Assembly (NCBI GenBank): GCA_044892525.1
Contig: CM097885.1
Coordinates: 189,534,001-189,598,000, forward strand
Source: Schmidtea polychroa
Lineage: Eukaryota
Reading direction: 5' to 3'
DNA: 64,000 nt
In this document: in pieces, positions 1 through 64,000 of the stretch
Numbering within the stretch: position 1 is the stretch's first letter
How the letters are laid out: the number at the start of each line of letters is the position of its first letter
The notes under the pieces: generated by a model
Databases searched by the model: none
What the model was told of the DNA's origin: nothing
The model's input: the letters and a program-made list of their open reading frames with translations, nothing else
Program-made: the position numbers and the translations under genes

Positions 1-420
1 AAACATACTGTTTCTGCTCTGGGTGGTATGATAGTTGTATGATCTATATAAGCTGTATCATCGTTGTAAATTTTTCTCTTTTTACCTCGTGCTCGGATTA
101 ACAATCCAGATGCACAATCGAATACTACTCCTCGTAGTCTTTTTAGGATGTCCATACCCAATAGACATTCGGCTGGGAGACTTCTCATCACTATGATGTC
201 GTGATGGAGCTCTTGATCACATAGCTTAATCTGGCAAGATAATGATCCTATTACATTTAATGAGGATCCGTTTGCTCCTGTTAATTTTACTCCTGCTGGT
301 TTTAGCGACTGCAATTCATGATGGTTTAACAGTTTAGCTTCAATTATGGTACCATCTGCTCCTGAGTCTATCACCGCATTAACTGTATGTCGGTTCACTC
401 TTATTTTTATCATTGGCTTT
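1..420 (-). CDS. pol: Retropepsin aspartic protease and start of downstream Pol, in the same frame as Env
   Basis: VNAVIDSGADGTII (DSGA at 368-357), GANGSSLNVIG flap-like motif, ECLLGMDIL (164-144). No stop found between 3143 and base 1. Confidence 0.9.
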
Positions 421-1094
421 TTATCCAAATTCACTGGGTTATTGACCATCAAGATAGTATCGTGCGAGATGCCGACTGTATTGGCTCTCGTTTGTTCTGC
501 TTCCAGTAATTCAGGATCACTCAGTTGAGGATTATACTCTTTAAATTTAGCTTTAATTGAATCTAACGCTTCCTTTGGATAGTGCACTTTAGGTAATTCT
601 GGCAATGTTGAGCATGTCAAATTATTAAATATGGTATCTTCACCGATTTTCCATTGGTGTCGTCCTGTTCTGAGTGTTGTTTCCCTTGAATGTTCCCGCC
701 CTTCGTTTGGTGAGGATGGTAAACTCCTCAGAGTTTGCAATTGTACATATCTTGGGCTTCTCTTGAATCTGGGTGACCTTAAGTCGTATTTTTGGTCGGA
801 ACTGTCATATTCTCCTTCTGATGACTGTTTTTTCACGTAGATTTCCTTTGATTGGTCATATGGAGGAAGATATTCCTTAAATCTCGATTTTCTTTGTTGC
901 TGAATCGGTTTTTTGTTGTAGTTCTGTTTTCGTGATTGATTTGATCTTGAGGATGTTTCACGAGAGCCTCCATTACCTCCTCCCTTAGAATTGTTATCGT
1001 CCCGATAACTAGAATACTCCTCCATTTCTGTTCCAATTACTTCATGTTTGACCAAATGTTTCTGTCTAATTTCTTTAATTTCCTTTCTGTGATG

Positions 1095-2951
1095 TTTGAA
1101 TAATGCAAACTCTGCACACATAGGACATAGTCCTAATAGCAGTTTCCATGACCATCCTCCAATTTTGAATATGCTATATGTTGACATCAGTTGTGTAATT
1201 ATCAGCTTTAAAATTACAAATATTGCGTAAATTTCTGAACATCCCGCAACGAATATACCAAAATTGGTAAATCGTCCCCATATTTTCATCATTACGTTCT
1301 TTGCTGCTTCTTTATAGTGTTCCGGTCCAAATAATAGATTGTAATCTGGTCGTATTAAGCTATCATGATAAATTGTTCTTATAATTTGCGTGATACCTCT
1401 GTCTCTGATTTGTGGGAATAGCAATGTTCTACTTGCTTCCTCGATATCGTCGGGAGTGTAAATCCCTCCTTTTGCTAATTCGTCCAGTGACTTGAATTCC
1501 AGATTATCTTTTAGTTTAGTTACCTCCAAGGTCTCTACCCGTTGTGTAGATGGTTTTCTTTCCGGCAGGGATATCCACATGTCATTTATTTTGTATAATG
1601 GTGATATTGCCGGGTTGCATATAGCTGGTTGAGGTTTAGCGTTTTCCTCCAGTAACTTTCTGGTTACAGGCATAACAAATCTCAATTTTCCCTGGTAAGA
1701 CACTGGCAGTTCTAGAGTGCACTGATTAAATCTGGCTAATTGTACTTCCACTGGTTTACACTCATAGCTATATATAGCTTCCCCCATGATTCTGCCAAAC
1801 ATTCCGTCTTCCAATAACATTGGAGTAACCAACTCTGGGTTAACGATAGATCTATTTCTGACTATTTCACAATTTAACTTGCAATCGTTTAGTATCACCT
1901 CTTGATACATATCCTGCATTTGTCCTTGGAGGTCGTGATATAAATAATCTACTTTATTATTTATATAATTCGTGATTTTGATATCCTTTACGTGTAAGAC
2001 CTTAGAATTTCGAATATATTCTTTTGACAGGAAGATTCCTTTGTAGTTCGTCTCGTATACTCTTTTTCCACATTTAGTCTTTTTATCTTTTCGGACGAAT
2101 CGGATTGCTTCCGTCTTGTCTTCCGATATCAACACTAGAGGTGTGTTTTCTTCTCCGATATCTTCCTTCTCTTGTTTGTTGATTTTCTTCAACATTTTTG
2201 CTTTATCCCAAACCTTTTCTGGATTCTGGGAGTCCCGATATTTAGTTCCATTTAATTTTCTAAAAGGAATTTTCTTGAGGAAAGCCAACTCACAATGATC
2301 TCTCATTTGTTCGTAAATTAATGTAGTGGTTCCCGTTTTACAACTACCGAACTTGGCATTGCATTGTGGATGTGCCATCAATTTTCCTGTGGCCACATCG
2401 AATGTTCCCTCGTATTCTCGTAGCTCTACTGAGTAATCTTCTATGTCTACCACATAGGAAACTAAATTGCTGCAGCGAATTTTCTTTCTTCCTTCGCAGG
2501 TTCCATCTGAGGCAATTGTTCCTCCTCGGGTGATTGTTATTCCCAATGTTTTCCCAATTTCTGCTGAGATTGAGACCTCGTTGTCTATCCTCACACTTCC
2601 TTTTCGAAATGCATCTAAGCAATCTTCGGGCATTATGTTTACCGGCCTTGGTATTAATGTTGCGGATAGAAAAGCAGAATAGCTATTACTACCGTAATAA
2701 TATTCGAACGTAGCTCTCTGAACTCTACATTCCTTTATCGTGGTTCTATAAAATTCACTCTCTTGGTAGACGTAATATTCTACTTTTTCCCCTTGATGAA
2801 CCTTCTCGGGATACGCCTCTTTGCACTCAATTGCATCTACTAGCGAATATACCCGAGATAGTTTAGGATTTCCACAGTCAAATACTGCTAATGAATTTGT
2901 TTGTTTTAATATGCTCATCATTACTAGGAACATCAGGATCATGCTTGTCAT
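1095..2951 (-). CDS. env: Env-like glycoprotein, chuvirus G / herpesvirus gB-like (class III fusion) type
   Basis: Signal-like MTSMILMFLVMMSIL, then LAVFDCG...VYSLVDAIEC, KCGKRVYETNY, YINNKVDYLY, GEAIYSYECKPVEV, QCTLELPVSY, ELAKGGIYTPDD, then hydrophobic FGIFVAG...IFVILKLII. The Cys spacing and motifs match chuvirus-type glycoproteins as I recall them. Confidence 0.8.
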
Positions 2952-3143
2952 GTTTCCTGTGCCTGAACTACCATTATTTATGGCCTCTTCCACGACTTCA
3001 TATCGTGGTTTTGGAATCGTTTCCTTTTCCCAAAATTTGTTTACAGTCATCCATACCTCCAGGTAATAATCTACCATTTCGACTATTTGATCGATCTCTC
3101 GTTCTATAAGCCTTTTATCATCCCCTACTCGGGCTAAGGCATT

Positions 3144-4663
3144 TTAAATTAACAATGATAGTGATGTTATCACTTTCCCTCTGGTTAATCCTTGCTGTAC
3201 GAATGCTTCTATGGCATCCTGAATATCTCCTGTTGATACATCTTTGGATACTCTGTCCATTGTCTTCTTGACCTCATTCGTTATTTTCTTTACCTCTATC
3301 CCCTTGATTTTTGGAATTCTCCATTCGGGCCTGATAATCCCGATCATTTGTTGTATACGTTGCCACAATAACGACCTTGCTGACGTTGTCTCATCTTCTG
3401 CCTGGTCGTCCATTTCTTGGGCTATCCCTGCTAATGTTTTTAACTGAATTTTCCGAATCGTTTCCGGATTTAACTGCTCCTTGGGTGGAGGTTTCATTTG
3501 ATCCTTTCTAGGACGTCCTCGTCCATCTTTTTTCACTTTCTCCGGGGGTTTTCAATCTCCGGATTTGTTATAGCTTGTGACGTAGTGGCTCCTACGTTTG
3601 TTTCTTCTGGATTTAATCTGACGTACTCTGAGAAGTAATCTTCCTCATCAATGTCCACCATTTGACAGGGATTAATTTCCTCTAGTCTTATTTCCTCGAT
3701 TTCTTCCGCAATATCGTTTGTTATATCTGGCAGTCTCATTAATGACCACTGAGACTCGGGTGGAGTTACTGGGATGATCATTACCGTGGTTGTTGCCAAC
3801 GGTAGACAACCCACATCCACTAGATATTCATCATCATCCACTTGCCTGCCATGGACCATTATCAGGAATATACCTGTAGTTTTATCGGTGGCAATTACAT
3901 CTCTCCTCAATATTTTAACCTTGATATAACAATTATAAATCATTGTTAATGGTTCTTTTCCCATCATTCGCACGTCTAGATTAATGTTGCCTTGTCTATC
4001 AGGCTGACTTCGGATGGCTTTCCCATCTTTCCTCATCAGCGCTTCAATTTGCGTCTGGAATGGGCTTGTTTCCTTTACTACTGGTAGTATAAGTGGAATT
4101 ATTGCTTCCAACAAATCTACTGGTATTCGTAATACTAACATCCAGTCAAGCATTTCCTTTATAGTTTCTCCATCTCGTGGAGATTTCTGCAGTTCCAACC
4201 CTAGTCGCTGGGTTAATTGTTGAGTTTCCTCCAATCTCTCGATTTCCATCTGAGTAATCAAGAATACGCTATCTTGATCCATTACTGCCACTGGCTTCTG
4301 TGCTCTTTTTGCCGTGAGCTTTGTCACTCTACCTGGGAGTATCCCGTTCTGTAGAAGTGTTTGATTTGCTTCTAGTTTTGTTCCACATAAGTATAAGTCA
4401 TATCCTTGATGCTTAATACTTGTCAGTGTTTCAGTTAATTTATGGGCTCGACTTCTTACATTTATATCGAGATTATATTCTTTATCCTGAGGGAGTTTTA
4501 TATTGAGTTGGGCATCTTGGAGATCCCATTCATGTTCCAGGAGTTTTCCTAATTTCCTTAGGATTTTGTACGTGTCGTTATGATACTTTGGATCATCTTC
4601 GACCTGCGATATCAGTTTTACTACTGTATCGATTTCGTGAACTTTAATTTCTGTTTCTCCCAA
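3144..4663 (-). CDS. Unknown polyprotein region between Gag and Env (two ORF pieces, 4663-3533 and 3536-3144)
   Basis: 376-aa and 130-aa ORFs each overlap the previous ORF in the -1 frame. The second contains AT-hook-like GRGRPRK and is in frame with the Env-protease ORF across a single TAA. Confidence 0.7.
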
Positions 4664-5994
4664 TTTCCCAATTGTCTGGCCAGCTTCTGCTGGTATTCAT
4701 ATCTGGTATCTACCAGTTTTAAACACTTTGTTAGGGTATCTGACCCTTCTTTTACCTTTGCTTTCCCTGGCAAGGTTACATCGAACTCGCTTAGTATAGT
4801 GGCCATACTAGGTTCATCATCGGAACTCTCCTCTGATTCCGTTTCCTGAAGGTCCTCTCTAACGGAGTCCTTTTTTCTGAGAAATTCGTCTCTTCCAACT
4901 TCTACCATAAAGATGGTACCTTCTTGGTCGGTCAATCTAGCCAACCTATTCTTTTCCTCCTGGATTTCCATTTCCAGTTGTTGCAGATAAGTTAATCCTT
5001 GATCCTGGTTAACCATAAAAGTCGTTTTAGGCTTATTCACATTACCCTTATCGGTATTTTTATTGAACTGACTCGTGTTTCCACTCTGGTTCTGAGGACA
5101 TGACCTCATCATATGTCCAAATTTCCCACATCCGTGACATTTTATCTTTCCTGATGAATTTACATCATCTCTTTTAATTGTACTAAAATTATTGCTGTTC
5201 TGAGGACTTCTAGTCTTGCAGACCGCAGCAACATGTCCCTTACGTTTACATTTTTCGCATTGCAAATTTTGTACTCTACAATTTTCCGCCCCGTGGTTAT
5301 TCCGTCCACATTTGGTACATTGTATACTTTTACGATTGTCCATACTTTTCCTGCTAGTACAATCTTTCGCTATATGCCCTTTTCTATGGCAATTGAAACA
5401 CTCTACCGGTGTTCTCTCACTGTTTACAAGGAACATGGTTGACTTTTCCAAGCTGCTTTCAATTACGACAGCTTTCCGTGTCAATTCGTCAAAATCATCA
5501 CTAGTATGTAATATTAGAGCGTTCCTCATTGTAGGAGTAAGTCCTGCCCATAGCTGATCCTTAACTAACAATTCTGTTGGCTTTGCCCATGTGGTTTTTG
5601 GTCCAAATGCTCTTTCAGCAATTAATGATAGCTGGTGTGCAAATTCCCCCACATGTTCATTGGCATTTTGTTTTCGATGATAAAATTGTTGTCTAAATAT
5701 CCTTCCCGCATCTCCGGGCAATATTCGAGCAGTCATTTGTTCTCTCATTTCGGCCCAAGTTTTTGGTGCTTGAGCAACTGGTAATGCCATTATATCATTA
5801 TATTTTTCTCTGGCCAGCCCCTTCAAATATATAGGTAACCTTTGTATCATGATATTATCTGGATAAGCATACGCTTTGGCCATCTGATAATATTCGGACA
5901 TAAACTCTGGAAACTCTCCCGGATCGCCGCTGAATGCCTTTACGGGCAGAGCGGGTTATCTGGCAAATGCATTTACATTAGCTTCCTCTGCCAT
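4621..5994 (-). CDS. gag: Gag (capsid-like region plus four CCHC zinc knuckles), premature TAA at 5956-5958
   Basis: FSGDPGEFPEF N-terminal motif; CFNCHRKGHIAKDC, CTKCGRNNHGAENC, CEKCKRKGHVAAVC, CHGCGKFGHMMRSC; in-frame ATG at 5994 upstream of the stop. Confidence 0.9.
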
Positions 5995-6072
5995 TTGATT
6001 ATCCAGTTTTACTCTGGCTCTAGTTCCTAACGCTATTTTGTTTTATTTCAATATCTACCCGCTGATAATTTT

Positions 6073-6090
6073 ATCACGTCGGGCTCACCA
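6073..6090 (-). promoter_or_regulatory. Primer binding site complementary to tRNA-Trp 3' end
   Basis: Minus strand TGGTGAGCCCGACGTGAT. Plus strand atcacgtcgggctcacca matches the animal tRNA-Trp 3' end (ATCACGTCGGGGTCACCA, from memory) at 17/18. Confidence 0.85.
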
Positions 6091-6093
6091 AAA

Positions 6094-6427
6094 TGTTAGG
6101 TTCGATAGGTAGGTAGTCGAACTAACACAAAAAATCTGACTCCAAATAAATAATTTATGCGTGTAGGTAATAAATAAGAAATATGATTTAAAACGTTTAT
6201 TAACAATAAAATTTACACGATTGTTTATTTTTGTACAAATAAATCACGCTGCTCTCTAAAGGAAAGAAAACGGTTATACAAACCGTCCTGAAGAGTATTT
6301 CTAAGAATCAAGGCTGGCCCTAAATGCGCCAACAGCCCGATATAGGTGAACGGAAAAGAGATAGGGAAGTTTACCAAATTTTTACGCGATGGAGTTAACC
6401 CAGAAATTGGTTAACTCTTTTTCAACA
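6094..6427 (-). repeat. Putative 5' LTR of the env-bearing element
   Basis: Ends in ...AACA 3 nt before the PBS. Distal end TGTTGAA at ~6427 gives TGTT...AACA termini but is approximate because the second LTR is outside the window. Confidence 0.6.
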
Positions 6428-7689
6428 AATATTAATAGCGAAACAACACAAAAATACGTGCTGACGCTATGGTTTCCCTTATTTAAGTTTAATTTAATTT
6501 AAACAAATAAGTCTTTTATGCAAATATTTGATAATTATTTAAATAATTGATAAAACTAACTAATTTGATCTCTTTCTAAAATGGCTCCAAAGAATATTAA
6601 ACTCAATTCACGAATATTCAAAATTAATTCCTATTGATCGGTATATCTAATATCACTTGAAATTCTCCAATCGGATTGAAGTTTTTGAATGAAGTAAAAT
6701 TCCAATTAATTTTCTCTCGCTCGATGAACTTCTGACTATATTTAAATTCCTAAATTAGTTTTATTTCAGAATCGGATTGATTTTTTCTATCTAAATTTAG
6801 CTCCTGTGGTTTTTTCTTAAATTCACTTATCTCGATTTCGTCCTCCTCGATCAATGAAATTTTTCTGGTATTTATATGACTTTAGTTATATCAAATCTAT
6901 TAATAGTAATTATTAATTACTATTTTTATTGTATATTTATTTTTAGTAATTATTTATTACTTTTTATATTTTAGTCCTAATTTTATTTAGTTTTAGTAAT
7001 TATTTATTACTTAAACCCAAACTTTTGATTCTGGTTCCTACTATCGAAAATAAATGTTTTTGTTATTTGGTGAGAGCAAATCAATAAAATATTTAAGGAT
7101 AATCACAAATTTTTTTGTCGATCTGTTTTACGTTCAATAACAAATTGACTTTATACAATTAATCTATTGATTTTTTGAAAATTTTTATTTTTATTTGTAA
7201 ATTTGAATATATATCATCCATAATATCACAAGAATGGCAGTCAAATATACATAACATGTCATTGTCACATTCCTGTTGCGAAAATATCAGGTTCTAATTG
7301 TGTTCTAAACTCAAACCTCAATTAACAAATAGTTTGAATAAAAATTATTACAAGCTACTTAATAATAGTCAATACAGTAAGACTGTGGAAAATTTAAAGA
7401 AAAGAATGAAAAAATTGTTCGAGGTATGGCATTACGATCTACTATTCTTGCAGTCATCATTTAAAATATTGCCTTCCATTTTTAGGTCATTTCTTAGTTT
7501 GAATGTAAAATCTTTTAGATCAAATATTAGCAAATTTTAATTTGCATCTTCTAAATATTCTTTCTATTTTTGAAACCTATCACTTTTCTTGTGAGTTTAA
7601 TAAGTTATTATATTTATATGAAATTGAATATTAACACATAAAGTATTATTTAATGGACTAACGCATGACAATGGCGATATATATCTACT

Positions 7690-8330
7690 AAAGAAAACCC
7701 AGCTGACTTAATATCCCAGGGAATTACCGCACAGGAACTGATGGAAAGCTTACCATGGTGGTTGAGTCCGTTATTTCTTCAGAAAGAATAAGGAATGTGG
7801 CCCACAAGAAAGACTCTTGAATACGAGAAAAAGGATAAAGCAGAAACAGAAGAACTAAAACAAATGAAACCAAAAGAGAATAAATTAGCTATATTTTGCG
7901 AAGTTATGAAATCTAACATAACACAAAAGAAAGTTGATTGTTTCGAGGTAACAACGTTTTCTTCAAGGATAAGACTCGTACGTGTTCAAACTTGGGTAAA
8001 AATTTAAAACTAAAGGAAGATAAACGGAAAAGAGGATAGCTGGATCTTGAAAAATTGGAGACAGTAAGGATGAAAATCATTCGGAATGAACAAAATAAAC
8101 TTTTAAACTTTTAAAAGGAAATTCAGAAGATCACAAAAGGAGAAGCAATTGATCGAAAAAGTTTTGTTGTGAGATACTCGCCAATTTTAGATAGTGAAGG
8201 CGTGTTTCGTAGTAACAGTCAAATTCGAATAAATTGTTTTGGTATTGACAAAAAGAATGAGTATGAAAAATGGCCGATTAGGAGAATCATGGGAAGCGAA
8301 ATTTTATGCAATAGAAAAGAAATTACAAGG
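7690..8330 (+). mobile_element. BEL/Pao pol fragment (end of RNase H and linker), degenerate
   Basis: KENPADLISQGITAQELMESLPWWLSP, FSSRIRLVRVQTWV, SPILDSEGVFRSNSQI resemble the BEL/Pao NPAD..SRG, FSS...L.RV..W and LD..G.LRV motifs. Confidence 0.75.
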
Positions 8331-8797
8331 CCTGTGGTAAAAATGATTATTTTCGATTCGGAAGAAGACAGCGGGTGAGGTCTTTGAGTATTACTTCTTG
8401 ATTTTGCTAACAAATTACAACTTCTAAATGAATGACCTTCTTTACCGCATATTGTCTTCAACCGACACTCTAATCGTATATGATCACTTTTCCACAACAA
8501 AAGCATTGACAAGGTCTTAACCTTTCTTCTGCTGGCTCAGGTAAACCACAACATCTATTATAAACCTTTCTCACGATATGTTTCATTAAAACTAATGGTG
8601 GTAGTCTATGATCCGTAGTTGTCCTTTCATTTTATTGTTCTGCCACAGGTTTCACTTTATCAATTTATCTTTCGTTTCTTTCATTTCTATATTGATAATT
8701 TTTTTCTGGTTGACGACTTGAATATATTCTGTTATCAAAAGATGATTTTTGAGTCCACTGCTTCTGCTTATCTTGAGCAACGTTTGCATATGTTGAT

Positions 8798-9360
8798 TTA
8801 GCTACTGCCTGAACTTCTTCCAATCGTTCTTTTTATCATAACCTTCTTATTTTTTCGGCCTCTATCTGTTAAAATACTCTTCGGTTTTCCAAATCGATAG
8901 ATCCAACTATTAAGTATTGTTTTGAAAATGGTCCCTTCGTCTTGCTTTGTGATTGCAGTTAAAGAAATCAGTTTGCTAAAACGGTCCACCATTACTACCA
9001 TATATTTTTTATGGCGTTTATTTCCATGTAAGCCACATCTATAACAATCTGTTCTAGGAATTTAGCGCTATATCTAGGAATAAATGTTTCCTTGGTTCTT
9101 GTCTGATCGATCTTTCTCTTAGCGCAGATCTCGCAACATCGTAAACAGAGTTGGATTGTTTCTTGCATTTTCGGCCAATAAAACATCTTTTCCATATAAT
9201 GAAATAATTTCTTAACTCCAATGTGACATAATTCTTCATGTAGGGTTGTTGTTATCATCTGCCCTCCCTCAGTCACGCTAGCGTATGTTCTTTGACCGAT
9301 TGCTTTAATAAATTCCATTTTATTGTTTCCATTTTTGTTACTTTCAAAAATTTTTGCCAA
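8798..9360 (-). mobile_element. Ty3/Gypsy integrase fragment (H2C2 zinc domain and core), frameshifted
   Basis: LHEELCHIGVKKLFHYMEKMFYWPKM...CEIC; IVIDVAYM; VDRFSK...YRFGKPKSILTDRG. Confidence 0.9.
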
Positions 9361-9503
9361 TGATCTCGTTTCTTCAATTTTTGTTTTTGGTTTCGTCTAT
9401 AGTATCTCCGTCAGTCTCGCATTGCGTGCTTTATTTGCGATGAGGTCTTGAACAATATCTTCTTCTGATCGTCTTGAATATACAACTTCAGCTAAAGCTT
9501 TCC

Positions 9504-9980
9504 TTATCTGTATCTCAAAATTACAAACGTTTCATCATCTTCCTGTTCCATAGCTGCCAATTCTCTGATTTTGTCAGTTATTGATTTTGTAATTGTGAAC
9601 GTCTGTAAGAACCACACTTTGACTTTCACATCTGTCGTTTCTGTTTCTCTGACGTTTCCCCAGAATGTCTTTGCTTCTGCCACTAATAGCACATCAAAAG
9701 TGCTTGTCAATCGCTGTCCATTTGTCAGCAACAATTCTTCTATATCCCTTATCCATTCTTCGGCTTCTTTAAAACCTCGTCCATCATATCGTCTGATGTT
9801 CAGTGTGAGCATGTCTTGGCATGATTTCGGTAGGCATTCCATTAGCGATTTTGTCGATTTCGAAATGGCGTTGATATTTTGATTTTCGGCGTGGTCGCTA
9901 GTTAAATCCTTCTTTAAATTTCGCAGCAAAAATCTTGAAACTAACAATATATATTTAATCAAAGAATTTATAAATAACAT
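9504..9980 (-). mobile_element. Ty3/Gypsy gag fragment
   Basis: RYDGRGFKEAEEWIRDIE...EAKTFW...MEQEDDETF resembles retrotransposon Gag; lies upstream of the integrase fragment. Confidence 0.7.
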
Positions 9981-10728
9981 GTTTTAATTTTTTCACAAAA
10001 ACCGCCAATTCCAAATTATTTAAACAAAAAAATATCTAACTATAACAAATAGAGTATATTTAAATATTTAAAATCTAACGTGTCCTTTCTATTATTAAAA
10101 CAACTATAATTAATAAACATTAATAAACATTAATTATTGAACATCATTCTACTATGTCAAGATCAAGGTTAACAGAGTTATAGAAACAAAATAAATTACC
10201 AACCAAAACACAGCATAAACTGTAATTATGATCATTTAATATATGTAGATGAGTCAATCTGCACTAAAGACAAATGGACAAATTACAAAGTATAATAAAT
10301 TGAAACAGATATTAAATAAATCGAAATTATAATTTAATAATATAAATAATTTATATTCCATAATTAAATATCATTCTAATCATTGTTGTTAAAATACATT
10401 GAATGCATTATTTACCTAGTTACTGTTTAATTAGAAATTTACTGTCCTAATAATTAAAGAAACATTTTTACTTTAAATGTTTTAAAATTTTTTTAATGAT
10501 TTTAAACGTTTGTGGAAGGAATTAATTTTAATAAGTAGGGTTTTTTAACATAAATTTTTTAATATACGAATGGTCGATATCATAGTATGAATTTTTTAAA
10601 GTTTGGTCAGCACAGATGTCCTACTGTCAGCAAACGGTTAAGTGATTTATTTTTCAAATATTTTGTATTGAATTAGCGAAAAACAATTTTGATTAATTTA
10701 ATGTAAATAATTTTGCAATTTAGATTAA

Positions 10729-12080
10729 ATGTCAAAAATAAATGAAAACTTGAATAAAATTTCCCAGTTGCTTTCAGAGCACAAATTTATGATTGTCAGT
10801 GATATAGCTGACGAATACAAATGTGGAATTTGCAAAGGAATTATCAACAATGCCCATCAAATAATATGCGGATGTAATTTTTGTATGGAATGTATTAATC
10901 AATATATTGGCAATGGCGGGGCTAAATGTCCAGCATGCCAATATGAAAATGTATTAGAGATTTCAAAACATCACAAATTGAACTTACAAATTTCTACAAT
11001 TACCGTGAGATCTCCAATTAAAAATTGCAATCATGAATGCCAGCTCACAGAAATGGACGAGCATTTGAGATTATACTCAAAAAGAAATGTGGAATGCCCG
11101 TTTTGCGGTATTGGCTGTCAGTTGAAGGATATAAGCTGGGATAAGTTGAATAAGCATTCCATCTCTAATATTGACAACTACAACAATATGAGAAAAGATG
11201 AGGCAATTGAATCATTGAGAAATAAAATCAATGCGATAAAGGCAAATCAAATATCTGATTGATTTATTAATAACTGGCATAATTCAGCAAGAAAATCGAG
11301 AGCTGAAAACCATGATGAGAAATAGTAATAATAATTTGTGGATCAAATTGGATCAGATGGATATCGAGATAAATGACAGGTGCAGAAATGATACGGTCAA
11401 ATCGATAAATGAGCAAATTGAATCTGTGAGAGTAAAATAATTGATTGAATTGATCTGATTCAAATCAATCAATTGGAATTGGAACAGCAAATGAAAATTA
11501 TCGACAGAAAATGCCAAGTGAGAATTGAGAGAATTTGATTATTGTTGATGATAAATTGATCTCAGGAATTGAATGGAAATGTGCAAATCATTCACCAGGT
11601 GAAGGCTGACAGTGATATGATGGCGAAGGCAATGAAGGGTGAAATGGATAAACTGACAAGGGAAATAAATCGAATCAATAAATTCCTGAAAATGCGCCTT
11701 GATGGGGAGTTCCTGTTGTCAATCGGTAAAATCAATGAAATGCAATGGATGTGCAGTGATTCATTCTATAATCTCCAGAATCCATATCCAATGCAATTGG
11801 GGTTGATTAATGCAGCTGATAAATTGAATGTTCAGTTATGGATTCATTCTGCTGCATTTGATGATGATTTGCAATGGCCAATGAAGGCAGAAATAAATAT
11901 TTATATTAGATCATTAAATAATCAACAATCAAAATCATTGGCAAATCACTAACAATCAAAAAACCAGCAGATAAATCACATGAACGAAGTGATGCATTAT
12001 CATTTACCCATGCAGATCTGAAAACATTACAAATGCTTGATAATAATTGTTCACTTCTTTGTTCTGTTAAATTTAAATAA
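10729..12080 (+). pseudogene. TRAF-like (RING, zf-TRAF, coiled coil, MATH) probable pseudogene
   Basis: RING CGICKGIINNAHQIICGCNFCMEC...KCPAC; zf-TRAF-like segment; MATH-like SDSFYN...AFDDDLQWPMK, ending CSVKFK-stop at 12080. Several stops and frameshifts; no clear introns. Confidence 0.75.
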
Positions 12081-12419
12081 CTTTTGCTTAATTTCTATTT
12101 AGTTTTCGGTTCGATTCTTGCAGGAATTCACAAATATGAATAACTAGCTAAATAATCTGCCTTCCTCGGGATTCGAAAACATGTAATAGTAAATAAAAAT
12201 TCAAAATATTTAAAAATTGTTTTAATCGAACTAATTTTGGTTAGTTACATTTTTGTGCGGGCTTTGATGATAAGAGATCAAAATTTGCGAAATATTATAA
12301 ATTTTCTGGGCCCATTACAAAAATAATCTTACACAAATGTTTAGCTGTTAGTTTTCCTTCCGATTAAAGTTTTTTGATTTACTTTAAAAGGAAGACAGAT
12401 TTGGCAGAGATACAGACAG

Positions 12420-12800
12420 AAGTCGAATTTACATTAAATGCAACCTAACAAAAAACGACAGGTAAAAGCCCGGCAGAGATAGTTTTTGAGAAAAGGATTA
12501 GCAGGGGAAAATGGTATGGGTCAAAAGAAAAATAGGTAAAGGAAAAACAAGAAGAACAAACAAGGAGGAAATTCAACGTAGGAGAAAAGGTGTTAATAAA
12601 ATTAGAAACACCCAACAAAAGCCAGAACAGATATGAGGGACCATATAAAGTGATCGAGAAAATGCATGACAGACGATATATTTTAAGAAACGAGAATGCT
12701 AAAAAGATCGAAAGAAGCGTGGAAAAACTTAAAAAATTTCTTAAGAATTTCTTAAGGGATATGAGGAAGAGGAAAGAGTATAAATGTTTTAATTAGAAAT
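12420..12800 (+). mobile_element. Ty3/Gypsy integrase C-terminal fragment
   Basis: FNVGEKVLIK...NRYEGPYKVIEK..RRYIL...ERSVEKLKKF, typical of the Gypsy integrase tail. Confidence 0.7.
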
Positions 12801-13059
12801 TTTGTTAAATTTTAAAAATATTTTAAAAGAAAGATTGAAATTTGTTTAAATAACAAACAAAAGAAAAAATAACTTTTGAGTGCATAATTTATTAAATAAA
12901 ATTTATGGAGTTATCTAGTAATTTGCAAACCGATATTAATGTTTTAACGGAGTGGAATCCTAATAGTGTCAATATTTTGCAACTGAATATTAGCACATTT
13001 TCAAGTCGGTATTCAAATCCAATTTCACAAGCTTTATCGAAAGCAACTTTTATGTTATT

Positions 13060-13600
13060 TGCAAATCATGAGTATTATTAGCGATAAAAAGGATATCATC
13101 AACATATACGCGAGAACTTGAATTGGAGATTCGCCAATTTTGAAAGGTTCAACATTAAAAAGACTAACAGCTAGGAGAAAAGGGTTAATTGAAATCGCAA
13201 ACTAAATCTTGGAAATAGGAAATCCTTGCATAACAACTTGCTTTATTGAAATTTTCGAAATTACTATCGGACCACAAGTGTAGAAGAAGCCGATATCAGT
13301 GTATAATAGTTTTAAAGTGTTTGTAAATTTTTTGCTAACCCCAATATGACGCAAGATCTTCAAAAATAATCATAGGGTATACTACAAAAAGCATCTTTGA
13401 TGTCAAGAAACCCAACAGCAATTGGTTTATTTTTGTTAGATTTTGGGTCTTCAAGACAAGAAAGTATTGAATTTTGTTCCAAACCATCATCGTGCACAGA
13501 ATCCCATTTTTGTCCGGTTTGAAGTAGATAGTTTTGTTGTATCCATATTGGAAGGTGTCTAGCTAAAATCAACCCAAATATCTATTAGACCACAGATAAC
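13060..13600 (-). mobile_element. Non-LTR retrotransposon reverse transcriptase fragment
   Basis: AVGFLDIKDAFCSIP, VMQGFPIS, and frameshifted LAY/VDDIL motifs in RT order. Confidence 0.8.
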
Positions 13601-14299
13601 AAAGCAATAGGGCACCAAGAAGAAATCAGAGTCTTAAAAGATTTCCTAACGCCTGAAACAATATTTTTCCATTATGGTCTTTTTAAAAAGAAGAGTCAGA
13701 AATTTAACTATTGGATTAAGAATTGCAATATCGTTTTATTGAATTCCATCAACTCCATGGGATGTATTGTCAGCTCTTTTTAATTCAAAAACAAACCCCT
13801 TACCTACTATAGGTCTAAGTAAAAGGATTGTTTTAGATTTTGGCAAAATTTAAAAACATATCATGAATTTAAACAATGGGATCTCGATAGTTAAAATTTC
13901 TAATGTGATCTAAGTAGGTTGTTAGTGGCCCCCTGGAGGCTACGATCCGGTGTACCCGCCCCTCCTCCTCTAGAAAAAATATTTTTAGTGCTCCAGAGGG
14001 GTAATCGCCGTGTAATGGAAATTAGACTGCTCAAAATTCGGAAAGTACTTCCAATCCAAGATCAGGACAGACAACAACGAATAACAACAAACAAGTATTC
14101 GAATCAAACATATCAAACGCAACCCTATTTTAAAAAACACTCAACAAGGTCACCTTCAGCGAATGCAAGATCCAAAAAGATATCTTTCACATTTTGAGTA
14201 CGCTAAAGAACCATCAGACAATTGAATATAATCTGTAGATCCAATGAACGGAGAATTTGATTCTATTAATATTACACTAGATTCTTGAAATAAAAGGAA

Positions 14300-15300
14300 A
14301 ATAATTAAATAATTATTTATTGCTGTAAGATGATATAATAATTTCCAACGAATTACTTACTTAACCACGTCACTAGACCTTGATATCTATTAAATGATGC
14401 GGGAATACTTGTATAACTAAATTAAGTAAGTATGTTTTGTCCGGTTTGAAGTAGATTGTTTTGCAACTAATAATTCTCCCTTTTGTAGATTACGCAATTC
14501 AATGTACTATAAATAGTATAACGATTGTGTGTTCCGTTTAGATTTTTGAAGTGAATAAAGATTTCTGTGAAACTATATCTTCTTCTAACAATTCCTATTG
14601 ACATTTTAAATCCACAATTCACATTTTCTTGATTCTTTAAGACAATTTAATAAAACTTTTAACATCTAATTAATTATTATAAGAACTTCTTTCGAAATTC
14701 ACCTCTGATTTCTTTTCAATTGACATTGTATTTATCAATTATTTAAGATTAGCCATGTCTCGTTTGGCATGCACATAGCAAACTTTTTATCCTGAATAGT
14801 CCATCGGCATTTGAATGATCTTTTCCTAGCAATATTTTAATTCAAAAGTATATTTAGATAAATTTACAATTTAAATTTTGGTCAATGGGCTGCATGCATA
14901 TTTTGTTATAGTCATAAGTATTATAGCTTTGCGATATAACTACATTTTTTCCCATTGATATTGTGGCATAAATAGTATTCAAGTAACTATTTCCTTGTGA
15001 TTCAGCATCCTTTTTCATAAACTGAAAAATGTAGAAATTCTAGGCCTATGACTACCCATATCATATGACCGTCTCTTTAATCTGACTTAGCACGATTCTA
15101 TCACCGAAAATATCATCTGTATCGGAAATAAAAGTTCTATTTTCCTCGGATAATATAGGTGATTTGTACTTTTATTTTTGTGGGTTCAAAAATAATTTTC
15201 ACATTATTTTCCCCATGAATTTTTATTTTCACATCCAATTATTACTTAATTGAGAACATCTATTTATTAACACAAGGATGATATCAATGTTTTATACGCC
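14300..15300 (-). mobile_element. Ty3/Gypsy pol fragment (RT-RNase H linker, RNase H), heavily decayed
   Basis: FISDTDD...IVLSQI (cf. FILDTDAS..GAVLSQ) and KYTFELKY/GKDHSNADGLFR (cf. GK.H.NADALSR). Confidence 0.6.
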
Positions 15301-16199
15301 TAGTTTGTAAGATGTTAAATTTATTTATATACAATTGATAACTGTGGTATTAATATTTTAATATTTGATGCTGCCTGTTTGTACGGTGGTCACATTCTGG
15401 GATCTGGTTACAAAATTGCTGGGTTTGATCCAGAGTGAGGCTGGTTTCTTACATGGTACCGATCAGAGTCAAATAAGCTCATAACTAGTATGTCATTAGA
15501 AATCGCATTGAATGTCATTATAAATCTTTATTTTATTTAGTTAGTCATTCGAAAACCAAAAGGCCTTTCCCATTACTTTTAATGAATCTTGTTATATTTA
15601 AAAACGATCTTAACTGTTTTGCACATTTTGTCATATTTTCATATTTGCATTTTTGTATTTTTTATTATGTTCACTATTTGCCCGAATGGCATTTGTGCTT
15701 ACTGTGTGCCCGAGAAAAATTCACTTTTTATGTAACTATTTATCTTATTCTTCCGTTGTTTCCCCAAAATTTATATTCGATTAAGAGAAACGATAACCCG
15801 TTTAAAACTAATACCTTCTTCTTTCAAATAGATTCTTTCAAATAATTCCATTGCATTAACTCATCCATAAAACTGAAATTTACTATTTACTATTATGGAA
15901 TCTTATTATCACGCAAATGAAAATGAAAAGGCATAATTTTTATACAAATATATCGCCTTTCTGTTCTGTTATCTATCAGGCAACTTCGTGATGTCAAATT
16001 CGAAGAACTTGTTAGATTTTCCATTAAAAAATTCCTCATTTTGAATTGGTCCAAAAGTTTTTAAGTTTTTTCTATTAAGGATATTTTACAAAGAACAAAA
16101 TAGTGGTAGTAAGCTGGGAAACCGAGTAGGATAACACATCCATGCAAATGTGAGGTTGTGGCTATTGATCTAATATGGTTTCTTTGACAATGATATGCT

Positions 16200-17230
16200 T
16201 CAATTAAGGATATTTACTATGGTTCGAAATCCCAATCATAGACAATTACTATGATCATATTAAATTAAGCCAGGAGACCGGAGGTCGAAAGTCATTTTGG
16301 TAATTTTAGAGAAACTTAGAATGAATCAATTCAGATCAAAGCTGTCACACAATCGACCGGAGTCGAAACGCTGGTAAGAAGATGTAAAGGGATGTAATCA
16401 TTCTGGTTCCGTCCGGACTATGTAAAGAATGTGCACCAAAGGATCAATCAGTACGATCCGTGATCTGAAGATTATAATTAGAGAGCAAGCCGAACGCTTG
16501 AATGGCATGGCAGCTAAATGGCACGTGGATCACGGCTTTAGAAAAGAGCCCACATACTTGGAACACGAATTGTTTCACGCAATGCTCACTCTTGTGGCTA
16601 AGTTATCTAGCAACCGCCAACTCTAGTTCCAGATGGAAAGAAACCTGCCACAAAGTCTCATCCAGGGAAACACGAGCCGAACTAAATCCAACGACTGAAA
16701 AGCACACAGATAACGGCCCAATAAAAAAATCCGATGGAAGCGAACGATTTGTTATTATGGTTTTGATTTGATTAATATTAAATGTGTTATTATACTTTGT
16801 TAATTAATGGATTTAAATAAGTAAACATCACAGAGATTCAAATTAGAAAAAGGGAAAGTCTAGTGACAGTAATGAAATGTATTTAATGAGTCAAATAGGC
16901 TTAAACACGATAAAAATATAAACTAAAACGAGAAGGTTTAGCCAAAAGTAATGAAATATGAAATAGGGACAATAAAAAACAAGGCACAGTACCTTCTATG
17001 ATAAGCCAGTGAACCCAAAGTTACGTCAGAGTATCAGCAGTCCTTGAAATTGAGCTCACCTTTTGCTGAGGATTACCCAATAAGGTACAGAACCAACGTC
17101 ACTTGTGACGGGTACATAGTGAAATCGACAACAGATATGAGCAGGTGAAGTAAATTGCGATACGCAACAGAGATCGGGGAATGGTGTAGAAAATTGATTT
17201 TGTCCTCTAATTGTAACCCATTAATACAAT
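16200..17230 (+). repeat. Diverged copy (C) of the dispersed small-ORF / structured-end repeat family
   Basis: Shares CCGGAGGTCGAA (16278) with 41596 and the ordered motifs ACCTTCT, GTGAACCC, GCTCAC, ACCAACGT, ACGGGTAC, GTAACCCA with 45410-45602. Confidence 0.55.
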
Positions 17231-17279
17231 GTTCCTTTGAGGTATCATTAATATTTATGTATTAGTCTAAGGAATTTTA

Positions 17280-17995
17280 TCCATATCCACACCAAGTTCG
17301 AAGAAAATTAATAAAATAGTTATTGAATATTCATGGAATTCAGAAAGTGTATTCAAGTTCTATCATTCAACTAATGGAATGATTGAAAGACAATTTAAAA
17401 CAATACGAGATGACATCCAAATTTCTTGAAAAGATAAAATTTATAAAAACTGGACAAAGTTATTACCTGAAGTGGAATTTATGCTTACTTCAACAATTCA
17501 AACCATAACAAGATTTATTCAATCAGAAATAGGGTATTGAGAAAAAATATAAGGAATGGCAGTCAAGCGACAACAAAGACTTGAATATGGAAAAATATAT
17601 CGAACAGATAAATAAAGAAAGAGAAAGAATTAAAACACAATTAGAAAAGAATAAAGGAAAGGTATGGTATAATAATGAGTTTCGAACTAATCGAGAATTT
17701 TATGTCAGTAATATGAAATGGAGAAAGAGCATGTAACAACAAAAGATGATAATAGATATGATAGTCCTGGAGAGATAATTGAGAAAAGATATGGTCGATG
17801 CTATGTGATTAAAATGTCAACAAGAAAAATAAAAACAAGAAATGTAGAATGGCTAAAAGCATTTAAAAACTAAGGATACATTTTAAAAGGAGGGAGTGTA
17901 AGATGCATTTAAAAATATTTAGATAGTTGGATAATTGTGGTATGTTGAAATTGAATGATGATATTTCTCTGAATATTATTTATAATTAATTATAT
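17280..17995 (+). mobile_element. Ty3/Gypsy integrase 3' end, polypurine tract and start of 3' LTR
   Basis: STNGMIERQFKTI, WTKLLPEVEFML, RYDSPGEIIEK..RCYVI; purine tract aaaaggagggag (17885-17896) directly followed by TGTAAG. Confidence 0.7.
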
Positions 17996-18972
17996 CAGGG
18001 GTCTCAAACTCAAACTGGCCTGCGGGCCGCAACATAATTTTTTTTGAAAATAAATACTCGAGAATGTATCATAATTGCAATTTATTAGAAATAGGAAAAA
18101 AACATTATTATGAGCATAAGAATGTAACACAAATTTATTTAAATAAAGACAAACAAAGCGTCAAATACATTATTTTTATTTCTGGTTACTTAGTTGACAA
18201 TATTTAGCCACCATAAGAGCATCAATATTAAGAACAATCTTTTGAAATGTGGTCAATCTTAGTGTTGCTTGCAAATGTTCGTCACTTAACTTTGTTCTTG
18301 TTGAATATTTGTTAAATCTCATCAATAAAAAAAATTGTTCACAAAGATAGGTGCTTCCAAACATTGTAATAATATTTACTGCCTGAGAATGCAACTTTGG
18401 AAATCTTTCTTGTTGGAAATTTGAATAAAACTCAAGAATTCCAACATCAGAGTACTTTTGTTTTAAAATAGAATCACACTGAAGATCCACTAATTCCACC
18501 TGAATTTTCTCTGCCACGGATTCAACATCAACAGCAAATGGTTTTGCAAAAAATTCGAACTATGGTTCAAGCATTTAAAAATTTTTAAATAGTGCCCTTC
18601 AAAGGTATTAATTCTATCAATTCCTCAGTAATAATTAAATGTTTGTCAACACCTCTAATGAAGACTGCACATTAGACTATGTCAGTTGTGACTGTGCTCT
18701 CATCAATAGCAATGGAATATGCTTCAAAAATTTTAGCGATATTGACAAGTTGTGTTTTTGTATCATCTGTTAACTCGGAAATTCGAGCAGACACTGTATT
18801 AGCAGATAGACTTCCCTCAAACACTTTCTTCTTTTCAGGGCAAATTATTTCCCAGGCTTGTACCATGCATTCTTTTGCAAATTATAAATTATAAACTTTT
18901 TTCGGTAATTTATTAAAAAGTCTTCGAGGGCCGCATTGGACCCTCTCGCGGGCCGCATGTTTGAGACCCCTG
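17996..18972 (-). mobile_element. hAT (SPIN/Charlie, GTF2IRD2-like) internally deleted element
   Basis: TIRs CAGGGGTCTCAAAC; perfect 8-bp TSD AATTATAT; remnants SLSANTV..RI, AIDEST, FGSTYLCEQFF. Confidence 0.95.
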
Positions 18973-19125
18973 AATTATATTCCCACATTTATTATTTGAA
19001 AATTCTTTTGTTTTAATGATATATATTTGGAACATCTTATTAGCAAAATTAAATATTCTTTTAACGATATATCTTGTAAAAATTAAGTTTGACAGGTTAT
19101 GTAAAATATTATATATGTAAATTAT

Positions 19126-19158
<33 letters not shown>

Positions 19159-19254
19159 TTGTTGATTATAATAGCAAGTATTAAAACAAAATTCAATAAT
19201 AATTATAAAATCTATAAGATTTATAAACAAATAAAGGAGAATTATCAATTTCAA

Positions 19255-19722
19255 TTATCTATTAGTAACCATGTTGCGCTTTGTTCGGAATTTTGGAGAA
19301 TTTAACTTTACGGATTTCGACCAAAGGAAGTTGTTTGATGGGCCATTGACAAAAGTTTTCATTGGTAAATTTACGCCGTTATCTAGCACTGATGACTGAC
19401 CAAGAGAATCTGAATCATCTAGCAGTTTGAATACCTCGTCGACAGATTCTCTTCCAACCGAACTCGCGATTACTTTAGGTGATTTCAAACTAGACTTTGT
19501 TGTGATATCCTGATTTATGCAATCATTTCTCATGCTCTTCTGTAGCTGCCCTAACCTGGATAATTTATCCTCCAAATCACTGATCGTTCGTTTGATATTT
19601 TTATTGCCTTCGTTTTCCATTAAATATTCGGTGTTACTTTTGTTGTTGTTACCACAAGTAGGTAATTTCACCCCAGCTTGTTTTAATTCGGTTCGTAGCC
19701 TATTACTGATTTGAATTAATAC
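19255..19722 (-). CDS. CCDC57: CCDC57 last coding exon
   Basis: Acceptor aatccag then VLIQISNRLRTEL (cf. QLIEMGNRLRAEL) and SVDEVFKLLD (cf. LQDMWRLLD); phase 0 with the previous exon; stop at 19255-19257. Confidence 0.8.
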   Translation of the reverse strand, partial: VLIQISNRLRTELKQAGVKLPTCGNNNKSNTEYLMENEGNKNIKRTISDLEDKLSRLGQLQKSMRNDCINQDITTKSSLKSPKVIASSVGRESVDEVFKLLDDSDSLGQSSVLDNGVNLPMKTFVNGPSNNFLWSKSVKLNSPKFRTKRNMVTNR

Positions 19723-20189
19723 CTGGATTTTATATGGACATCAAACAATTTTATTGCATTTAAGTAAAGATAAACATTTTTTACATAAATATCCCAGGTT
19801 TTTTTTAAAGATCCCCTCCCATTTTGTGGATGGAGATTACAAATTTTTTAAAATTTTGTTTAAATAAAGTGAAAATTAATTTTTGAAATTTTTTAATTAA
19901 AATTTCTAACGAACTAAATATATAGTTAAACATACATGGCAATGATTTAATTATAAGATAACGCCAATCAAACAATTTTTTCACGATTAATTTCGACAGT
20001 TTTCCTGTCATCATCAGGTGGGATATAATACTCATTAAATAAAGGATTTTAAACAAATTTAATTATATATAAAAAAAATTTTTTTTTCATTTGATAAAAA
20101 ATATTATTTTTAAAACTTTAACATTTAAAATTTTAATTTAATAATTTAAAAAAATTTTTTTTTAATTATTTAATTTAACACAACAATCA

Positions 20190-21117
20190 ATACATACAAT
20201 ACACAAAAGCTTATTTAAAAACACTCAACACACAAGTATTTACTGCATTCTGCACATTAATTTTCGGATTCAATGATTTTATCAACAACGCCTCACAAAT
20301 CACACGTTCCCAATAATTATCGAAGTTTTTTAATAAAATTTTAAAATCAGACATACCTATTTTAATCTTACAGCCCTTATTGTGCTCACCAATATGGGTC
20401 AAAGACTTCGGTCTACAATGTTCTCGAGCTCGAATACAGAGATGACGGGAAGTCTCTCCAATGTATGTGGCATTACTTCTTCCGAAAGTTTTTGTGAATT
20501 CAAGTATAAAAGAAATATGGTGAAGGGGTTGATTTACCGTGCATGGTCTTTGTCTTCTACTTTTAAAAATTCAGTAAAAAGTGTTGACATATTGGTTGAA
20601 CTGTTAATGAAGAATGGTTATTCAAAATCCTTTTTAGTAATTATGGTGAAAGAGACTGTTGACAAATTTATTAAAAATCCTAAGGATCCATGTTTGAGAA
20701 AATTTGGGTGTGATCTTGTTGAGGTGTGTGAGTCTGATGAGTTAAAATCTGGGTGTGATTTTGTTGAGGTGTGTGAGTCTGATGAGTTAAATTAATTAAA
20801 TAGTGTGAGCAAGAATGATGAGCCTAAATTTGTGTTAGTATTGCCGTACTCAGAAGGTTTTAAGGATTATAAAGTGAAGATAAGAAAGCAGTTAGGGAAT
20901 TTAAACTATAGGATAGTGTCAACTTCATGGAAAGTACGCAATATGTTTATTAATAAGTCAAAAACTCCGGTTGAATTGTGTTCCGATCTCGTCTATCAGT
21001 TTACATGTAATGGGTGTAATGCCACATGCATTGGAGAGACTTCCCGTCATCTCTGTATTCGAGCTCGAGAACATTGTAGACCGAAGTCTTTGACCCATAT
21101 TGGTGAGCACAATAAGG
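20190..21117. mobile_element. Penelope-like element fragment (RT C-terminus plus GIY-YIG) with internal inversion
   Basis: Plus: KRNMVKGLIYRAWSLSS, VYQFTCNGCNATCIGETSRHL..RAREH. Minus: YIG...ERVICEALLIKSLNPKIN. 102-bp inverted duplication. Confidence 0.85.
20705..20791 (+). repeat. 45-bp tandem duplication inside the Penelope fragment
   Basis: tgggtgtgat(c/t)ttgttgaggtgtgtgagtctgatgagttaaa occurs twice. Confidence 0.9.
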
Positions 21118-21456
21118 TAAAGCAAATAATGAAGTAAAGAAGGATAAACTAGAGTAAATTAGTGTAATAAGAATAAAAATAAAAAATATTTCGGAAGATC
21201 ATTCATCAAACGATGAGAATATTTATCTTTGAAAAGACTAAAAGACCAAGGGGAAGAAAAATATTTCTAAATTGTAAGTGCGTACTCGTTCTCAGAATAT
21301 TATAAAACTTTTACTTGTTTTCACAAATGCAGTTAAGGATAAGTATAGTTTTGGTGGAAGCGAAATGTTAACTCCGTCAGATTCAATCACCAAAGCCCAA
21401 CATCGGAACTTTATTTTATATATAATTTCACATAAAACTCTCATGGAATATAAAAC

Positions 21457-21869
21457 TGTGATATAATTTGACAATAATATATTTGTATATTTGTATATAT
21501 TTAATATATATTATTACAATTTGTTATTTTAAATGGCGTCACGAACTAGGTTAGACCTTACAAAATTAGTTTACAAAGATCCAGATATATTCATTTGGCA
21601 AGATGTTGATAAATTTGTCAAATACATGAAAAATTACGTAGAAGCTTTCAACATTCCAGAATTGCTTCAAGAAGAGTTTTTATTGAATGCTCACGATGAT
21701 AAGATAGAATCATAATTGGCATCAAAACATAATTATAAAGTTATTAAACCATAAAAATCCTGACTCACAAGAGGAATGTGATATAATTTGACAATAATTT
21801 AGTTGTTTCAATATTACAAATAAACGTATCATATTTAATATATATTATTACAATTTTAGTTATTTTACA
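21457..21869 (+). mobile_element. Miniature LTR element (TRIM-like)
   Basis: Direct repeats 21457-21532 and 21777-21869 starting TGTGATAT, the second ending CA. PBS TGGCGTCACGAAC (tRNA-Ser CGA type) at 21534; PPT aagaggaa before the second repeat; flanks aaaac/aagac. Confidence 0.7.
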
Positions 21870-22552
21870 AAGACTCAATAACTCCTGATTTTTTAATTTA
21901 CAAAGTAGGTAAATAATAATAGATAATACTTTATTTAATTATTTATAATTATTTAACCCATTACCTCCCTATGTACTTACATAGGTACACTTGTTAAAGG
22001 CGTGATTTCATGTTTTTCTATAATGTTTATCCTGGAAGAAGTGACCCATTCCAAGTCTACGAAAAAATTCAATAAGACGACAACGCAATGAAAGCCGTCA
22101 TTAGTGTCATTTTGTTTCTAAATATTTCCTTTTGGGTGTTAATGGGTTAAATTAGAATTGTATAAAAATTAAATTTTATCTATGACGCGATAAGTGAATA
22201 AAACTTTTATATTAAATAAATTTTATAACGCATCCACGCTTTCTTTCAGTGGTAAATCGTATCAGCCATATAAAAATTTCAAATGAAGTTCATGGACTCA
22301 ACCTGTTGCGCTTTAATGATTGAAACCCGGTGTAATTTTGGAATAAACATGGTTTGTGACACTTCAACTCTTTTATTGGACCTTGCAAAGTGTTTATTTA
22401 TTTATTTAAAAATTAAATAATAGCATGGATCCTGTAAAAATAATACCTCGAGGCAACTTTGGAAAGGACAGCAAAGAACGAAATAAACAGTAAGTGAAAT
22501 CTGTCAGAGGTACATTAATAAATCTGAAGATTTTATACAGAATGCTATAAAC

Positions 22553-22970
22553 CAGAGGTGTCCAAACTATGGCCCGCGGGCCAAACCCAGCCGGCAGGCG
22601 ATTTTATCCGGCCCACTAAGGATTTTGAAAAATTTCGTAAAATATAAATGTAGCGTGGCGCTATGATGATCATTTGCAATCATTGCTAATAATTGGTGTT
22701 TCCGATTTGAATCCCAACTTTGAAGAAACTCTCCAGGAAAAAACCCAGTTCCACCATTCCCATTAAAAATTGCATGAAATAATTTTATAATAATATAATT
22801 TAGACATGTTTGTTTAGTATTGTTATATCTGTAATTTACTACAAAAAATAAAATTCAATGCTGCTTTACTTGTAATAAGGTTTTTTAATTCACATATTTA
22901 CAATACTTGGCCCCGCTAATGAATTTAAATACCAAACTGGCCCTCGCAGTAAAATGTTTGAACGCCTCTG
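22553..22970 (+). mobile_element. hAT MITE / deletion derivative
   Basis: TIRs CAGAGG(T/C)GT(C/T)CAAAC; perfect 8-bp TSD CTATAAAC. Confidence 0.95.
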
Positions 22971-23113
22971 CTATAAACTTTGAATCGAATATAATAAAAT
23001 ATATTTTTCCTAAAATGGGCGGAAAATCTTGTTGTTTAAAAATATTGATTTGTCACTAATATTTTATTTTAAAAATTATGTAAGATTATTAGAGAATATT
23101 AATTTAAACAAAC

Positions 23114-23876
23114 CTGCTTTTCGCTGGCTAAATTTTTTATTTGATTTGCAGCGGCTTTCAGTTTCTTTTTGAGGATTGCACTTTCCTTATCGTCGGTTTT
23201 ATTTCCCCGAATGTCTTCTTCGGGAGTATAAATTAATTTTTTTCTTAACTCACTAATTTCACTTTTCAATTGCTCAATCAACATTTCCTGAGCACCGAAA
23301 TTTAATGATGGCATCCTTTCAATTTGTTCAGATTTTAAGAAAGTCAATTCCGATTGCAAATCCTCGATGACACGACCAAGCTCTAAATTTCCTTTATAAT
23401 ACTCTTCGGCTTCTTTACGGCTTACAGCCAACTCAGTTTCCAATTCCTGTAATGTGCGTCGCATCGTACGCACATCCATTCCGGTGTGTCTTTGAAGTGA
23501 GTCAAGCTCGAATTTTATCTGACTGATTTCAGTGTCTTTTTCCCGAACTAACCGTTTCATGTTATTGTTATCTGATTCAGTAGCTTCGAAACGAGCTTGT
23601 AACTTACGGCTTGTCGCTAGTAAATCTATTTTTTCCTGTTGCAGTTGACGGTTGCGCTCAGCTAGACCGGCTATGTGTCTATTATTGTTCATCGCTTCCG
23701 ATGGTTGATTACTAACTTGGTTCGTTGCTTCTTCCGTCATTCTGGCAATTATTTCTTTTAATTTAGCATTTTGAGAATTCAATTCTTTAATCAGTATTTG
23801 TTCATCTTTGGACTCATTCATTCTTGAATTTCTCAAAGATTCATTTGAACAATTGGAACAGAGTCGAACTTGTCTT
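23114..23876 (-). CDS. CCDC57: CCDC57 coding exon 3
   Basis: Acceptor tttacag, donor CAG|gtttgt. ELNSQNAKLKEIIARM (cf. LREQNTSLRNAIAQM) and KKLKAAANQIKNLASEKQ. Phase matches both neighbours. Confidence 0.85.
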
Positions 23877-25700
23877 CTGTAAAATTTTCAAAAATCAAAT
23901 TCTTTTAGAGAAATATATTTTCCAGCATAAATTTTAATTTTAATTAATTATTTTCTGATTTCTAAATTATTTATTTATCTTAGGTTTATTCGGCGTAGGC
24001 AAAAATGTTCACAAATTGCTTTGCCAAGTTAATGTAAAAATAAGTAATTTTATTTTTATTGTTGTTAGGATTCTTTTTAATTTTCGACATAAACAAATTC
24101 AAAGACGTGAATAATTATATTTTATTTAAACAAAGTATTTTCTTAATTCATTTCTGGAGAATTAATTCAAATCCAAATAATATTTCGAACAATTTCAACA
24201 TACCACAACATTCAAATAATAAAATATAAATGCAATAAATATGAATAGTTTATATAAATACATCTTACAATTGTAATTTCTAAAATAAATCTTAGCATTA
24301 ATTCAACATTAAATAATTATTTAGATTATACTAATTACTAGATGTATCTAATAAATAAAACCAGTGATTCTTAACCAGGTGTTAGGTTTGGGCTCGATAA
24401 AACAATAGCCATAAGGGCTAATCAGTAAATAATAATTATTATTATAAATAAATAATTACTATAAATAGATAAATAATTACTAAAAATATAAATATTATAT
24501 TATTGGTATAAATTAATTACTATATATAAACTATATACTAAATATAGTAATTTATAAAATAAATTATATATATAGTAAATATTAACTTTAAAAGTTCAAA
24601 AATAATTATTATAAATTGAGGTGAAATAGTCACCAGAAGTAGAAATAAAACCGCTAAGCTTTGTCGAGAATTTCAAAGAAAATTTATTTAACAATAAATA
24701 TTACCATAAGGTTATTTTATCTATTTGTTTTTACTTAATAAAAAGATAGCACACACGACCACATGTATCAAAATTTCTGTTTGATTTACCTGATGGGATT
24801 AAACTTTAAGAAGGGAATTAATAGGTAACGGTAGAACAAACTGGTTCTACTCGATCGCGCAAATTTCAGAACTCTCCCTTCTTTATTAGTCCAGGGCTGT
24901 GAGACAATTAGATCCAGCGTGTGGCATCTTTAACTAAGGACGTTTCTTATTATATATATATATATAATAAAATATATTTTTGAAACAGAATTATCAATTG
25001 TTGCTATATTCAATTCGTATTATAATTTATACCTCCGCACTATAGAGTTTATCTTTTGGAGTCAGATAAATCAGTAATTTGTGTTAGATATCTTCGTCCA
25101 CAAGATCAATCCTAAAACAGGTTTTGGCAAGTAATGTCAAAGGACCATATATGACCAATCCAACAAATTTCCTTATTTCAGAAAAACATTTCAAGGCTAA
25201 TTGCACATAAAAATTTTATATCAAAACATTTCTTAGGATTTCAAAAAAATCCATAGAAATTTCTTAATCCTTCTTTTTTGGCCTTAAAAATAAAAATATC
25301 GATTTTATAATATTTTACTATTCAAACAAATTCATTTAAATCATTGGTTCCCAAATAGTTTTGGTTCCTGGCGCCCTTAATATATAAGTATTGTTCTGCG
25401 GCGCCCTAAGTCGAAACAATGGTCTACCTAACGTAGTTGAAATGCGCAGTTTATCTGGTTAGATTCGTTAAAAAATATGAATATAAATTAAACACGTATT
25501 TTAAATTCATAAATAATTTATTGAACTGAGTCTGTTCAACAGACTTATAATTAAAATAATCAAACTGGATACAGTTATCCTCATTCCCTGTTCCACGTTA
25601 ATTTTCGGACAATATTTACTTTTTACTACAACGACCGCCGAAAAACGACCAAAATAGAACAAAAGTTCGTTGAGCTTATTTCTTTAAGTTAAACGTGTAA

Positions 25701-25869
25701 ATATTGAAATGTAAAAGAATTTAAAATACGAGCCGCAAAAAGCGATGGTTATTAGATGGGTGGTGACTATAAATAGGTTAAAAACCGCTGAAAGAACCGT
25801 CGAAAATTTTTTTATTAAAAACATTATTTTTTCATTAAATAAGGCTTAATTTATCACTTTATTGTTTTA

Positions 25870-25931
<62 letters not shown>

Positions 25932-26808
25932 TAATAACTCAACAAAAATATTCTATCTTTATCAGTATATTTTATATGTAATTTTATAAATTTCACCTAT
26001 ACGAGCAGTCTTATTTACACTAAAACTTCCTTAGACACTTGCTATGTGGCCAAATTTGTATATTAATATATTGAAATGTAAAAGAATTTAAAATACGAGC
26101 CGCAAAAAGCGATGGTTATTAGATGGGTGGTGACTATAAATAGGTTAAAAACCGCTGAAAGAACCGTCGAAAATTTTTTTATTAAAAACATTATTTTTTC
26201 ATTAAATAAGGCTTANNNNNNNNNNNNNNNNNNNNNNNNNNNNNNNNNNNNNNNNNNNNNNNNNNNNNNNNNNNNNNNNNNNNNNNNNNNNNNNNNNNNN
26301 NNNNNNNNNNNNNNNNNNNNNNNNNNNNNNNNNNNNNNNNNNNNNNNNNNNNNNNNNNNNNNNNNNNNNNNNNNNNNNNNNNNNNNNNNNNNNNNNNNNN
26401 NNNNNNNNNNNNNNNNNNNNNNNNNNNNNNNNNNNNNNNNNNNNNNNNNNNNNNNNNNNNNNNNNNNNNNNNNNNNNNNNNNNNNNNNNNNNNNNNNNNN
26501 NNNNNNNNNNNNNNNNNNNNNNNNNNNNNNNNNNNNNNNNNNNNNNNNNNNNNNNNNNNNNNNNNNNNNNNNNNNNNNNNNNNNNNNNNNNNNNNNNNNN
26601 NNNNNNNNNNNNNNNNNNNNNNNNNNNNNNNNNNNNNNNNNNNNNNNNNNNNNNNNNNNNNNNNNNNNNNNNNNNNNNNNNNNNNNNNNATATTCTATCT
26701 TTATCAGTATATTTTATATGTAATTTTATAAATTTCACCTATACGAGCAGTCTTATTTACACTAAAACTTCCTTAGACACTTGCTATGTGGCCAAATTTG
26801 TATATTAA
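25701..26808. repeat. ~367-bp tandem repeat with (TAA)n core, spanning an assembly gap
   Basis: 25701-25847 recurs at 26068-26215; 25948-26066 recurs at 26690-26808; (TAA)n at ~25868-25927. Confidence 0.9.
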
Positions 26809-27231
26809 AACTGTTGAGAAAATGCTGAAAATCACGATTCTAGACTATTTGCGACAACTAATTTATATTTTATATCTAAATAGTTATATTCCCTTCATAA
26901 ATAATGGAACACTGTGTTGTTAATACAATTGTATATTTACATGGCCAGAGATTGTTCAGCGGTCATAAAATTCAATTGAAAAATATATAGAAATTGATAA
27001 AAATTGATAAAAATATTGATAAAAATATAGAAATTGATGAAAATCTTTTATTTTTTGGTCACCTTTAATCTGTTTTCTATTTTTGATGATATTTTATTTA
27101 TTTTTATTCTGAAAAAAATCAATTTTTTGTATAGTATAGAAAATTGATTTGTGATAGAATGAAAGTAAATTATATCAATATTATTGTATATTAACAAAAA
27201 AAAGTCCAATTGAAGAAAATGAAATATTTAC

Positions 27232-28597
27232 TTCTCTTCCAATTGCTGTCGTAATTCATGCACCTCAGCTATACTTTCATCGCGACTCTTTGTGAGAGCT
27301 TTGATCATTGATTCCACTTTTGCCATTTCTTCAATTCGAACCCGCTGCAATTTTGATTCCCAATTCTCCTTTTCTCCTTCTTTTATTTTACTCATTTCCA
27401 AATCCTTACAAACCGCATATTCCAATTCATTTCTCAACTCCAACATTTCTTCTTGTTTCTTTCGCAACTGTTCAACTAAATTCTCGATTTCGAATTTTGC
27501 ATTTCTCAGTTCGGTTTCTTTCTTCAAATTTTCCCCCGTCATTCTCGACACCAAACGAGCGATTTCTGAGTTTTTTCCCGAGACGTTTTCTTTTTCTTTT
27601 TCCACTTGATTTGCTAATTCTTTCGTTTTGTTTTCAAATTTCTCCAGTTCCAATTCGAGAATTTCTTTTTCTTTTTCGATTTTCAATTCTTTTTCTCGCG
27701 CTGCATTTAAAACGGATTTGATTTCGTTTTCCAATTTTTTGGCAGTTTCGATTTTGCTTTTTAATTTATCGTTCTTTTCGTTGATTCTTCTCGTTAGATG
27801 TTCGATTTCTTTCACTAAGTTTGTTTCGTTTTCTTTTGCGTGAAGTGCTTCGGTTTCCCGTTTCATTTTTTCGATTGATATTTCACTTTTGTTTGCCAGC
27901 TCCATTTCTGTTAATTTCATTTCCAATTCTCGGATTGTGTTCTCTTTTTCGGTGAGGTTTCTCAAAATTTCCGCTTTACTTATCCTAGTTAAATCCAACT
28001 CTTTACTGGCTAATCGATATTTCAGTTCATAATTCATCATTTCCGTGTGGACTTGTTCGGTTTTCCTTTTCAATTCTCCTTCTCTTGAACGAAGGGTTTC
28101 TTCGACATCTGCCATTAATGCATATTGCTTTTCTTTGGTTTCGGATTCGAGCTGGATTATTTTTCTTTCTAATTCTTTCACGACAGTGGCATTTTCATCT
28201 TTTACTCGTTGAATTTCTTTTATTTTCTCATTCTTAATGGATTGTGAATCATTGAAAGCTTTATCAATAACTTGTTTCATTTTAGTTCTTAACTCTTCTT
28301 TTGTTTCATTTGACATTTGTAACTCAGTTTTTAATCTATCTACTTCCACACTTAAAAGACTGATTTTCTCTTCATTTTCATAAACTGAATCTCGTAAGTT
28401 AATATTTTCCTGTTCGATTTCATTTATTTCTTTATCCCGTTCTTCTAACAGATTCAGATTATGCTTAAAATCTATTTCCAATTGAATAAATTTTTCTTGA
28501 AATTCCATTAAAGCAATTTCAGCTTTATTGTGTTCTATTTTCGTTTTTTCCAATTGCTCCAACAAAAGATCTTTCCATTCTTTTTCCTTCTGAAAAA
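27232..28597 (-). CDS. CCDC57: CCDC57 coding exon 2 (large coiled-coil exon)
   Basis: KEKEWKDL, DFKHNLNLLEERDKEI, ELERKI...ELKYRLASKELD and WESK...ESMIKALT follow the remembered human CCDC57 motifs in order. Donor GAGAA|gtaaat explains the ORF-track stop. Confidence 0.9.
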
Positions 28598-28680
28598 CTA
28601 AAATTAAATTTTAAATAACTTACATATTTAATATAAAGTGAATTTTTAAATGAAAATTTAAAACTTAAATTAAATATTAC

Positions 28681-28720
28681 TTATGTCAGTATTGTCATAT
28701 AAAAATCGATGCTTAGACAT
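28681..28720 (-). CDS. CCDC57: CCDC57 candidate first coding exon
   Basis: ATG at 28720, 40 nt, GT donor at 28680, 83-bp intron to AG at 28599-28598; gives in-frame MSKHRFLYDNTDIIFQKEKEW. Plausible but not unique. Confidence 0.5.
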
Positions 28721-30518
28721 TTCAAAAATCATGCAAATAAACTCATTGTCTTGGTATTATCATTGATTTATTATAACAAAAATAAATATATGCTAAAAAT
28801 AAAATGACATGTTTAAAATGTTTTGTAATACTAAACAAATAAATTTATTAATTACAATAGTTTTGAGTTTTTCTGTATAAATTTTATTTGAAATCAATCT
28901 GAAATTTACAACGGTCGCTTATTTTATCAAATATTGTGTCTATTTGTTTAATTTTAGGCATCATTTCAAATAAAACCCATGGTGACGGTTTTGGTTTAAT
29001 AAATATGTTTAATTTGAGCTTTGATTAGGTTAATGTCTTTTGTTTTTATAAATAGTGAACAAATTTGTGGTGAGATTAAGCATGAATATAGACAAAAGAA
29101 CGATATTTCAGTTCAATTTCTATCATATTTTACCGATTCCTCAGTCAAGTAACCAATCATCTTATTTTCTATAGGATTGATAAATCTAAGACGTTCTATA
29201 GACACTCTGGTCTGTTTAACCTTAAATATTGTAACATTAATAAATTCATTTTTTTCGTGACCTACACTGCGTACCTCTGGTCTAAATGACTAAAATGAAA
29301 AACATCAATAGTTTGTTGGGGTTAGCGCAAAAACCTTTAAAAAATTATATATAAAAGGAAAGCATAAAAAATAATGGTAAAATCAATAAAAGTGCAAAAT
29401 TAATTAAAACTTACTAAAAATCAAAAATCGGGTAATGGTTGAACGCCAAATTGATAGACGAGTTCAGAAATTATAATGAAAATTTAATAAGGCTTTCACA
29501 GGGAAAGTTACTGCGATAAAACAACTTAATTAAAATAATTTATTTTTAATTAAGAAAGAAGTGGCGTAATTTTTTAAAGTTTTTGTAATCTTCTTTCTCC
29601 AGCTCATTGATAGGACGAATTTTGTCATTTTTTGTAATTCTATGAAAATTTTATTTTTTTATACAAGTTATTAAAATTTACGATTTTGGAATTTTTTTCT
29701 GCTAATCAAAAATGTCGATGGGCCTTGTTGAATATTAGAAATGTTACCTTCACACAAAGTCGTTTGACAAGAAATGTCTGATATACTGTAAAATATTTTA
29801 ATTATTTGTAATTAAATGAAAAAATTCTTACATTGTCAATTCTTCACCTTCACAAAAAGATAGCGTTTCCAGAGAAATATCTAAAAATCTAAAGAAATAT
29901 TAACTTCAAAATATTTTATAAATAGTTCTTACGATGTTTTGTCGTCCTTTTCTCAAAAGTTCAAAGTAGAGTTTTTTTCCCCATGAATTTTTAATATATA
30001 TTAAAAATAATGATATGTTAATTACTTTTAACTTTCGGAATAAAAAACGCTATAATAAATTTGTATGTAAAATTATTTTTCTGTCACTTTCTCAATTCCT
30101 ATAATAAAACTTTTAACTTTCGGAACATTAAATTTTTACACACAGGTAAGTTGGTGTGTTACTATACTGTAATTTTATCGAATTTTTTAAGATTATAGAA
30201 ACATTTATATTGCGGATTTAGGTGTAGTGAAAAAAATTTCACCCCATAAGGTTGGTTTAATAATTGCATCATTATTCACTATTTCTACTTCTCAGTTTTA
30301 CTTTTGATACTTTTGAGCAACAATATCTATTGAAATGCTTTATTGCTACATTGCTAATTTTCTGTTCAATTACTAATGATTTTAAATTTTGTTCTTTCGA
30401 TATCCATTATTAAATTTTCACATATTTTCCTTAAAGATTGTCTGATAATCTTTTCTTATATTTTGATATCGTTCAATACACTAAAATATCTCTTTGAATC
30501 CGTTTCCAATTTTTCTTT

Positions 30519-31740
30519 ATATTGGTGGGTTAGAGGTAATCCAAAGTTTCTACCTACTCATGCTGTTTCCAGCATAACCCAGGATACAATTGACAGCTGA
30601 CCACTTGATACCCGTTGAGCAATCAACGTTGGTACTGTATCAAGGGTTTGAGTACTGGCAAAAAGTGAGCATACTTAGCATACTATAAATGTCTAGCACC
30701 CATTAGGGTTCACGGACTGCCGATAGAAGGCTTAAATCCGATTTCTCTCGGTCCCATCTGTGCTAATTGATGTTATCGAACAACCAGAATACATATAGAC
30801 ACATGAGTTAACATAATAACAATATTTTTATTCAAATCATACAATTCATGGCAAGAGTTCATAATGCTCCGGTAGACTCTTTCGGGGTAGTTATTGGTAA
30901 GGTCGGTTGAATTGGTCTTTGGACTAGGCTGGCCCGTCGTAACCTGGCCCGAGCAGCCTTACCCGGCCGGACCTTCTTCCTATGGGAAATAGAAGCTGCG
31001 AGTTCATTCGGCCTATGCAGTACTTCTATCAGAAGTTGAATCTTGGTGATTACGTCTCGATCGATCGCTTGTTGATGAACCTGGGTTTCAAGTTCTCTTA
31101 CCCTCAGACGGAGAGCTCGTAGTTCGACTTGGTCTTGAGCGCTCTACAATTGTAACTAGGAAATCAGTTTCAGGAGCTTCTGCATCTCCGCGGCGGGAAC
31201 CAAGAGCTTTACGGCAATGTGCTTTGATTCTCTTCAGCTTGGCCCTATACACTTCCGTCTGTTGTTGCGCTCGTTCCAGGTCCAGGTGCATATCTTCCAA
31301 GAGTTTTATCACTAAATCAAAAGCATAATTAATGACATGTCCTTTCGTACTCTCGTCAGGCGACCCCGCCTTTTCGCTATAATTATCGTTTCATAAAATG
31401 CGATCGTCAAGCTGTAATCCTGTTAAACTCGCTGAAAGCGTCCATGATTTGGGTGATAAACGAAAAAATAAAATAATAACACATTATGAATAAATTAGAA
31501 TATAATCAAAGACGATTAAATTAATATTATACAAATGATCATCTATTCAGAATAACTAAGGTGCGTTAAGTATGTCATTAAAAAAAATCAAAACAAAACA
31601 GGATCACAAGGGGCTGATATTCGGCCCAACTGTTTAATTTGTTTATTCCGATTGGATTTTTCGCGGACGTCCTCGTTTTCGTGGCTGATCTGTTTCTGTG
31701 GGACGCATGCCCTGTGGTGGTCTTCTTGGGCGTTTACTTT
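30519..31740 (-). repeat. Copy A of the dispersed small-ORF / structured-end repeat family (3' part)
   Basis: RKRGRPRK at 31681-31658; ORF2 exon from 31311; 30601-30638 matches the reverse complement of 45486-45523 at 36/38. Confidence 0.8.
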
Positions 31741-31972
31741 TTTTATATGACATAATTTACAATAATATTTTACAATTGGCCAATTCCTGATTAGTAACTT
31801 TAGTTTAGTAAATTAATTTACAGAGATAAATATTGGTTTTTAACTTTTATAAAGAAATTGTGGATTAAATAGAACACCAATAAAGTCCAGAGATAGTGAT
31901 TTTCGAAATAAATCATTATCATAGTTAAAATATATTTATAATTTCAATAAAAATATTCACAGGCATTTGGAT

Positions 31973-34105
31973 TTAATGTGAATTTTGTGGCTGAATACTA
32001 GAAGCCAGTTTTTCAATGTCAGGTTGAAGTTTAGTTGTTGCCAGAATCATAAGTCCATTCGAGTTCGAATCAGTAAGGCGTGAACGATTCTTGCTTTTAA
32101 TCAATTTCATTGCAGAAAATGACTGCTCGCATCTGTATGTGCTACCAAAACGACAAACATAACGTTGTGCAAAAGATCGCATATGTTCAAAGTCACTCTC
32201 TGGGAGCAGGTTCCAAAATGATATCATATCATCTGCAGTTGGAATAACCGGAAGCTCGGCGAATCGACTTTTCAAAACTGAGTTACACTTCAGATCTATA
32301 ATTTCAAGTTGCAAATTCTCATCTAGGCAGTTGATCCTTTTGTCTGGAAAGTTGAAAGGATTGGTAAAAAGAGCCGCATTGTCAGACTGATCTGCAAATT
32401 CACTGAATCGTGACTGAAAAGCTGTCAAAAGTTCGACAACCATACACCTATATTTGTCTTCATCAAAGTCATTACCTGTCATCCTTTCTTTCATGTGTTG
32501 AAAATTGTCAGATTTTTTTTGGATAACTGATTGGCAAATAATTGTAATTTCATTTTGAAAGAAGCAATACAGTTACACAGATTTGCAAACAGATTGTTAC
32601 TTGCTTGCAACTTCAAATTTAGATTGTTGAGATGCCCTGTAATGTCCACCAAGAATGCTAAATCATTCAGCCATTCATTATTTGAAAGATATTCACGTTC
32701 TATAGGTAACTCATTAATTTCCGCCAAAAATTCCAAAATACTTCCTTTTAAATCTCAGAATCGCGACAGAACTTTACCTTTTGACAACCATCTGACCTCA
32801 CAGTGCAGAAGAAGTTCACCATATTCAGCATCTAATTCTGAAATAAACTGTCTAAATTCTCGCCTATGCAATGATTTTGCACGGATTTTGTTCACACACT
32901 TCACTACTACATCCATAACGTGCTTCATATTCATGGATTTCCCACAAAGCGACTCCTGGTGAATAATGCAGTGATATTTTAAAAGTGGACGAGCAAGAAA
33001 TTTTTCGAGCAAAGACAAACATCCTACATGTCTGCCTGTTAGAGCTGGTGCACCATCTGTGCAAATGCTATCCAACCTTTTCCAATCCAATTTATTTTTT
33101 TCTGCGTATGATTTTAAAACCTCAAACAAATCTGTGCCTTTGGTTGTCTCTTGTATGGACTCAAGTCCAAGCAACTCTTCGATAACCTCGAAAGTATTAC
33201 TCACCGCGCGAATAAAAATTGTTACCTGTGCGGTATCGCTAATGTCAGTTGACTCGTCCATTGCAAGTGAGAAAAACTTGCAGTTTGATGCGTGAAATGC
33301 AATTTGCTCACTAACGTTATTAGCAAGTTCCTCAACCCGTCTTGTCATTGTATTGTTCGATAGTGGAATATCTTTAAACTTGGCTTCAATGTTTTTTTTC
33401 TCCTAGCATTCTGGCGGCTATTTCAAGAACTGGCTTCATAATCTCTTCTCCATCAGTAAAGGGTTTCTTCTTCTTTGCCAAAAGAAGTGCCACTTCATAC
33501 GATGCAATTACCATACTTTTGTTTTGCTGTAGTATAGCAGTAAATAAGGATTGTTGGACATTCATTCCTTTCTCCTTCTTGGCGATAAATTCCCTTCGTA
33601 AATCAGAGGCCATTGGATATTTATCGACCAAATCTGCATGGCTACTGTTGAAATGTCTTTCCATATTATATTTCTTTACAACTGAAACGCTAAATCCACA
33701 AACCAAGCAGACCGGCTTTCCGTTACGACCAAGAGCAAACATATACCTCTCTTTCCACTCGTCATTAAATTCACGACATGCTAAGTTTTTATATTGTTCA
33801 AACTTTCTTTTATCCATGATTTTAAATTCCGAGCTCGTTTTTTAACCAAATTAGATAATTAAAAGAATTTATAAATAAAATCAGAAGATTGAAATAAAAT
33901 CAGATTATTGATGAAAACCAAGCAAAATTAATCGATACACAGTTCTTTTATTATTAAATTGGCATCTGGTTTTATCATGGTTTAAAACGAAGTTCAAGAC
34001 AAACTTTTCCCAAAGAAGGTGTGAATGTGAATTTTTTCTTAGTTTTCTTTGTTGAGCAGAGGGCCACTTTTTTATGCCCGGCGGGCCACGGGTTGGGAAC
34101 CATTG
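31973..34105 (-). pseudogene. hAT transposase (GTF2IRD2/SPIN-like), near full length with frameshifts, 5' TIR present
   Basis: BED-like CLVC...NMERHF, FSLAMDESTD, CTDGAPAL, HCIIHQESLC, EVRWLSKG, FGSTYRCEQSFS; TIR CAATGGTTCCCAACC at 34105. Confidence 0.92.
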
Positions 34106-34229
34106 ATTATTAACTCACAATAAGGTTTCTTCTTCGTCGTTTTTTGTTGTTTTAAAAATTTTGGCCCTTCGTGTCCTCCACCTAAATAAAGTGGCCCTAG
34201 GCCAAAATAGGTTGGGAACCACTGCCGTA

Positions 34230-35698
34230 GACGAATGGACAGGCAGAAATGTTAAACGATATTTGAACGTAATCTTACACAGTAAAAATAAAGCGCATGC
34301 CAATTGAAAGTTCGTGCAATGCAGTTAAGTTGAAAAATTTGGTTAAAGAAAAATTGCTTTGCTTTGGTCTGAAATTTGCGGAAGACATTATCGCTTCCAC
34401 AAACGATGGAGCTGCAATGATGAAAAAATATGGAGGGTTAATAGAAACTTTGTTCCAATCATTCTATTCACCTAGCAGTAATTGATGTTTTTTATAAAAA
34501 AATTGTAACCGAAAACATAATTTTTGATGATGTTGAAGAAATAATTACAACTTTTAGACCAGATATTAATAAAACATTAGCAGAAACCAGAACCGTTATT
34601 AAAAAATTTTAAAATTCACCGGTAATGAACTCAATTTTGCAAAATTATGTCAGAGACCATAAAGGCAAAAATTTGAGTATATGTTAGATTGTAAAACCCG
34701 CTGGAATTCTCTTATCCCAATGATTGAATATTTATTAAAATTGAAAGAATGTATCAAGAAAGCACGAATGATATTGGTTGTTTCGATATTTATAAAGAGG
34801 AAAATGAGGTAGTTTTGGAAGAAATTTTAACAAATATGAAACCAACTGAATTGGCTGTTAACGAATTAAGTAAAGAAAGTGCTACGTTGTTAACTTCTGA
34901 AGGTGTTTTTAAATTTTTGTTTGGAAAGCTTCATGAAATTAATACTAGTTTCATTAAAAAGTGCATTAAAAACTTGAATGAACGACAGACGAAATGAAAC
35001 AGTAATGACGTTGTTGCTATATCTCCAGTGTGGAAAAATGCCTCGAGCCAATGGTGATTTTACATATTCGTCAAAAATTGTAGTTTGTGAATTTGCAAAT
35101 GTTCTTTTGAATAAAATATATCCGGTTTCTGCTATTTCTGAAGAAGCTGGTAGTGACAGCGTGTCAACAGACGGTTGCTTCGAAATAGAAGAAACAGATA
35201 CAAATAAGCTTAATCAAGACATGCACAGGGCAATTTCATCCGTTTTGGTCATGAATAATAGTTCTAATACTGGAAAATATATAAGAGATTTAAAATCAGA
35301 TTTTAAAATATTAGATGTAACCAAGAAGCGTACAGAAAATCTTGAACGATTATACGAGGCCTTATTAACTATAAAACCAACATCTACGGCTACAGAAAAA
35401 GTTTTCTCAACAGCAGGAAATTTCTTGACCAAAATAAGAAGCCGCTTAAACTTCGAATCATTAGATGCACTAATTTTCTTAAAGTGTTATTTTTTAAATA
35501 AAGATAAATAATTCTATACTCTACTCATCAATTATATACTATTTTTTATACTCTATAGATTATAATATATAATGAATTAAAAATATAAAAATATATGAAT
35601 TACAAATATGTTGTTTTTGTTAGAAATACTCGGTTAATTTTCCTTACAGATACTCGAAAACTCGGTTAGTTGATTTTGCCGAGTAATTGTTAGCCCTA
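34230..35698 (+). pseudogene. Second hAT-family transposase remnant with 3' terminus
   Basis: TNDGAAMM, CKTRWNS, PTSTATEKVFSTAG...RSRL..ESLDALIFLK dimerisation motif; end TTAGCCCTA at ~35698. Confidence 0.85.
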
Positions 35699-38053
35699 AT
35701 CATTATGGATTATTTGTATCAAAAAGCCAATAAAGAATAGAATGTTAATATTTGTATGAAATTCATTCACTTAAATCAGCAGATATGTTAGCGTTACTGT
35801 TATTTTGTTAGCTCAAAAACTTGTTTCATCTGGGTAGTGTACATCGAACGCGTGATTTAAATATTCAATATTTAGTGGATTTCAAGAATACTATAGATAG
35901 AACAAGCATATTCAAATAATCCTAATTTTCTAATCAGTTCATTTCAATATGCTACAAAAAATTGCCACGTGATTTTTTGATTTCTCACAGCAATGTCCTG
36001 ATGATTTATGGGTAAAAACTGATTATTTTCAACAAAGAATGAGCCATGTTTTATAAACAAAGTTGAAAAAATGCTTGAATAATAATCTTTTTAATAGTAC
36101 GAATTTAAAATCTTAGAAAACTTAGAAAAAGTATTAGAAAGAGTATTAAAATCAAAGTTCTACCAAAACAAGTTATACTCCATCTAAAAACTGAAAAAAT
36201 CCTAAATCTAATAATAATAAAGTTTAAAAGTTAAAGTGTTATTTTAATTTATATTTTAATCATCAAAATTTAAATCCTAACCAAATATAAATCAACAAAT
36301 GTAAATTATCAGTGTAATATATGAATATATATATAATCAAGATGAATTAGAAGATTTAGATTGTTTGTGAGAGCTCAATTAGCAACACCTTTGCATACTT
36401 TTTACTTCCAAACAACACGCAAGAAAATCGTTAAACCTATGATTTCGGTATTACCCTTCATTTAGTTACAGAATATACCATTCTCAAATTCTCCAAATAC
36501 AATTTCTTGTAATAATAATAATTGAAACACTCAAAAATATTTAAACATTCATCAACCACTTACACAAAGACTGAATAAGTGTGTGTGAGAATGTAGGATT
36601 CGTGTTGGAAGTTGGTAAATGGATAGAGAAACAGACACATGAAAACACGAAATCTTTCACCTTGTGAGATTAAACACATCCGAAAAAATCGAGACACACA
36701 GATAGTTTTTCAATCTCTTAGGTTTAACGACTGGTTGACCATCGATGAGTTTTATTATATACATTTTTGTTGTGGATTAGTAACTTGCAGTTTTGTGTAA
36801 TGGTAAGTAAATGATAAATTAATTACTCTTGAATTTCTCATTTGGCTTTCAAAATATATGATTTACAACCCAAAATATTTAGGTGATTTTTGGAAAACTT
36901 GACAGACTGGAAAGGTTTCAGTAGGAAGTGACCAGTAAACTTACACATTTGTCTAATCGTCTTAAAGTCAGGAATCTAAGGATTCCCGCTAGCTTTATAA
37001 GTCAGCGGCCCACCGAAATAGCTCAAATTTCGAGTTTTTTCGAATAAATGACAAATTAGTTATGATTTATAATATTACCCTAAAATAGATACTAGTAGGA
37101 AATTTCCATTAAATATGGGAGAAACGCTGCCAAGATTTCTGAAAGGTATTAAAAACTTAACCAAATTACGCGGTTGTTTAGTCGAATGTTTATAAAGACC
37201 ACTGTGCAAAATTTGGGAATCTATACTAATTTTAAACGTAAAATAAGAATGTTTTCGACTCAAATTTTTCAAATAACCTGACAGTGAATAATATTAATTT
37301 ATATAAATTCAGTGAAAAAAGACAATAAAAAATTGAAAATGCCAATAATGAACACGAAATAATTGCGAAAACTTAAATTCTCCGTTCAGTAGTCAAGATT
37401 GCATAAAGGCGAATTGGCAACGGAGCTCTTCTAAATTTTACAGATTTTTTGCGCTTAAGAGGTGTGTCATTTACCATCTGCGTACCCATAGCAACAACCA
37501 AGTTGATAATGTAAACTCATCAATTGTTTTCATTTTTGGGTTCAGGACTTCTGATGGAAGGCCTTACGTCACTTTTTATTATCGATTCTTTTATTAGAAC
37601 ATTGTTTCTATTTATTAAATTAAATTATGGTACTCATCGCTTTATGCTATTCACTGTTACCTTTGAAAATTTTGTGCAAGGATCCGCCCTTATTTCCCAT
37701 TTTATACATGTTGTCCTAAATTTTCTACAATAATTGATGTTATCCAGCGTGATCTGCCTATATTTTTAATGTTAACAAATTCAGATTCTACAATGTAACT
37801 CCCTGAGGCAATCTTTTACCCTTTCAATTATATAATGTATGTCACTTTCGTTTGATTTAGGTTTTCTCTAACCGACGAATACTTGTCCAATCAGAATGCG
37901 TGTAATTTTTATTGATTGTGCACACATGCACGAATGTTGCCAGATTTAATTTGAATGAATTTTGTATTTAATTGATTTTTTTAAACAATATAGTTATTTT
38001 AGTTATTTATTTAGTTATTATAGTTATTTTTTATGTCATTTCATTAACTTTAA

Positions 38054-38281
38054 CCCCTTAACGCACAATTTTAAAAAAACGACCAAAAAAAATCAATTTT
38101 TTTTCTTTAAGAAAATATATATTTGGACCAATTTCAATAATAACAATATAATGTAACAATAAAATAATAATATTTATTAGCTGAAAAATAATAAACTAAA
38201 ACTATTCAAAAACTATCACGTCACTGCACATTTTGTCCGGTTTTGCGCGAACGTATATATACGTCAGTGCGCGTTAAGGGG
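38054..38281. mobile_element. piggyBac-type MITE
   Basis: TTAA-CCCCTTAACGC...GCGTTAAGGGG-TTAA. Confidence 0.9.
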
Positions 38282-41200
38282 TTAATGAGAATTAAAAAAT
38301 TTTTTTTTAATTATTTCTTTTTTTATTTAAATTTTTCCGGTTCTTTTTCTTAAATTCTGCACTTTTTGTCATACCTCCTAAAAACGAGCAATAACAATCT
38401 TAATAAATTTGGTTATGGTTCTTCTTGTCCAATACGACCAATAATCATTCTTAATTTGTTATATTATTAATAATTAATTTTATTTAATATTCTTTTATGT
38501 TCGACTTAACAGATTTTCCAAATGCGTTGTTTCTCTCTTAACTATGTTGTGATTGCAACTTCTTGCGTTTTTCAATTTTATTATACGTGTTTTATTTATT
38601 CTCAACTTGTTGTGTACTTTAATTTGTATTATTTGATGCATAATCATAGATTTTGTGAGATTTTCATGCTATGTATTTTCGACTCATTTAAACAAGCTCT
38701 CAATTCTTTGGTTCTAGCCTAACAAGATGTAAAAAAAATTAAGAATTTAACTGATAATTTTTTGAAAAAAATATTTTGTCCCTAAGTCTATTAATTTATT
38801 TTATATTACATCTACTACACAAATTTCTTTTTTAGCAGCTTTTCATTAATATTTATAATTTTATTTATAATTTTATTTATAATTTTACAATTAAAATGTA
38901 AAAGTTACTTGTTTAAAAGTAATTCCTCTTGGATTATTATATCATTATTATTATATTTATGTAACTAGTATCACATTATTCTAGATAAAGATAAATATGA
39001 ATTACAGAGTTTTTATAAATCTTTTTAATCAAGCTTTAAATATTCGTTACTTTTAATAAGCAGTTTGTTTAAATTTTGCAGGATATTCAATTTGGTTTCA
39101 ATATGGGAATAATAATCTAATCAATCTAATAGTAGCCATATTGACTGTAAATTGTGTAATCAAAATGAACGTTATTTACCCATTTTAGAATTTTTTGCCA
39201 TGATAAAAGAAATTCAATTAATTGTGTTTCTATGAAAGTAGTAAGTTTTTTATCTTATGACTCCGTATTAAAATATCCAATTTTATGTTGCTAATATATA
39301 ATTTTTTTTTAATTTGGTTTATATATTATTTAATATTGTATCTTAAAATGTTACTAACAAGTACAAAAATTATCATTAAAAGTTATTTTGGTTTTTCTCG
39401 TTAAAGTTCGTTATCAAAATTATAATCGTTGGAGCATTTTGTGACGATAGAGAGATTTATTAAATATAAATAACTCATCTACATTTGGTGCAAGCAACAT
39501 ATTTGATGATATTTATAAAAATATTCTAAACAGAGCTATTGATCGTTTGGATCCACAATATCTCTTTAGTATTTCTGCATGGTTGTAAACGTAAAATGAT
39601 ATATTTACTTTCGAATTTGAAATGTTTTTTGCTTCGATTCTGATGTTTCATCGTCATTTTTATTTATGAAATGCTTGACAATAGTTTTACAGATATCACC
39701 ATTTTTTCATATTGTTTATTGTACATTATATAAAACCACAATTGATGTGTTTAACATTATATTGAATAAAATTTTATAGTACCACAGTAATATATTTATC
39801 GTTTTATGACTTTCATATTCACTTTTTTTGTTTGCCGATGACAATTTCTTTTATACTAAGATACTTCTCACTTGCCTGTACAAAACAAATGTATTTTGAA
39901 GCGATATATCCGTCACGTATGCTTTTGGTACTGTACTTTAATAGTGTAAGGGGGGTAGATTGTCCCTATGCAGAGTCTATATCCCGCATTCTTTGTATCG
40001 AATTATATTTATACATTTTAATAAGCACAGTTCAGTCATACCCCTCTTCCAATTAAATTCCGATTTTCTTAATAAAGTTCTAGTTTTATTTATTATTTCC
40101 GATAACAGTTTAAGTTCTAATTTATACTGAAATTATCCGTTTATCTTCCCAATTTAATTAAATTACCTCAACTATCGATAATAAAAACTACAACATTTCA
40201 CTGAACTCGTCTATTTAATCTATTTAATTCATTTGTTGCTTTGATCATAATTGCATATTAGGGTTATTTATCCACAATGTCCTTATTTTACTAGCTTATC
40301 ATACACCTTGAAGTTGTTTAATTCGTCCTTCGTCCACTTTTTACCATATTTCTTTTACCGTTTATCACATGCCTTTATTATGTTCACTATATACATACTC
40401 ATTTATCCTGGTAATCTCATTTGCCTATTGTGTTTATTCTTATTTGTTTTTCAATTACGACTAATAAATAGTTTTAATTTTTATTGATTTGCAGTTAAAT
40501 ATTAAGAACAGAAAATAAATAATAATTTCAAATTATACATCAAATATATTTATGATAACTAAATTTATGGCTTTAATTGTTGTATTAAAAATAGTTTTTA
40601 TGAAATAGGAAATGGTAGATTTTAAGGATAAGATTTAAATTAATAGAAAATTTCAATATATTAAATGAACTTATATATATTTATGTTCTGAACTTTCTTT
40701 ACCCGCAAGGTCATATAAGATTTTATCTACTAAATTCATAATAGGTTACAATATCTAAAAATTGAATTTAACAACAATCTTTGATCAACTTTAGTCTTTT
40801 ATCATTGGATTGTTCTAAACTTTCATCATCCTCAAGGGCATTCAACGTCTCAAGCCCCCTCCCTTTGGTACTTTCAACTATCCAATGAGCATTGGCGATA
40901 ATTTGCACAGGAAAAGGTGATCGGGCAACTTTAGTTACATAAAACATTGAAATTGTTTAAAACAGAAATGAAATCACGAAATGATCTCGAGGTATTAAAC
41001 AGGAGCAACGATCGTTCCTCTTTTCACCCGAGCCAAAATTTGACAAGGATAAAAATACTAATCACACCAAAATTAACATGGAATGTTCTGGAACCGTTCC
41101 AAATCCATCATGGACGTCAAATTAATGAAAAAAAATTTAAAAATAAAAACAAAAATTATGGCAAAAAAATTGCCATTAAAAATATCAAAATTGCGAAATA

Positions 41201-44200
41201 GAAAATTCTGGAATAAAAAGAATTCGAGTTTGTTTTAATGCATCAATACATACACGTGTACAAAATAGGTATATATACCGACACGTTTCGGTCACAAAAA
41301 ATCACTTTATGCAAAATTTTTGTCGACGAATTTTTTCGAGAAACCAATAGTAGGTTTTTTTTTGATTGATGTAATTCTACGTTACATATGTTAATCATTT
41401 ATGTAATTATTTTAATGTAAGCTATTTCTTAATTAAAATGTCCTCAAGATCTAATTTTTGTCTAATTAAGTACGACTGATCAGCGGCGTCTTAGTGCGTC
41501 TCTATTCAGTCCTGCATTTGATTATAATAATTTGTCTTATGAAGCACGCATACATGCATTATTATTATTTATAGAACTTTTGTTGTTCGGGTCAGCCGGA
41601 GGTCGAACTACTTCATGGTCCTGCCATGGAGTTGGGTCGAGGAAACCCTCCGCTTGACTCTTCTTATTTATTAAAGGTCAGCCGTAAATGGTTGACTTAA
41701 CATACAACATTAAGGTTTGTCGAAGTGGTCACAGTGGGGCCATGGAAGCAATATTCTTCCCGACTCAATGCACACAGTCAAACTCAACATTTAAAATCAG
41801 CCCAACAAAAATACCCTAAGGTTGATAAATTGAGTAGATCTCATACCTAACTTAATGACAATTTTGCAAGTTACATTCAATTTAGACGGTTAAAGTATCA
41901 ATTTCAAAGCATAATATTAGTTTCCAAGTAGAATCTTAACCACACTATATAACTTAAGTGGGGGTATAATCGAAAAGTTGACCGCTCATACAGTTTGAAA
42001 AGGCAAATGATGGAAATGCCCTACTCCCAAGACAGTTATACCCGTATGTTATTCTTAAAGATATGATGCGTAAAATGCACTGCCTCCAACCTATCAACTA
42101 TAATCATTTACTAAGTGGAAAATTATAATTTATACCACCCTATCAACTATAATCATTTACTAAGTGGAGAATTATAATTTATATAACCCTAATTACAATA
42201 TAAGATCACTTTCAAATTCCGAAATGTAATTCATCAACATATAGCTATAGAGTATTACTAAGTCCTCGAGTTGAAAATATAATTTATCAATCCATGATGG
42301 TAAACGATAAATATTTATCAGACGTAAAAGTATAATTTATAAATATTTAGTTTATCGTTTTAAGTCCGAAAAATAATTTACGAACCTCTAATTATAACGT
42401 ATAAATGGCTTTCCGATGTTAAAAACATAATCTATAATCTCGTAATCATATCATATGATCAATTTTAAATTCAGAAACAATTTATAACCATGTAAATATA
42501 AAGTATAATCGAGCGTTGATATAACTTATAAAATCCATAATTATAAATTCTAGTTATTTGCCTAACGTAGAAATATAAATTCTAAACCCAATGATTACAA
42601 AATAAATCCTTTTGAAGTTCGAAAATATAGTCATAGACATATAATTAAGAAACGTAACTGGTCTTCAAAGTTAAAAATAGCATTGATAAATTTGTAACTA
42701 TAGGCATAACCATGTATTACGGGAAAAATATAATTCATTTATAAGGTATCAGTAAACTTTGAGTTAAAATAAATTGTATAAGTCTACAACTATAATTATT
42801 ATCAAGTATAATCTAAAGTTACCTTTAGGATTATAACTTATACATAAATATAATCCATAATTCATAACCATATATTAAGTATACAATGTAACTTATAATT
42901 ATTCACTATAAAATACAAATAACTTTCGAGCTGAAAACCTAATTTAGAAGTGTAAAAAATATAACTTATTTATAAAGTTTACCGTTAGAATCATAACCTA
43001 TACATGAATATAATCTATAACTACATCGCGAGTAGAAATTGTAATTTATAATAGCTCACTATAAAATAAATTCCAAGCTAAAACCGTTCATAAGTGCAAG
43101 GAATATATTCTAGTCATATAGCACAATTAAGTTGACAGGTTAAGATTATAATTTATAAAATTATAACTATAAAATATAACGATGTATTAAGTATAAATAC
43201 AATGGGTAATTTTCCCACTATAACGTACGAGCAAAAATTCGAGTTAAACATAACTTAGATATGACTAAATTGCAATTATTTTCAAGTTCGGATACCTAAT
43301 TAAATAATTTTAAGTTGGAATATAATTTATAGCAGTATACCCACCATACTATAGTAGAACTACTCAATGTGATTTATAAGTGGAACTACCACGAACTCCC
43401 TAATATGCTAGTTTAACCTTGAGACACGTGCCCTATAGTCGTTATTAATCGTAAATGCCATCATTATGACCACTGTTGTTGCTTTTGACCTAGAAGGGTG
43501 AATTTTAAACTAAAACTCGAATTACAATATATCTTAAATTCACTTACCATAAGGAGATCTCTCTGTTCAATCATTTTTCGTATTAACCAGCATCGAAATC
43601 TTCTGAAATGTCGAGGAGCCAGTCACAGATAGGGCGATTATTCCTCTGGGATAGGGTTGATGGAGTAGATTTCTAAAAAACGAGAAGCAAAGTATAAAAA
43701 GCAGATCAGGCTATTATGAACAGCTTCGCTGACGAAGAGACATTGGATTGCGACTCAACGATGAGTCCCTCCGTCGACGAAGCCTTCCTTTGAAGCCAAT
43801 AGGGTTAATAAATAATTAGAAAATCTGAATTAGACATTTAAAATTTTTGAATAATTTTCTTTATTGTAAATAATTGATTAATGGTTTTGAACCATTAAAA
43901 CAATCGAATTTAATTCTTAATTCTAATCTTACGGAAAACCAAATTGACAGGTCGAACACTATAAGGAATATAGATAAACCCCAAACGAAAATACAATTTT
44001 GGATAATTTCCTTTTGGTTGGGTTGTTGGCTTGTTTGGAGGTTAAGTTCCTGAGTCACCACCGAGTTAGGTATCAACAGATTGCGCCTGTGATGAAATAA
44101 AGGTGATGTTAAAGTCCCTTAGGTGAGTTTCCTGGTTACGGATTGCTAATGGAAATTTAATCTTAAGCCTATAGTCTAGACATTTTTCACCGCATAATCA

Positions 44201-44232
44201 TCAACAGACTTTTATTTTGGGTAATCATAGAT

Positions 44233-44598
44233 ATGCCACAATCAAGCAGCCATAGTAAAGAGGAGGACCACAGGCAAATGATCACACGGCTCCGTACACG
44301 GTACGTCTGGCACCACATCCACCGGTGGAACCAGGGACGAGACCTGGATTGCACAAATCGAGTGATCCGGAAGGGCCCCGAAGTAGATGCCCCGGCGAGG
44401 GTGAAGGAGGAGCCGGAAAACGATCTTTTGCAAGAGGCCCGTGACCGAGCGGCCGTCGAGGTGGACGCAGCCCAGATGTGACTGAGAAAGCTCGACCTGC
44501 AAATCCGGGCAAACCGAGAAGGAAAGGCTTTGGAGGACCTGGAGGAGGCCGAGGCGACCTCGCGAAAAAGAGGGAGGCCTCGCAAGTACCCGGCCTAA
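44233..44598 (+). CDS. Repeat-family ORF1 with C-terminal AT-hook (one internal TGA at 44479-44481)
   Basis: RLRTRYVWHHIHRW matches RLRSRWIWYKIHDW at 53536-53823; in-frame RKRGRPRK at 44563-44586. Confidence 0.6.
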
Positions 44599-44863
44599 CT
44601 CATTCCCAATTCTAACCCACGATGGACATGTAGCCTGATTTATGTGATGATGAACCTCACTTGAATAAATTCCCTCTTTACTACATTAATAAATTTGATT
44701 TAATGATGAACTTTACTTCGAACCAATTGCCTTTTTAATAAATTATCGCAAAATGAGTTTATTTATCATAATGATAAAATGTCTTTATAATCAGTACTGA
44801 CCTTATTATATAATCGAACGAATCTCATGGCGTAATGACATAATCTAAGTATATTCCTTTCAG

Positions 44864-45222
44864 TGATCAAACTGTTTGAGAACCTACGGAAAGACCGAGA
44901 AGAAGCACAAAAACAGGCCGAGGATATGAGGAAGAAGGTGGCGCAGGTCCTCCAACTGCAAACCCAAGCGGCACAGGATCAGATGGAGATCCGGGCCATG
45001 AAGCTCCAACTCCGTGCGTTAGAAACCGAACGCAATGAACAAGTGGTTCACGGAGCCGCAATAAGTCAAATCCGGCCGTTGACCGTGGAGTTGGCAGCAA
45101 TGTACCCTCCGGCCGCGAAAGTCAAACCCAAAAGGAAGCGGCTGGGACGGAACATCCGGGAAAAATTGAAGAAAGCTAGATTGGCCGAGTATGAACGCCA
45201 AGAAAGGTTGACGTCCAAGTAA
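44864..45222 (+). CDS. Repeat-family ORF2, coiled-coil and basic tail, probably a spliced 3' exon
   Basis: IKLFENL...AQKQ matches IKLLEDM...AQQQ at 31311; both begin directly after an AG acceptor in the same phase. Confidence 0.55.
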
Positions 45223-47329
45223 TCTCCGCAATATGAACAGTTATTTAGGCTATACGCCTTGAATTTTCTTTTGTTATTGTTATGGGTAAATACATTTTCG
45301 TTAGAGTATTGTATGAGGTATGTTGTTTGCAAATATTGAGTGATTGAGAATGAGTGTGTTGAGATTTTGGGAAAACAATCTCGATAAGGGACCGAAAGAA
45401 ATCGGACACAAACCTTCTAACGGTAGTCCGTGAACCCATAGAGTACTCGACAATTATAGTGCCTCGATGCGCTCACTTTTAATCAACAGTACCAACGTTG
45501 ATTACTCAACGGGTACCAAGTGGAAAAACAATGTTGTATTCTGGGTTACGCTGGTAACAGCACTGAATAACAAACACCCGACCACCTGTAACCCACCAAT
45601 ATTATTGGTCAATTTTTTCACTATACACTATATCCAAAAGTAACCCAGAATGTGAAAAAGTTGTTGAACGGAATTTTTCCATTTGCACAAATTTTTTGTA
45701 CAAAAATTAGATCAAGTCTGTCAGATAAATCGTTGACTGCACTTTTTTTAAAAAATTTTATTACAATAAGTCTTGTAATAAGAAAAATGTAGAATTGTAA
45801 ACTTAAGAATCAATAAAAATTATACTCATCGATTTTCTTGCATTTTGATAAAAAACAGAAAAAAAGCTGTTAGCAGATGTTTTTTTGAAAGTTCTCTTTT
45901 TCAGAAACCCTAATTATTATTCGTTGTTAAGTTCGTATAAATAATTTGTTATTTGACACTGAGCTGAAATCGATACTGTCAATTATATTCACTACTCAAA
46001 CACATTATAAAAAATGAAATCATTATGGGTTTCGTAGTTAAGGTTCTTGGCGATGTTCTAATGGGGTTACTCAATGTTTTTCTCTCGCTACCTTATTTCC
46101 TCTCGTTCTGTGTACAATAATAATTCTCTTCTTCACGCCAGATGTATATTTTTTCTTTTTGATTATTCTTCTGGCTTTAATTTTATCCTAAACTCTAAGC
46201 TCTTCCAAAGTCTAATGATTAATAACACATTAATGAAATTAAATCGCAAAATAAACTGTTGATTGAGTGCATAAACCTTTGAAAGTACTCGGTTTCTTGT
46301 TCGACTTTTCTGGTATTCTTGAGTATAAAATCAACAAACATTCAACAAAATATAGATTTATTAATACCAAATATACAACACTAAAATATCGCATTGAACT
46401 CAAAAAATGTCAATAAATTACAATGAGTTATAGTACTATGTCGTATATGGAGAGGTCAGCTTTCAGTAACTTTATACGTCTTTCGTTTATTCGTTAATGC
46501 CTTAATGTTAATTTTTTGGGACAGGAGCAGTCATTTATTGATATATTTATTGCTTTGTTGAACGGATTGTCACTTGATAATGTCCAATCAAATGTGCTGT
46601 ATTCAGGGATTATTTTTTGGTTTTCCTAATTACATAAATTGTCTAGCGTGGGTTACACCAGATAACCAAAGCAGCGCCTCTGAATCCTCGGAATTATCAT
46701 TAAATTGCATCCTATCCAATTAATTTTTAAATCTTAATAACAATAATAATATTACTAATAATACCAATTTTGTTTATTTATTTAATTTATTCATATTTTC
46801 CAGCATGATATAGCCATTTCTATTTAATTTTAATATATGATTCTTTCTGAAAAAATCACCCTCATTTGACTGACTTTATATTAAGTTCATTTAAGAAGGT
46901 AGATACTAACTCTGTATACAACCCCATTCACCCATGATACACTGGATGGTCGGTAGGGTACAGAAGGGTAACAATGTTCAGGTCAAAGTGAACTATTTAT
47001 TCTCGTATAAAAAAGTCTACCGTAAAGTTCTGAATATAGTACCCCCCCCCCATAGAGTACCCCGGGACACTAATAGCAACATTTTTCCAAATACAGTGTA
47101 CAGTAATTGGATTTTTTATTTTTTGGAAATTATTTTCGAACTTCATATTGGATTTATATTTCATGCTAGTTTTATTCTAACTACTACTAAAACCATTATG
47201 CAAATGGTGTGAAACTTTATCTATTAATATATCCATTTATATTTGTTAAACATCATTTTGACAAGTATAAATATAGACAAGGAGGCCGAAAATATAAACG
47301 ATTTTTGAACAAATTCTCATTTGACAACT

Positions 47330-48350
47330 GTTAGGGATATTTAAATAACTGCCAACTACCAAGAAACTGCTCCTAATATCTTTTTACAGATATATTCAAT
47401 TCATGCTCCTGTAGGTGGTAACGAAAATTCTAGAATACTACCATTGGTATATTTTGTTATGTCCCGTAAATCAGAAGAAGCCTACAAAAGAGCCTTTGAA
47501 GATTTATATTCAATATTCGATTAACTCCACAATTTATAATCACTGATTTTGAAAAGGCAGCTATTAATGCAGCATTAGCAGAATTTCCAGGTGCAATAAA
47601 TAAAGGATGCTTTTTTCACTTGTGCTAAAATATTTGGCGAAAAATACAAAATAGTGGCTTAGCAACATTGTACGGAGACGACAAGAACTTTGGCCTTTTA
47701 ATGAAACACACTGGGGCACTTGCTTTTTTACCAAGTTCTAAGATTATCGAGGCATTCGAAAGCGTTAAGAGTATCTTACCCGATAATGCTGCTGAGGTGG
47801 TTTCATGGTTTGATGAAAATTATGTGAATGACCGTGTAAGACGCATTTACAGAAATGGTAGAGAAGCACGTGTTCCACCCCTTTTCCCACCAGAAATGTG
47901 GTCAGTTTTCCAGAATAATAACATGGGCTTCCCTCGAACCCAAAATAAAGTAGAGATATGGCACAGGAGATGGTAGTTATTAGTTGGAAGAAATCATCCT
48001 GGAGTATTTCACTTAATTAAAGAGTTGAAGAACAGGAGCATGTCGAAGCAGAAATGGAAATTATTCTACGTGGTGAGTCCCGTCCTAAACGCAAGAAGCA
48101 GTACGTTGACAGATGAACGGTTTGCACATATTTTAAATGACCGACACAATCGTTCTGTGATTGATTTCCTTCGTGGAATAGCTCACAATTTAAATTATTG
48201 ATCGAACTAACAATTCAATATTGTTTTTAATATTGTTAAAATTTTTAGTTAATTTATTTTTTATTATTTGTAAATTTAAATTTATAAAATTATTTTTCTG
48301 CGTTTTGTCCATGTCGGCCTTTTTTCCATGTCTGCCTTTTGTTCGTATAC
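47330..48350 (+). pseudogene. MULE (Mutator-like) transposase remnant with terminal repeats
   Basis: LPLVYFVMSRKSEEAY, IITDFEKAAINA, KGCFFHLC, PLFPPEMWS, RTQNKVEIWH; short repeated motifs at 48300-48350. Confidence 0.9.
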
Positions 48351-48759
48351 GGATATTTATACATTTAAAAAATTTAAAATAAAGAAACCTTAATACATCA
48401 AATTATTACACATAAATGGCAAAACTAGATAAATTTGACAAAAATTTACTTTAAAATTCATATATCTGTATATTAAATAATTTCAAAAGAATTTATCACT
48501 TTTATTATATTTATAAATTCGGGAAAATTTTACTTTTAAAATTCATTTAATTCAAATTTGTATAAAAATTTTAAAATTTTGTCAGATGTCGATTTTTAAA
48601 AATATTTAAATACATTCATTTTTAAAATCTATTACTTTCATTTATTTTAGATAAAATTTATTTAAAATTATTACCATTTTACAATTATTACTTAAATTTC
48701 TCATAAGACATCGAGAAAAATATTTAGGCTTTTTAACAAGAATAATTACCGTAATGTTC

Positions 48760-49565
48760 TGAATATAATATCCGGGTACTCTAATTGGAAAATGGCAATA
48801 TTCTATAAAAATAATAAATCCAATTAGTATACCCGGGTATATATATAAGTTGTAGATAATAGGCAAATAGTCTATACAATTAGATGGATATATTTGCTAT
48901 GGATTTATATGAAGAAATTAAGTTTTTTATAAATATCGTGCCTGAAAATAAAACTGATTTAGAATTATTAAAATATATTAAAAATAACTTGTCGGCAATT
49001 TATCCGAATTTAATTAAAAGTCTGCAAATATTGTTGACGACGCCTGTTACCGTAGCTTATGTTGAGGGATCATTTTCAAAGCTGAAAATCATAAAAAAAT
49101 TATCTACGTTCAACAATTAGTCAGGATGTTTACTTCATTATCAAATTTGTTAATCGAAAAAGAAATTGCAAGAGAAATAAATTACGATGATATAATTGAA
49201 GAATTCAGTACAAAGAGCTCGAAAAATAAAATAGATTTATTTATACATTCTATGTATAAATATATGTATAAATCAATAGTATATACTAATGATTTCCAAT
49301 TTTTCAAAGTTATAATTGCATTGCAGTTTTCAAAATACTGATAGAAAATTGTGATATATGTATATTTTTATTGAAGTTATGGAAGTTGGTAAATAACTTA
49401 TTGAAATATCTTATATATGCAACGATGTGATGTCAATCATATTGTATATTACTAATTTATTACAGCAGATTCCAATCAATTAGGTTGAAAAAAAGCAAAT
49501 CAAATTAATAAAAATAGCCCCGCGGTTAACCTCGCACATGGCCCCGCAAATGTTCAAGCCGTCGT
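48760..49565 (+). pseudogene. hAT (ZMYM1-like) transposase C-terminal remnant
   Basis: YPNL..SLQILLTTPVTVAYVEGSFSKLK dimerisation motif; ggccccgc-rich terminal region before the gap. Confidence 0.8.
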
Positions 49566-50479
49566 TGATTACTGTATTATTAATAAGATTATATTTTTTA
49601 TTAATTCTCTTTAAAAGCCTCCTTTTTGATGTGAATTGATTTNNNNNNNNNNNNNNNNNNNNNNNNNNNNNNNNNNNNNNNNNNNNNNNNNNNNNNNNNN
49701 NNNNNNNNNNNNNNNNNNNNNNNNNNNNNNNNNNNNNNNNNNNNNNNNNNNNNNNNNNNNNNNNNNNNNNNNNNNNNNNNNNNNNNNNATTTGGGCTACA
49801 TAAAAAAGCTGACGCCGAAAAATCTATAATCATACTAGGTCATTGTTAATATATGGCATGAATCGCTGTGGCCGATTGACGACACACTGTATATTCGATA
49901 TAAACGACCTGTTAATTTAACAAATAATTTATCATAATTAAAATATAAAAATAATCCATAAAAAGTGTATATTTAAGTCTATATTCTCTTTATTATAGAA
50001 TATTATCAGTAATTTATTAATATTTAGTTCATTTTTTTAATTAAAGACCCTATAAAAATGAAATAAATATTTAATAATAAGTTTAGAATATTTTATCATA
50101 GAAATTATTACAAGTTGGTAGTTGCAATTATAGATATATAAAAATATTATAATTAATATTATCAAAATTTTCATATATTTTATCATAAAAATTATTTTTA
50201 TCCCCTACAGACGAAAACGTAAACTCGCTCAATACCTCTCGGATTATGAACTTCAGTGACTACCTCCACCGTCATTGTCGCCTTTATCTTTCGATACGAT
50301 CCACGTAATTCGGCGGGCATTATTGTAGTGCCTCTAACTTCCATATTAATAAAAATATCAATTTAAACTTAAAATATATTATTAAATTAATTGTAACTAA
50401 ATCAAATTAAAATCATTGTTTAAATAATCTTTTCTTTTAAAAAAAACAAACGATATAAAACAATTCATGAATCATTTGA

Positions 50480-51760
50480 CATCTCAAGCGTTAACTCTCA
50501 TCAGAACCAATAAAAAAATATGCCAAACATTCAAGAAGCAGAAGCCTTTGTTTTCTTAGCTGTGATCTCTGTTCAATCCAATAAATTTACCTTAGAATAC
50601 TAATTTTAATTCTAACGATTCTCCTGATAAAGTTCATTACGAGAACCCGACTGACCCATCCATCTTCTAATTAACAAAGTTATTCCAGATAAAGATTCGA
50701 ATACTTTCACATCGTACGATACTGGTGTCTACATGCCAAAATAAAAGATCATCAACAATCTCAGAACAATCGCCAAATCAAGTATCCGTGCTTTCGTTGG
50801 AGCATTGACTGCTGGAGCAAATATTTCCAAGATTTCTTTTAGTGTGGTTTACCATAAAATCTTCAAATTAGTTTTATGTCTCTATAACTATTATCATCAT
50901 TTTTAACCCAGATAAACTTACTGTCCTTTTAAAAGGACAGTAGGTAATTGGTTACAAATTAAAATATTTTATCATATGAGAACATTATTTTTGATACAAT
51001 CGCGACACTATATATGGTATGGTAATAACAATGCATATTCTTTTATTAGTTGCCATTGGGCTTTTGTATCGATAGCACATTTGTAAAAATATTATGAAAT
51101 ATAAGAAAAAAAGTTTCAGGAATAACTGGGTTAAAATCATTAACGTAAAAATGAATTATAAAATAAATAAATACTTACATTTATCATAATATAATTCAAC
51201 ATTTTCGTCCAGGAACATCAATAATAATAACTAGTATACATAACAGGGAGCTGGAATTTCAAAGTTTTTATTTGAAGTTATAATTGGATTCATTTCCTAA
51301 AATAACTTAAATAAATATAAATAAAAATTAATAAATAGGTCTTCATATGAAACCATTCACCAATATAATTCACTATTAAGTTTAATAATAATATAAATTT
51401 ACCATTTTGTTCCATTGTTTGTTCCATTAAAGCATTTACAGCACGGGATTATGAATTATAATAATAGTTGTAATAAAATAAAAATCTTACCATCTCCCAA
51501 CCAAAGGTTTCCAATCAAACTCCAATAATTTCCCATGGGTTGTATTATAATGGTAATTATAATGATACACGTTTAAATATACAACTTAACATGTAAACAA
51601 TAATTCGAAAAGACCTGTAACAAATATTGTGCCTTGTGTTCCTTTTAAAATTATTAAAATTGAACAAATCGTTTGTTGCAGTGGAGACAGCCCTGGCTGA
51701 TCAATGGTGAATTATGGTTTCCTTTAAACTATTAAAACAAATCACAAAATTAAACTTCAT
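50480..51760 (-). pseudogene. Possible degraded multi-exon gene of unknown identity
   Basis: Exon-like blocks ending at gtaag/gtaaa donors; protein-like text (HGKLLEFDWKPLVGRW; NAPTKARILDLAIVLRLL; RRWMGQSGSRNELYQEN) with internal stops. Confidence 0.35.
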
Positions 51761-53399
51761 AAAAATCCAAAATTCCAATCCAAAACCGAATAATAATAAT
51801 CTTTAAAATTACCCTGGTCGCGTCTGTGTGCGCATTCAAAAACTCCAATGTCATAGCAAAAAACACACACAATCGCGAAACATAAACTCACAAAAAAACT
51901 CGACAATTGTACGCGTCTGTATGCGCACACAAATCAATCCAAATGTCAAAGCCGAAAAACCCACACAGACGCGAGACATGAACTGATAATTAACCATCGT
52001 CATAAGTGATGATGAAGATGTTCATCTTATAATTTTAAATAATGCGCTTATTAATAGTAATGAAATATACGATTCCATTAATATGTATGATGAACCCGAG
52101 ATAGATTTAAAGGGGATCCGGAAAAATATTAGATTTGACATGGAAAATAAAAATTCGGTTCGAATTTCTTTTATCGCTAAACTAACAAAATTTTATATTA
52201 TTTCAATAATAGATCGATGTCATATTTTTTATTTGCACCTAATTTGAGACTGGCCAAGAAATAAACTATAAACATCTGTAAACATTTAAATCAATTTACT
52301 TCGAACAAGAATGAACTGTTTAACAATATACATAATAAAATAATTAATTTAATTGATTTTTTTGGTTATTTATACAGTCGATGTAAAAGTTTTCGGTGAT
52401 TATCAATACAATCCTGCCTGTTAATAGTTTATGCGTGTCCATTTTATTTAATTGTATAATTTCACTTTATAATTTTAATATTTTGATTATTAGTTTTCTT
52501 TGAAATTTTAAAATTTATTTCAATAAGATACTTATTCAACTAATTACAATTTGATTAAAGCAATTCATCGTTTGTAGAATGGGTAATGGGAACTAAAAGT
52601 TATCGCCAACAAATTTCAAATAAAATAACAATATTTATATTTGATTTATTTTAAGAACATAAAATGTAACGATTTTATGCCCTCAACTAAGACAAATCAA
52701 CTAGAAACAATTAGAATATCTTCCGCGTGTTTTTATATTTGAACTATCACCATTTTTTGTAAAAAATGAATCCATTTAACAATAACAATACTATCTTTGC
52801 CTTTTTCTGTTTTAAAATGTTCCAACTTCAATTAGTGAAATCTAAAATTAACATAAATATTTTCATTCATAAATTTTTATTTTATCTTATATAAAGTATC
52901 CTCAAATTTATCAAGAAATTATTTCAACAATCATAATTTTTAATCAAAAATTTAAGCACTGCTCGGTAAGCAATTGAAAATGTAATTGGTGTACACACAA
53001 ACACTCACTACAAAATTACTAAATTTATATATTTAAAACGATATTCATTGTAAAAACATTTATTTACCAACTAAACCTGACAAAATGACGGCCTTTTTCA
53101 TGTTTAAATTTCAGCTTTAAATAATTAGTTATTTTTATGTCCGAATTTATGGCAGAATTCTTCTCTTAAAAGATATATTTGTACAAAAAATGTAGAATAT
53201 TTCATAAAAACTCAATAACTAATAATTATTTAGTATTAATTTAAAACCTTTAAATAGCATAAGAGGAATTCATTGTTACATAGAAAATTATGTATTTTGA
53301 TGAAAAATTTGCTATTGATTCCAGTTGTAGATTCATATACGCCATTATTATTTTTAACAAACATGCTTGTAATTGTTCATCAAGAATTTTGGTTTTTGG

Positions 53400-56300
53400 A
53401 TTTGGTAGACTCTTTTAGTGATCAATTCCGCATTAGGCGTTGCTATTCTCATCATTATACATATTTCCTCCGCTTGCGGTCTTGGTTTCAAGCTCAGTTC
53501 GTCCTGGATTTTTGATAACTGGTCTGCTTTTCGATTTAGTCGTTGTAGTGAATTGCTTGATGCAACCGGTCCACCGCCTCATCGAATGCGTCAATCAAAG
53601 CCAGAGAGGTGTAATTGATGTAGGGTTCCGTCTTCGGGACCACTGGGACTACGTTCTGGTAGGTCCAATCATGGATCTTGTACCAGATCCATCTGGACCT
53701 CAGGCGGGTGAGTTCTTCCTCCTGGTCCAGTCTGGTGACTTCGTCTGCCTCCTGAGTTGTTCCTAGGCTCGAGTCGGTTGATGAGGGACCGGCCTGCACA
53801 TTTCTTGATCTAGTGTTGGGCATGTCTATAATGATAGAATTTAATCGAAGTTTTGTTCATGCGCCCCAGTTTAGTCAACGAAGGACGCTTGGTACGTGGT
53901 TACATTTCGAACTCTAGCATCATACTCATTCCATCGAATCGCTAATGATTTCTTATGATTTAAAGCGGACCCCCCAACCCCTAGTTGGTTCGATTTACTT
54001 CTGGCTCGAATAATAGTCTATGTCATCTTCATTGTCGGTGGAATCGTCTTCCGAAATTTCACCATTTTCTAACCGCTTCAATATTCTCTTCATCTCTTCT
54101 GGTCGCATTTTTGATAAATTTCTATAATAAAATAAAAATAATTCCAACACCAAGCTATGCAGAAAAATAATGAAACGGAAGTTCAAAAAGTTTTTATAAC
54201 TAAAGAATTAGTAGGTAGGTTTTATGTAGGGCGGAATGCCTGAAGCATCAAAATTGATACTCACAAAAATAGCACTAGTTTCTTCAAGTAAAACATGCAC
54301 TCGCAAAAAGTAATTATATCATAGCGAAAATAATATATTCACTTACCTCAAAAGTATTTATATTCTTCAGAAAAAGAAAATATATCAAATTTGTATTCAA
54401 CAAAACTTTTAGTAAAATGTGTTTATTTGTTCACTTTGCCGCGCAAGTAATATGTCATAGATAAAATAAGACAATAATGACATTTGTTTTTTTTTTAATT
54501 TCGTTGGAAAGAATATTATACAACAGTAAAATACGAACAGCCAACCTATAAAAAAACTAATAGTAATGTGAACATTCGGTTTAAAAGATTGGTATCAAAA
54601 TTGAAACTCTAGGTTATTAAGGGTTAAAGGAGAATAATACCATGAAATGGATTTATAGCTTTATTATTTTAAATGATAATAGTACAATGAAATGGATTTA
54701 TCATTTTATAATATTAAATGATAATATTACAATAAAATGGATTGATCATTTTATGATATCTAAATATTATTAAATGTGATTAATACCATAAAATGGGTTT
54801 CTAATTTTATAAGATTAAATGATAATAGTAAAATAAAGTGGGTTTGTAGTTTTATGGTATCTAAATAATATTAAGTGTTAATGATCCAACGAACTGGATT
54901 TATCATCTCAAGACGAAACTTGGGGTCAATGCAATTTGTAATAATTAAGCTAGACTTTAGTTCGAATACAAGTGAACACACAAGAAAAATTCTTTATGAA
55001 ATAATTTAGAGGTGCTTTTTATAATTAGTCAAATTTATATAGGGGTTGCCGATAACATGATTCTAAATAGTGTGGCATAATAATTAATATCTATATTCTT
55101 ATGAAACGTCCTTCTAGCTGGGGAAACCTCAATAACCAGTTTTTAAATGAACTAAGATGTCTGTTTATGAAAATCGAACGAGGTAGGCTCTCTTATACTA
55201 AGGTAAAATACAATGATCATTAACCTATAATTTCATGAGATGTCTTTTAACCAAGGTTGATTTATGATATGGTTGTTAATAAATAATTAGAGGAGGCATA
55301 ATTTTAGTTCGTACCGATTCATAACCAATTTTACATAGTACGGGTATCGATATAGGACTTTATTGAATACATTTTCGTAATTGGATTTAAGATTTAAGGT
55401 TTATCACCCCAATGATCTGGGATATTAGTATTCAATAGATCATTATAAGGTAGATGATTATAAAATTGAATTTCCCTAGATTCGGGTTATTGGGTACTAA
55501 ATTTCTGATCAATATAACTATGAACAATATCAATAGAATCTATTAATAATATTCAATCTTAAGTATACTAAATAATAGAATGACTTGTGTGATTAGCCGA
55601 CCATCAGAGTGCCTTTGTAGTAAATTGAGTCTGGGATATTTCCCGTTTAAATTTCCCTAATGGTGTGTTTCCTATAGAACAGTTGAGTGTTTATTTTAGG
55701 CATGTCATTTATCGAAAGGTCGAATTAATTAAAATTTTCCTATTTTCCCGACTCAACTGAATACGGTACGATATGCCTTATTGTATTATTTTCCCCGCGA
55801 TTATTATCCCAAAGGTTATTTCGTCCGCATAGTCCCTATGACTACGCCAACTACCGGGATGGGTTTACCCGCCCTACTCATGGTTAAACATATCCGGTTA
55901 AAATTCATAATTTTAATGCATGTAGGGTCGTAGACCCGAATTTGTGAATGTAGATTATCAGTTAGAAACAAGGCTGATCGGCGTCGTGAGTATAACACGT
56001 CTACGACGATGCCGATCACTCTTGTTCCGCAATAGTAAAATTAAACAATAAAACTAAAGTTTGACCAAAAGGGGATTTTGATCCTAACGCATTAATAAAG
56101 CAACAAAAAAAATCAATATAATGAGACAAAATAGGATAACAAATAATAAAATAACAATTATTCATATAATAACGTTAATCAATAGTCCTTACTATTAGTA
56201 TGTTCTGGATCCTCCGAAAAAAATTTTTGGCATAAAAAAGATTAAATTGTGACTAAAATGCGTCGGTATATATACCTATTTTTGTGTGTGCAAATACACG

Positions 56301-56465
56301 TGTATGTATTGATGCATTAAAACAAACTCGAAGTCTTTTTATTCTAGAATTGTCTATTTTTGATATTTTTAATGGCGATTTTTGCGCCATAATTTTTATT
56401 TTCTAATTATTTCTTGCTAATTTTACGTCCATGATGGATTTGGAACGGTTCCAGAACATTCCATA
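53400..56465 (-). repeat. Copy D of the dispersed repeat family (5' block, AT-rich tract, ORF1)
   Basis: 56200-56465 is an inverted copy of 41070-41340; AT-rich tract 54640-55560; ORF 53823-53536 homologous to ORF1 of copy B. Confidence 0.65.
53985..54623 (-). mobile_element. piggyBac-like 5' end fragment inside copy D
   Basis: Terminus TTAA-CCCTTAATAACC at 54627-54612; acidic N-terminal-like peptide ISEDDSTDNEDDIDY. Confidence 0.5.
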
Positions 56466-57149
56466 TTACTTTTAATTTAATTTTTATTTTAATTGATGTT
56501 TTCTGAATTTCTTTTTAAGAATTTTTATTTTTATTGCTAATTTATTTATTTTGGTGACCTTTATTGTTTTATGTGGCTTTCCTGATGGTTTTCGCCATCG
56601 TCATGAAATGTTCTGGGATTTTCTAGAATTTTTCGATGTTTTACCATCTTTCTAAGCTATTCGAGTCTGTTTTTTTGTCATTCTATGTTTCTTTGCTATT
56701 TTTGATTTATATTTTTGCACAACTTCTTGCTTTTGTATTATTTTATTTAATTTCTGGGTTTATATTTTTGTTGTTTTCCCTCTTAATTACTATTGTTTAC
56801 TTGGTGTATTTTTATATTTAACTGTACTTTTTGCGTGCTATGTACCTACGCATTCCAGTCACAAATTATAGTTTGGGTCTAGAAATCAGTTCTAGCCCAA
56901 CAGTATGAAAAGAAAATTCGTTATCTACTGATGAAATTCATTAATACAAAATATTCAAATTATACTTAATCCTTGTAATTGGTCAATTTTCATTTTCAAT
57001 TTCCTTTATCTTCATTTCAAATTATACATTAATATCTACTTATCTAATTTATGAATAAAAAATTGTCATTTCTTTCATGAAATGAAGGTATAAGGAGTCG
57101 ACGATAAATTCTATAAATTTTATTTAACCCCATTTATTACTAAGTTAAT

Positions 57150-58330
57150 ATACTTATGTCAAACATCGCTGTTTCTTAGAAATACATTGGAAACACATTC
57201 TCCTCGATTTTTGAATACAATTTCTTCAGATGCTATTACAACGTCAACCGGAATTTTTGTCAGTCTCTCTGGCATTGCAGTCGATGTTGATTCCATTTCC
57301 TGAAGCTTCCTATATTCATCCCACGACAATCTTTTTGATGGTTGATTTTTTTGTAATAATGTCATCGATCCATTAGTTTTCCACACTCTGATATACTTTG
57401 CGAATACTTCCTCGAGTTCTGAATGTGTGCCAATTTGAGAGTCTTCTCCACGTGTTTCTTTCATCGCCGTTTGCAATTTAAACATTCCCCTCTTATGGTT
57501 ACTTCCATGAACTGGAGTACTGGGGCCGCTGCTAAATCACAAATTCCATACAACTGATCAATCAATATTGCAGTTCCGCATGTAGATCATGGTATACCAA
57601 TATCTTACCCACTGTCAACCGTTGAATGTCTTTTGCTGCCACATCTAGATCGCATGGGTTCCTGCAGGCCACTTCTGTAATTCCGTGAATTCTCGAATTG
57701 AAATGCCGAATTTTTCTGGTTGGAACTAATTATACGTTCTTTATTAATTTTCCATAATAGTTCATAATATCAACTGCCAAAGGGACCATTTTTCCGCATC
57801 GATAAATAATATTCTATTGCAGATTTCTTCTAGATCCATTTCTTTTCTAAGACATTTTCTTTTTCAGCATCTCTTTTGGAATTTTCTGTAATATTGGGTC
57901 TCCTCCTTCATTTGGATGCCTCTGTGGTACTTCATCCACTTCATTTTCCGTTTTGATTTCCACAACCATGGTTGTCTCTTCATTCGCTGCTCGTAACATA
58001 CTTTACGTGAAGTTTCTCTGCAACTTCCACGAATTGAATTTTCTCAGTTCCCACTATACTTTATTGTCATTTGTTAGTACTTCTACTCTACCCTTGATCA
58101 CATGCAGGTGATATTCTTCTTTCCATGACGTCTCAACTTCGCCTGCCCATCTCAATTTCGACTTTCTCATTATTGTGAACATTTGAATCTTCATTCTTCT
58201 GTCAATGATTCGCAAATAATTTGGAATTTGAAGATTATCATTGATCCGGTATACTTGTCCGTCATGATTATTTTTCATTTTGACTTATCTGCCGTAGGTC
58301 GATTTTACCCATTGTATTTGTTCCATTTTT
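57150..58330 (-). mobile_element. Possible decayed LTR-element gag/protease remnant
   Basis: Knuckle-like YRCGKW, TVDSG-like motif and GC-richer coding-like text with many stops. Confidence 0.35.
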
Positions 58331-58843
58331 GCTAAAATAGTTTTTTTTTGAAAATTTAAAATTACTTTACTTATAAGACTAGGGTTGAGATTAAGTACCC
58401 AAAGGATACTGTCCTACTCACTAGCTGTATAAATAAATAATAATCAATTATAAAGGCTACGTAAATGAAAGGTTTTACCAAATCTTTTAAAGTGTAAACT
58501 AGACAATGAAGGGCTAATAGTTGACCAGGTAGTCGAATTTCTTACTCTGAACAAAATATTGAACTTTTATTTATAAAATAATAACTAGAATCAAATTGAC
58601 AAAATATTTAAACCAATAATTTATTAATATCACTCAAATAACACAATTGCTTTCAATCTAACTTCGGATTTAGCAAATTAATATTTGTCACAATCATATT
58701 ATATCAATATCAAATACTTTTGGTGTTGCGTTATGGAAAACAAATGTAAAACAGATACATTTTAACTATTGAGAAAAAATCTCAATTAAATTTCCATTAT
58801 AAATTTTCAAATAAGCTCATTTTCCTGACAAAATTTCTGATTC

Positions 58844-59062
58844 TCAAATTAAACAATCACATTTTTGGCGCTCAAATTTACTAATTTGCGTTAAGATACT
58901 TTTTTCTATCTGCTTCTCCCAAGTACTGTATTCGAAATTACACTTTACTATAACTATTGCTTTCAAAGTATCAATATTCAATTGCGACTTATCTGCTGTT
59001 CGCTTATCAATGATAATTGAAAAAACTCTTTCTGTGATCACATTCGTACGGCTTGGCAACAC
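58844..59062 (-). pseudogene. hAT dimerisation-domain remnant
   Basis: LPSRTNVITERVFS...KSQLNIDTLKAIVIVKCNF. Confidence 0.7.
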
Positions 59063-59763
59063 TTAATTCCGCGACAGATCTTGTCACCATAGGTTATAAT
59101 TTTTTGTAGACTCTACAGTACTGATATTACTAATAATATTAATATTAATATTCAATTAATACTATTCTAAGTGAGTTAGCCAAGAAAAATCTCTGACTTA
59201 TATAGTTGGAGTTATGGTGGTTTTCTTAATTTCAGCCAATCCGGTACGTTCAACAAAGATGAAAATTAATTTATTTGAGTAGGGTTTGTAACATCCCGCG
59301 ATCGTACTATTTTATAAACTTATTATTTATTTAAGTGGGATTAAGTGTCCGTACACCATTCGTACCTAAAAAATAAAGTGCAAATTTCATAATTAACACA
59401 TGATTTTAGCTAAAATGTTTAAAATAATGTGTAAAATATTGTCAATATAAAGCTCTGGAAATAATTCGATCTGTATGTGAAAATATTACATAAAATAAAT
59501 TTATTTTGATAATATACGAATCTCTAATTCCTGGACTCGGTGAATGATCATCTTTAACCAATGATAGTAATTAATTTAAAACTACAAAGTTAATCATTAA
59601 AAATTTTTAAATAGTAAATTTACAAAAAAAATATTTGCATTTTGGAATTTATTTTAAACATTCTGAAGACACTTGCCTTATTGGTTATCCGTTATTTGTG
59701 GAATTTGACAGTTTAAATCCCATTAAATTATAATCCAAAATATTTATCTTTGAAATAATTAGA

Positions 59764-60362
59764 TCATAAAAGTATTTCTGCGCTTAAAATTTCAAAGAAA
59801 ACATAGTTTGCTTTGACAGAATCTTCGCTGACTTTATTGCACTTGGAGAACAAACTTTTTTGTTTTTTAAATGATGATTTGAACTGAATAATTTTCTCTT
59901 CTCTTAATTTTCCATGGAATTTGTTCCCATGAAGTGTGTTATAGCGACGACTAAGATTGAACTCTTTTGCTACTGCAATTGTTTGCTGACATATAAGACA
60001 CTGAATTCGGTCCTTTGTTTCAATAAAAAAATACATATCTTCCCAGTTTTGTTGAAACTTTCTGTTTTCATCCTCAATTTTTCTTTTTCGGAGGCATTTT
60101 ATATATTATTTATTTGTTTAGAACTGTCGAAAGAAATTGAGTAAAAATTATTGAATACAAAATTTACAAAAATGATCAAAGTTTTTTTACTTTGATGATG
60201 CTTTATTTGAGTCAAATTTTAAACTAAAAATATTATAATTTTCTAAGTTTTTCTTTAATTAAGAAATCATGCTTTTAATTAAAAAAATTAATTTAATTTT
60301 CAAATTATAAACTTTTGGTAATTAATAAAAAGTCTTCGTGGGCCGCGTGTTTGAAGCGCCTG
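59764..60362 (-). mobile_element. SPIN/GTF2IRD2-like hAT 5' end
   Basis: QCLICQQTIAVAKEFNLSRRY; terminus aagtcttcg(t/a)gggccgc...gtttga shared with 18917-18972. Confidence 0.8.
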
Positions 60363-61759
60363 GGCTATTATAGTATGTTTTTTATTTGTAGAGCGCATTA
60401 GGTCAATCATTTTGTTTTGTATAAATTTTGTTTAAAAATATAATAATTATTGTTACAAATCATTATATTAGTTTATTGATTTTAATCGAATTGTAGGACA
60501 CAATAATATAAATCTAGACTTTTATGTATACATGTAAAATAATGAAGGATTTTCTTTGCAATTTCTATTAATTTGTATATTTACTTTATTTTTTATTCAA
60601 AGCAAAGTAATATATCACGATGAACAGTGCGGCGATGAAACGTCCGGATACCGTATCATGGTAGTGTTACTCGTTTTTTTAAAGGTATTTCTGTATGGGA
60701 TTCATAAGCAGTACCTGTATTGCTTTATGGAACTGGCGGGCAGTGAAACCTAATGTAAAGTAGTACTTCGTGTAGACTGTAATCATACGTACTTCTAAAT
60801 TATAATAATTTTCAAACTTTTTAATAAAGAAAATGTTGAACATTCAATATTTACATTACATTACATTGTATTAATTATTATTACATCGTTTTATTCATTA
60901 AGAATTAACGTATTCTTTGTTTTCATAATAAACATAGCATAGTCAATGTCAACGTAATTATTTAAAAAAATTCCTTCGTAGAAAAGAACTTACTTAGTTA
61001 TGGTTATTTTATTCAGTTCATTGGGTTCTGGTTCTTCTTTACTTATTTAGAAGGTCAAGTGGAACCTTTGATATGGCAAAATATTCATATGACCAGCGCT
61101 TACCTGCACGCTTGGGCAGTTATAACAAGCTTACGCGCACGCCATTATCATAAGATCAAACTAAATTTTTACTATTTGAATTTAATTTGAATTTTCTAAA
61201 ATAAAAACAGATGAAATTAAAAAATAACATTAACTACGAATGTTAAGCGATCAATTTTGTATCAGTGTAAAAGTGATGTTGTACTTGCACATTTGACCTG
61301 CTCCGCCTTTTGAATTTCCACGGAGAAGGTTTAGAGGAAGCGTTGGTCGAAGATATTCGGATGTGGGTCTACACTGAGTTTTGTATAATTTTTTTCGGTG
61401 ATATATCACCCGTGATGCTAAAATAATTGTCAAATAAGGTCTGTACTGTTGATATTGAAATTTAATATATTTGAAAGAGCGCAAAAGAACTACACATGAA
61501 TATGATTTTCAAATATAAGAAAAATATCATCCACTTGTTAGTTGTTATATTTTTAGTATTTATAATGTCCATAATTAAATACAAATATTTATAAAATTAA
61601 AAAAAATTCCATTTGTTAGCATAAACATACAACATCAATTCACAACATGCATTCATTTAATATTTTATTTTATTTATTTATTTAATTAATTTTATTACAT
61701 TCTAACACGCATACTGTGGTTTTTGTAAATATAAAATACTAGTTACAAAAAATTCTGTA

Positions 61760-62062
61760 AATATGGTGTAGATCGATAGATTTAAAAATTATAGACATCA
61801 ATTTGAGAGAATAAGAGAATTGATTGAAGAAAGCGGCCATCAGCTCCCACTTCTTCCACCATATAGCCCCCATCTCAATGCTATTGAAAAATTCTTTCCA
61901 AAATGGAAAGGCTACATAAAAACGAGAAACTCGAATACGGCGCAAGAGCTTGAGAATGCTATTTTGTCCGGATGTTGTACTGTTTCTACCGAAGATTGTA
62001 TATATTTTTTTAGAGATGTGAGGCGGTATGCTTTAAGGGCGGTAAGAAGAGAGGAGTTCTGA
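61760..62062 (+). pseudogene. Tc1/IS630-type (DDE_3) transposase C-terminal fragment
   Basis: LLPPYSPHLNAIEKFF motif. Confidence 0.85.
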
Positions 62063-64000
62063 TAAAACATTCTTTTGATGATGCTTTGGACTGTTATATT
62101 GTTTTGAAACTATATTTACGTGTCTATTGTTTGTAAAACAATGTTTTTTTTTGTAGTTATAAAAGTAATTTTTTTATTTGAAATAATAGTTTTTTTATTT
62201 GAAACAATAATTTTTTCCAATACTCTACTGCGGGTAATCTTGGCTATGCATATTTCGCCGCTGTGATTCAATCATCTTTAATGACTTTGAAAATGTGTCC
62301 AACAAATCGATAAACAAGCATCCGTCAAATTCCAGCGTCGACTGTCACTTGCTGGATTTCATTGAAATGTTTATAAACCATTAATTTCGTGACAAGGAAA
62401 TAATCAATTTTTTAAACCATCCAAAAATATTTATGACATCGTTGGTGCTAATAAAGAACTTATAGCAAGTCCATCTATTTTTCGATATCATTCAACTCAA
62501 TGTTACAATATGCTTTTCATAAAAAATATATGGTCGGAGATATTTCCATTCTATAATAAGTAACATAAATCTATAGTTTCAACCAGTGGTACATTATTAA
62601 ACATACTACAAACATTAAATTTTGTCTATTCAACATTTAAATCTATTCTTAAATTCAGGTTATGGATCACATTAAAGGTTTTAATAATCTATCCGTAAAA
62701 TCAGACTTTTTTAGTACAAAAGCAACAATTAGCATATCTTATATATATTAGGAACATATAGTTATATAAATATCAGTTACAAACAGCTTTGGCACATATC
62801 AACGTTTACATTTATATTTATTTATTGTCACATTTAAAAATAGGTGACACTTACCTTATCGACATGTACGCCACACGGCAGCTCCCAGCGACGAATGAGA
62901 TGTCATAAATGCGCAGCTATGGATTCGCGCTATTTAGAGAGAGCAATATTTTATTATCATTAATTAAAAATGAATGTTAAAATATTAATATCATAATTAT
63001 ACCATTTACAAATATTATGTATATCTTTATATTTGAAGTAATTCATTAGATTAAATTACAAAAAACCTAGCCTAATTCTTATTTGAAATATTATCCAAAA
63101 TATTAATAACAATAAAATACGCAACAAAAAACTCAATTTTATCTATAAATTTTACCCGACAAATTTTCAGAAAACATAATATTTATAAATTAGCAATTTG
63201 AATATTGTTAAACAAAATTTTCAGTTAAAAAAATTTTTCTTCTTACAGCTCGATTGGGTTGACTTGAATAGATTTCAATCGTGATATTTTCTACTTGAAA
63301 TAAATTCATAATAAGTAATAATAATGTATTATAAACACTCGTCATAAAATGGTTGTATTGTGTCCTAGAAAAATAATAATAAACTCCATGCATTTGAAAA
63401 CTTTATTCCGCATAATTAAATTTGTCTTTGAAATTTAATTAATTAAACTTAATGTATAATTAAATGCTAAGTCCATTTGAAACCATATGATTTCAATATT
63501 TTAATTCTCATTACCAAAACTATTAGGTAAAACTTTAAAACATTGTTAAATTTTAAAGTTTTAGTATATTTGACATAGTGTAACAGTTTTAAAAGAAATA
63601 TTTGGTTAAATTTGATTAGGCTTTATACTCGTTCTATAGCTCGTTCGTTCATAAGCCGACCCAAAAAATATTTTGACGGTATAAAATAAATGTTAAACAT
63701 TTCTTACTAAAGTTTTAAAAACATGTTAATTTTTGTTTACCCCAGGTTCAATACCAAAGAAAATTAAATTACAGAAAAAGTCGAAGTCATTCTTACATAG
63801 TATTGTCTAAGGGCTTTATTATAAAAAGTTCTTTTTTTAATATTTATTTTAAAAATGAAAAATTATAAAATTGTTTCATTAATATATATTGTTAATAAAA
63901 AATATCAAAGTCATTAATATTATTGATATTGTCAGAACTTCTAAATTAATACATAGTATACAAATTAAAATCCCTCAAAGTCCGACTCATCTGATTCTCC

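What the first reader, a model, noticed from the sequence alone, without database searches (positions are those of the whole stretch)
1..3143. Envelope glycoprotein embedded upstream of the protease, in frame with Pol
Seen: a ~1047-codon minus-strand frame with no stop, from 3143 to the window edge. It is missing from the ORF track because it lacks an end. It encodes in order a signal-like hydrophobic segment (2951-), a Cys-rich ectodomain, a TM-like segment (~1265-1095), a hydrophilic linker and a DSGA protease. Known: env in retroviruses, errantiviruses and most env-bearing LTR elements follows integrase; the motifs resemble chuvirus G / herpes gB-type class III fusogens captured by some LTR elements. 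Inference: a Gag-X-Env-PR-(RT) polyprotein in which an internal signal and a stop-transfer anchor place Env in the ER lumen and return the protease to the cytosol. This would be an unusual and possibly undescribed infectious retroelement architecture.
Basis: partly seen in the sequence, partly recalled or inferred. Interest (0 to 1): 0.92.

Follow-up and report, generated by a model that had tools for sequence, protein, structure and literature searches.

The report
Burro-like retroelement with in-frame envelope
The window edge holds the front half of a retrovirus-like element whose envelope gene, captured from an RNA virus, sits between gag and the protease in one reading frame; this is real and unusual, but it was already described in 2019 for the giant "Burro" elements of planarians.

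Summary
The minus-strand frame 3143->1 is open for 1047 codons (chance about 1e-34) and runs off the window. It encodes a hydrophobic signal-like segment, a Cys-rich ectodomain, one membrane anchor, a disordered linker and a D-S-G-A retropepsin.

The ectodomain is a class III fusogen:
- Pfam PF24664, E 1.6e-78.
- Foldseek best matches are chu-related virus glycoproteins (4.7e-41) and herpesvirus gB (1e-14).

Upstream on the same strand lie a Gag (capsid-like domain, four CCHC knuckles), two ubiquitin-like domains and a PBS-like site.

The order is not a local accident. Thirteen divergent relatives (32-37% identity) carry Env followed by one to seven protease domains in the same ORF. Six of them continue into Ty3/gypsy-type RT and RNase H, five of those also into integrase. 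One has CCHC-Env-PR-RT-RH-IN in a single 2146-aa ORF.

Arkhipova & Yushenova 2019 described env in frame between gag and pol in planarian Burro elements. Gag-env-pol order is also reported for nematodes, bryozoans and flatworms.

This copy looks decayed: one frameshift, one in-frame stop and one lost conserved cysteine. RT, integrase and LTRs lie outside the window. The host was not identified. Verdict: a new member of a known kind.

The parts
6074..6090 (-). Primer-binding-site-like sequence starting TGG, about 170 nt upstream of the gag start. The 5' LTR would end just upstream (higher coordinates); its far end could not be set.
   Evidence: Read. Unique in the window, 0 expected by chance. 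No tRNA gene was available to test complementarity, so this is an inference.
3533..5901 (-). ORF1, gag-like gene (capsid-like domain, CCHC knuckles, ubiquitin-like domains). It is broken in this copy by one frame change that relatives do not share.
   Evidence: both halves match the single 949-aa ORF1 of L001 and the Gag part of P0002.
5608..5832 (-). Capsid-like Retrotrans_gag domain of ORF1
   Evidence: Pfam PF03732, weak (E 0.0017). The homologous region of L001 ORF1 matches at 9e-18.
5086..5403 (-). Four CCHC zinc knuckles (nucleocapsid-like)
   Evidence: Pfam zf-CCHC E 3e-10, three stretches scored; four C-X2-C-X4-H-X4-C motifs read in the translation.
3722..4648 (-). Two tandem ubiquitin-like domains in the C-terminal half of ORF1 (aligned segments 4214-4648 and 3722-4162)
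   Evidence: The internal repeat is seen. Profile A4 of the two repeats plus L001 and L004 segments hits the UBL domains of ubiquilin-2 (2.8e-06), BAG6, ISG15 and NEDD8 in PDB.
1..3536 (-). ORF2, leader-Env-protease polyprotein gene, cut by the window edge. It is broken in this copy by one in-frame stop in the leader that relatives do not share. ORF2 is in the -1 frame relative to the end of ORF1, with a short overlap.
2964..3536 (-). Leader upstream of the signal: AT-hook-like G-R-P motif near its start and a long helix near its end
   Evidence: Alignment A5 with the ORF2 starts of L002 and L003; helix aa 10-39 in the AF2 model; homology to P0001 aa 92 onward and to P0010.
2880..2963 (-). Internal hydrophobic signal-like segment
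   Evidence: Kyte-Doolittle peak 1.56; aligned with the hydrophobic segment of P0001, which has no Met next to it.
1272..2879 (-). Class III fusion glycoprotein ectodomain (chuvirus/mononegavirus G type, gB-like fold)
   Evidence: Pfam PF24664 E 1.6e-78. AF2 pLDDT is mostly 85-97. Foldseek BFVD top hits are chu-related virus glycoproteins, E 4.7e-41, TM 0.60. Foldseek PDB top hits are herpesvirus gB, E 1e-14, about 630 aligned columns. 13 of the 14 invariant or nearly invariant cysteines are present.
1161..1271 (-). Membrane anchor (stop-transfer)
   Evidence: Hydropathy peak 2.12; long helix 607-662 in the model; aligned with the anchor of P0001.
426..1160 (-). Conserved membrane-proximal tail followed by a disordered hydrophilic linker
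   Evidence: pLDDT below 35 for aa 696-855; S/E/K/R-rich; the tail is conserved with P0001 to about aa 696.
129..425 (-). Retropepsin (aspartyl protease) domain with D-S-G-A
   Evidence: Pfam gag-asp_proteas 5e-13 and RVP 4.7e-09; weak PDB matches to retroviral proteases and DDI1.
1..128 (-). Continuation of the same frame beyond the protease to the window edge
   Evidence: tblastn of P0004 aa 1084-1217 aligns down to window base 6.

Best explanation
Window 1 to about 6090 (minus strand) is the 5' part of an endogenous Ty3/gypsy-type (Metaviridae) retrovirus-like element of the Burro-like kind, cut by the window edge just after its first protease domain. Its layout is: PBS-like site; ORF1 = Gag (capsid-like, four CCHC) plus two ubiquitin-like domains; ORF2 (-1 frame, short overlap) = leader, internal signal, class III envelope fusogen captured from a chuvirus-like negative-strand RNA virus, one membrane anchor, disordered linker, retropepsin. 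By analogy with relatives, further protease copies and RT-RNase H-integrase should follow.

Most likely mechanism (inferred, not shown): the envelope is translated as part of the polyprotein, not from its own gene. The internal hydrophobic segment takes the nascent chain to the ER. The ectodomain is threaded into the lumen. The single anchor stops transfer, so the tail, protease and polymerase remain cytosolic, as a giant cytoplasmic tail of a type I membrane protein. Signal peptidase on the luminal side and the retropepsin on the cytosolic side (in the disordered linker) would then separate the parts. This is the topology that flavivirus-type polyproteins use.

This particular copy is probably dead. 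It has one frameshift in ORF1 and one in-frame stop in the ORF2 leader, and one of the conserved ectodomain cysteines is replaced.
For: Shown:
- The frame is open for 1047 codons; the chance of this is about 1e-34.
- The ectodomain is a class III fusogen by profile (PF24664, 1.6e-78) and by fold.
- A retropepsin lies in the same frame.
- Gag, CCHC knuckles and UBL domains lie upstream on the same strand.
- The architecture is conserved. Of 155 related proteins fetched, 13 have Env followed by 1-7 protease-like domains in one ORF. P0003, P0004, P0009, P0015, P0016 and P0151 continue into RT and RNase H, and all of these except P0009, which ends after RNase H, also into integrase.
- Gag and Env share one ORF in P0002, P0007, P0012, P0016 and P0021.
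- The Pol of P0016 is closest to Ty3 (7q5b, 6e-120).
- The hydrophobic signal in P0001 lies about 146 aa inside the ORF with no adjacent Met.
- ORF2 of the window and of L003 has no ATG at its start.

Published: the same in-frame gag-env-pol design, with a Ubi/SUMO-like domain and hits to mononegavirus glycoproteins, is described for planarian Burro (PMC6431247).
Against: - RT, RNase H, integrase and both complete LTRs are outside the window, and no LTR pair was found in any related contig. The retroelement identity of this copy therefore rests on Gag, PR, the PBS-like site and relatives.
- No Burro sequence was available for direct comparison.
- The MATH_TRAF_C and BCL2-like domains reported for Burro were not detected in ORF1 or ORF2.
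- The host was not identified.
- Topology rests on a hydropathy scale only. A second moderately hydrophobic stretch follows the anchor; if it also crossed the membrane, the protease would be on the wrong side.
- No expression, splicing or protein data exist here.
- In this copy a Met sits directly before the hydrophobic segment, which would also allow a separate env message.
Confidence: 0.8

Rival explanations
1. Same element, different expression. Env is made from its own (spliced or subgenomic) message starting at the Met just before the hydrophobic segment, as in retroviruses. Pol is made from a message that lacks env. The frame continuity between env and protease would then not be used for a membrane-threaded polyprotein.
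For: In this copy a Met lies directly before the hydrophobic segment. From general knowledge, all retroviruses and Drosophila errantiviruses express env from spliced RNA. In L001 and L003 the Gag ORF and the Env-Pol ORF are separate.
Against: That Met is not conserved: P0001 has none near its signal. Env-to-protease frame continuity is kept in 13 lineages at 32-37% identity, up to ORFs of 2146-4844 aa. Splicing would not require this continuity. Burro is described as one 4,873-aa ORF. No splice signals were tested.
Confidence: 0.12
2. Local chimera: a chuvirus-like glycoprotein insertion (a non-retroviral endogenous viral element), or a misassembly, that happens to lie in frame between the gag and the protease of an ordinary gypsy element.
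For: Chuvirus-type glycoprotein insertions next to retrotransposons are common in arthropod genomes (PMC7642597). The window contains assembly gaps elsewhere.
Against: The same order and frame continuity recur in many divergent relatives from other contigs and samples. Homology to P0001 runs without a break from leader to tail and resumes in the protease. There are no N runs within 26 kb of the locus.
Confidence: 0.03
3. Domesticated host gene: the long intact Env-protease frame is kept by the host (for example as a fusogen or a restriction factor) while the rest of the element decays.
For: 1047 codons are intact next to a gag region with damage. Env co-option is well known from general knowledge.
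Against: The Env frame has no start of its own in the conserved design. Its leader carries the in-frame stop. A conserved disulfide cysteine is lost. Few lesions over about 6 kb fit a young dead copy as well. No orthologue or expression evidence exists.
Confidence: 0.05

Closest known systems
Burro / GYPSM1 giant gypsy-like LTR retrotransposons of planarians (Jurka 2007; Grohme et al. 2018; Arkhipova & Yushenova 2019, PMC6431247)
   Same: Gag with retrotrans_gag and several CCHC knuckles. A ubiquitin/SUMO-like domain between gag and env. An env region with hits to mononegavirus fusion glycoproteins, lying in frame between gag and protease. Ankyrin repeats and very long polyproteins in relatives (P0151, 4844 aa, against 4,873 aa reported for Burro). 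The window comes from an AT-rich animal genome with TRAF-like genes nearby.
   Different: No MATH_TRAF_C, BCL2-like, BIR or dUTPase domain was detected in the window part. There are four CCHC knuckles (three or two are reported for Burro). Gag-UBL and Env-PR are in two frames here, not one ORF. No Burro sequence was at hand for a direct comparison, the host is unknown, and size and LTRs cannot be seen.
GAG-ENV-POL 'errantiviruses' with gB-type Env in Nematoda, Bryozoa and Platyhelminthes (Chary & Hayashi, eLife 2026, PMC13524379) and the nematode elements of Sacco et al. 2022 (J Gen Virol 103:001739, cited there; paper not held)
   Same: Ty3/gypsy-type Pol in relatives; class III gB-like Env; env placed between gag and pol.
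   Different: The text read here says nothing of an in-frame fusion. Here and in the relatives, env and protease share one frame.
Mosquito BEL/Pao 'Anakin' elements with a captured chuvirus glycoprotein (Dezordi et al. 2020, PMC7642597)
   Same: The same source of Env: a chuvirus-type class III glycoprotein captured by an LTR retroelement.
   Different: A different retroelement superfamily. The Pol of the relatives here is Ty3-type, not BEL/Pao.
Chuvirus and other mononegavirus G proteins; herpesvirus gB (class III fusogens)
   Same: Fold, cysteine framework, and the layout of signal, ectodomain and single anchor.
   Different: Here the protein is not a free-standing gene. A leader of more than 60 aa lies in front of it, and a protease (and, in relatives, the polymerase) is fused behind its tail.
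Flavivirus-type membrane-threaded polyproteins and the foamy-virus Env leader peptide (general knowledge, analogy only)
   Same: Internal signal and stop-transfer segments place glycoprotein parts in the lumen and enzymes in the cytosol. A long cytosolic leader precedes the Env signal.
   Different: No sequence relationship. The analogy is functional and untested.

Membership tests
Class III viral fusion glycoproteins, Monjiviricetes/chuvirus type (Pfam PF24664) | Profile match above the curated threshold | tested here: met
   264.7 bits against a cut-off of 27, E 1.6e-78.
Class III viral fusion glycoproteins, Monjiviricetes/chuvirus type (Pfam PF24664) | Class III fold (gB / G-like domains) | tested here: met
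   AF2 ectodomain pLDDT 85-97. Foldseek: chu-related virus G 4.7e-41, TM 0.60; gB 1e-14 over about 630 columns, TM 0.35-0.39.
Class III viral fusion glycoproteins, Monjiviricetes/chuvirus type (Pfam PF24664) | Conserved disulfide cysteine framework | tested here: inconclusive
   13 of the 14 invariant or nearly invariant cysteines of alignment A2 are present; one is replaced in this copy.
Class III viral fusion glycoproteins, Monjiviricetes/chuvirus type (Pfam PF24664) | Signal sequence and single C-terminal membrane anchor | tested here: met
   Hydropathy peaks at aa 61-88 and 625-661. Signal cleavage and topology were not predicted with a dedicated tool.
Class III viral fusion glycoproteins, Monjiviricetes/chuvirus type (Pfam PF24664) | Trimer formation and membrane fusion activity | not testable with these tools
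   No multimer prediction or assay was available.
Ty3/gypsy (Metaviridae) LTR retroelements | Gag with capsid-like domain and CCHC knuckles | tested here: met
   zf-CCHC 3e-10; Retrotrans_gag weak at 0.0017; homology to the Gag ORFs of L001 and L003.
Ty3/gypsy (Metaviridae) LTR retroelements | Retropepsin with D-S/T-G-A | tested here: met
Ty3/gypsy (Metaviridae) LTR retroelements | RT, RNase H, integrase in that order, Ty3-type | not testable with these tools
   This part lies outside the window. In relatives it is met: P0003, P0004, P0015, P0016, P0151; best PDB match is Ty3 Gag-Pol, 6e-120.
Ty3/gypsy (Metaviridae) LTR retroelements | Long terminal repeats and target-site duplication | not testable with these tools
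   No LTR pair in the window or in the contigs L001-L005, which are too short.
Ty3/gypsy (Metaviridae) LTR retroelements | tRNA primer-binding site next to the 5' LTR | tested here: inconclusive
   A TGG-starting 17-mer at 6074-6090 is unique in the window. No tRNA was available to compare with it.
Burro-like giant planarian gypsy elements | env in frame between gag and protease | tested here: met
   Env and PR share one frame. Gag-UBL is in the adjacent -1 frame here, and in one ORF with Env in P0002, P0007, P0012, P0016 and P0021.
Burro-like giant planarian gypsy elements | Ubiquitin/SUMO-like domain between gag and env | tested here: met
   Profile A4 against PDB: ubiquilin-2 UBL 2.8e-06, BAG6 3.1e-05, ISG15, NEDD8, SUMO1.
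Burro-like giant planarian gypsy elements | MATH_TRAF_C and BCL2-like domains in the polyprotein | tested here: not met
   No such Pfam match in ORF1 or ORF2 at E up to 1. The published detection used HHpred, which is more sensitive, and the Girardia version is reported to lack MATH in ORF1. RING and MATH ORFs lie 5 kb away on the other strand.
Burro-like giant planarian gypsy elements | Length above 30 kb, planarian host, sequence similarity to Burro | not testable with these tools
   The element is cut by the window edge; the host was not identified; no Burro sequence was available.
BEL/Pao elements with chuvirus glycoprotein (Anakin) | BEL/Pao-type Pol | tested here: not met
   The Pol of relatives carries the RT_RNaseH and Integrase_H2C2 domains and is closest to Ty3. 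The Pol of this copy itself cannot be seen.

The most novel reading that the evidence does not exclude
These elements may form a broad, largely uncharted clade of reverse-transcribing virus-like elements, not confined to the few planarians described. They would translate capsid, envelope and enzymes as one membrane-threaded polyprotein, so that the polymerase enters particles as the cytoplasmic tail of the envelope protein rather than only as a Gag-Pol fusion. Tandem arrays of up to seven retropepsin domains would serve as built-in pseudo-dimers to cut it free.
Probability: 0.3. Interest if true: 0.7.

Novelty: new member of a known kind. Interest (0 to 1): 0.4.

Why it matters
Retroviruses and env-bearing LTR elements almost always place env after integrase and express it from a separate message. 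An envelope fusogen translated inside the gag-pol polyprotein is a different solution to making an infectious retroelement. It shows repeated capture of negative-strand RNA virus glycoproteins by Ty3/gypsy elements.

The design itself has been in the literature since 2019, so this locus adds a member rather than a principle.
- The design is shared by at least 13 divergent lineages in public assemblies.
- Forms range from a compact 2146-aa ORF to a 4844-aa ORF.
- Protease domains are multiplied.
- The fusogen's nearest structural relatives are chuvirus glycoproteins.

Tried and rejected
- Exact look-up of the window's Gag ORF in public assemblies: not on record. The sequence beyond the window edge could not be fetched.
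- Scans of IMG/VR and JGI metagenome contigs for relatives: nothing.
- The word-index protein search gave a single relative. The exhaustive HMMER search was needed.
- LTR pairs in L001-L005: none, because the contigs are too short.
- tRNA genes to test the PBS: none in the window or the loci. The PBS-like string is absent from the related loci.
- Sequence search of PDB with ORF2: only weak retropepsin hits, no glycoprotein. The fold search was needed.
- ORF1 C-terminal half and the leader against PDB as single sequences: nothing.
- Single-sequence AF2 of the ORF1 C-terminal half: useless, pLDDT 31. The third fold search was therefore not spent.
- Alignment A3 was found misaligned and discarded.
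- Alignment A5 of the leaders is poor. It supports only the shared G-R-P motif and gave no BCL2-like signal.
- Host identification through a 460-aa neighbouring ORF: only an unnamed metagenome protein at 93% identity. The third word-index search was not spent on it.
- The Sacco et al. 2022 paper and the eLife supplements are not held.
- A canonical -1 slippery site at the ORF1/ORF2 overlap was not found. An A-AAC-CCC heptamer is present but is not of the efficient kind (judgement from general knowledge).
- The Ank-repeat gene after Env-PR-PR in L001 at first suggested an RT-less element. This was rejected once P0151 showed ankyrin repeats between protease copies upstream of RT.

Slips, stated as required:
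2. My early notebook entries record the ORF lister's bounds for the pieces upstream of Env, before I knew they were pieces of broken genes. Those bounds imply where frames end.
Full report
1. Observation.

The minus-strand frame from 3143 to the window edge translates into 1047 codons without a stop. The other two frames of the same stretch carry 96 and 72 stops. At this base composition the chance of such a run is about 1e-34. The longest open run in 1000 shuffles was 155 codons. The ORF lister leaves the frame out because it has no end inside the window.

Hydropathy gives a signal-like segment at aa 61-88 (2880-2963) and a strong anchor at aa 625-661 (1161-1271). There are 15 cysteines between aa 90 and 509, and a hydrophilic S/E/K/R-rich stretch follows the anchor. 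The D-S-G-A protease motif is in the translation. The description is accurate.

2. What the pieces are.

Pfam assigns aa ~80-700 to PF24664, the Monjiviricetes viral fusion glycoprotein family (E 1.6e-78, 265 bits against a cut-off of 27). It assigns aa 907-1005 to retroviral-type aspartyl proteases (5e-13) in the same frame.

An AlphaFold2 model built on 61 aligned relatives has pLDDT 85-97 over most of the ectodomain and below 35 over the linker aa 696-855. Foldseek against predicted viral structures puts chu-related virus glycoproteins first (4.7e-41, TM 0.60). Qin-, xinmo-, rhabdo- and nyami-like G proteins follow, then gB. Against solved structures, herpesvirus gB comes first (about 1e-14, probability 1.0, about 630 aligned columns, TM 0.35-0.39).

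3. Surroundings.

Upstream on the same strand lies a gag-like gene (3533-5901). It has a weak Retrotrans_gag match, four CCHC knuckles and, in its C-terminal half, two tandem copies of a domain. A profile of these copies with two relatives hits the ubiquitin-like domains of ubiquilin-2 (2.8e-06), BAG6, ISG15, NEDD8 and SUMO1.

About 170 nt upstream of the gag start there is a unique TGG-starting 17-mer (6074-6090) in the position of a primer-binding site. I could not test it for lack of a tRNA.

Above about 6500 the G+C content falls from about 0.40 to 0.22-0.33. The 3' LTR is outside the window and no LTR pair exists inside it.

The rest of the window is AT-rich animal DNA. It holds a RING plus MATH/TRAF gene, hAT remnants and a fragment of another element's integrase.

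4. Relatives.

The word-index search gave one relative, P0001 (34% identity). It has the same order: leader, internal hydrophobic segment, fusogen, anchor, tail and two protease domains in one 1582-aa ORF. A 949-aa Gag-like ORF precedes it.

The exhaustive search found 1312 proteins at E <= 0.001.
- Of the 155 proteins fetched, 13 carry Env followed by one to seven protease-like domains in the same ORF.
- P0003 (2855 aa), P0004 (2627), P0015 (3243), P0016 (2146) and P0151 (4844) continue in that ORF into RT, RNase H, the integrase zinc domain and the integrase core. P0009 (1251) continues into RT and RNase H and ends there.
- P0002, P0007, P0012, P0016 and P0021 also have Gag in the same ORF as Env.
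- P0016 is a compact CCHC-Env-PR-RT-RH-IN single ORF. Its best solved relative is the Ty3 Gag-Pol polyprotein (6e-120), ahead of caulimovirus and foamy-virus enzymes.
- P0151 has ankyrin repeats between protease copies. This explains the ankyrin gene that follows Env-PR-PR on the short contig L001.
- Separate RNase_T-type exonuclease ORFs follow pol in L002 and L003.
- None of the relatives places env after integrase, and none has a stop between env and protease.

5. State of this copy.

The two halves of the window's gag-like gene both match the single ORF1 of L001 and the Gag part of P0002. The gene therefore carries one frame change that relatives lack.

The stretch between gag and the open frame belongs to ORF2. 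Its start shares an AT-hook-like G-R-P motif with the ORF2 starts of L002 and L003, and P0010 runs through the junction without interruption. ORF2 therefore carries one in-frame stop in its leader.

The frame change between ORF1 and ORF2 (-1, short overlap) matches the two-ORF layout of L001 and L003. I take it as native, not as damage. I saw no efficient slippery site there.

One of the 14 invariant or nearly invariant ectodomain cysteines is replaced.

In total: one frameshift, one stop and one loss of a conserved cysteine. This looks like a young but probably dead copy.

6. Mechanism.

Frame continuity from Env into protease and polymerase is kept across lineages that share only about a third of their residues. 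This argues that ribosomes read through Env into Pol.

The signal is internal. P0001 has about 146 residues and no Met before it. ORF2 of the window and of L003 has no ATG at its start.

An internal signal takes the chain to the ER and the ectodomain goes into the lumen. The single anchor stops transfer, so protease and polymerase stay in the cytosol as an oversized tail. Cleavage by signal peptidase and, in the disordered linker, by the retropepsin would follow.

All of this is inference from sequence. The number of membrane spans was judged from a hydropathy scale only. The main rival is separate expression of env by splicing. It is weakened by the conserved frame continuity but not excluded.

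7. What is known.

Arkhipova & Yushenova (Genome Biol Evol 2019, PMC6431247) describe the giant Burro/GYPSM1 gypsy-like elements of Schmidtea mediterranea and a relative in Dugesia tigrina.
- These have a polyprotein of about 4,900-5,100 aa.
- Its N-terminus is a Gag with retrotrans_gag and two or three CCHC knuckles.
- It carries a Ubi2/SUMO-like motif and a BCL2-like motif.
- Its env region gives hits to fusion glycoproteins of arthropod and fish mononegaviruses.
- PR-RT-RH-IN follow, and ankyrin repeats are present.

Chary & Hayashi (eLife 2026, PMC13524379) report the GAG-ENV-POL order with gB-type Env in Nematoda, Bryozoa and Platyhelminthes. For nematodes they cite Sacco et al. 2022, whose title says that an RNA virus glycoprotein gene was captured by a metavirus.

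Dezordi et al. 2020 (PMC7642597) describe chuvirus glycoproteins captured by mosquito BEL/Pao elements.

The architecture is therefore described. The window's element shares its defining features: env in frame before the protease, a UBL domain between gag and env, and a mononegavirus-type fusogen.

It differs in detail. It has four knuckles, two frames rather than one ORF, and no MATH or BCL2-like match by Pfam.

I could not compare it directly with a Burro sequence and I could not name the host.

8. Verdict.

The claim of novelty is not supported. I rate it a new member of a known kind, with interest 0.4.

The session's own additions are:
- the breadth of the clade in public assemblies;
- the multiplied protease domains;
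- the compact single-ORF form;
- the structural placement of the fusogen next to chuvirus glycoproteins.

9. Slips.

My early notes hold the ORF lister's bounds of the upstream pieces, which imply where frames end.

The consensus lines printed by the alignment tool were not used.

Noticed in passing
window 8858-9396 (-) and 9507-9983 (-): Fragment of an integrase (H2C2 zinc domain 4.3e-11 and part of the core) from another, decayed LTR element, with a 159-aa ORF of unknown kind just upstream. It lies on the same strand, 3 kb upstream of the gag described here.
   Followed up: partly
window 10729-11259 (+) and 11560-11949 (+): RING finger and MATH/TRAF ORFs, together a TRAF-like gene. Burro elements are reported to carry MATH_TRAF_C and RING-like motifs, so this could be a host gene or element-derived. 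Not resolved.
   Followed up: no
window 31976-33402 (-), 34978-35508 (+): hAT transposase remnants (dimerisation domain, DUF4371).
   Followed up: no
window 25701-26808 and 49643-49788: Two N runs (26216-26689, 49643-49788). The first is flanked by exact duplicated blocks of 148 and 119 nt, which looks like an assembly-gap artefact. Left untouched.
   Followed up: no
window 27231-28610 (-): 460-codon open frame with no Pfam family. A 727-aa metagenome-derived protein is 93% identical (P0154). Function unknown.
   Followed up: partly
window 54610-54856: Tandem repeat with a unit of about 45-56 nt, four copies.
   Followed up: no
L003 6512-21046 (P0151); also P0001, P0002, P0003, P0005, P0012: Relatives carry tandem arrays of retropepsin-like domains after Env (two to seven per ORF). 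P0151 has ankyrin repeats and a C2H2 finger between them. Retropepsins work as dimers, so the arrays might act as built-in pseudo-dimers; this is untested.
   Followed up: partly
L002 9547-11622; L003 21702-22841; L001 13-2340: A separate ORF with an RNase_T-type 3'-5' exonuclease domain accompanies these elements, downstream of pol in L002 and L003. A RING ORF follows it in L003.
   Followed up: no
window about 3490-3536 (-); L002 and L003 ORF2 starts: An AT-hook-like G-R-P motif lies at the start of the ORF2 leader and is shared by the window and two relatives.
   Followed up: no
P0010; P0004: P0010 is a chimeric gene model that joins Env pieces to an ion-channel domain. P0004 is filed in NCBI under a Flavobacteriaceae metagenome bin, which is probably a mis-binned animal contig.
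   Followed up: no

Follow-up and report, generated by a model that had tools for sequence, protein, structure and literature searches.

An apparently undescribed covarying fold that ends the copies of an abundant retroelement-type repeat family

What kind of element ends in a folded segment that is better kept than the reading frames beside it, and what might such a fold do? The question is raised by a window of 64,000 nt (the whole stretch analysed here), AT-rich animal DNA crowded with decayed transposons. A preliminary description had picked out two copies of a hairpin-rich segment in it and had proposed a functional RNA element of no assignable family: an LTR R-U5 structure, a packaging or 3'-processing signal, or a ribozyme. 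Working from the window, together with contigs assembled from four public runs and aligned to it, we conclude that this segment, the terminus, has a real, covarying fold and forms the 3' end shared by copies of a repeat family. The copies are as follows:

30519-30755, minus strand: structured terminus, copy A (motifs, A/B alignment, fold controls)
45388-45602, plus strand: structured terminus, copy B (motifs, A/B alignment, contigs)
16966-17226, plus strand: structured terminus, diverged copy D, absent from the preliminary description (nhmmer E 7.4e-06)
37498-37591, minus strand: candidate E, weak and unproven, with the 5' motif of the terminus only (covariance model 13.7 bits, E 0.24)

All the motifs listed in the preliminary description were found at their places in A (minus) and B (plus). 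Its claim that the terminus is conserved also holds: A and B align at 72% over 240 columns (E 2.5e-27) and are identical at 161 of 214 positions (75%), as against 172 of 363 (47%) in the adjacent reading frame, ORF-b, 57 of 130 in the spacer between ORF-b and the terminus, and 31 of 67 in the downstream flank. Copy D was recovered by an A+B profile, and its local alignment to A and to B was reached by 0 of 200 shuffles each; it is an old copy, perhaps a decayed one. For candidate E the alignment test gave 2, 7 and 0 of 300 shuffles against A, B and D respectively, and it is excluded from all copy counts. A 17-nt segment missing from B is present in A, in D and in many contigs (34 to 57 X1 contigs in the analysis of contig loose ends), and 44 contigs diverge across the first hairpin (agreement 0.55, weak).

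The individual helices fare unequally when D is added. CCGA/TCGG, the first hairpin, and CGGAY/GTCCG are both present as letters, but they use the same bases and hence are mutually exclusive; in D the former retains 1 of 4 pairs and the latter its central three of five, with one two-sided change. The 3-bp stem for which a compensatory pair had been reported stands in A and B but has 0 of 3 pairs in D (MAFFT register), and the GNRA hairpin, likewise sound in A and B, keeps 1 of 4 stem pairs there. CACTT/AAGTG and the closing TGGGTTA/TAACCCA helix, both present in A and B, hold 3 of 5 and 5 of 7 pairs in D, with no covariation in either. The long hairpin is better preserved: its upper stem has 5 of 5 pairs in D with two two-sided changes, and its lower part, in a register unlike that drawn earlier, 4 of 5, likewise with two-sided change. 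Two helices with two-sided changes are absent from the earlier drawing and are supported by A and B alone, one long-range (B 45441-45446 with 45536-45541) and one a hairpin (B 45458-45473; 2 of 5 pairs in D). A possible UUC/GAA pseudoknot is intact in all three copies, and each copy could also pair its 5' GGG with its 3' CCC, in which case ACCA stays unpaired in A and B; neither set of pairs ever varies, so they are uninformative on covariation. A kissing loop between the first two hairpins was considered and rejected: it fits A and B, and in D its G-C pair and stem are lost.

The A+B consensus reaches -45.9 kcal/mol. Class-preserving column shuffles give -22.9, and randomly placed substitutions -24.9 and -27.6; in each of these controls 0 of 300 fold as low. 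Under a stricter control, which keeps the block pattern (clustering) of the A/B differences and rotates it, the ORF-sense strand gave 1 and 0 of 150 as low and the opposite strand 1 and 9 of 150; two control stretches gave 10-47 of 150, which is not significant. Taken by strand, the consensus folds at about -45.8 in ORF sense versus -39.0 on the opposite strand. Single copies are less uniform: no shuffle of 200 folds as well as A, B is weakly better than its shuffles (11 of 200) with no strand preference (z -1.67 vs -1.60), and D folds no better than its shuffles (144 of 200). Single-copy DNA energies do not favour the ORF-sense strand.

Raw counts of two-sided changes mean little by themselves, since a poorly aligned ORF control yields 8. 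In a revised model scored on A, B and D, 8 of 42 pairs change on both sides and 87% of 123 cells are paired, as compared with 0-2 two-sided pairs and 27-40% of cells paired in slid controls. The model was derived from the same three copies that were scored, and with only three sequences this amounts to support, not proof. Read on the ORF-sense strand, three one-sided changes amount to G-U wobble exchanges, as expected for RNA. Covariation, counted on three copies, favours the fold as a whole (8 of 42 pairs), with none in its closing helix or CACTT/AAGTG. With the fold controls and the searches below, it supports that part of the earlier reading which saw a structured element under selection and outside the Rfam families.

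No Rfam family explains the terminus: the scan, which the preliminary description had called for, gave no match at gathering score in the window, and what it did return on A and B, at E 1.9-9.6, is at chance level. Pattern scans for the terminus found nothing in viral contigs or in prokaryote genomes, and a 16-mer from it hit 118 metagenome loci, none of them homologous beyond the short word. For the proteins encoded upstream (ORF-b and ORF1), a protein word index returned no match, a full HMMER protein scan returned a single relative, P0003 (an unnamed 157-residue ORF-b relative with an open frame, on short contigs), and Atlas matches were to generic coiled coils; neither related loci nor a named protein relative emerged. 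The fold is not described in the literature searched, a scope outside which lie Repbase, Dfam and Grohme et al. (2018), which may list the family; the available sections of PMC11410931, PMC8532177, PMC3118150 and PMC13238120 hold nothing on it. The structured terminus, though perhaps not its retroelement-type family, is apparently undescribed.

The repeat unit that ends in this fold measures at least 4.5 kb, B being traced over at least 41049-45601. In order, it comprises a conserved block with a TATA-like palindrome, a folded segment, an AT-rich spacer, an AT-hook ORF (ORF1), a basic coiled-coil ORF (ORF-b) and the terminus. Copy C, on the minus strand from about 56500 to 53400, has ORF1, the folded segment and the upstream block in common with B, and no detectable ORF-b or terminus. 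The parts are these:

41049-41325, plus strand: conserved upstream block, copy B (79% to C; high depth)
56215-56493, minus strand: conserved upstream block, copy C (alignment to B)
41470-41870, plus strand: second folded segment, copy B (counterpart in C at about 55600-56060; B vs C, 0 of 200 shuffles)
41870-43500, plus strand: AT-rich spacer with tandem repeats, copy B (multi-copy, lower depth; a contig bridges 41821-42142)
44233-44598, plus strand: ORF1, copy B, with one in-frame stop and a C-terminal AT-hook motif (translation)
31643-31753, minus strand: ORF1 end, copy A, a short AT-hook-type frame, RKRGRPRK (translation; octapeptide identical in B)
53536-53823, minus strand: ORF1 relative, copy C (BLASTP E 7e-07 over 22 residues)
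44848-45222, plus strand: ORF-b, copy B (phmmer match to P0003, E 3.1e-07)
30859-31315, minus strand: ORF-b, copy A, interrupted by stops and a frameshift, for a coiled coil with a basic tail (tblastn with P0003, E 4e-37)
16282-16738, plus strand: what is probably a decayed ORF-b, upstream of D (aligned colinearly as DNA; 1 and 2 of 200 shuffles)
57160-57830, minus strand: ISG20-like exonuclease frame, decayed, co-oriented with C and upstream of it (phmmer to ISG20, E 0.0055)

Both upstream blocks carry the TATA-like palindrome (B 41268-41279) and agree in perfect runs of 40, 38 and 21 nt (window 41078-41117 and 41223-41282), being otherwise barely alignable. Where contigs depart from the alignment at 41069 they carry on as copy C does, which means that the unit does not begin with the upstream block; a start at 41469 with a 4-bp duplication was dropped, as copy C shows that the upstream block belongs to the unit. 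The second folded segment includes a long stable hairpin pair (41580-41720, plus strand; z -4.39, 0 of 200 shuffles) and has no Rfam match. Within the spacers we observe a 45/101-nt tandem array in C (54610-54906) and a 49-nt pair in B (42086-42191). ORF1 of B matches Pfam AT_hook at E 0.053, below the curated cut-off; a likeness to integrase zinc fingers was seen by eye only and set aside, Pfam giving no such match. Protein searches gave no match for the ORF-b upstream of D. AlphaFold models of the unit's proteins are plain helices (pTM 0.34 and 0.30). The ISG20-like frame, which has no Pfam match, is a candidate part of the element; a FLYWCH-like frame, recognised by eye, precedes it (both in 57160-58340, minus strand).

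The family is very abundant and diversified, as contig depth and the three termini within 64 kb show; depth collapses past 45600. Expressed as summed contig depth in runs X1 and X5, which is not a copy number, the unit exceeds unique flank by thousands-fold and peaks at the upstream block and the terminus. In X1, depth falls from 53,466 to 121 past the terminus end, with 104,186 on the terminus and 11.9 in unique flank; the corresponding X5 values are 85,499 to 778, 138,738 and 26. The upstream block compares with the terminus as 31,473 vs 104,186 (X1) and 301,213 vs 138,738 (X5), and similar depth at both conserved ends fits unit-length inserts better, if weakly, than steep 5' truncation.

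Other elements crowd the same window. A gypsy-type element on the minus strand (1-6100) encodes Gag zinc knuckles, followed by two extra frames, a fusion glycoprotein of Monjiviricetes type and, after it, the protease; env thus lies between gag and pol, the order described for Burro, and a primer-site-like stretch follows its LTR-like end near 6090. TRAF-like RING and MATH frames lie amid gypsy integrase fragments (10729-11952, plus strand), and hAT transposase remnants (31973-33841 and 34978-35511) adjoin the upstream end of copy A. The TRAF-type frames and the Burro order suggest DNA of planarian type. There is also a 102-nt inverted repeat, 99% complementary, with arms 539 nt apart and a 45-nt tandem pair inside (20375-21117), and an N gap bordered by direct repeats of 148 and 119 nt, each pair identical (25701-26808), probably an assembly artefact.

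What does the fold terminate? All three copies break off at the same position, with ATA plus a pyrimidine next, then unrelated flank, and no shared tail. A and B end in CCCACCA; D ends in CCCATTA and has no CA. The end is therefore either CA next to a preferred target or CCAATA itself, and one X5 contig that leaves the alignment right after 45598 favours the former. Just past the end, A and B each have a CCAAT/ATTGG hairpin, which is not counted in the element. Against the LTR end consensus YNYAACA given in the available part of PMC3601003, A and B match at 6 of 7 positions and D at 5 of 7. A 5' TG start with a 4-6 bp target duplication has many chance matches in the AT-rich flank, none of which stands out. 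No primer-binding site follows any of the three ends in the window, and no polypurine tract with TG precedes C or B; solo or partial LTRs would likewise show neither. AATAAA precedes the fold in one copy of three (A).

We suggest, with a probability of roughly one half, that the terminus is the U5 end of the long, ORF-bearing LTR of a giant gypsy-type retrotransposon, acting as an RNA leader signal. The unit would then be a solo or partial LTR, transcription would start near the TATA-like palindrome of the upstream block, and genomic RNA that begins in a 5' LTR would carry the fold immediately ahead of the primer-binding site, where it may serve packaging, dimerisation or primer presentation. 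Integrase would use the terminal CA as its attachment site, with a target of ATAY type beyond it, and the basic coiled-coil protein may bind the folded RNA. Selection would act on the diverged subfamilies, not on the decayed copies, which would account for a fold in better condition than the reading frames. The R plus U5 implied here, about 4 kb, is unusually long. In planarians, giant gypsy elements that carry accessory ORFs and tandem repeats do reach thousands of copies, according to the available sections of PMC6431247, and the env-bearing gypsy element of the window speaks for the same reading. Among the readings offered in the preliminary description, an LTR R-U5 or packaging signal fits best, by its end consensus and TATA-like motif, but the primer site and the paired copies are missing: nowhere in the window is a gag-pol region bordered by another copy of the unit, and the LTR end of the window's env-bearing gypsy element is unrelated to the terminus.

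The main alternative, possible but unlikely, is that the fold is the true RNA 3' end of a non-LTR or Penelope/Terminon-like multi-ORF retroelement, a template signal for the reverse transcriptase that might expose CCA. The 3' end is common to A, B and D while the traceable extent upstream differs, GGG/CCC pairing would leave ACCA free in two of them, and the co-oriented small ORFs, the coiled coil and the nearby DEDD-type exonuclease remnant resemble Terminon cargo as set out in the available sections of PMC6431247. The pairing, being invariant, proves nothing, and the upstream block is about as deep as the terminus, a weak argument against the idea. No reverse transcriptase is linked to the unit within the window, the ends have no shared tail, and telomeric repeats are absent at or after them (the telomeric complement occurs as a single hexamer, with no tandem run in the window). 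Nor is there a hammerhead: one core-like match in A (31343-31359) is by eye without stem I and is absent from B.

It is improbable that the element is of the rolling-circle or tyrosine-recombinase kind, with a fold that serves as its end signal while the DNA is single-stranded. Such an element would suit the sharp, tailless end, the presence of a conserved block at either end of the unit as traced, and the failure to find a target duplication. A CTRR 3' end is the criterion for Helitrons, and the unit has neither this nor an inverted terminal repeat; the wobble exchanges favour one strand and RNA, and the consensus folds better in ORF sense, though the single-copy DNA energies do not favour that strand.

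More speculative is a new retroelement design with a pseudoknotted RNA end, in which 5' GGG/3' CCC pairing would expose ACCA and that end, together with the element's own basic coiled-coil protein, would start reverse transcription without LTR priming or poly(A); we regard this reading as a long shot. An acceptor stem with free ACCA is possible in A and B, with no covariation, and D lacks the CCA. Were the RNA truly to end at CCA, animals would have a way of replicating such elements that is new to them.

The ribozyme offered earlier fails the HDV-like test (P2, loop G, catalytic C) and the hammerhead test. HDV-like ribozymes have a P1 of about 7 bp followed by a separate P2 helix. We consider it very unlikely that the 5' part of the terminus is a variant HDV-like self-cleaving ribozyme, a reading prompted by a run of stem, 7-nt loop starting UUC, stem, 7 nt and GAA that resembles P3/L3/P1'/P1.1 and contains the possible UUC/GAA pseudoknot found in all three copies. 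The P3-like stem (3 bp, with a 7-nt L3 in A and B) is broken in D, the conserved P1 partner leaves 3 nt for P2, no P2 of at least 5 bp exists in B, and the candidates in A and D lie at different places. By criteria partly taken from the available part of PMC3774820 (the loop G, and the catalytic C after P4), G is missing both from the loop position and from the cleavage site, there is no conserved catalytic C, and no Rfam ribozyme matched at E up to 10.

Least probable of all is that the unit is an endogenised 3' region of an RNA virus with a tRNA-like end: the small 3' ORFs, the structured end and the CCA of A and B recall one, but viral contigs hold no match, no polymerase is present, the 1.6-kb AT-rich spacer with tandem repeats and the very high abundance fit poorly, and no T-arm lies beside the acceptor-like stem. 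True T-loops have a purine in the loop and a G-C closing pair. The 7-nt loop that had been called T-loop-like has neither, lies at least 170 nt from the terminus end with an unconserved region next to it, and ARAGORN finds no tRNA gene, so that this likeness falls away.

We note that the folded cis-signals of invertebrate LTR retrotransposons are poorly described, and that the present fold is kept across subfamilies whose reading frames barely align and has no Rfam entry. The family is abundant enough for one genome to yield a deep alignment for a covariation test. If the basic protein does bind the fold, this would be an invertebrate element with a Rev/Rec-like protein-RNA pair.

How does the unit compare with known systems? 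With the HDV-like ribozymes of R2 and other retrotransposons, as portrayed in the available part of PMC3774820, the terminus has in common a 3-bp stem, a 7-nt loop and the strand that follows; it differs in sitting at the 3' end and in having no conserved P2, loop G or catalytic C. The bdelloid rotifer Terminons, in the account available from PMC6431247, likewise have a coiled-coil ORF, possible DEDD exonuclease cargo and a 3'-terminal fold, but the unit here has neither a hammerhead nor a telomeric repeat run, and its copies are interstitial. Fungal retroplasmids and the tRNA-like ends of plant viruses would serve, by analogy, as models for initiation at an ACCA end.

Complex retroviruses encode a small Arg/Lys-rich protein beside a large folded RNA in or near the LTR (Rec/RcRE, Rex/RxRE). 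The unit may be analogous, a small basic protein gene adjoining a folded RNA, although its proteins have no sequence or family match to these and binding is putative. In retroviruses, structured R-U5 regions perform leader functions. Like the R-U5 leaders of retroviruses and Metaviridae, the terminus is a folded LTR-like end with, in A and B, a CA near YNYAACA (available part of PMC3601003); unlike them, it comes with a poly(A) signal in one copy of three and two ORFs upstream of the fold, and the start motif, target duplication and primer site were not found. The Burro/GYPSM1 giant gypsy-like LTR elements, with which the unit is compared by description, not by sequence, differ in that the available sections of PMC6431247 describe no LTR-encoded ORFs or RNA fold for them; they resemble it in host (planarian-like for the unit), very high copy number, accessory ORFs, tandem repeats and multi-kilobase terminal regions.

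What the first reader, a model, noticed from the sequence alone, without database searches (positions are those of the whole stretch)
41070..45602. Undescribed-looking repeat family encoding an AT-hook protein and a coiled-coil exon, with no transposase or RT
Seen: four related copies (16.2-17.2 kb +, 30.5-31.7 kb -, 41.1-45.6 kb +, 53.4-56.5 kb -). RKRGRPRK is encoded by different codons in A (CGA AAA CGA GGA CGT CCG CGA AAA) and B (CGA AAA AGA GGG AGG CCT CGC AAG); RLRxRxxWxxIHxW is shared by B and D. B begins near TGTTCTGG; A has AATAAA before the structured end. Known: AT-hooks bind AT-rich minor grooves; some retroviral LTRs encode accessory proteins; giant LTR elements (Burro) occur in Schmidtea. 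Inference: either multi-kb solo LTRs carrying their own regulatory genes or a new non-autonomous element, with protein-level selection.
Basis: partly seen in the sequence, partly recalled or inferred. Interest (0 to 1): 0.78.

Follow-up and report, generated by a model that had tools for sequence, protein, structure and literature searches.

The report
Decayed repeat family with small ORFs
The window holds four broken, very diverged pieces of a mobile-element family that has conserved end modules and two small genes (an AT-hook protein and a coiled-coil protein) but no replication enzyme. Its class and its novelty could not be settled from this window alone.

Summary
The quoted motifs are real. 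"Four related copies" is too strong, because the pieces share modules, not length.

- **What is shared.** Copy 3 (41049-45603, +) is the only unit with both ends. It shares a 5' module (about 290-700 nt) and ORF1 with copy 4 (53455-56493, -). It shares the AT-hook, ORF2 and a 3' module with copy 2 (30519-31753, -). Copy 1 shares only a 240-nt 3' module (16991-17232, +).
- **State of the genes.** No copy has both genes open and complete. ORF2 of copy 3 has no stop or frameshift but lacks the start codon seen in its intact relatives.
- **Selection.** ORF2 shows saturated synonymous change (pS 0.67-0.98) against pN 0.18-0.42. The AT-hook differs at 6 of 8 codons with no residue change. The end modules are better kept than synonymous sites.
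- **What is absent.** No RT, integrase or transposase lies in or beside copy 3. There is no Pfam, Rfam, PDB or viral match.
- **Relatives.** The only ones in 1.8 billion protein representatives are two intact 157-aa ORF2s on tiny metagenome contigs.
- **"Exon".** ORF2 looks like a separate cistron, not an exon.

Best reading (0.4): a non-autonomous, probably RNA-mediated element whose proteins act like Gag or ORF1p. Main rival (0.3): solo LTRs of a giant LTR retroelement. PBS, TSD and TIR tests were negative or inconclusive.

The parts
41049..45603 (+). Copy 3: the only unit with both a 5' and a 3' module (about 4.5 kb). The 5' bound lies between 41049 and 41079.
   Evidence: Alignments to copy 4 and copy 2; nhmmer.
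41049..41330 (+). 5' module. It has a 40-nt stretch identical to copy 4 from 41078, which contains the palindrome TGGAACCGTTCCA, and a conserved TATA-like palindrome GGTATATATACC near 41268. Weaker homology runs on to about 41745.
42050..43350 (+). AT-rich degenerate tandem array (units of about 49 and 155-160 nt with an ATAATTTATA core).
44233..44598 (+). ORF1 of copy 3, 122 codons from ATG to the stop after the AT-hook. It is broken by one in-frame stop. The AT-hook codons are 44563-44586. GC 0.59, GC3 0.68.
44863..45222 (+). ORF2 of copy 3 (coiled coil plus basic tail). It has no stop or frameshift, but lacks the in-frame start codon that intact relatives have.
45376..45603 (+). 3' module, ending ..TAACCCACCAATAT. 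Its hairpin at 45489-45516 is kept in copy 1 through changes on both sides of the stem.
30519..31753 (-). Copy 2. It has a 36-aa ATG ORF ending in the AT-hook (31643-31753), a spacer of about 330 nt, ORF2 (30859-31312; broken by at least one frameshift, no in-frame start), AATAAA, and the 3' module (30519-30769). A hAT remnant abuts its upstream side.
53455..56493 (-). Copy 4. It has the 5' module (56215-56493, homology to about 55746), a tandem array (54624-54906), and ORF1 (53455-53823, 123 codons; broken by three in-frame stops, AT-hook core decayed). It has no ORF2 and no 3' module.
16991..17232 (+). Copy 1: only the 3' module is demonstrably related. The GC-richer stretch upstream (16.26-16.77 kb) has ORFs with no detectable similarity to ORF1 or ORF2.

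Best explanation
These are four old, decayed insertions of one family of non-autonomous mobile elements, most likely RNA-mediated. The unit is about 4.5 kb:
- a strongly conserved 5' module, read as an internal or proximal promoter;
- an AT-rich tandem array;
- two small cistrons;
- a conserved, partly structured 3' module of about 230 nt at the very end.

ORF1 (about 121 aa) has a helical region with a W/R/H motif and a C-terminal AT-hook. ORF2 (120-157 aa) is a coiled coil with a basic tail.

**Shown:** the modules, the sharp shared ends, the absence of any enzyme gene, and past purifying selection on ORF2 and the AT-hook.

**Inferred:** the two proteins bind and package the element's nucleic acid, in roles like Gag or LINE ORF1p. 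The 3' module is the handle recognised by the polymerase of an unidentified autonomous partner. The 5' module drives transcription.
For: - The 3' end is shared to the base in three copies, and homology stops there. The 5' start is shared in two copies, including 40 identical bases.
- The end modules (72-83% identity) are better kept than synonymous sites of ORF2 (pS 0.67-0.98), so they are constrained as nucleic acid.
- A stem in the 3' module is kept through changes on both sides.
- ORF2 has pN 0.18-0.42 against saturated pS over nearly its full length. The AT-hook changed at synonymous sites only.
- ORF1 spans 122 and 123 codons from ATG to the stop after the AT-hook in copies 3 and 4.
- Intact ORF2 relatives exist elsewhere (P0001, P0002).
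- There are no enzyme domains in copy 3 or within about 5 kb of it.
- Three 3' ends against two 5' ends is what 5' truncation would give, although four copies are too few to show it.
Against: - There is no poly(A) or simple-repeat tail, and no TSD round copy 3.
- No partner element with the same 3' module is in the window.
- If the TATA-like palindrome about 190 nt inside the unit is the promoter, the RNA would lack the first 220 nt. A stand-alone retroelement could not restore them, which favours the LTR reading.
- Copy 4 lacks its 3' part, which 5' truncation does not explain.
- Only three or four sequences are available per module, so the covariation evidence is thin. The fold z-score of the 3' module is only -1.6.
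Confidence: 0.4

Rival explanations
1. The pieces are solo or fragmentary LTRs of a giant LTR retroelement (Burro-like or another Ty3/gypsy lineage). The two ORFs would be accessory genes carried inside the LTR. The 5' module would be U3 with its promoter, and the 3' module would be U5.
For: - The unit is several kb with sharp ends, a conserved TATA-like palindrome near the 5' end, and AATAAA shortly before the 3' module in copy 2.
- It has internal tandem arrays.
- The unit starts with TG, and CA lies 4 nt from the end.
- A semi-conserved A-rich 30 nt lies before the 5' start and could be a polypurine tract (PPT).
- Giant LTR elements more than 30 kb long, with a 25-kb interior and accessory ORFs, are described in planarians (PMC6431247).
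- A gag with three CCHC knuckles lies in the same window.
- A promoter inside the unit can be regenerated only by the LTR route.
Against: - No direct pair brackets gag-pol. Copies 1 and 3 are both on + but share only 240 nt.
- None of the three 3' ends is followed by a PBS-like TGG.. stretch, unlike the real PBS near 6090.
- Conservation runs 4 nt past the CA.
- There is no 4-6 bp duplication at the inferred bounds.
- No RT, integrase or gag lies within about 5 kb of copies 3 or 4.
- With the TATA-like site at +190, R would be about 4 kb, which as far as I know is unheard of.
- There is no similarity to the LTR next to the gag in this window.
Confidence: 0.3
2. The pieces belong to a lineage-specific host gene family (AT-hook protein plus coiled-coil protein) spread by DNA-level duplication. 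The copies in this window would be its pseudogenes.
For: A promoter-like 5' module, two ORFs with past purifying selection, and a 3'-UTR-like module together look like a transcription unit. The intact relatives sit on low-coverage contigs.
Against: - The ends of homology are sharp and identical between copies whose flanks are unrelated.
- The non-coding end modules are better kept than the coding sequence.
- All four copies are broken or truncated and lie among other transposon debris.
- GC3 of 0.60-0.68 is far from the 0.33-0.37 of other ORFs here.
Confidence: 0.1
3. The pieces are an endogenised or captured viral gene cassette that was later amplified.
For: The ORFs are strikingly GC-rich in a 31% GC window. 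They have no cellular homologues.
Against: There is no match in IMG/VR by DNA pattern or protein, none in BFVD by fold, and none in Pfam.
Confidence: 0.07
4. The pieces are unrelated sequences that share short motifs by chance.
For: Most of the interior of the copies does not align.
Against: Module matches have E values from 1e-30 to 1e-66. ORF2 of copy 2 matches P0001 at 1.9e-24. The AT-hook pattern and the 5' 28-mer were never seen in shuffles.
Confidence: 0.02

Closest known systems
ORF1-only non-autonomous LINE derivatives (HAL1 type) and SINE-like elements that borrow a partner LINE's structured 3' end (from my own knowledge of the families)
   Same: They have no polymerase of their own and encode a small coiled-coil or basic protein. 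They have a conserved 3' terminal module, and many copies keep the 3' end.
   Different: Here there is no poly(A) or repeat tail, no similarity to L1 ORF1p (no Pfam hit), and no partner. There are two cistrons, one with an AT-hook, and a long tandem array.
Giant LTRs of Burro or Ogre-type Ty3/gypsy elements, and LTRs that carry coding sequence (for example the MMTV sag ORF; from my own knowledge and PMC6431247)
   Same: The unit is several kb with sharp ends, internal tandem repeats, a TATA-like site, a poly(A) signal and accessory ORFs.
   Different: No pair, PBS, PPT or TSD was found. The ORFs here sit in what would be R, not U3, if the TATA-like site is the promoter.
LARD / TRIM non-autonomous LTR elements and composite VNTR-bearing retroelements (SVA type; from my own knowledge)
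   Same: They lack enzymes and are mobilised in trans. Their composite build includes a variable tandem array.
   Different: Those carry no conserved ORFs under selection. LARD and TRIM have two LTRs, and SVA has a poly(A) tail.
HMGA-type AT-hook (Pfam PF02178)
   Same: The core R-G-R-P is flanked by K/R, at the C-terminus of a small protein.
   Different: The score is 16.1 bits, below the 17.4 cut-off. There is a single hook, and the rest of ORF1 has no known relative.

Membership tests
LTR of an LTR retrotransposon | Two direct, similar copies bracket gag-pol | tested here: not met
   Self-comparison and Pfam scans of the flanks show none. This holds only within this 64-kb window.
LTR of an LTR retrotransposon | 5'-TG..CA-3' ends with a short inverted repeat | tested here: inconclusive
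   TG lies at 41079 and CA at 45598-45599, but all three 3' ends stay conserved for 4 more bases. The terminal inverted match is only about 7 of 13, judged by eye.
LTR of an LTR retrotransposon | PBS just after the 3' end, or PPT just before the 5' end | tested here: not met
   No shared TGG.. PBS-like stretch follows the ends of copies 1, 2 or 3. The A-rich 30 nt before the 5' ends is semi-conserved, so the PPT question is left open.
LTR of an LTR retrotransposon | Target-site duplication of 4-6 bp | tested here: not met
   The best match is 5 nt (AATTT), at bounds 7 nt outside the homology. That is chance level in AT-rich DNA. An old copy could have lost its duplication.
Non-LTR (LINE-dependent) non-autonomous retroelement | Poly(A) or simple-repeat tail at the 3' end | tested here: not met
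   The three 3' ends stop at ..AATAT/C and are followed by unrelated sequence.
Non-LTR (LINE-dependent) non-autonomous retroelement | 3' module shared with an autonomous LINE | not testable with these tools
   The window has no further copy of the module, and the source genome cannot be searched.
Non-LTR (LINE-dependent) non-autonomous retroelement | Excess of 5'-truncated copies | tested here: inconclusive
   There are three 3' ends against two 5' ends. Copy 4 lacks its 3' part.
TIR DNA transposon / Helitron | Terminal inverted repeats, or 5'-TC .. CTRR-3' with a hairpin 10-12 nt from the end | tested here: not met
   No inverted repeat joins the two ends. The end is ..CCAATAT, and the hairpin lies about 90 nt from it.
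Penelope-like element / retrozyme | Hammerhead ribozyme in the terminal repeat | tested here: not met
   Rfam gives no match at gathering or E-value thresholds.
AT-hook (PF02178) | Score at or above Pfam's gathering cut-off | tested here: not met
   The score is 16.1 bits against a cut-off of 17.4, E 0.01. The R-G-R-P core with basic flanks is present in copies 2 and 3.

The most novel reading that the evidence does not exclude
This is a so far unclassified kind of protein-coding but enzyme-less mobile element of flatworm-like genomes. Its two small GC-rich genes (an AT-hook DNA binder and a coiled-coil/basic protein) and its structured ends have been kept by selection through many subfamilies. 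It would live as a parasite on the machinery of the giant retroelements or LINEs of its host.
Probability: 0.2. Interest if true: 0.7.

Novelty: new variant of a known kind. Interest (0 to 1): 0.45.

Why it matters
If the family is a stand-alone element, it would be a rare case of a non-autonomous element that keeps its own structural or regulatory proteins under selection while borrowing a polymerase. That bears on how parasites of parasites arise in genomes crowded with transposons. If it is an LTR, it would show accessory genes carried inside multi-kb LTRs. Either way, the two ORFs have no named relatives, so they add an orphan protein pair to annotate. The family is also a likely source of mis-annotated 'genes' in AT-rich flatworm-like assemblies.

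Tried and rejected
- **Searches that found nothing.** These were Rfam, ARAGORN, and Pfam on every ORF of 60 aa or more in copy 3 and its flanks. PDB by sequence and by fold also gave nothing, and BFVD by fold gave only E > 1.
- **Protein searches.** Word-index searches with ORF2, ORF1 and P0001 found nothing new. Exact look-ups of five window ORFs were not on record, so the organism could not be named.
- **Collection scans.** DNA-pattern scans of IMG/VR gave no match. The metagenome scan gave three pattern-only chance matches, L001-L003. Protein scans of viral and prokaryote contigs gave none.
- **Hammerhead lead.** A CTGACGAG..CGAAA stretch in the spacer of copy 2 has no helix II and no Rfam support, so I dropped it.
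- **tRNA-like head.** A B-box-like stretch in the 5' module is not supported by ARAGORN.
- **Copies 2 and 4 as halves of one split unit.** I rejected this because both carry the AT-hook region.
- **Copies 1 and 3 as LTRs of one 24-kb element.** I rejected this because they share only 240 nt at low identity.
- **Splice model joining ORF1 to ORF2.** There is no conserved donor, the stop after the AT-hook is kept in three copies, and the intact relatives have an in-frame ATG.
- **ORF1 fold.** The model has low confidence (pLDDT 65) and I did not search with it.
- **Papers.** No paper searched describes such a family. The Schmidtea genome paper is not held.
Full report
**Setting.** The window is 31% GC. 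It has two N gaps, 26216-26689 and 49643-49788, which I left alone. It is crowded with transposon debris:
- a gag with three CCHC knuckles followed by a PBS-like site;
- several hAT transposase remnants;
- integrase-like fragments.

This fits a planarian-like genome as described in PMC11410931 and PMC6431247. I could not name the organism, because five exact look-ups of window ORFs were not on record. No contig looked human.

**The observation.** I number the copies by position: 1 = 16.2-17.2 kb (+), 2 = 30.5-31.75 kb (-), 3 = 41.05-45.6 kb (+), 4 = 53.45-56.5 kb (-). The quoted details hold.
- RKRGRPRK occurs exactly twice. Six of its eight codons differ and no residue differs.
- The W/R/H motif is shared by copies 3 and 4 (0 of 2000 shuffles).
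- TGTTCTGG sits at the start of copy 3, and AATAAA sits before the 3' module of copy 2.

The copies are related by modules, not over their length.
- blastn finds only the two ends.
- nhmmer extends these to about 700 nt (copies 3 and 4, 5' side) and about 750 nt (copies 3 and 2, covering ORF2 plus the 3' module).
- Copy 1 shares only the 240-nt 3' module. That match is still significant with a profile built without it (E 8e-06).
- The window therefore holds three 3' modules, two 5' modules, two ORF1 domains, two intact AT-hooks plus one decayed, and two ORF2s. Only copy 3 has both ends.

**Anatomy of copy 3.**
- *5' module.* It is 79-83% identical to copy 4, with 40 identical bases at the start that include a 13-nt palindrome. 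A perfectly kept TATA-like palindrome lies about 190 nt in, and identity decays after it.
- *Array.* A 1.3-kb AT-rich degenerate tandem array follows. Copy 4 has an array of different sequence at a similar place.
- *ORF1.* It spans 122 codons from ATG to the stop after the AT-hook, against 123 in copy 4. A low-confidence model (pLDDT 65) gives a disordered N-terminus and two helices. The C-terminal AT-hook follows them; it was not part of that model.
- *Spacer.* It is about 265 nt and is not conserved.
- *ORF2.* It forms long helices plus a basic helix (pLDDT 82).
- *3' module.* It is about 230 nt and ends at the same base in copies 2 and 3. One hairpin is kept in copy 1 through changes on both sides of the stem. 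The overall fold is only modestly better than shuffles (z -1.6).

**State of the genes (counts only).**

| Gene | Copy | State |
|---|---|---|
| ORF1 | 3 | one in-frame stop |
| ORF1 | 4 | three in-frame stops, AT-hook core decayed |
| ORF1 | 2 | only a 36-aa ORF ending in the AT-hook |
| ORF2 | 3 | no stop or frameshift, but no start codon of the kind seen in intact relatives |
| ORF2 | 2 | at least one frameshift and no in-frame start |
| ORF2 | 1 and 4 | absent |

I searched the pieces apart. I built no consensus; the HMM profiles served only as search devices.

**Selection.** Nei-Gojobori counts were run on pieces taken one at a time.

| Comparison | pS | pN |
|---|---|---|
| ORF2, copy 3 vs L004 | 0.76 | 0.41 |
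| ORF2, copy 2 first piece vs L004 | 0.96 | 0.18 |
| ORF2, copy 2 second piece vs L004 | 0.75 | 0.26 |
| ORF1 motif region, copy 3 vs copy 4 | 0.75 | 0.35 |

Synonymous sites are saturated while amino acids are partly kept. Alignment by protein similarity biases pN downward somewhat. The non-coding end modules are better kept than synonymous sites, which marks them as cis-acting.

**Relatives.** Pfam gives only a sub-threshold AT_hook hit (16.1 against 17.4 bits). A full HMMER pass over 1.84 billion representatives with ORF2 gave one hit, P0001 (157 aa, E 3e-07). Its cluster has one more member, P0002. Both sit on 638-nt and 549-nt contigs of two ENA metagenome assemblies. Both are intact and differ from each other by one synonymous and two non-synonymous changes. 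They are closest to copy 2 (E 1.9e-24). Nothing else matched in any other protein, fold, RNA-family or sequence-collection search; Tried and rejected lists them all.

**Composition.** The family's ORFs have GC 0.49-0.59. GC3 is 0.60-0.68 in copies 3 and 4 and in L004. Every other ORF tested here has GC3 of 0.33-0.37. I have no explanation for this.

**Interpretation.** Sharp shared ends with unrelated flanks, constrained end modules, selected small ORFs, no enzyme and decayed copies all point to a non-autonomous mobile element.

For a stand-alone RNA-mediated element:
- the structured 3' terminal module;
- the perfectly kept first 40 nt, which could act as an internal promoter (this is inference);
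- more 3' ends than 5' ends.

Against it:
- no tail and no duplication;
- the TATA-like site lies inside the unit.

For the LTR reading:
- the size and the arrays;
- the TATA-like and AATAAA layout;
- the known giant LTR elements of planarians.

Against it:
- no pair and no PBS after three ends;
- conservation runs past the CA;
- no duplication;
- no retroelement genes nearby.

I put the stand-alone reading at 0.4 and the LTR reading at 0.3. A genome-wide census and transcript end mapping would decide between them.

Noticed in passing
1-6093 (-): This is the 5' part of an LTR retroelement. The gag has Retrotrans_gag plus three CCHC knuckles (4621-5901). Further ORFs at 3144-4663 have no Pfam hit. 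A PBS-like TGGTGAGCCCGACGTGA lies 3 nt after an LTR end near 6090. The three knuckles match the published description of Burro gag.
   Followed up: partly
8400-9980 (-) and 17290-17900 (+): These are decayed gag- and integrase-like reading frames of other retroelements. The second begins about 65 nt after the 3' end of copy 1, on the same strand.
   Followed up: no
31973-34222 (-), 34297-35511 (+), 48884-49120 (+), 58.9-60.1 kb (-): Four hAT (Charlie-like) transposase remnants, with Spin-doc zinc finger, DUF4371 and hAT dimerisation domains. CAGTGGTTCCCAACC-type ends lie near 34222 and 34102. The first remnant abuts copy 2.
   Followed up: partly
20375-20476 / 21016-21117: A 102-nt inverted repeat, 99% complementary, with 539 nt between the arms. 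It is a foldback or MITE-like unit.
   Followed up: no
25701-26808: Two pairs of 100% identical direct repeats (148 and 119 nt) abut the N gap at 26216-26689. This looks like an assembly artefact round the gap. I left the gap untouched.
   Followed up: no
10729-11262 (+); 27228-28565 (-); 23099-23836 (-): A RING-finger ORF and two long coiled-coil-like ORFs (445 and 245 aa) with only weak Pfam hits. They could be host genes or parts of a giant retroelement polyprotein.
   Followed up: no
44233-45222 (+), 53455-53823 (-), L004:144-617: The family's ORFs have GC3 of 0.60-0.68 in a 31% GC window where other ORFs have 0.33-0.37. This is unexplained.
   Followed up: partly
41630-41770 (+) and 55635-55760 (-): Copies 3 and 4 each have an imperfect long-range inverted repeat built on TTGAGTCGGGAA / TTCCCGACTCAA-like arms, 550-800 nt from the 5' start. 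It may be a second conserved structure. I saw it by eye only.
   Followed up: no
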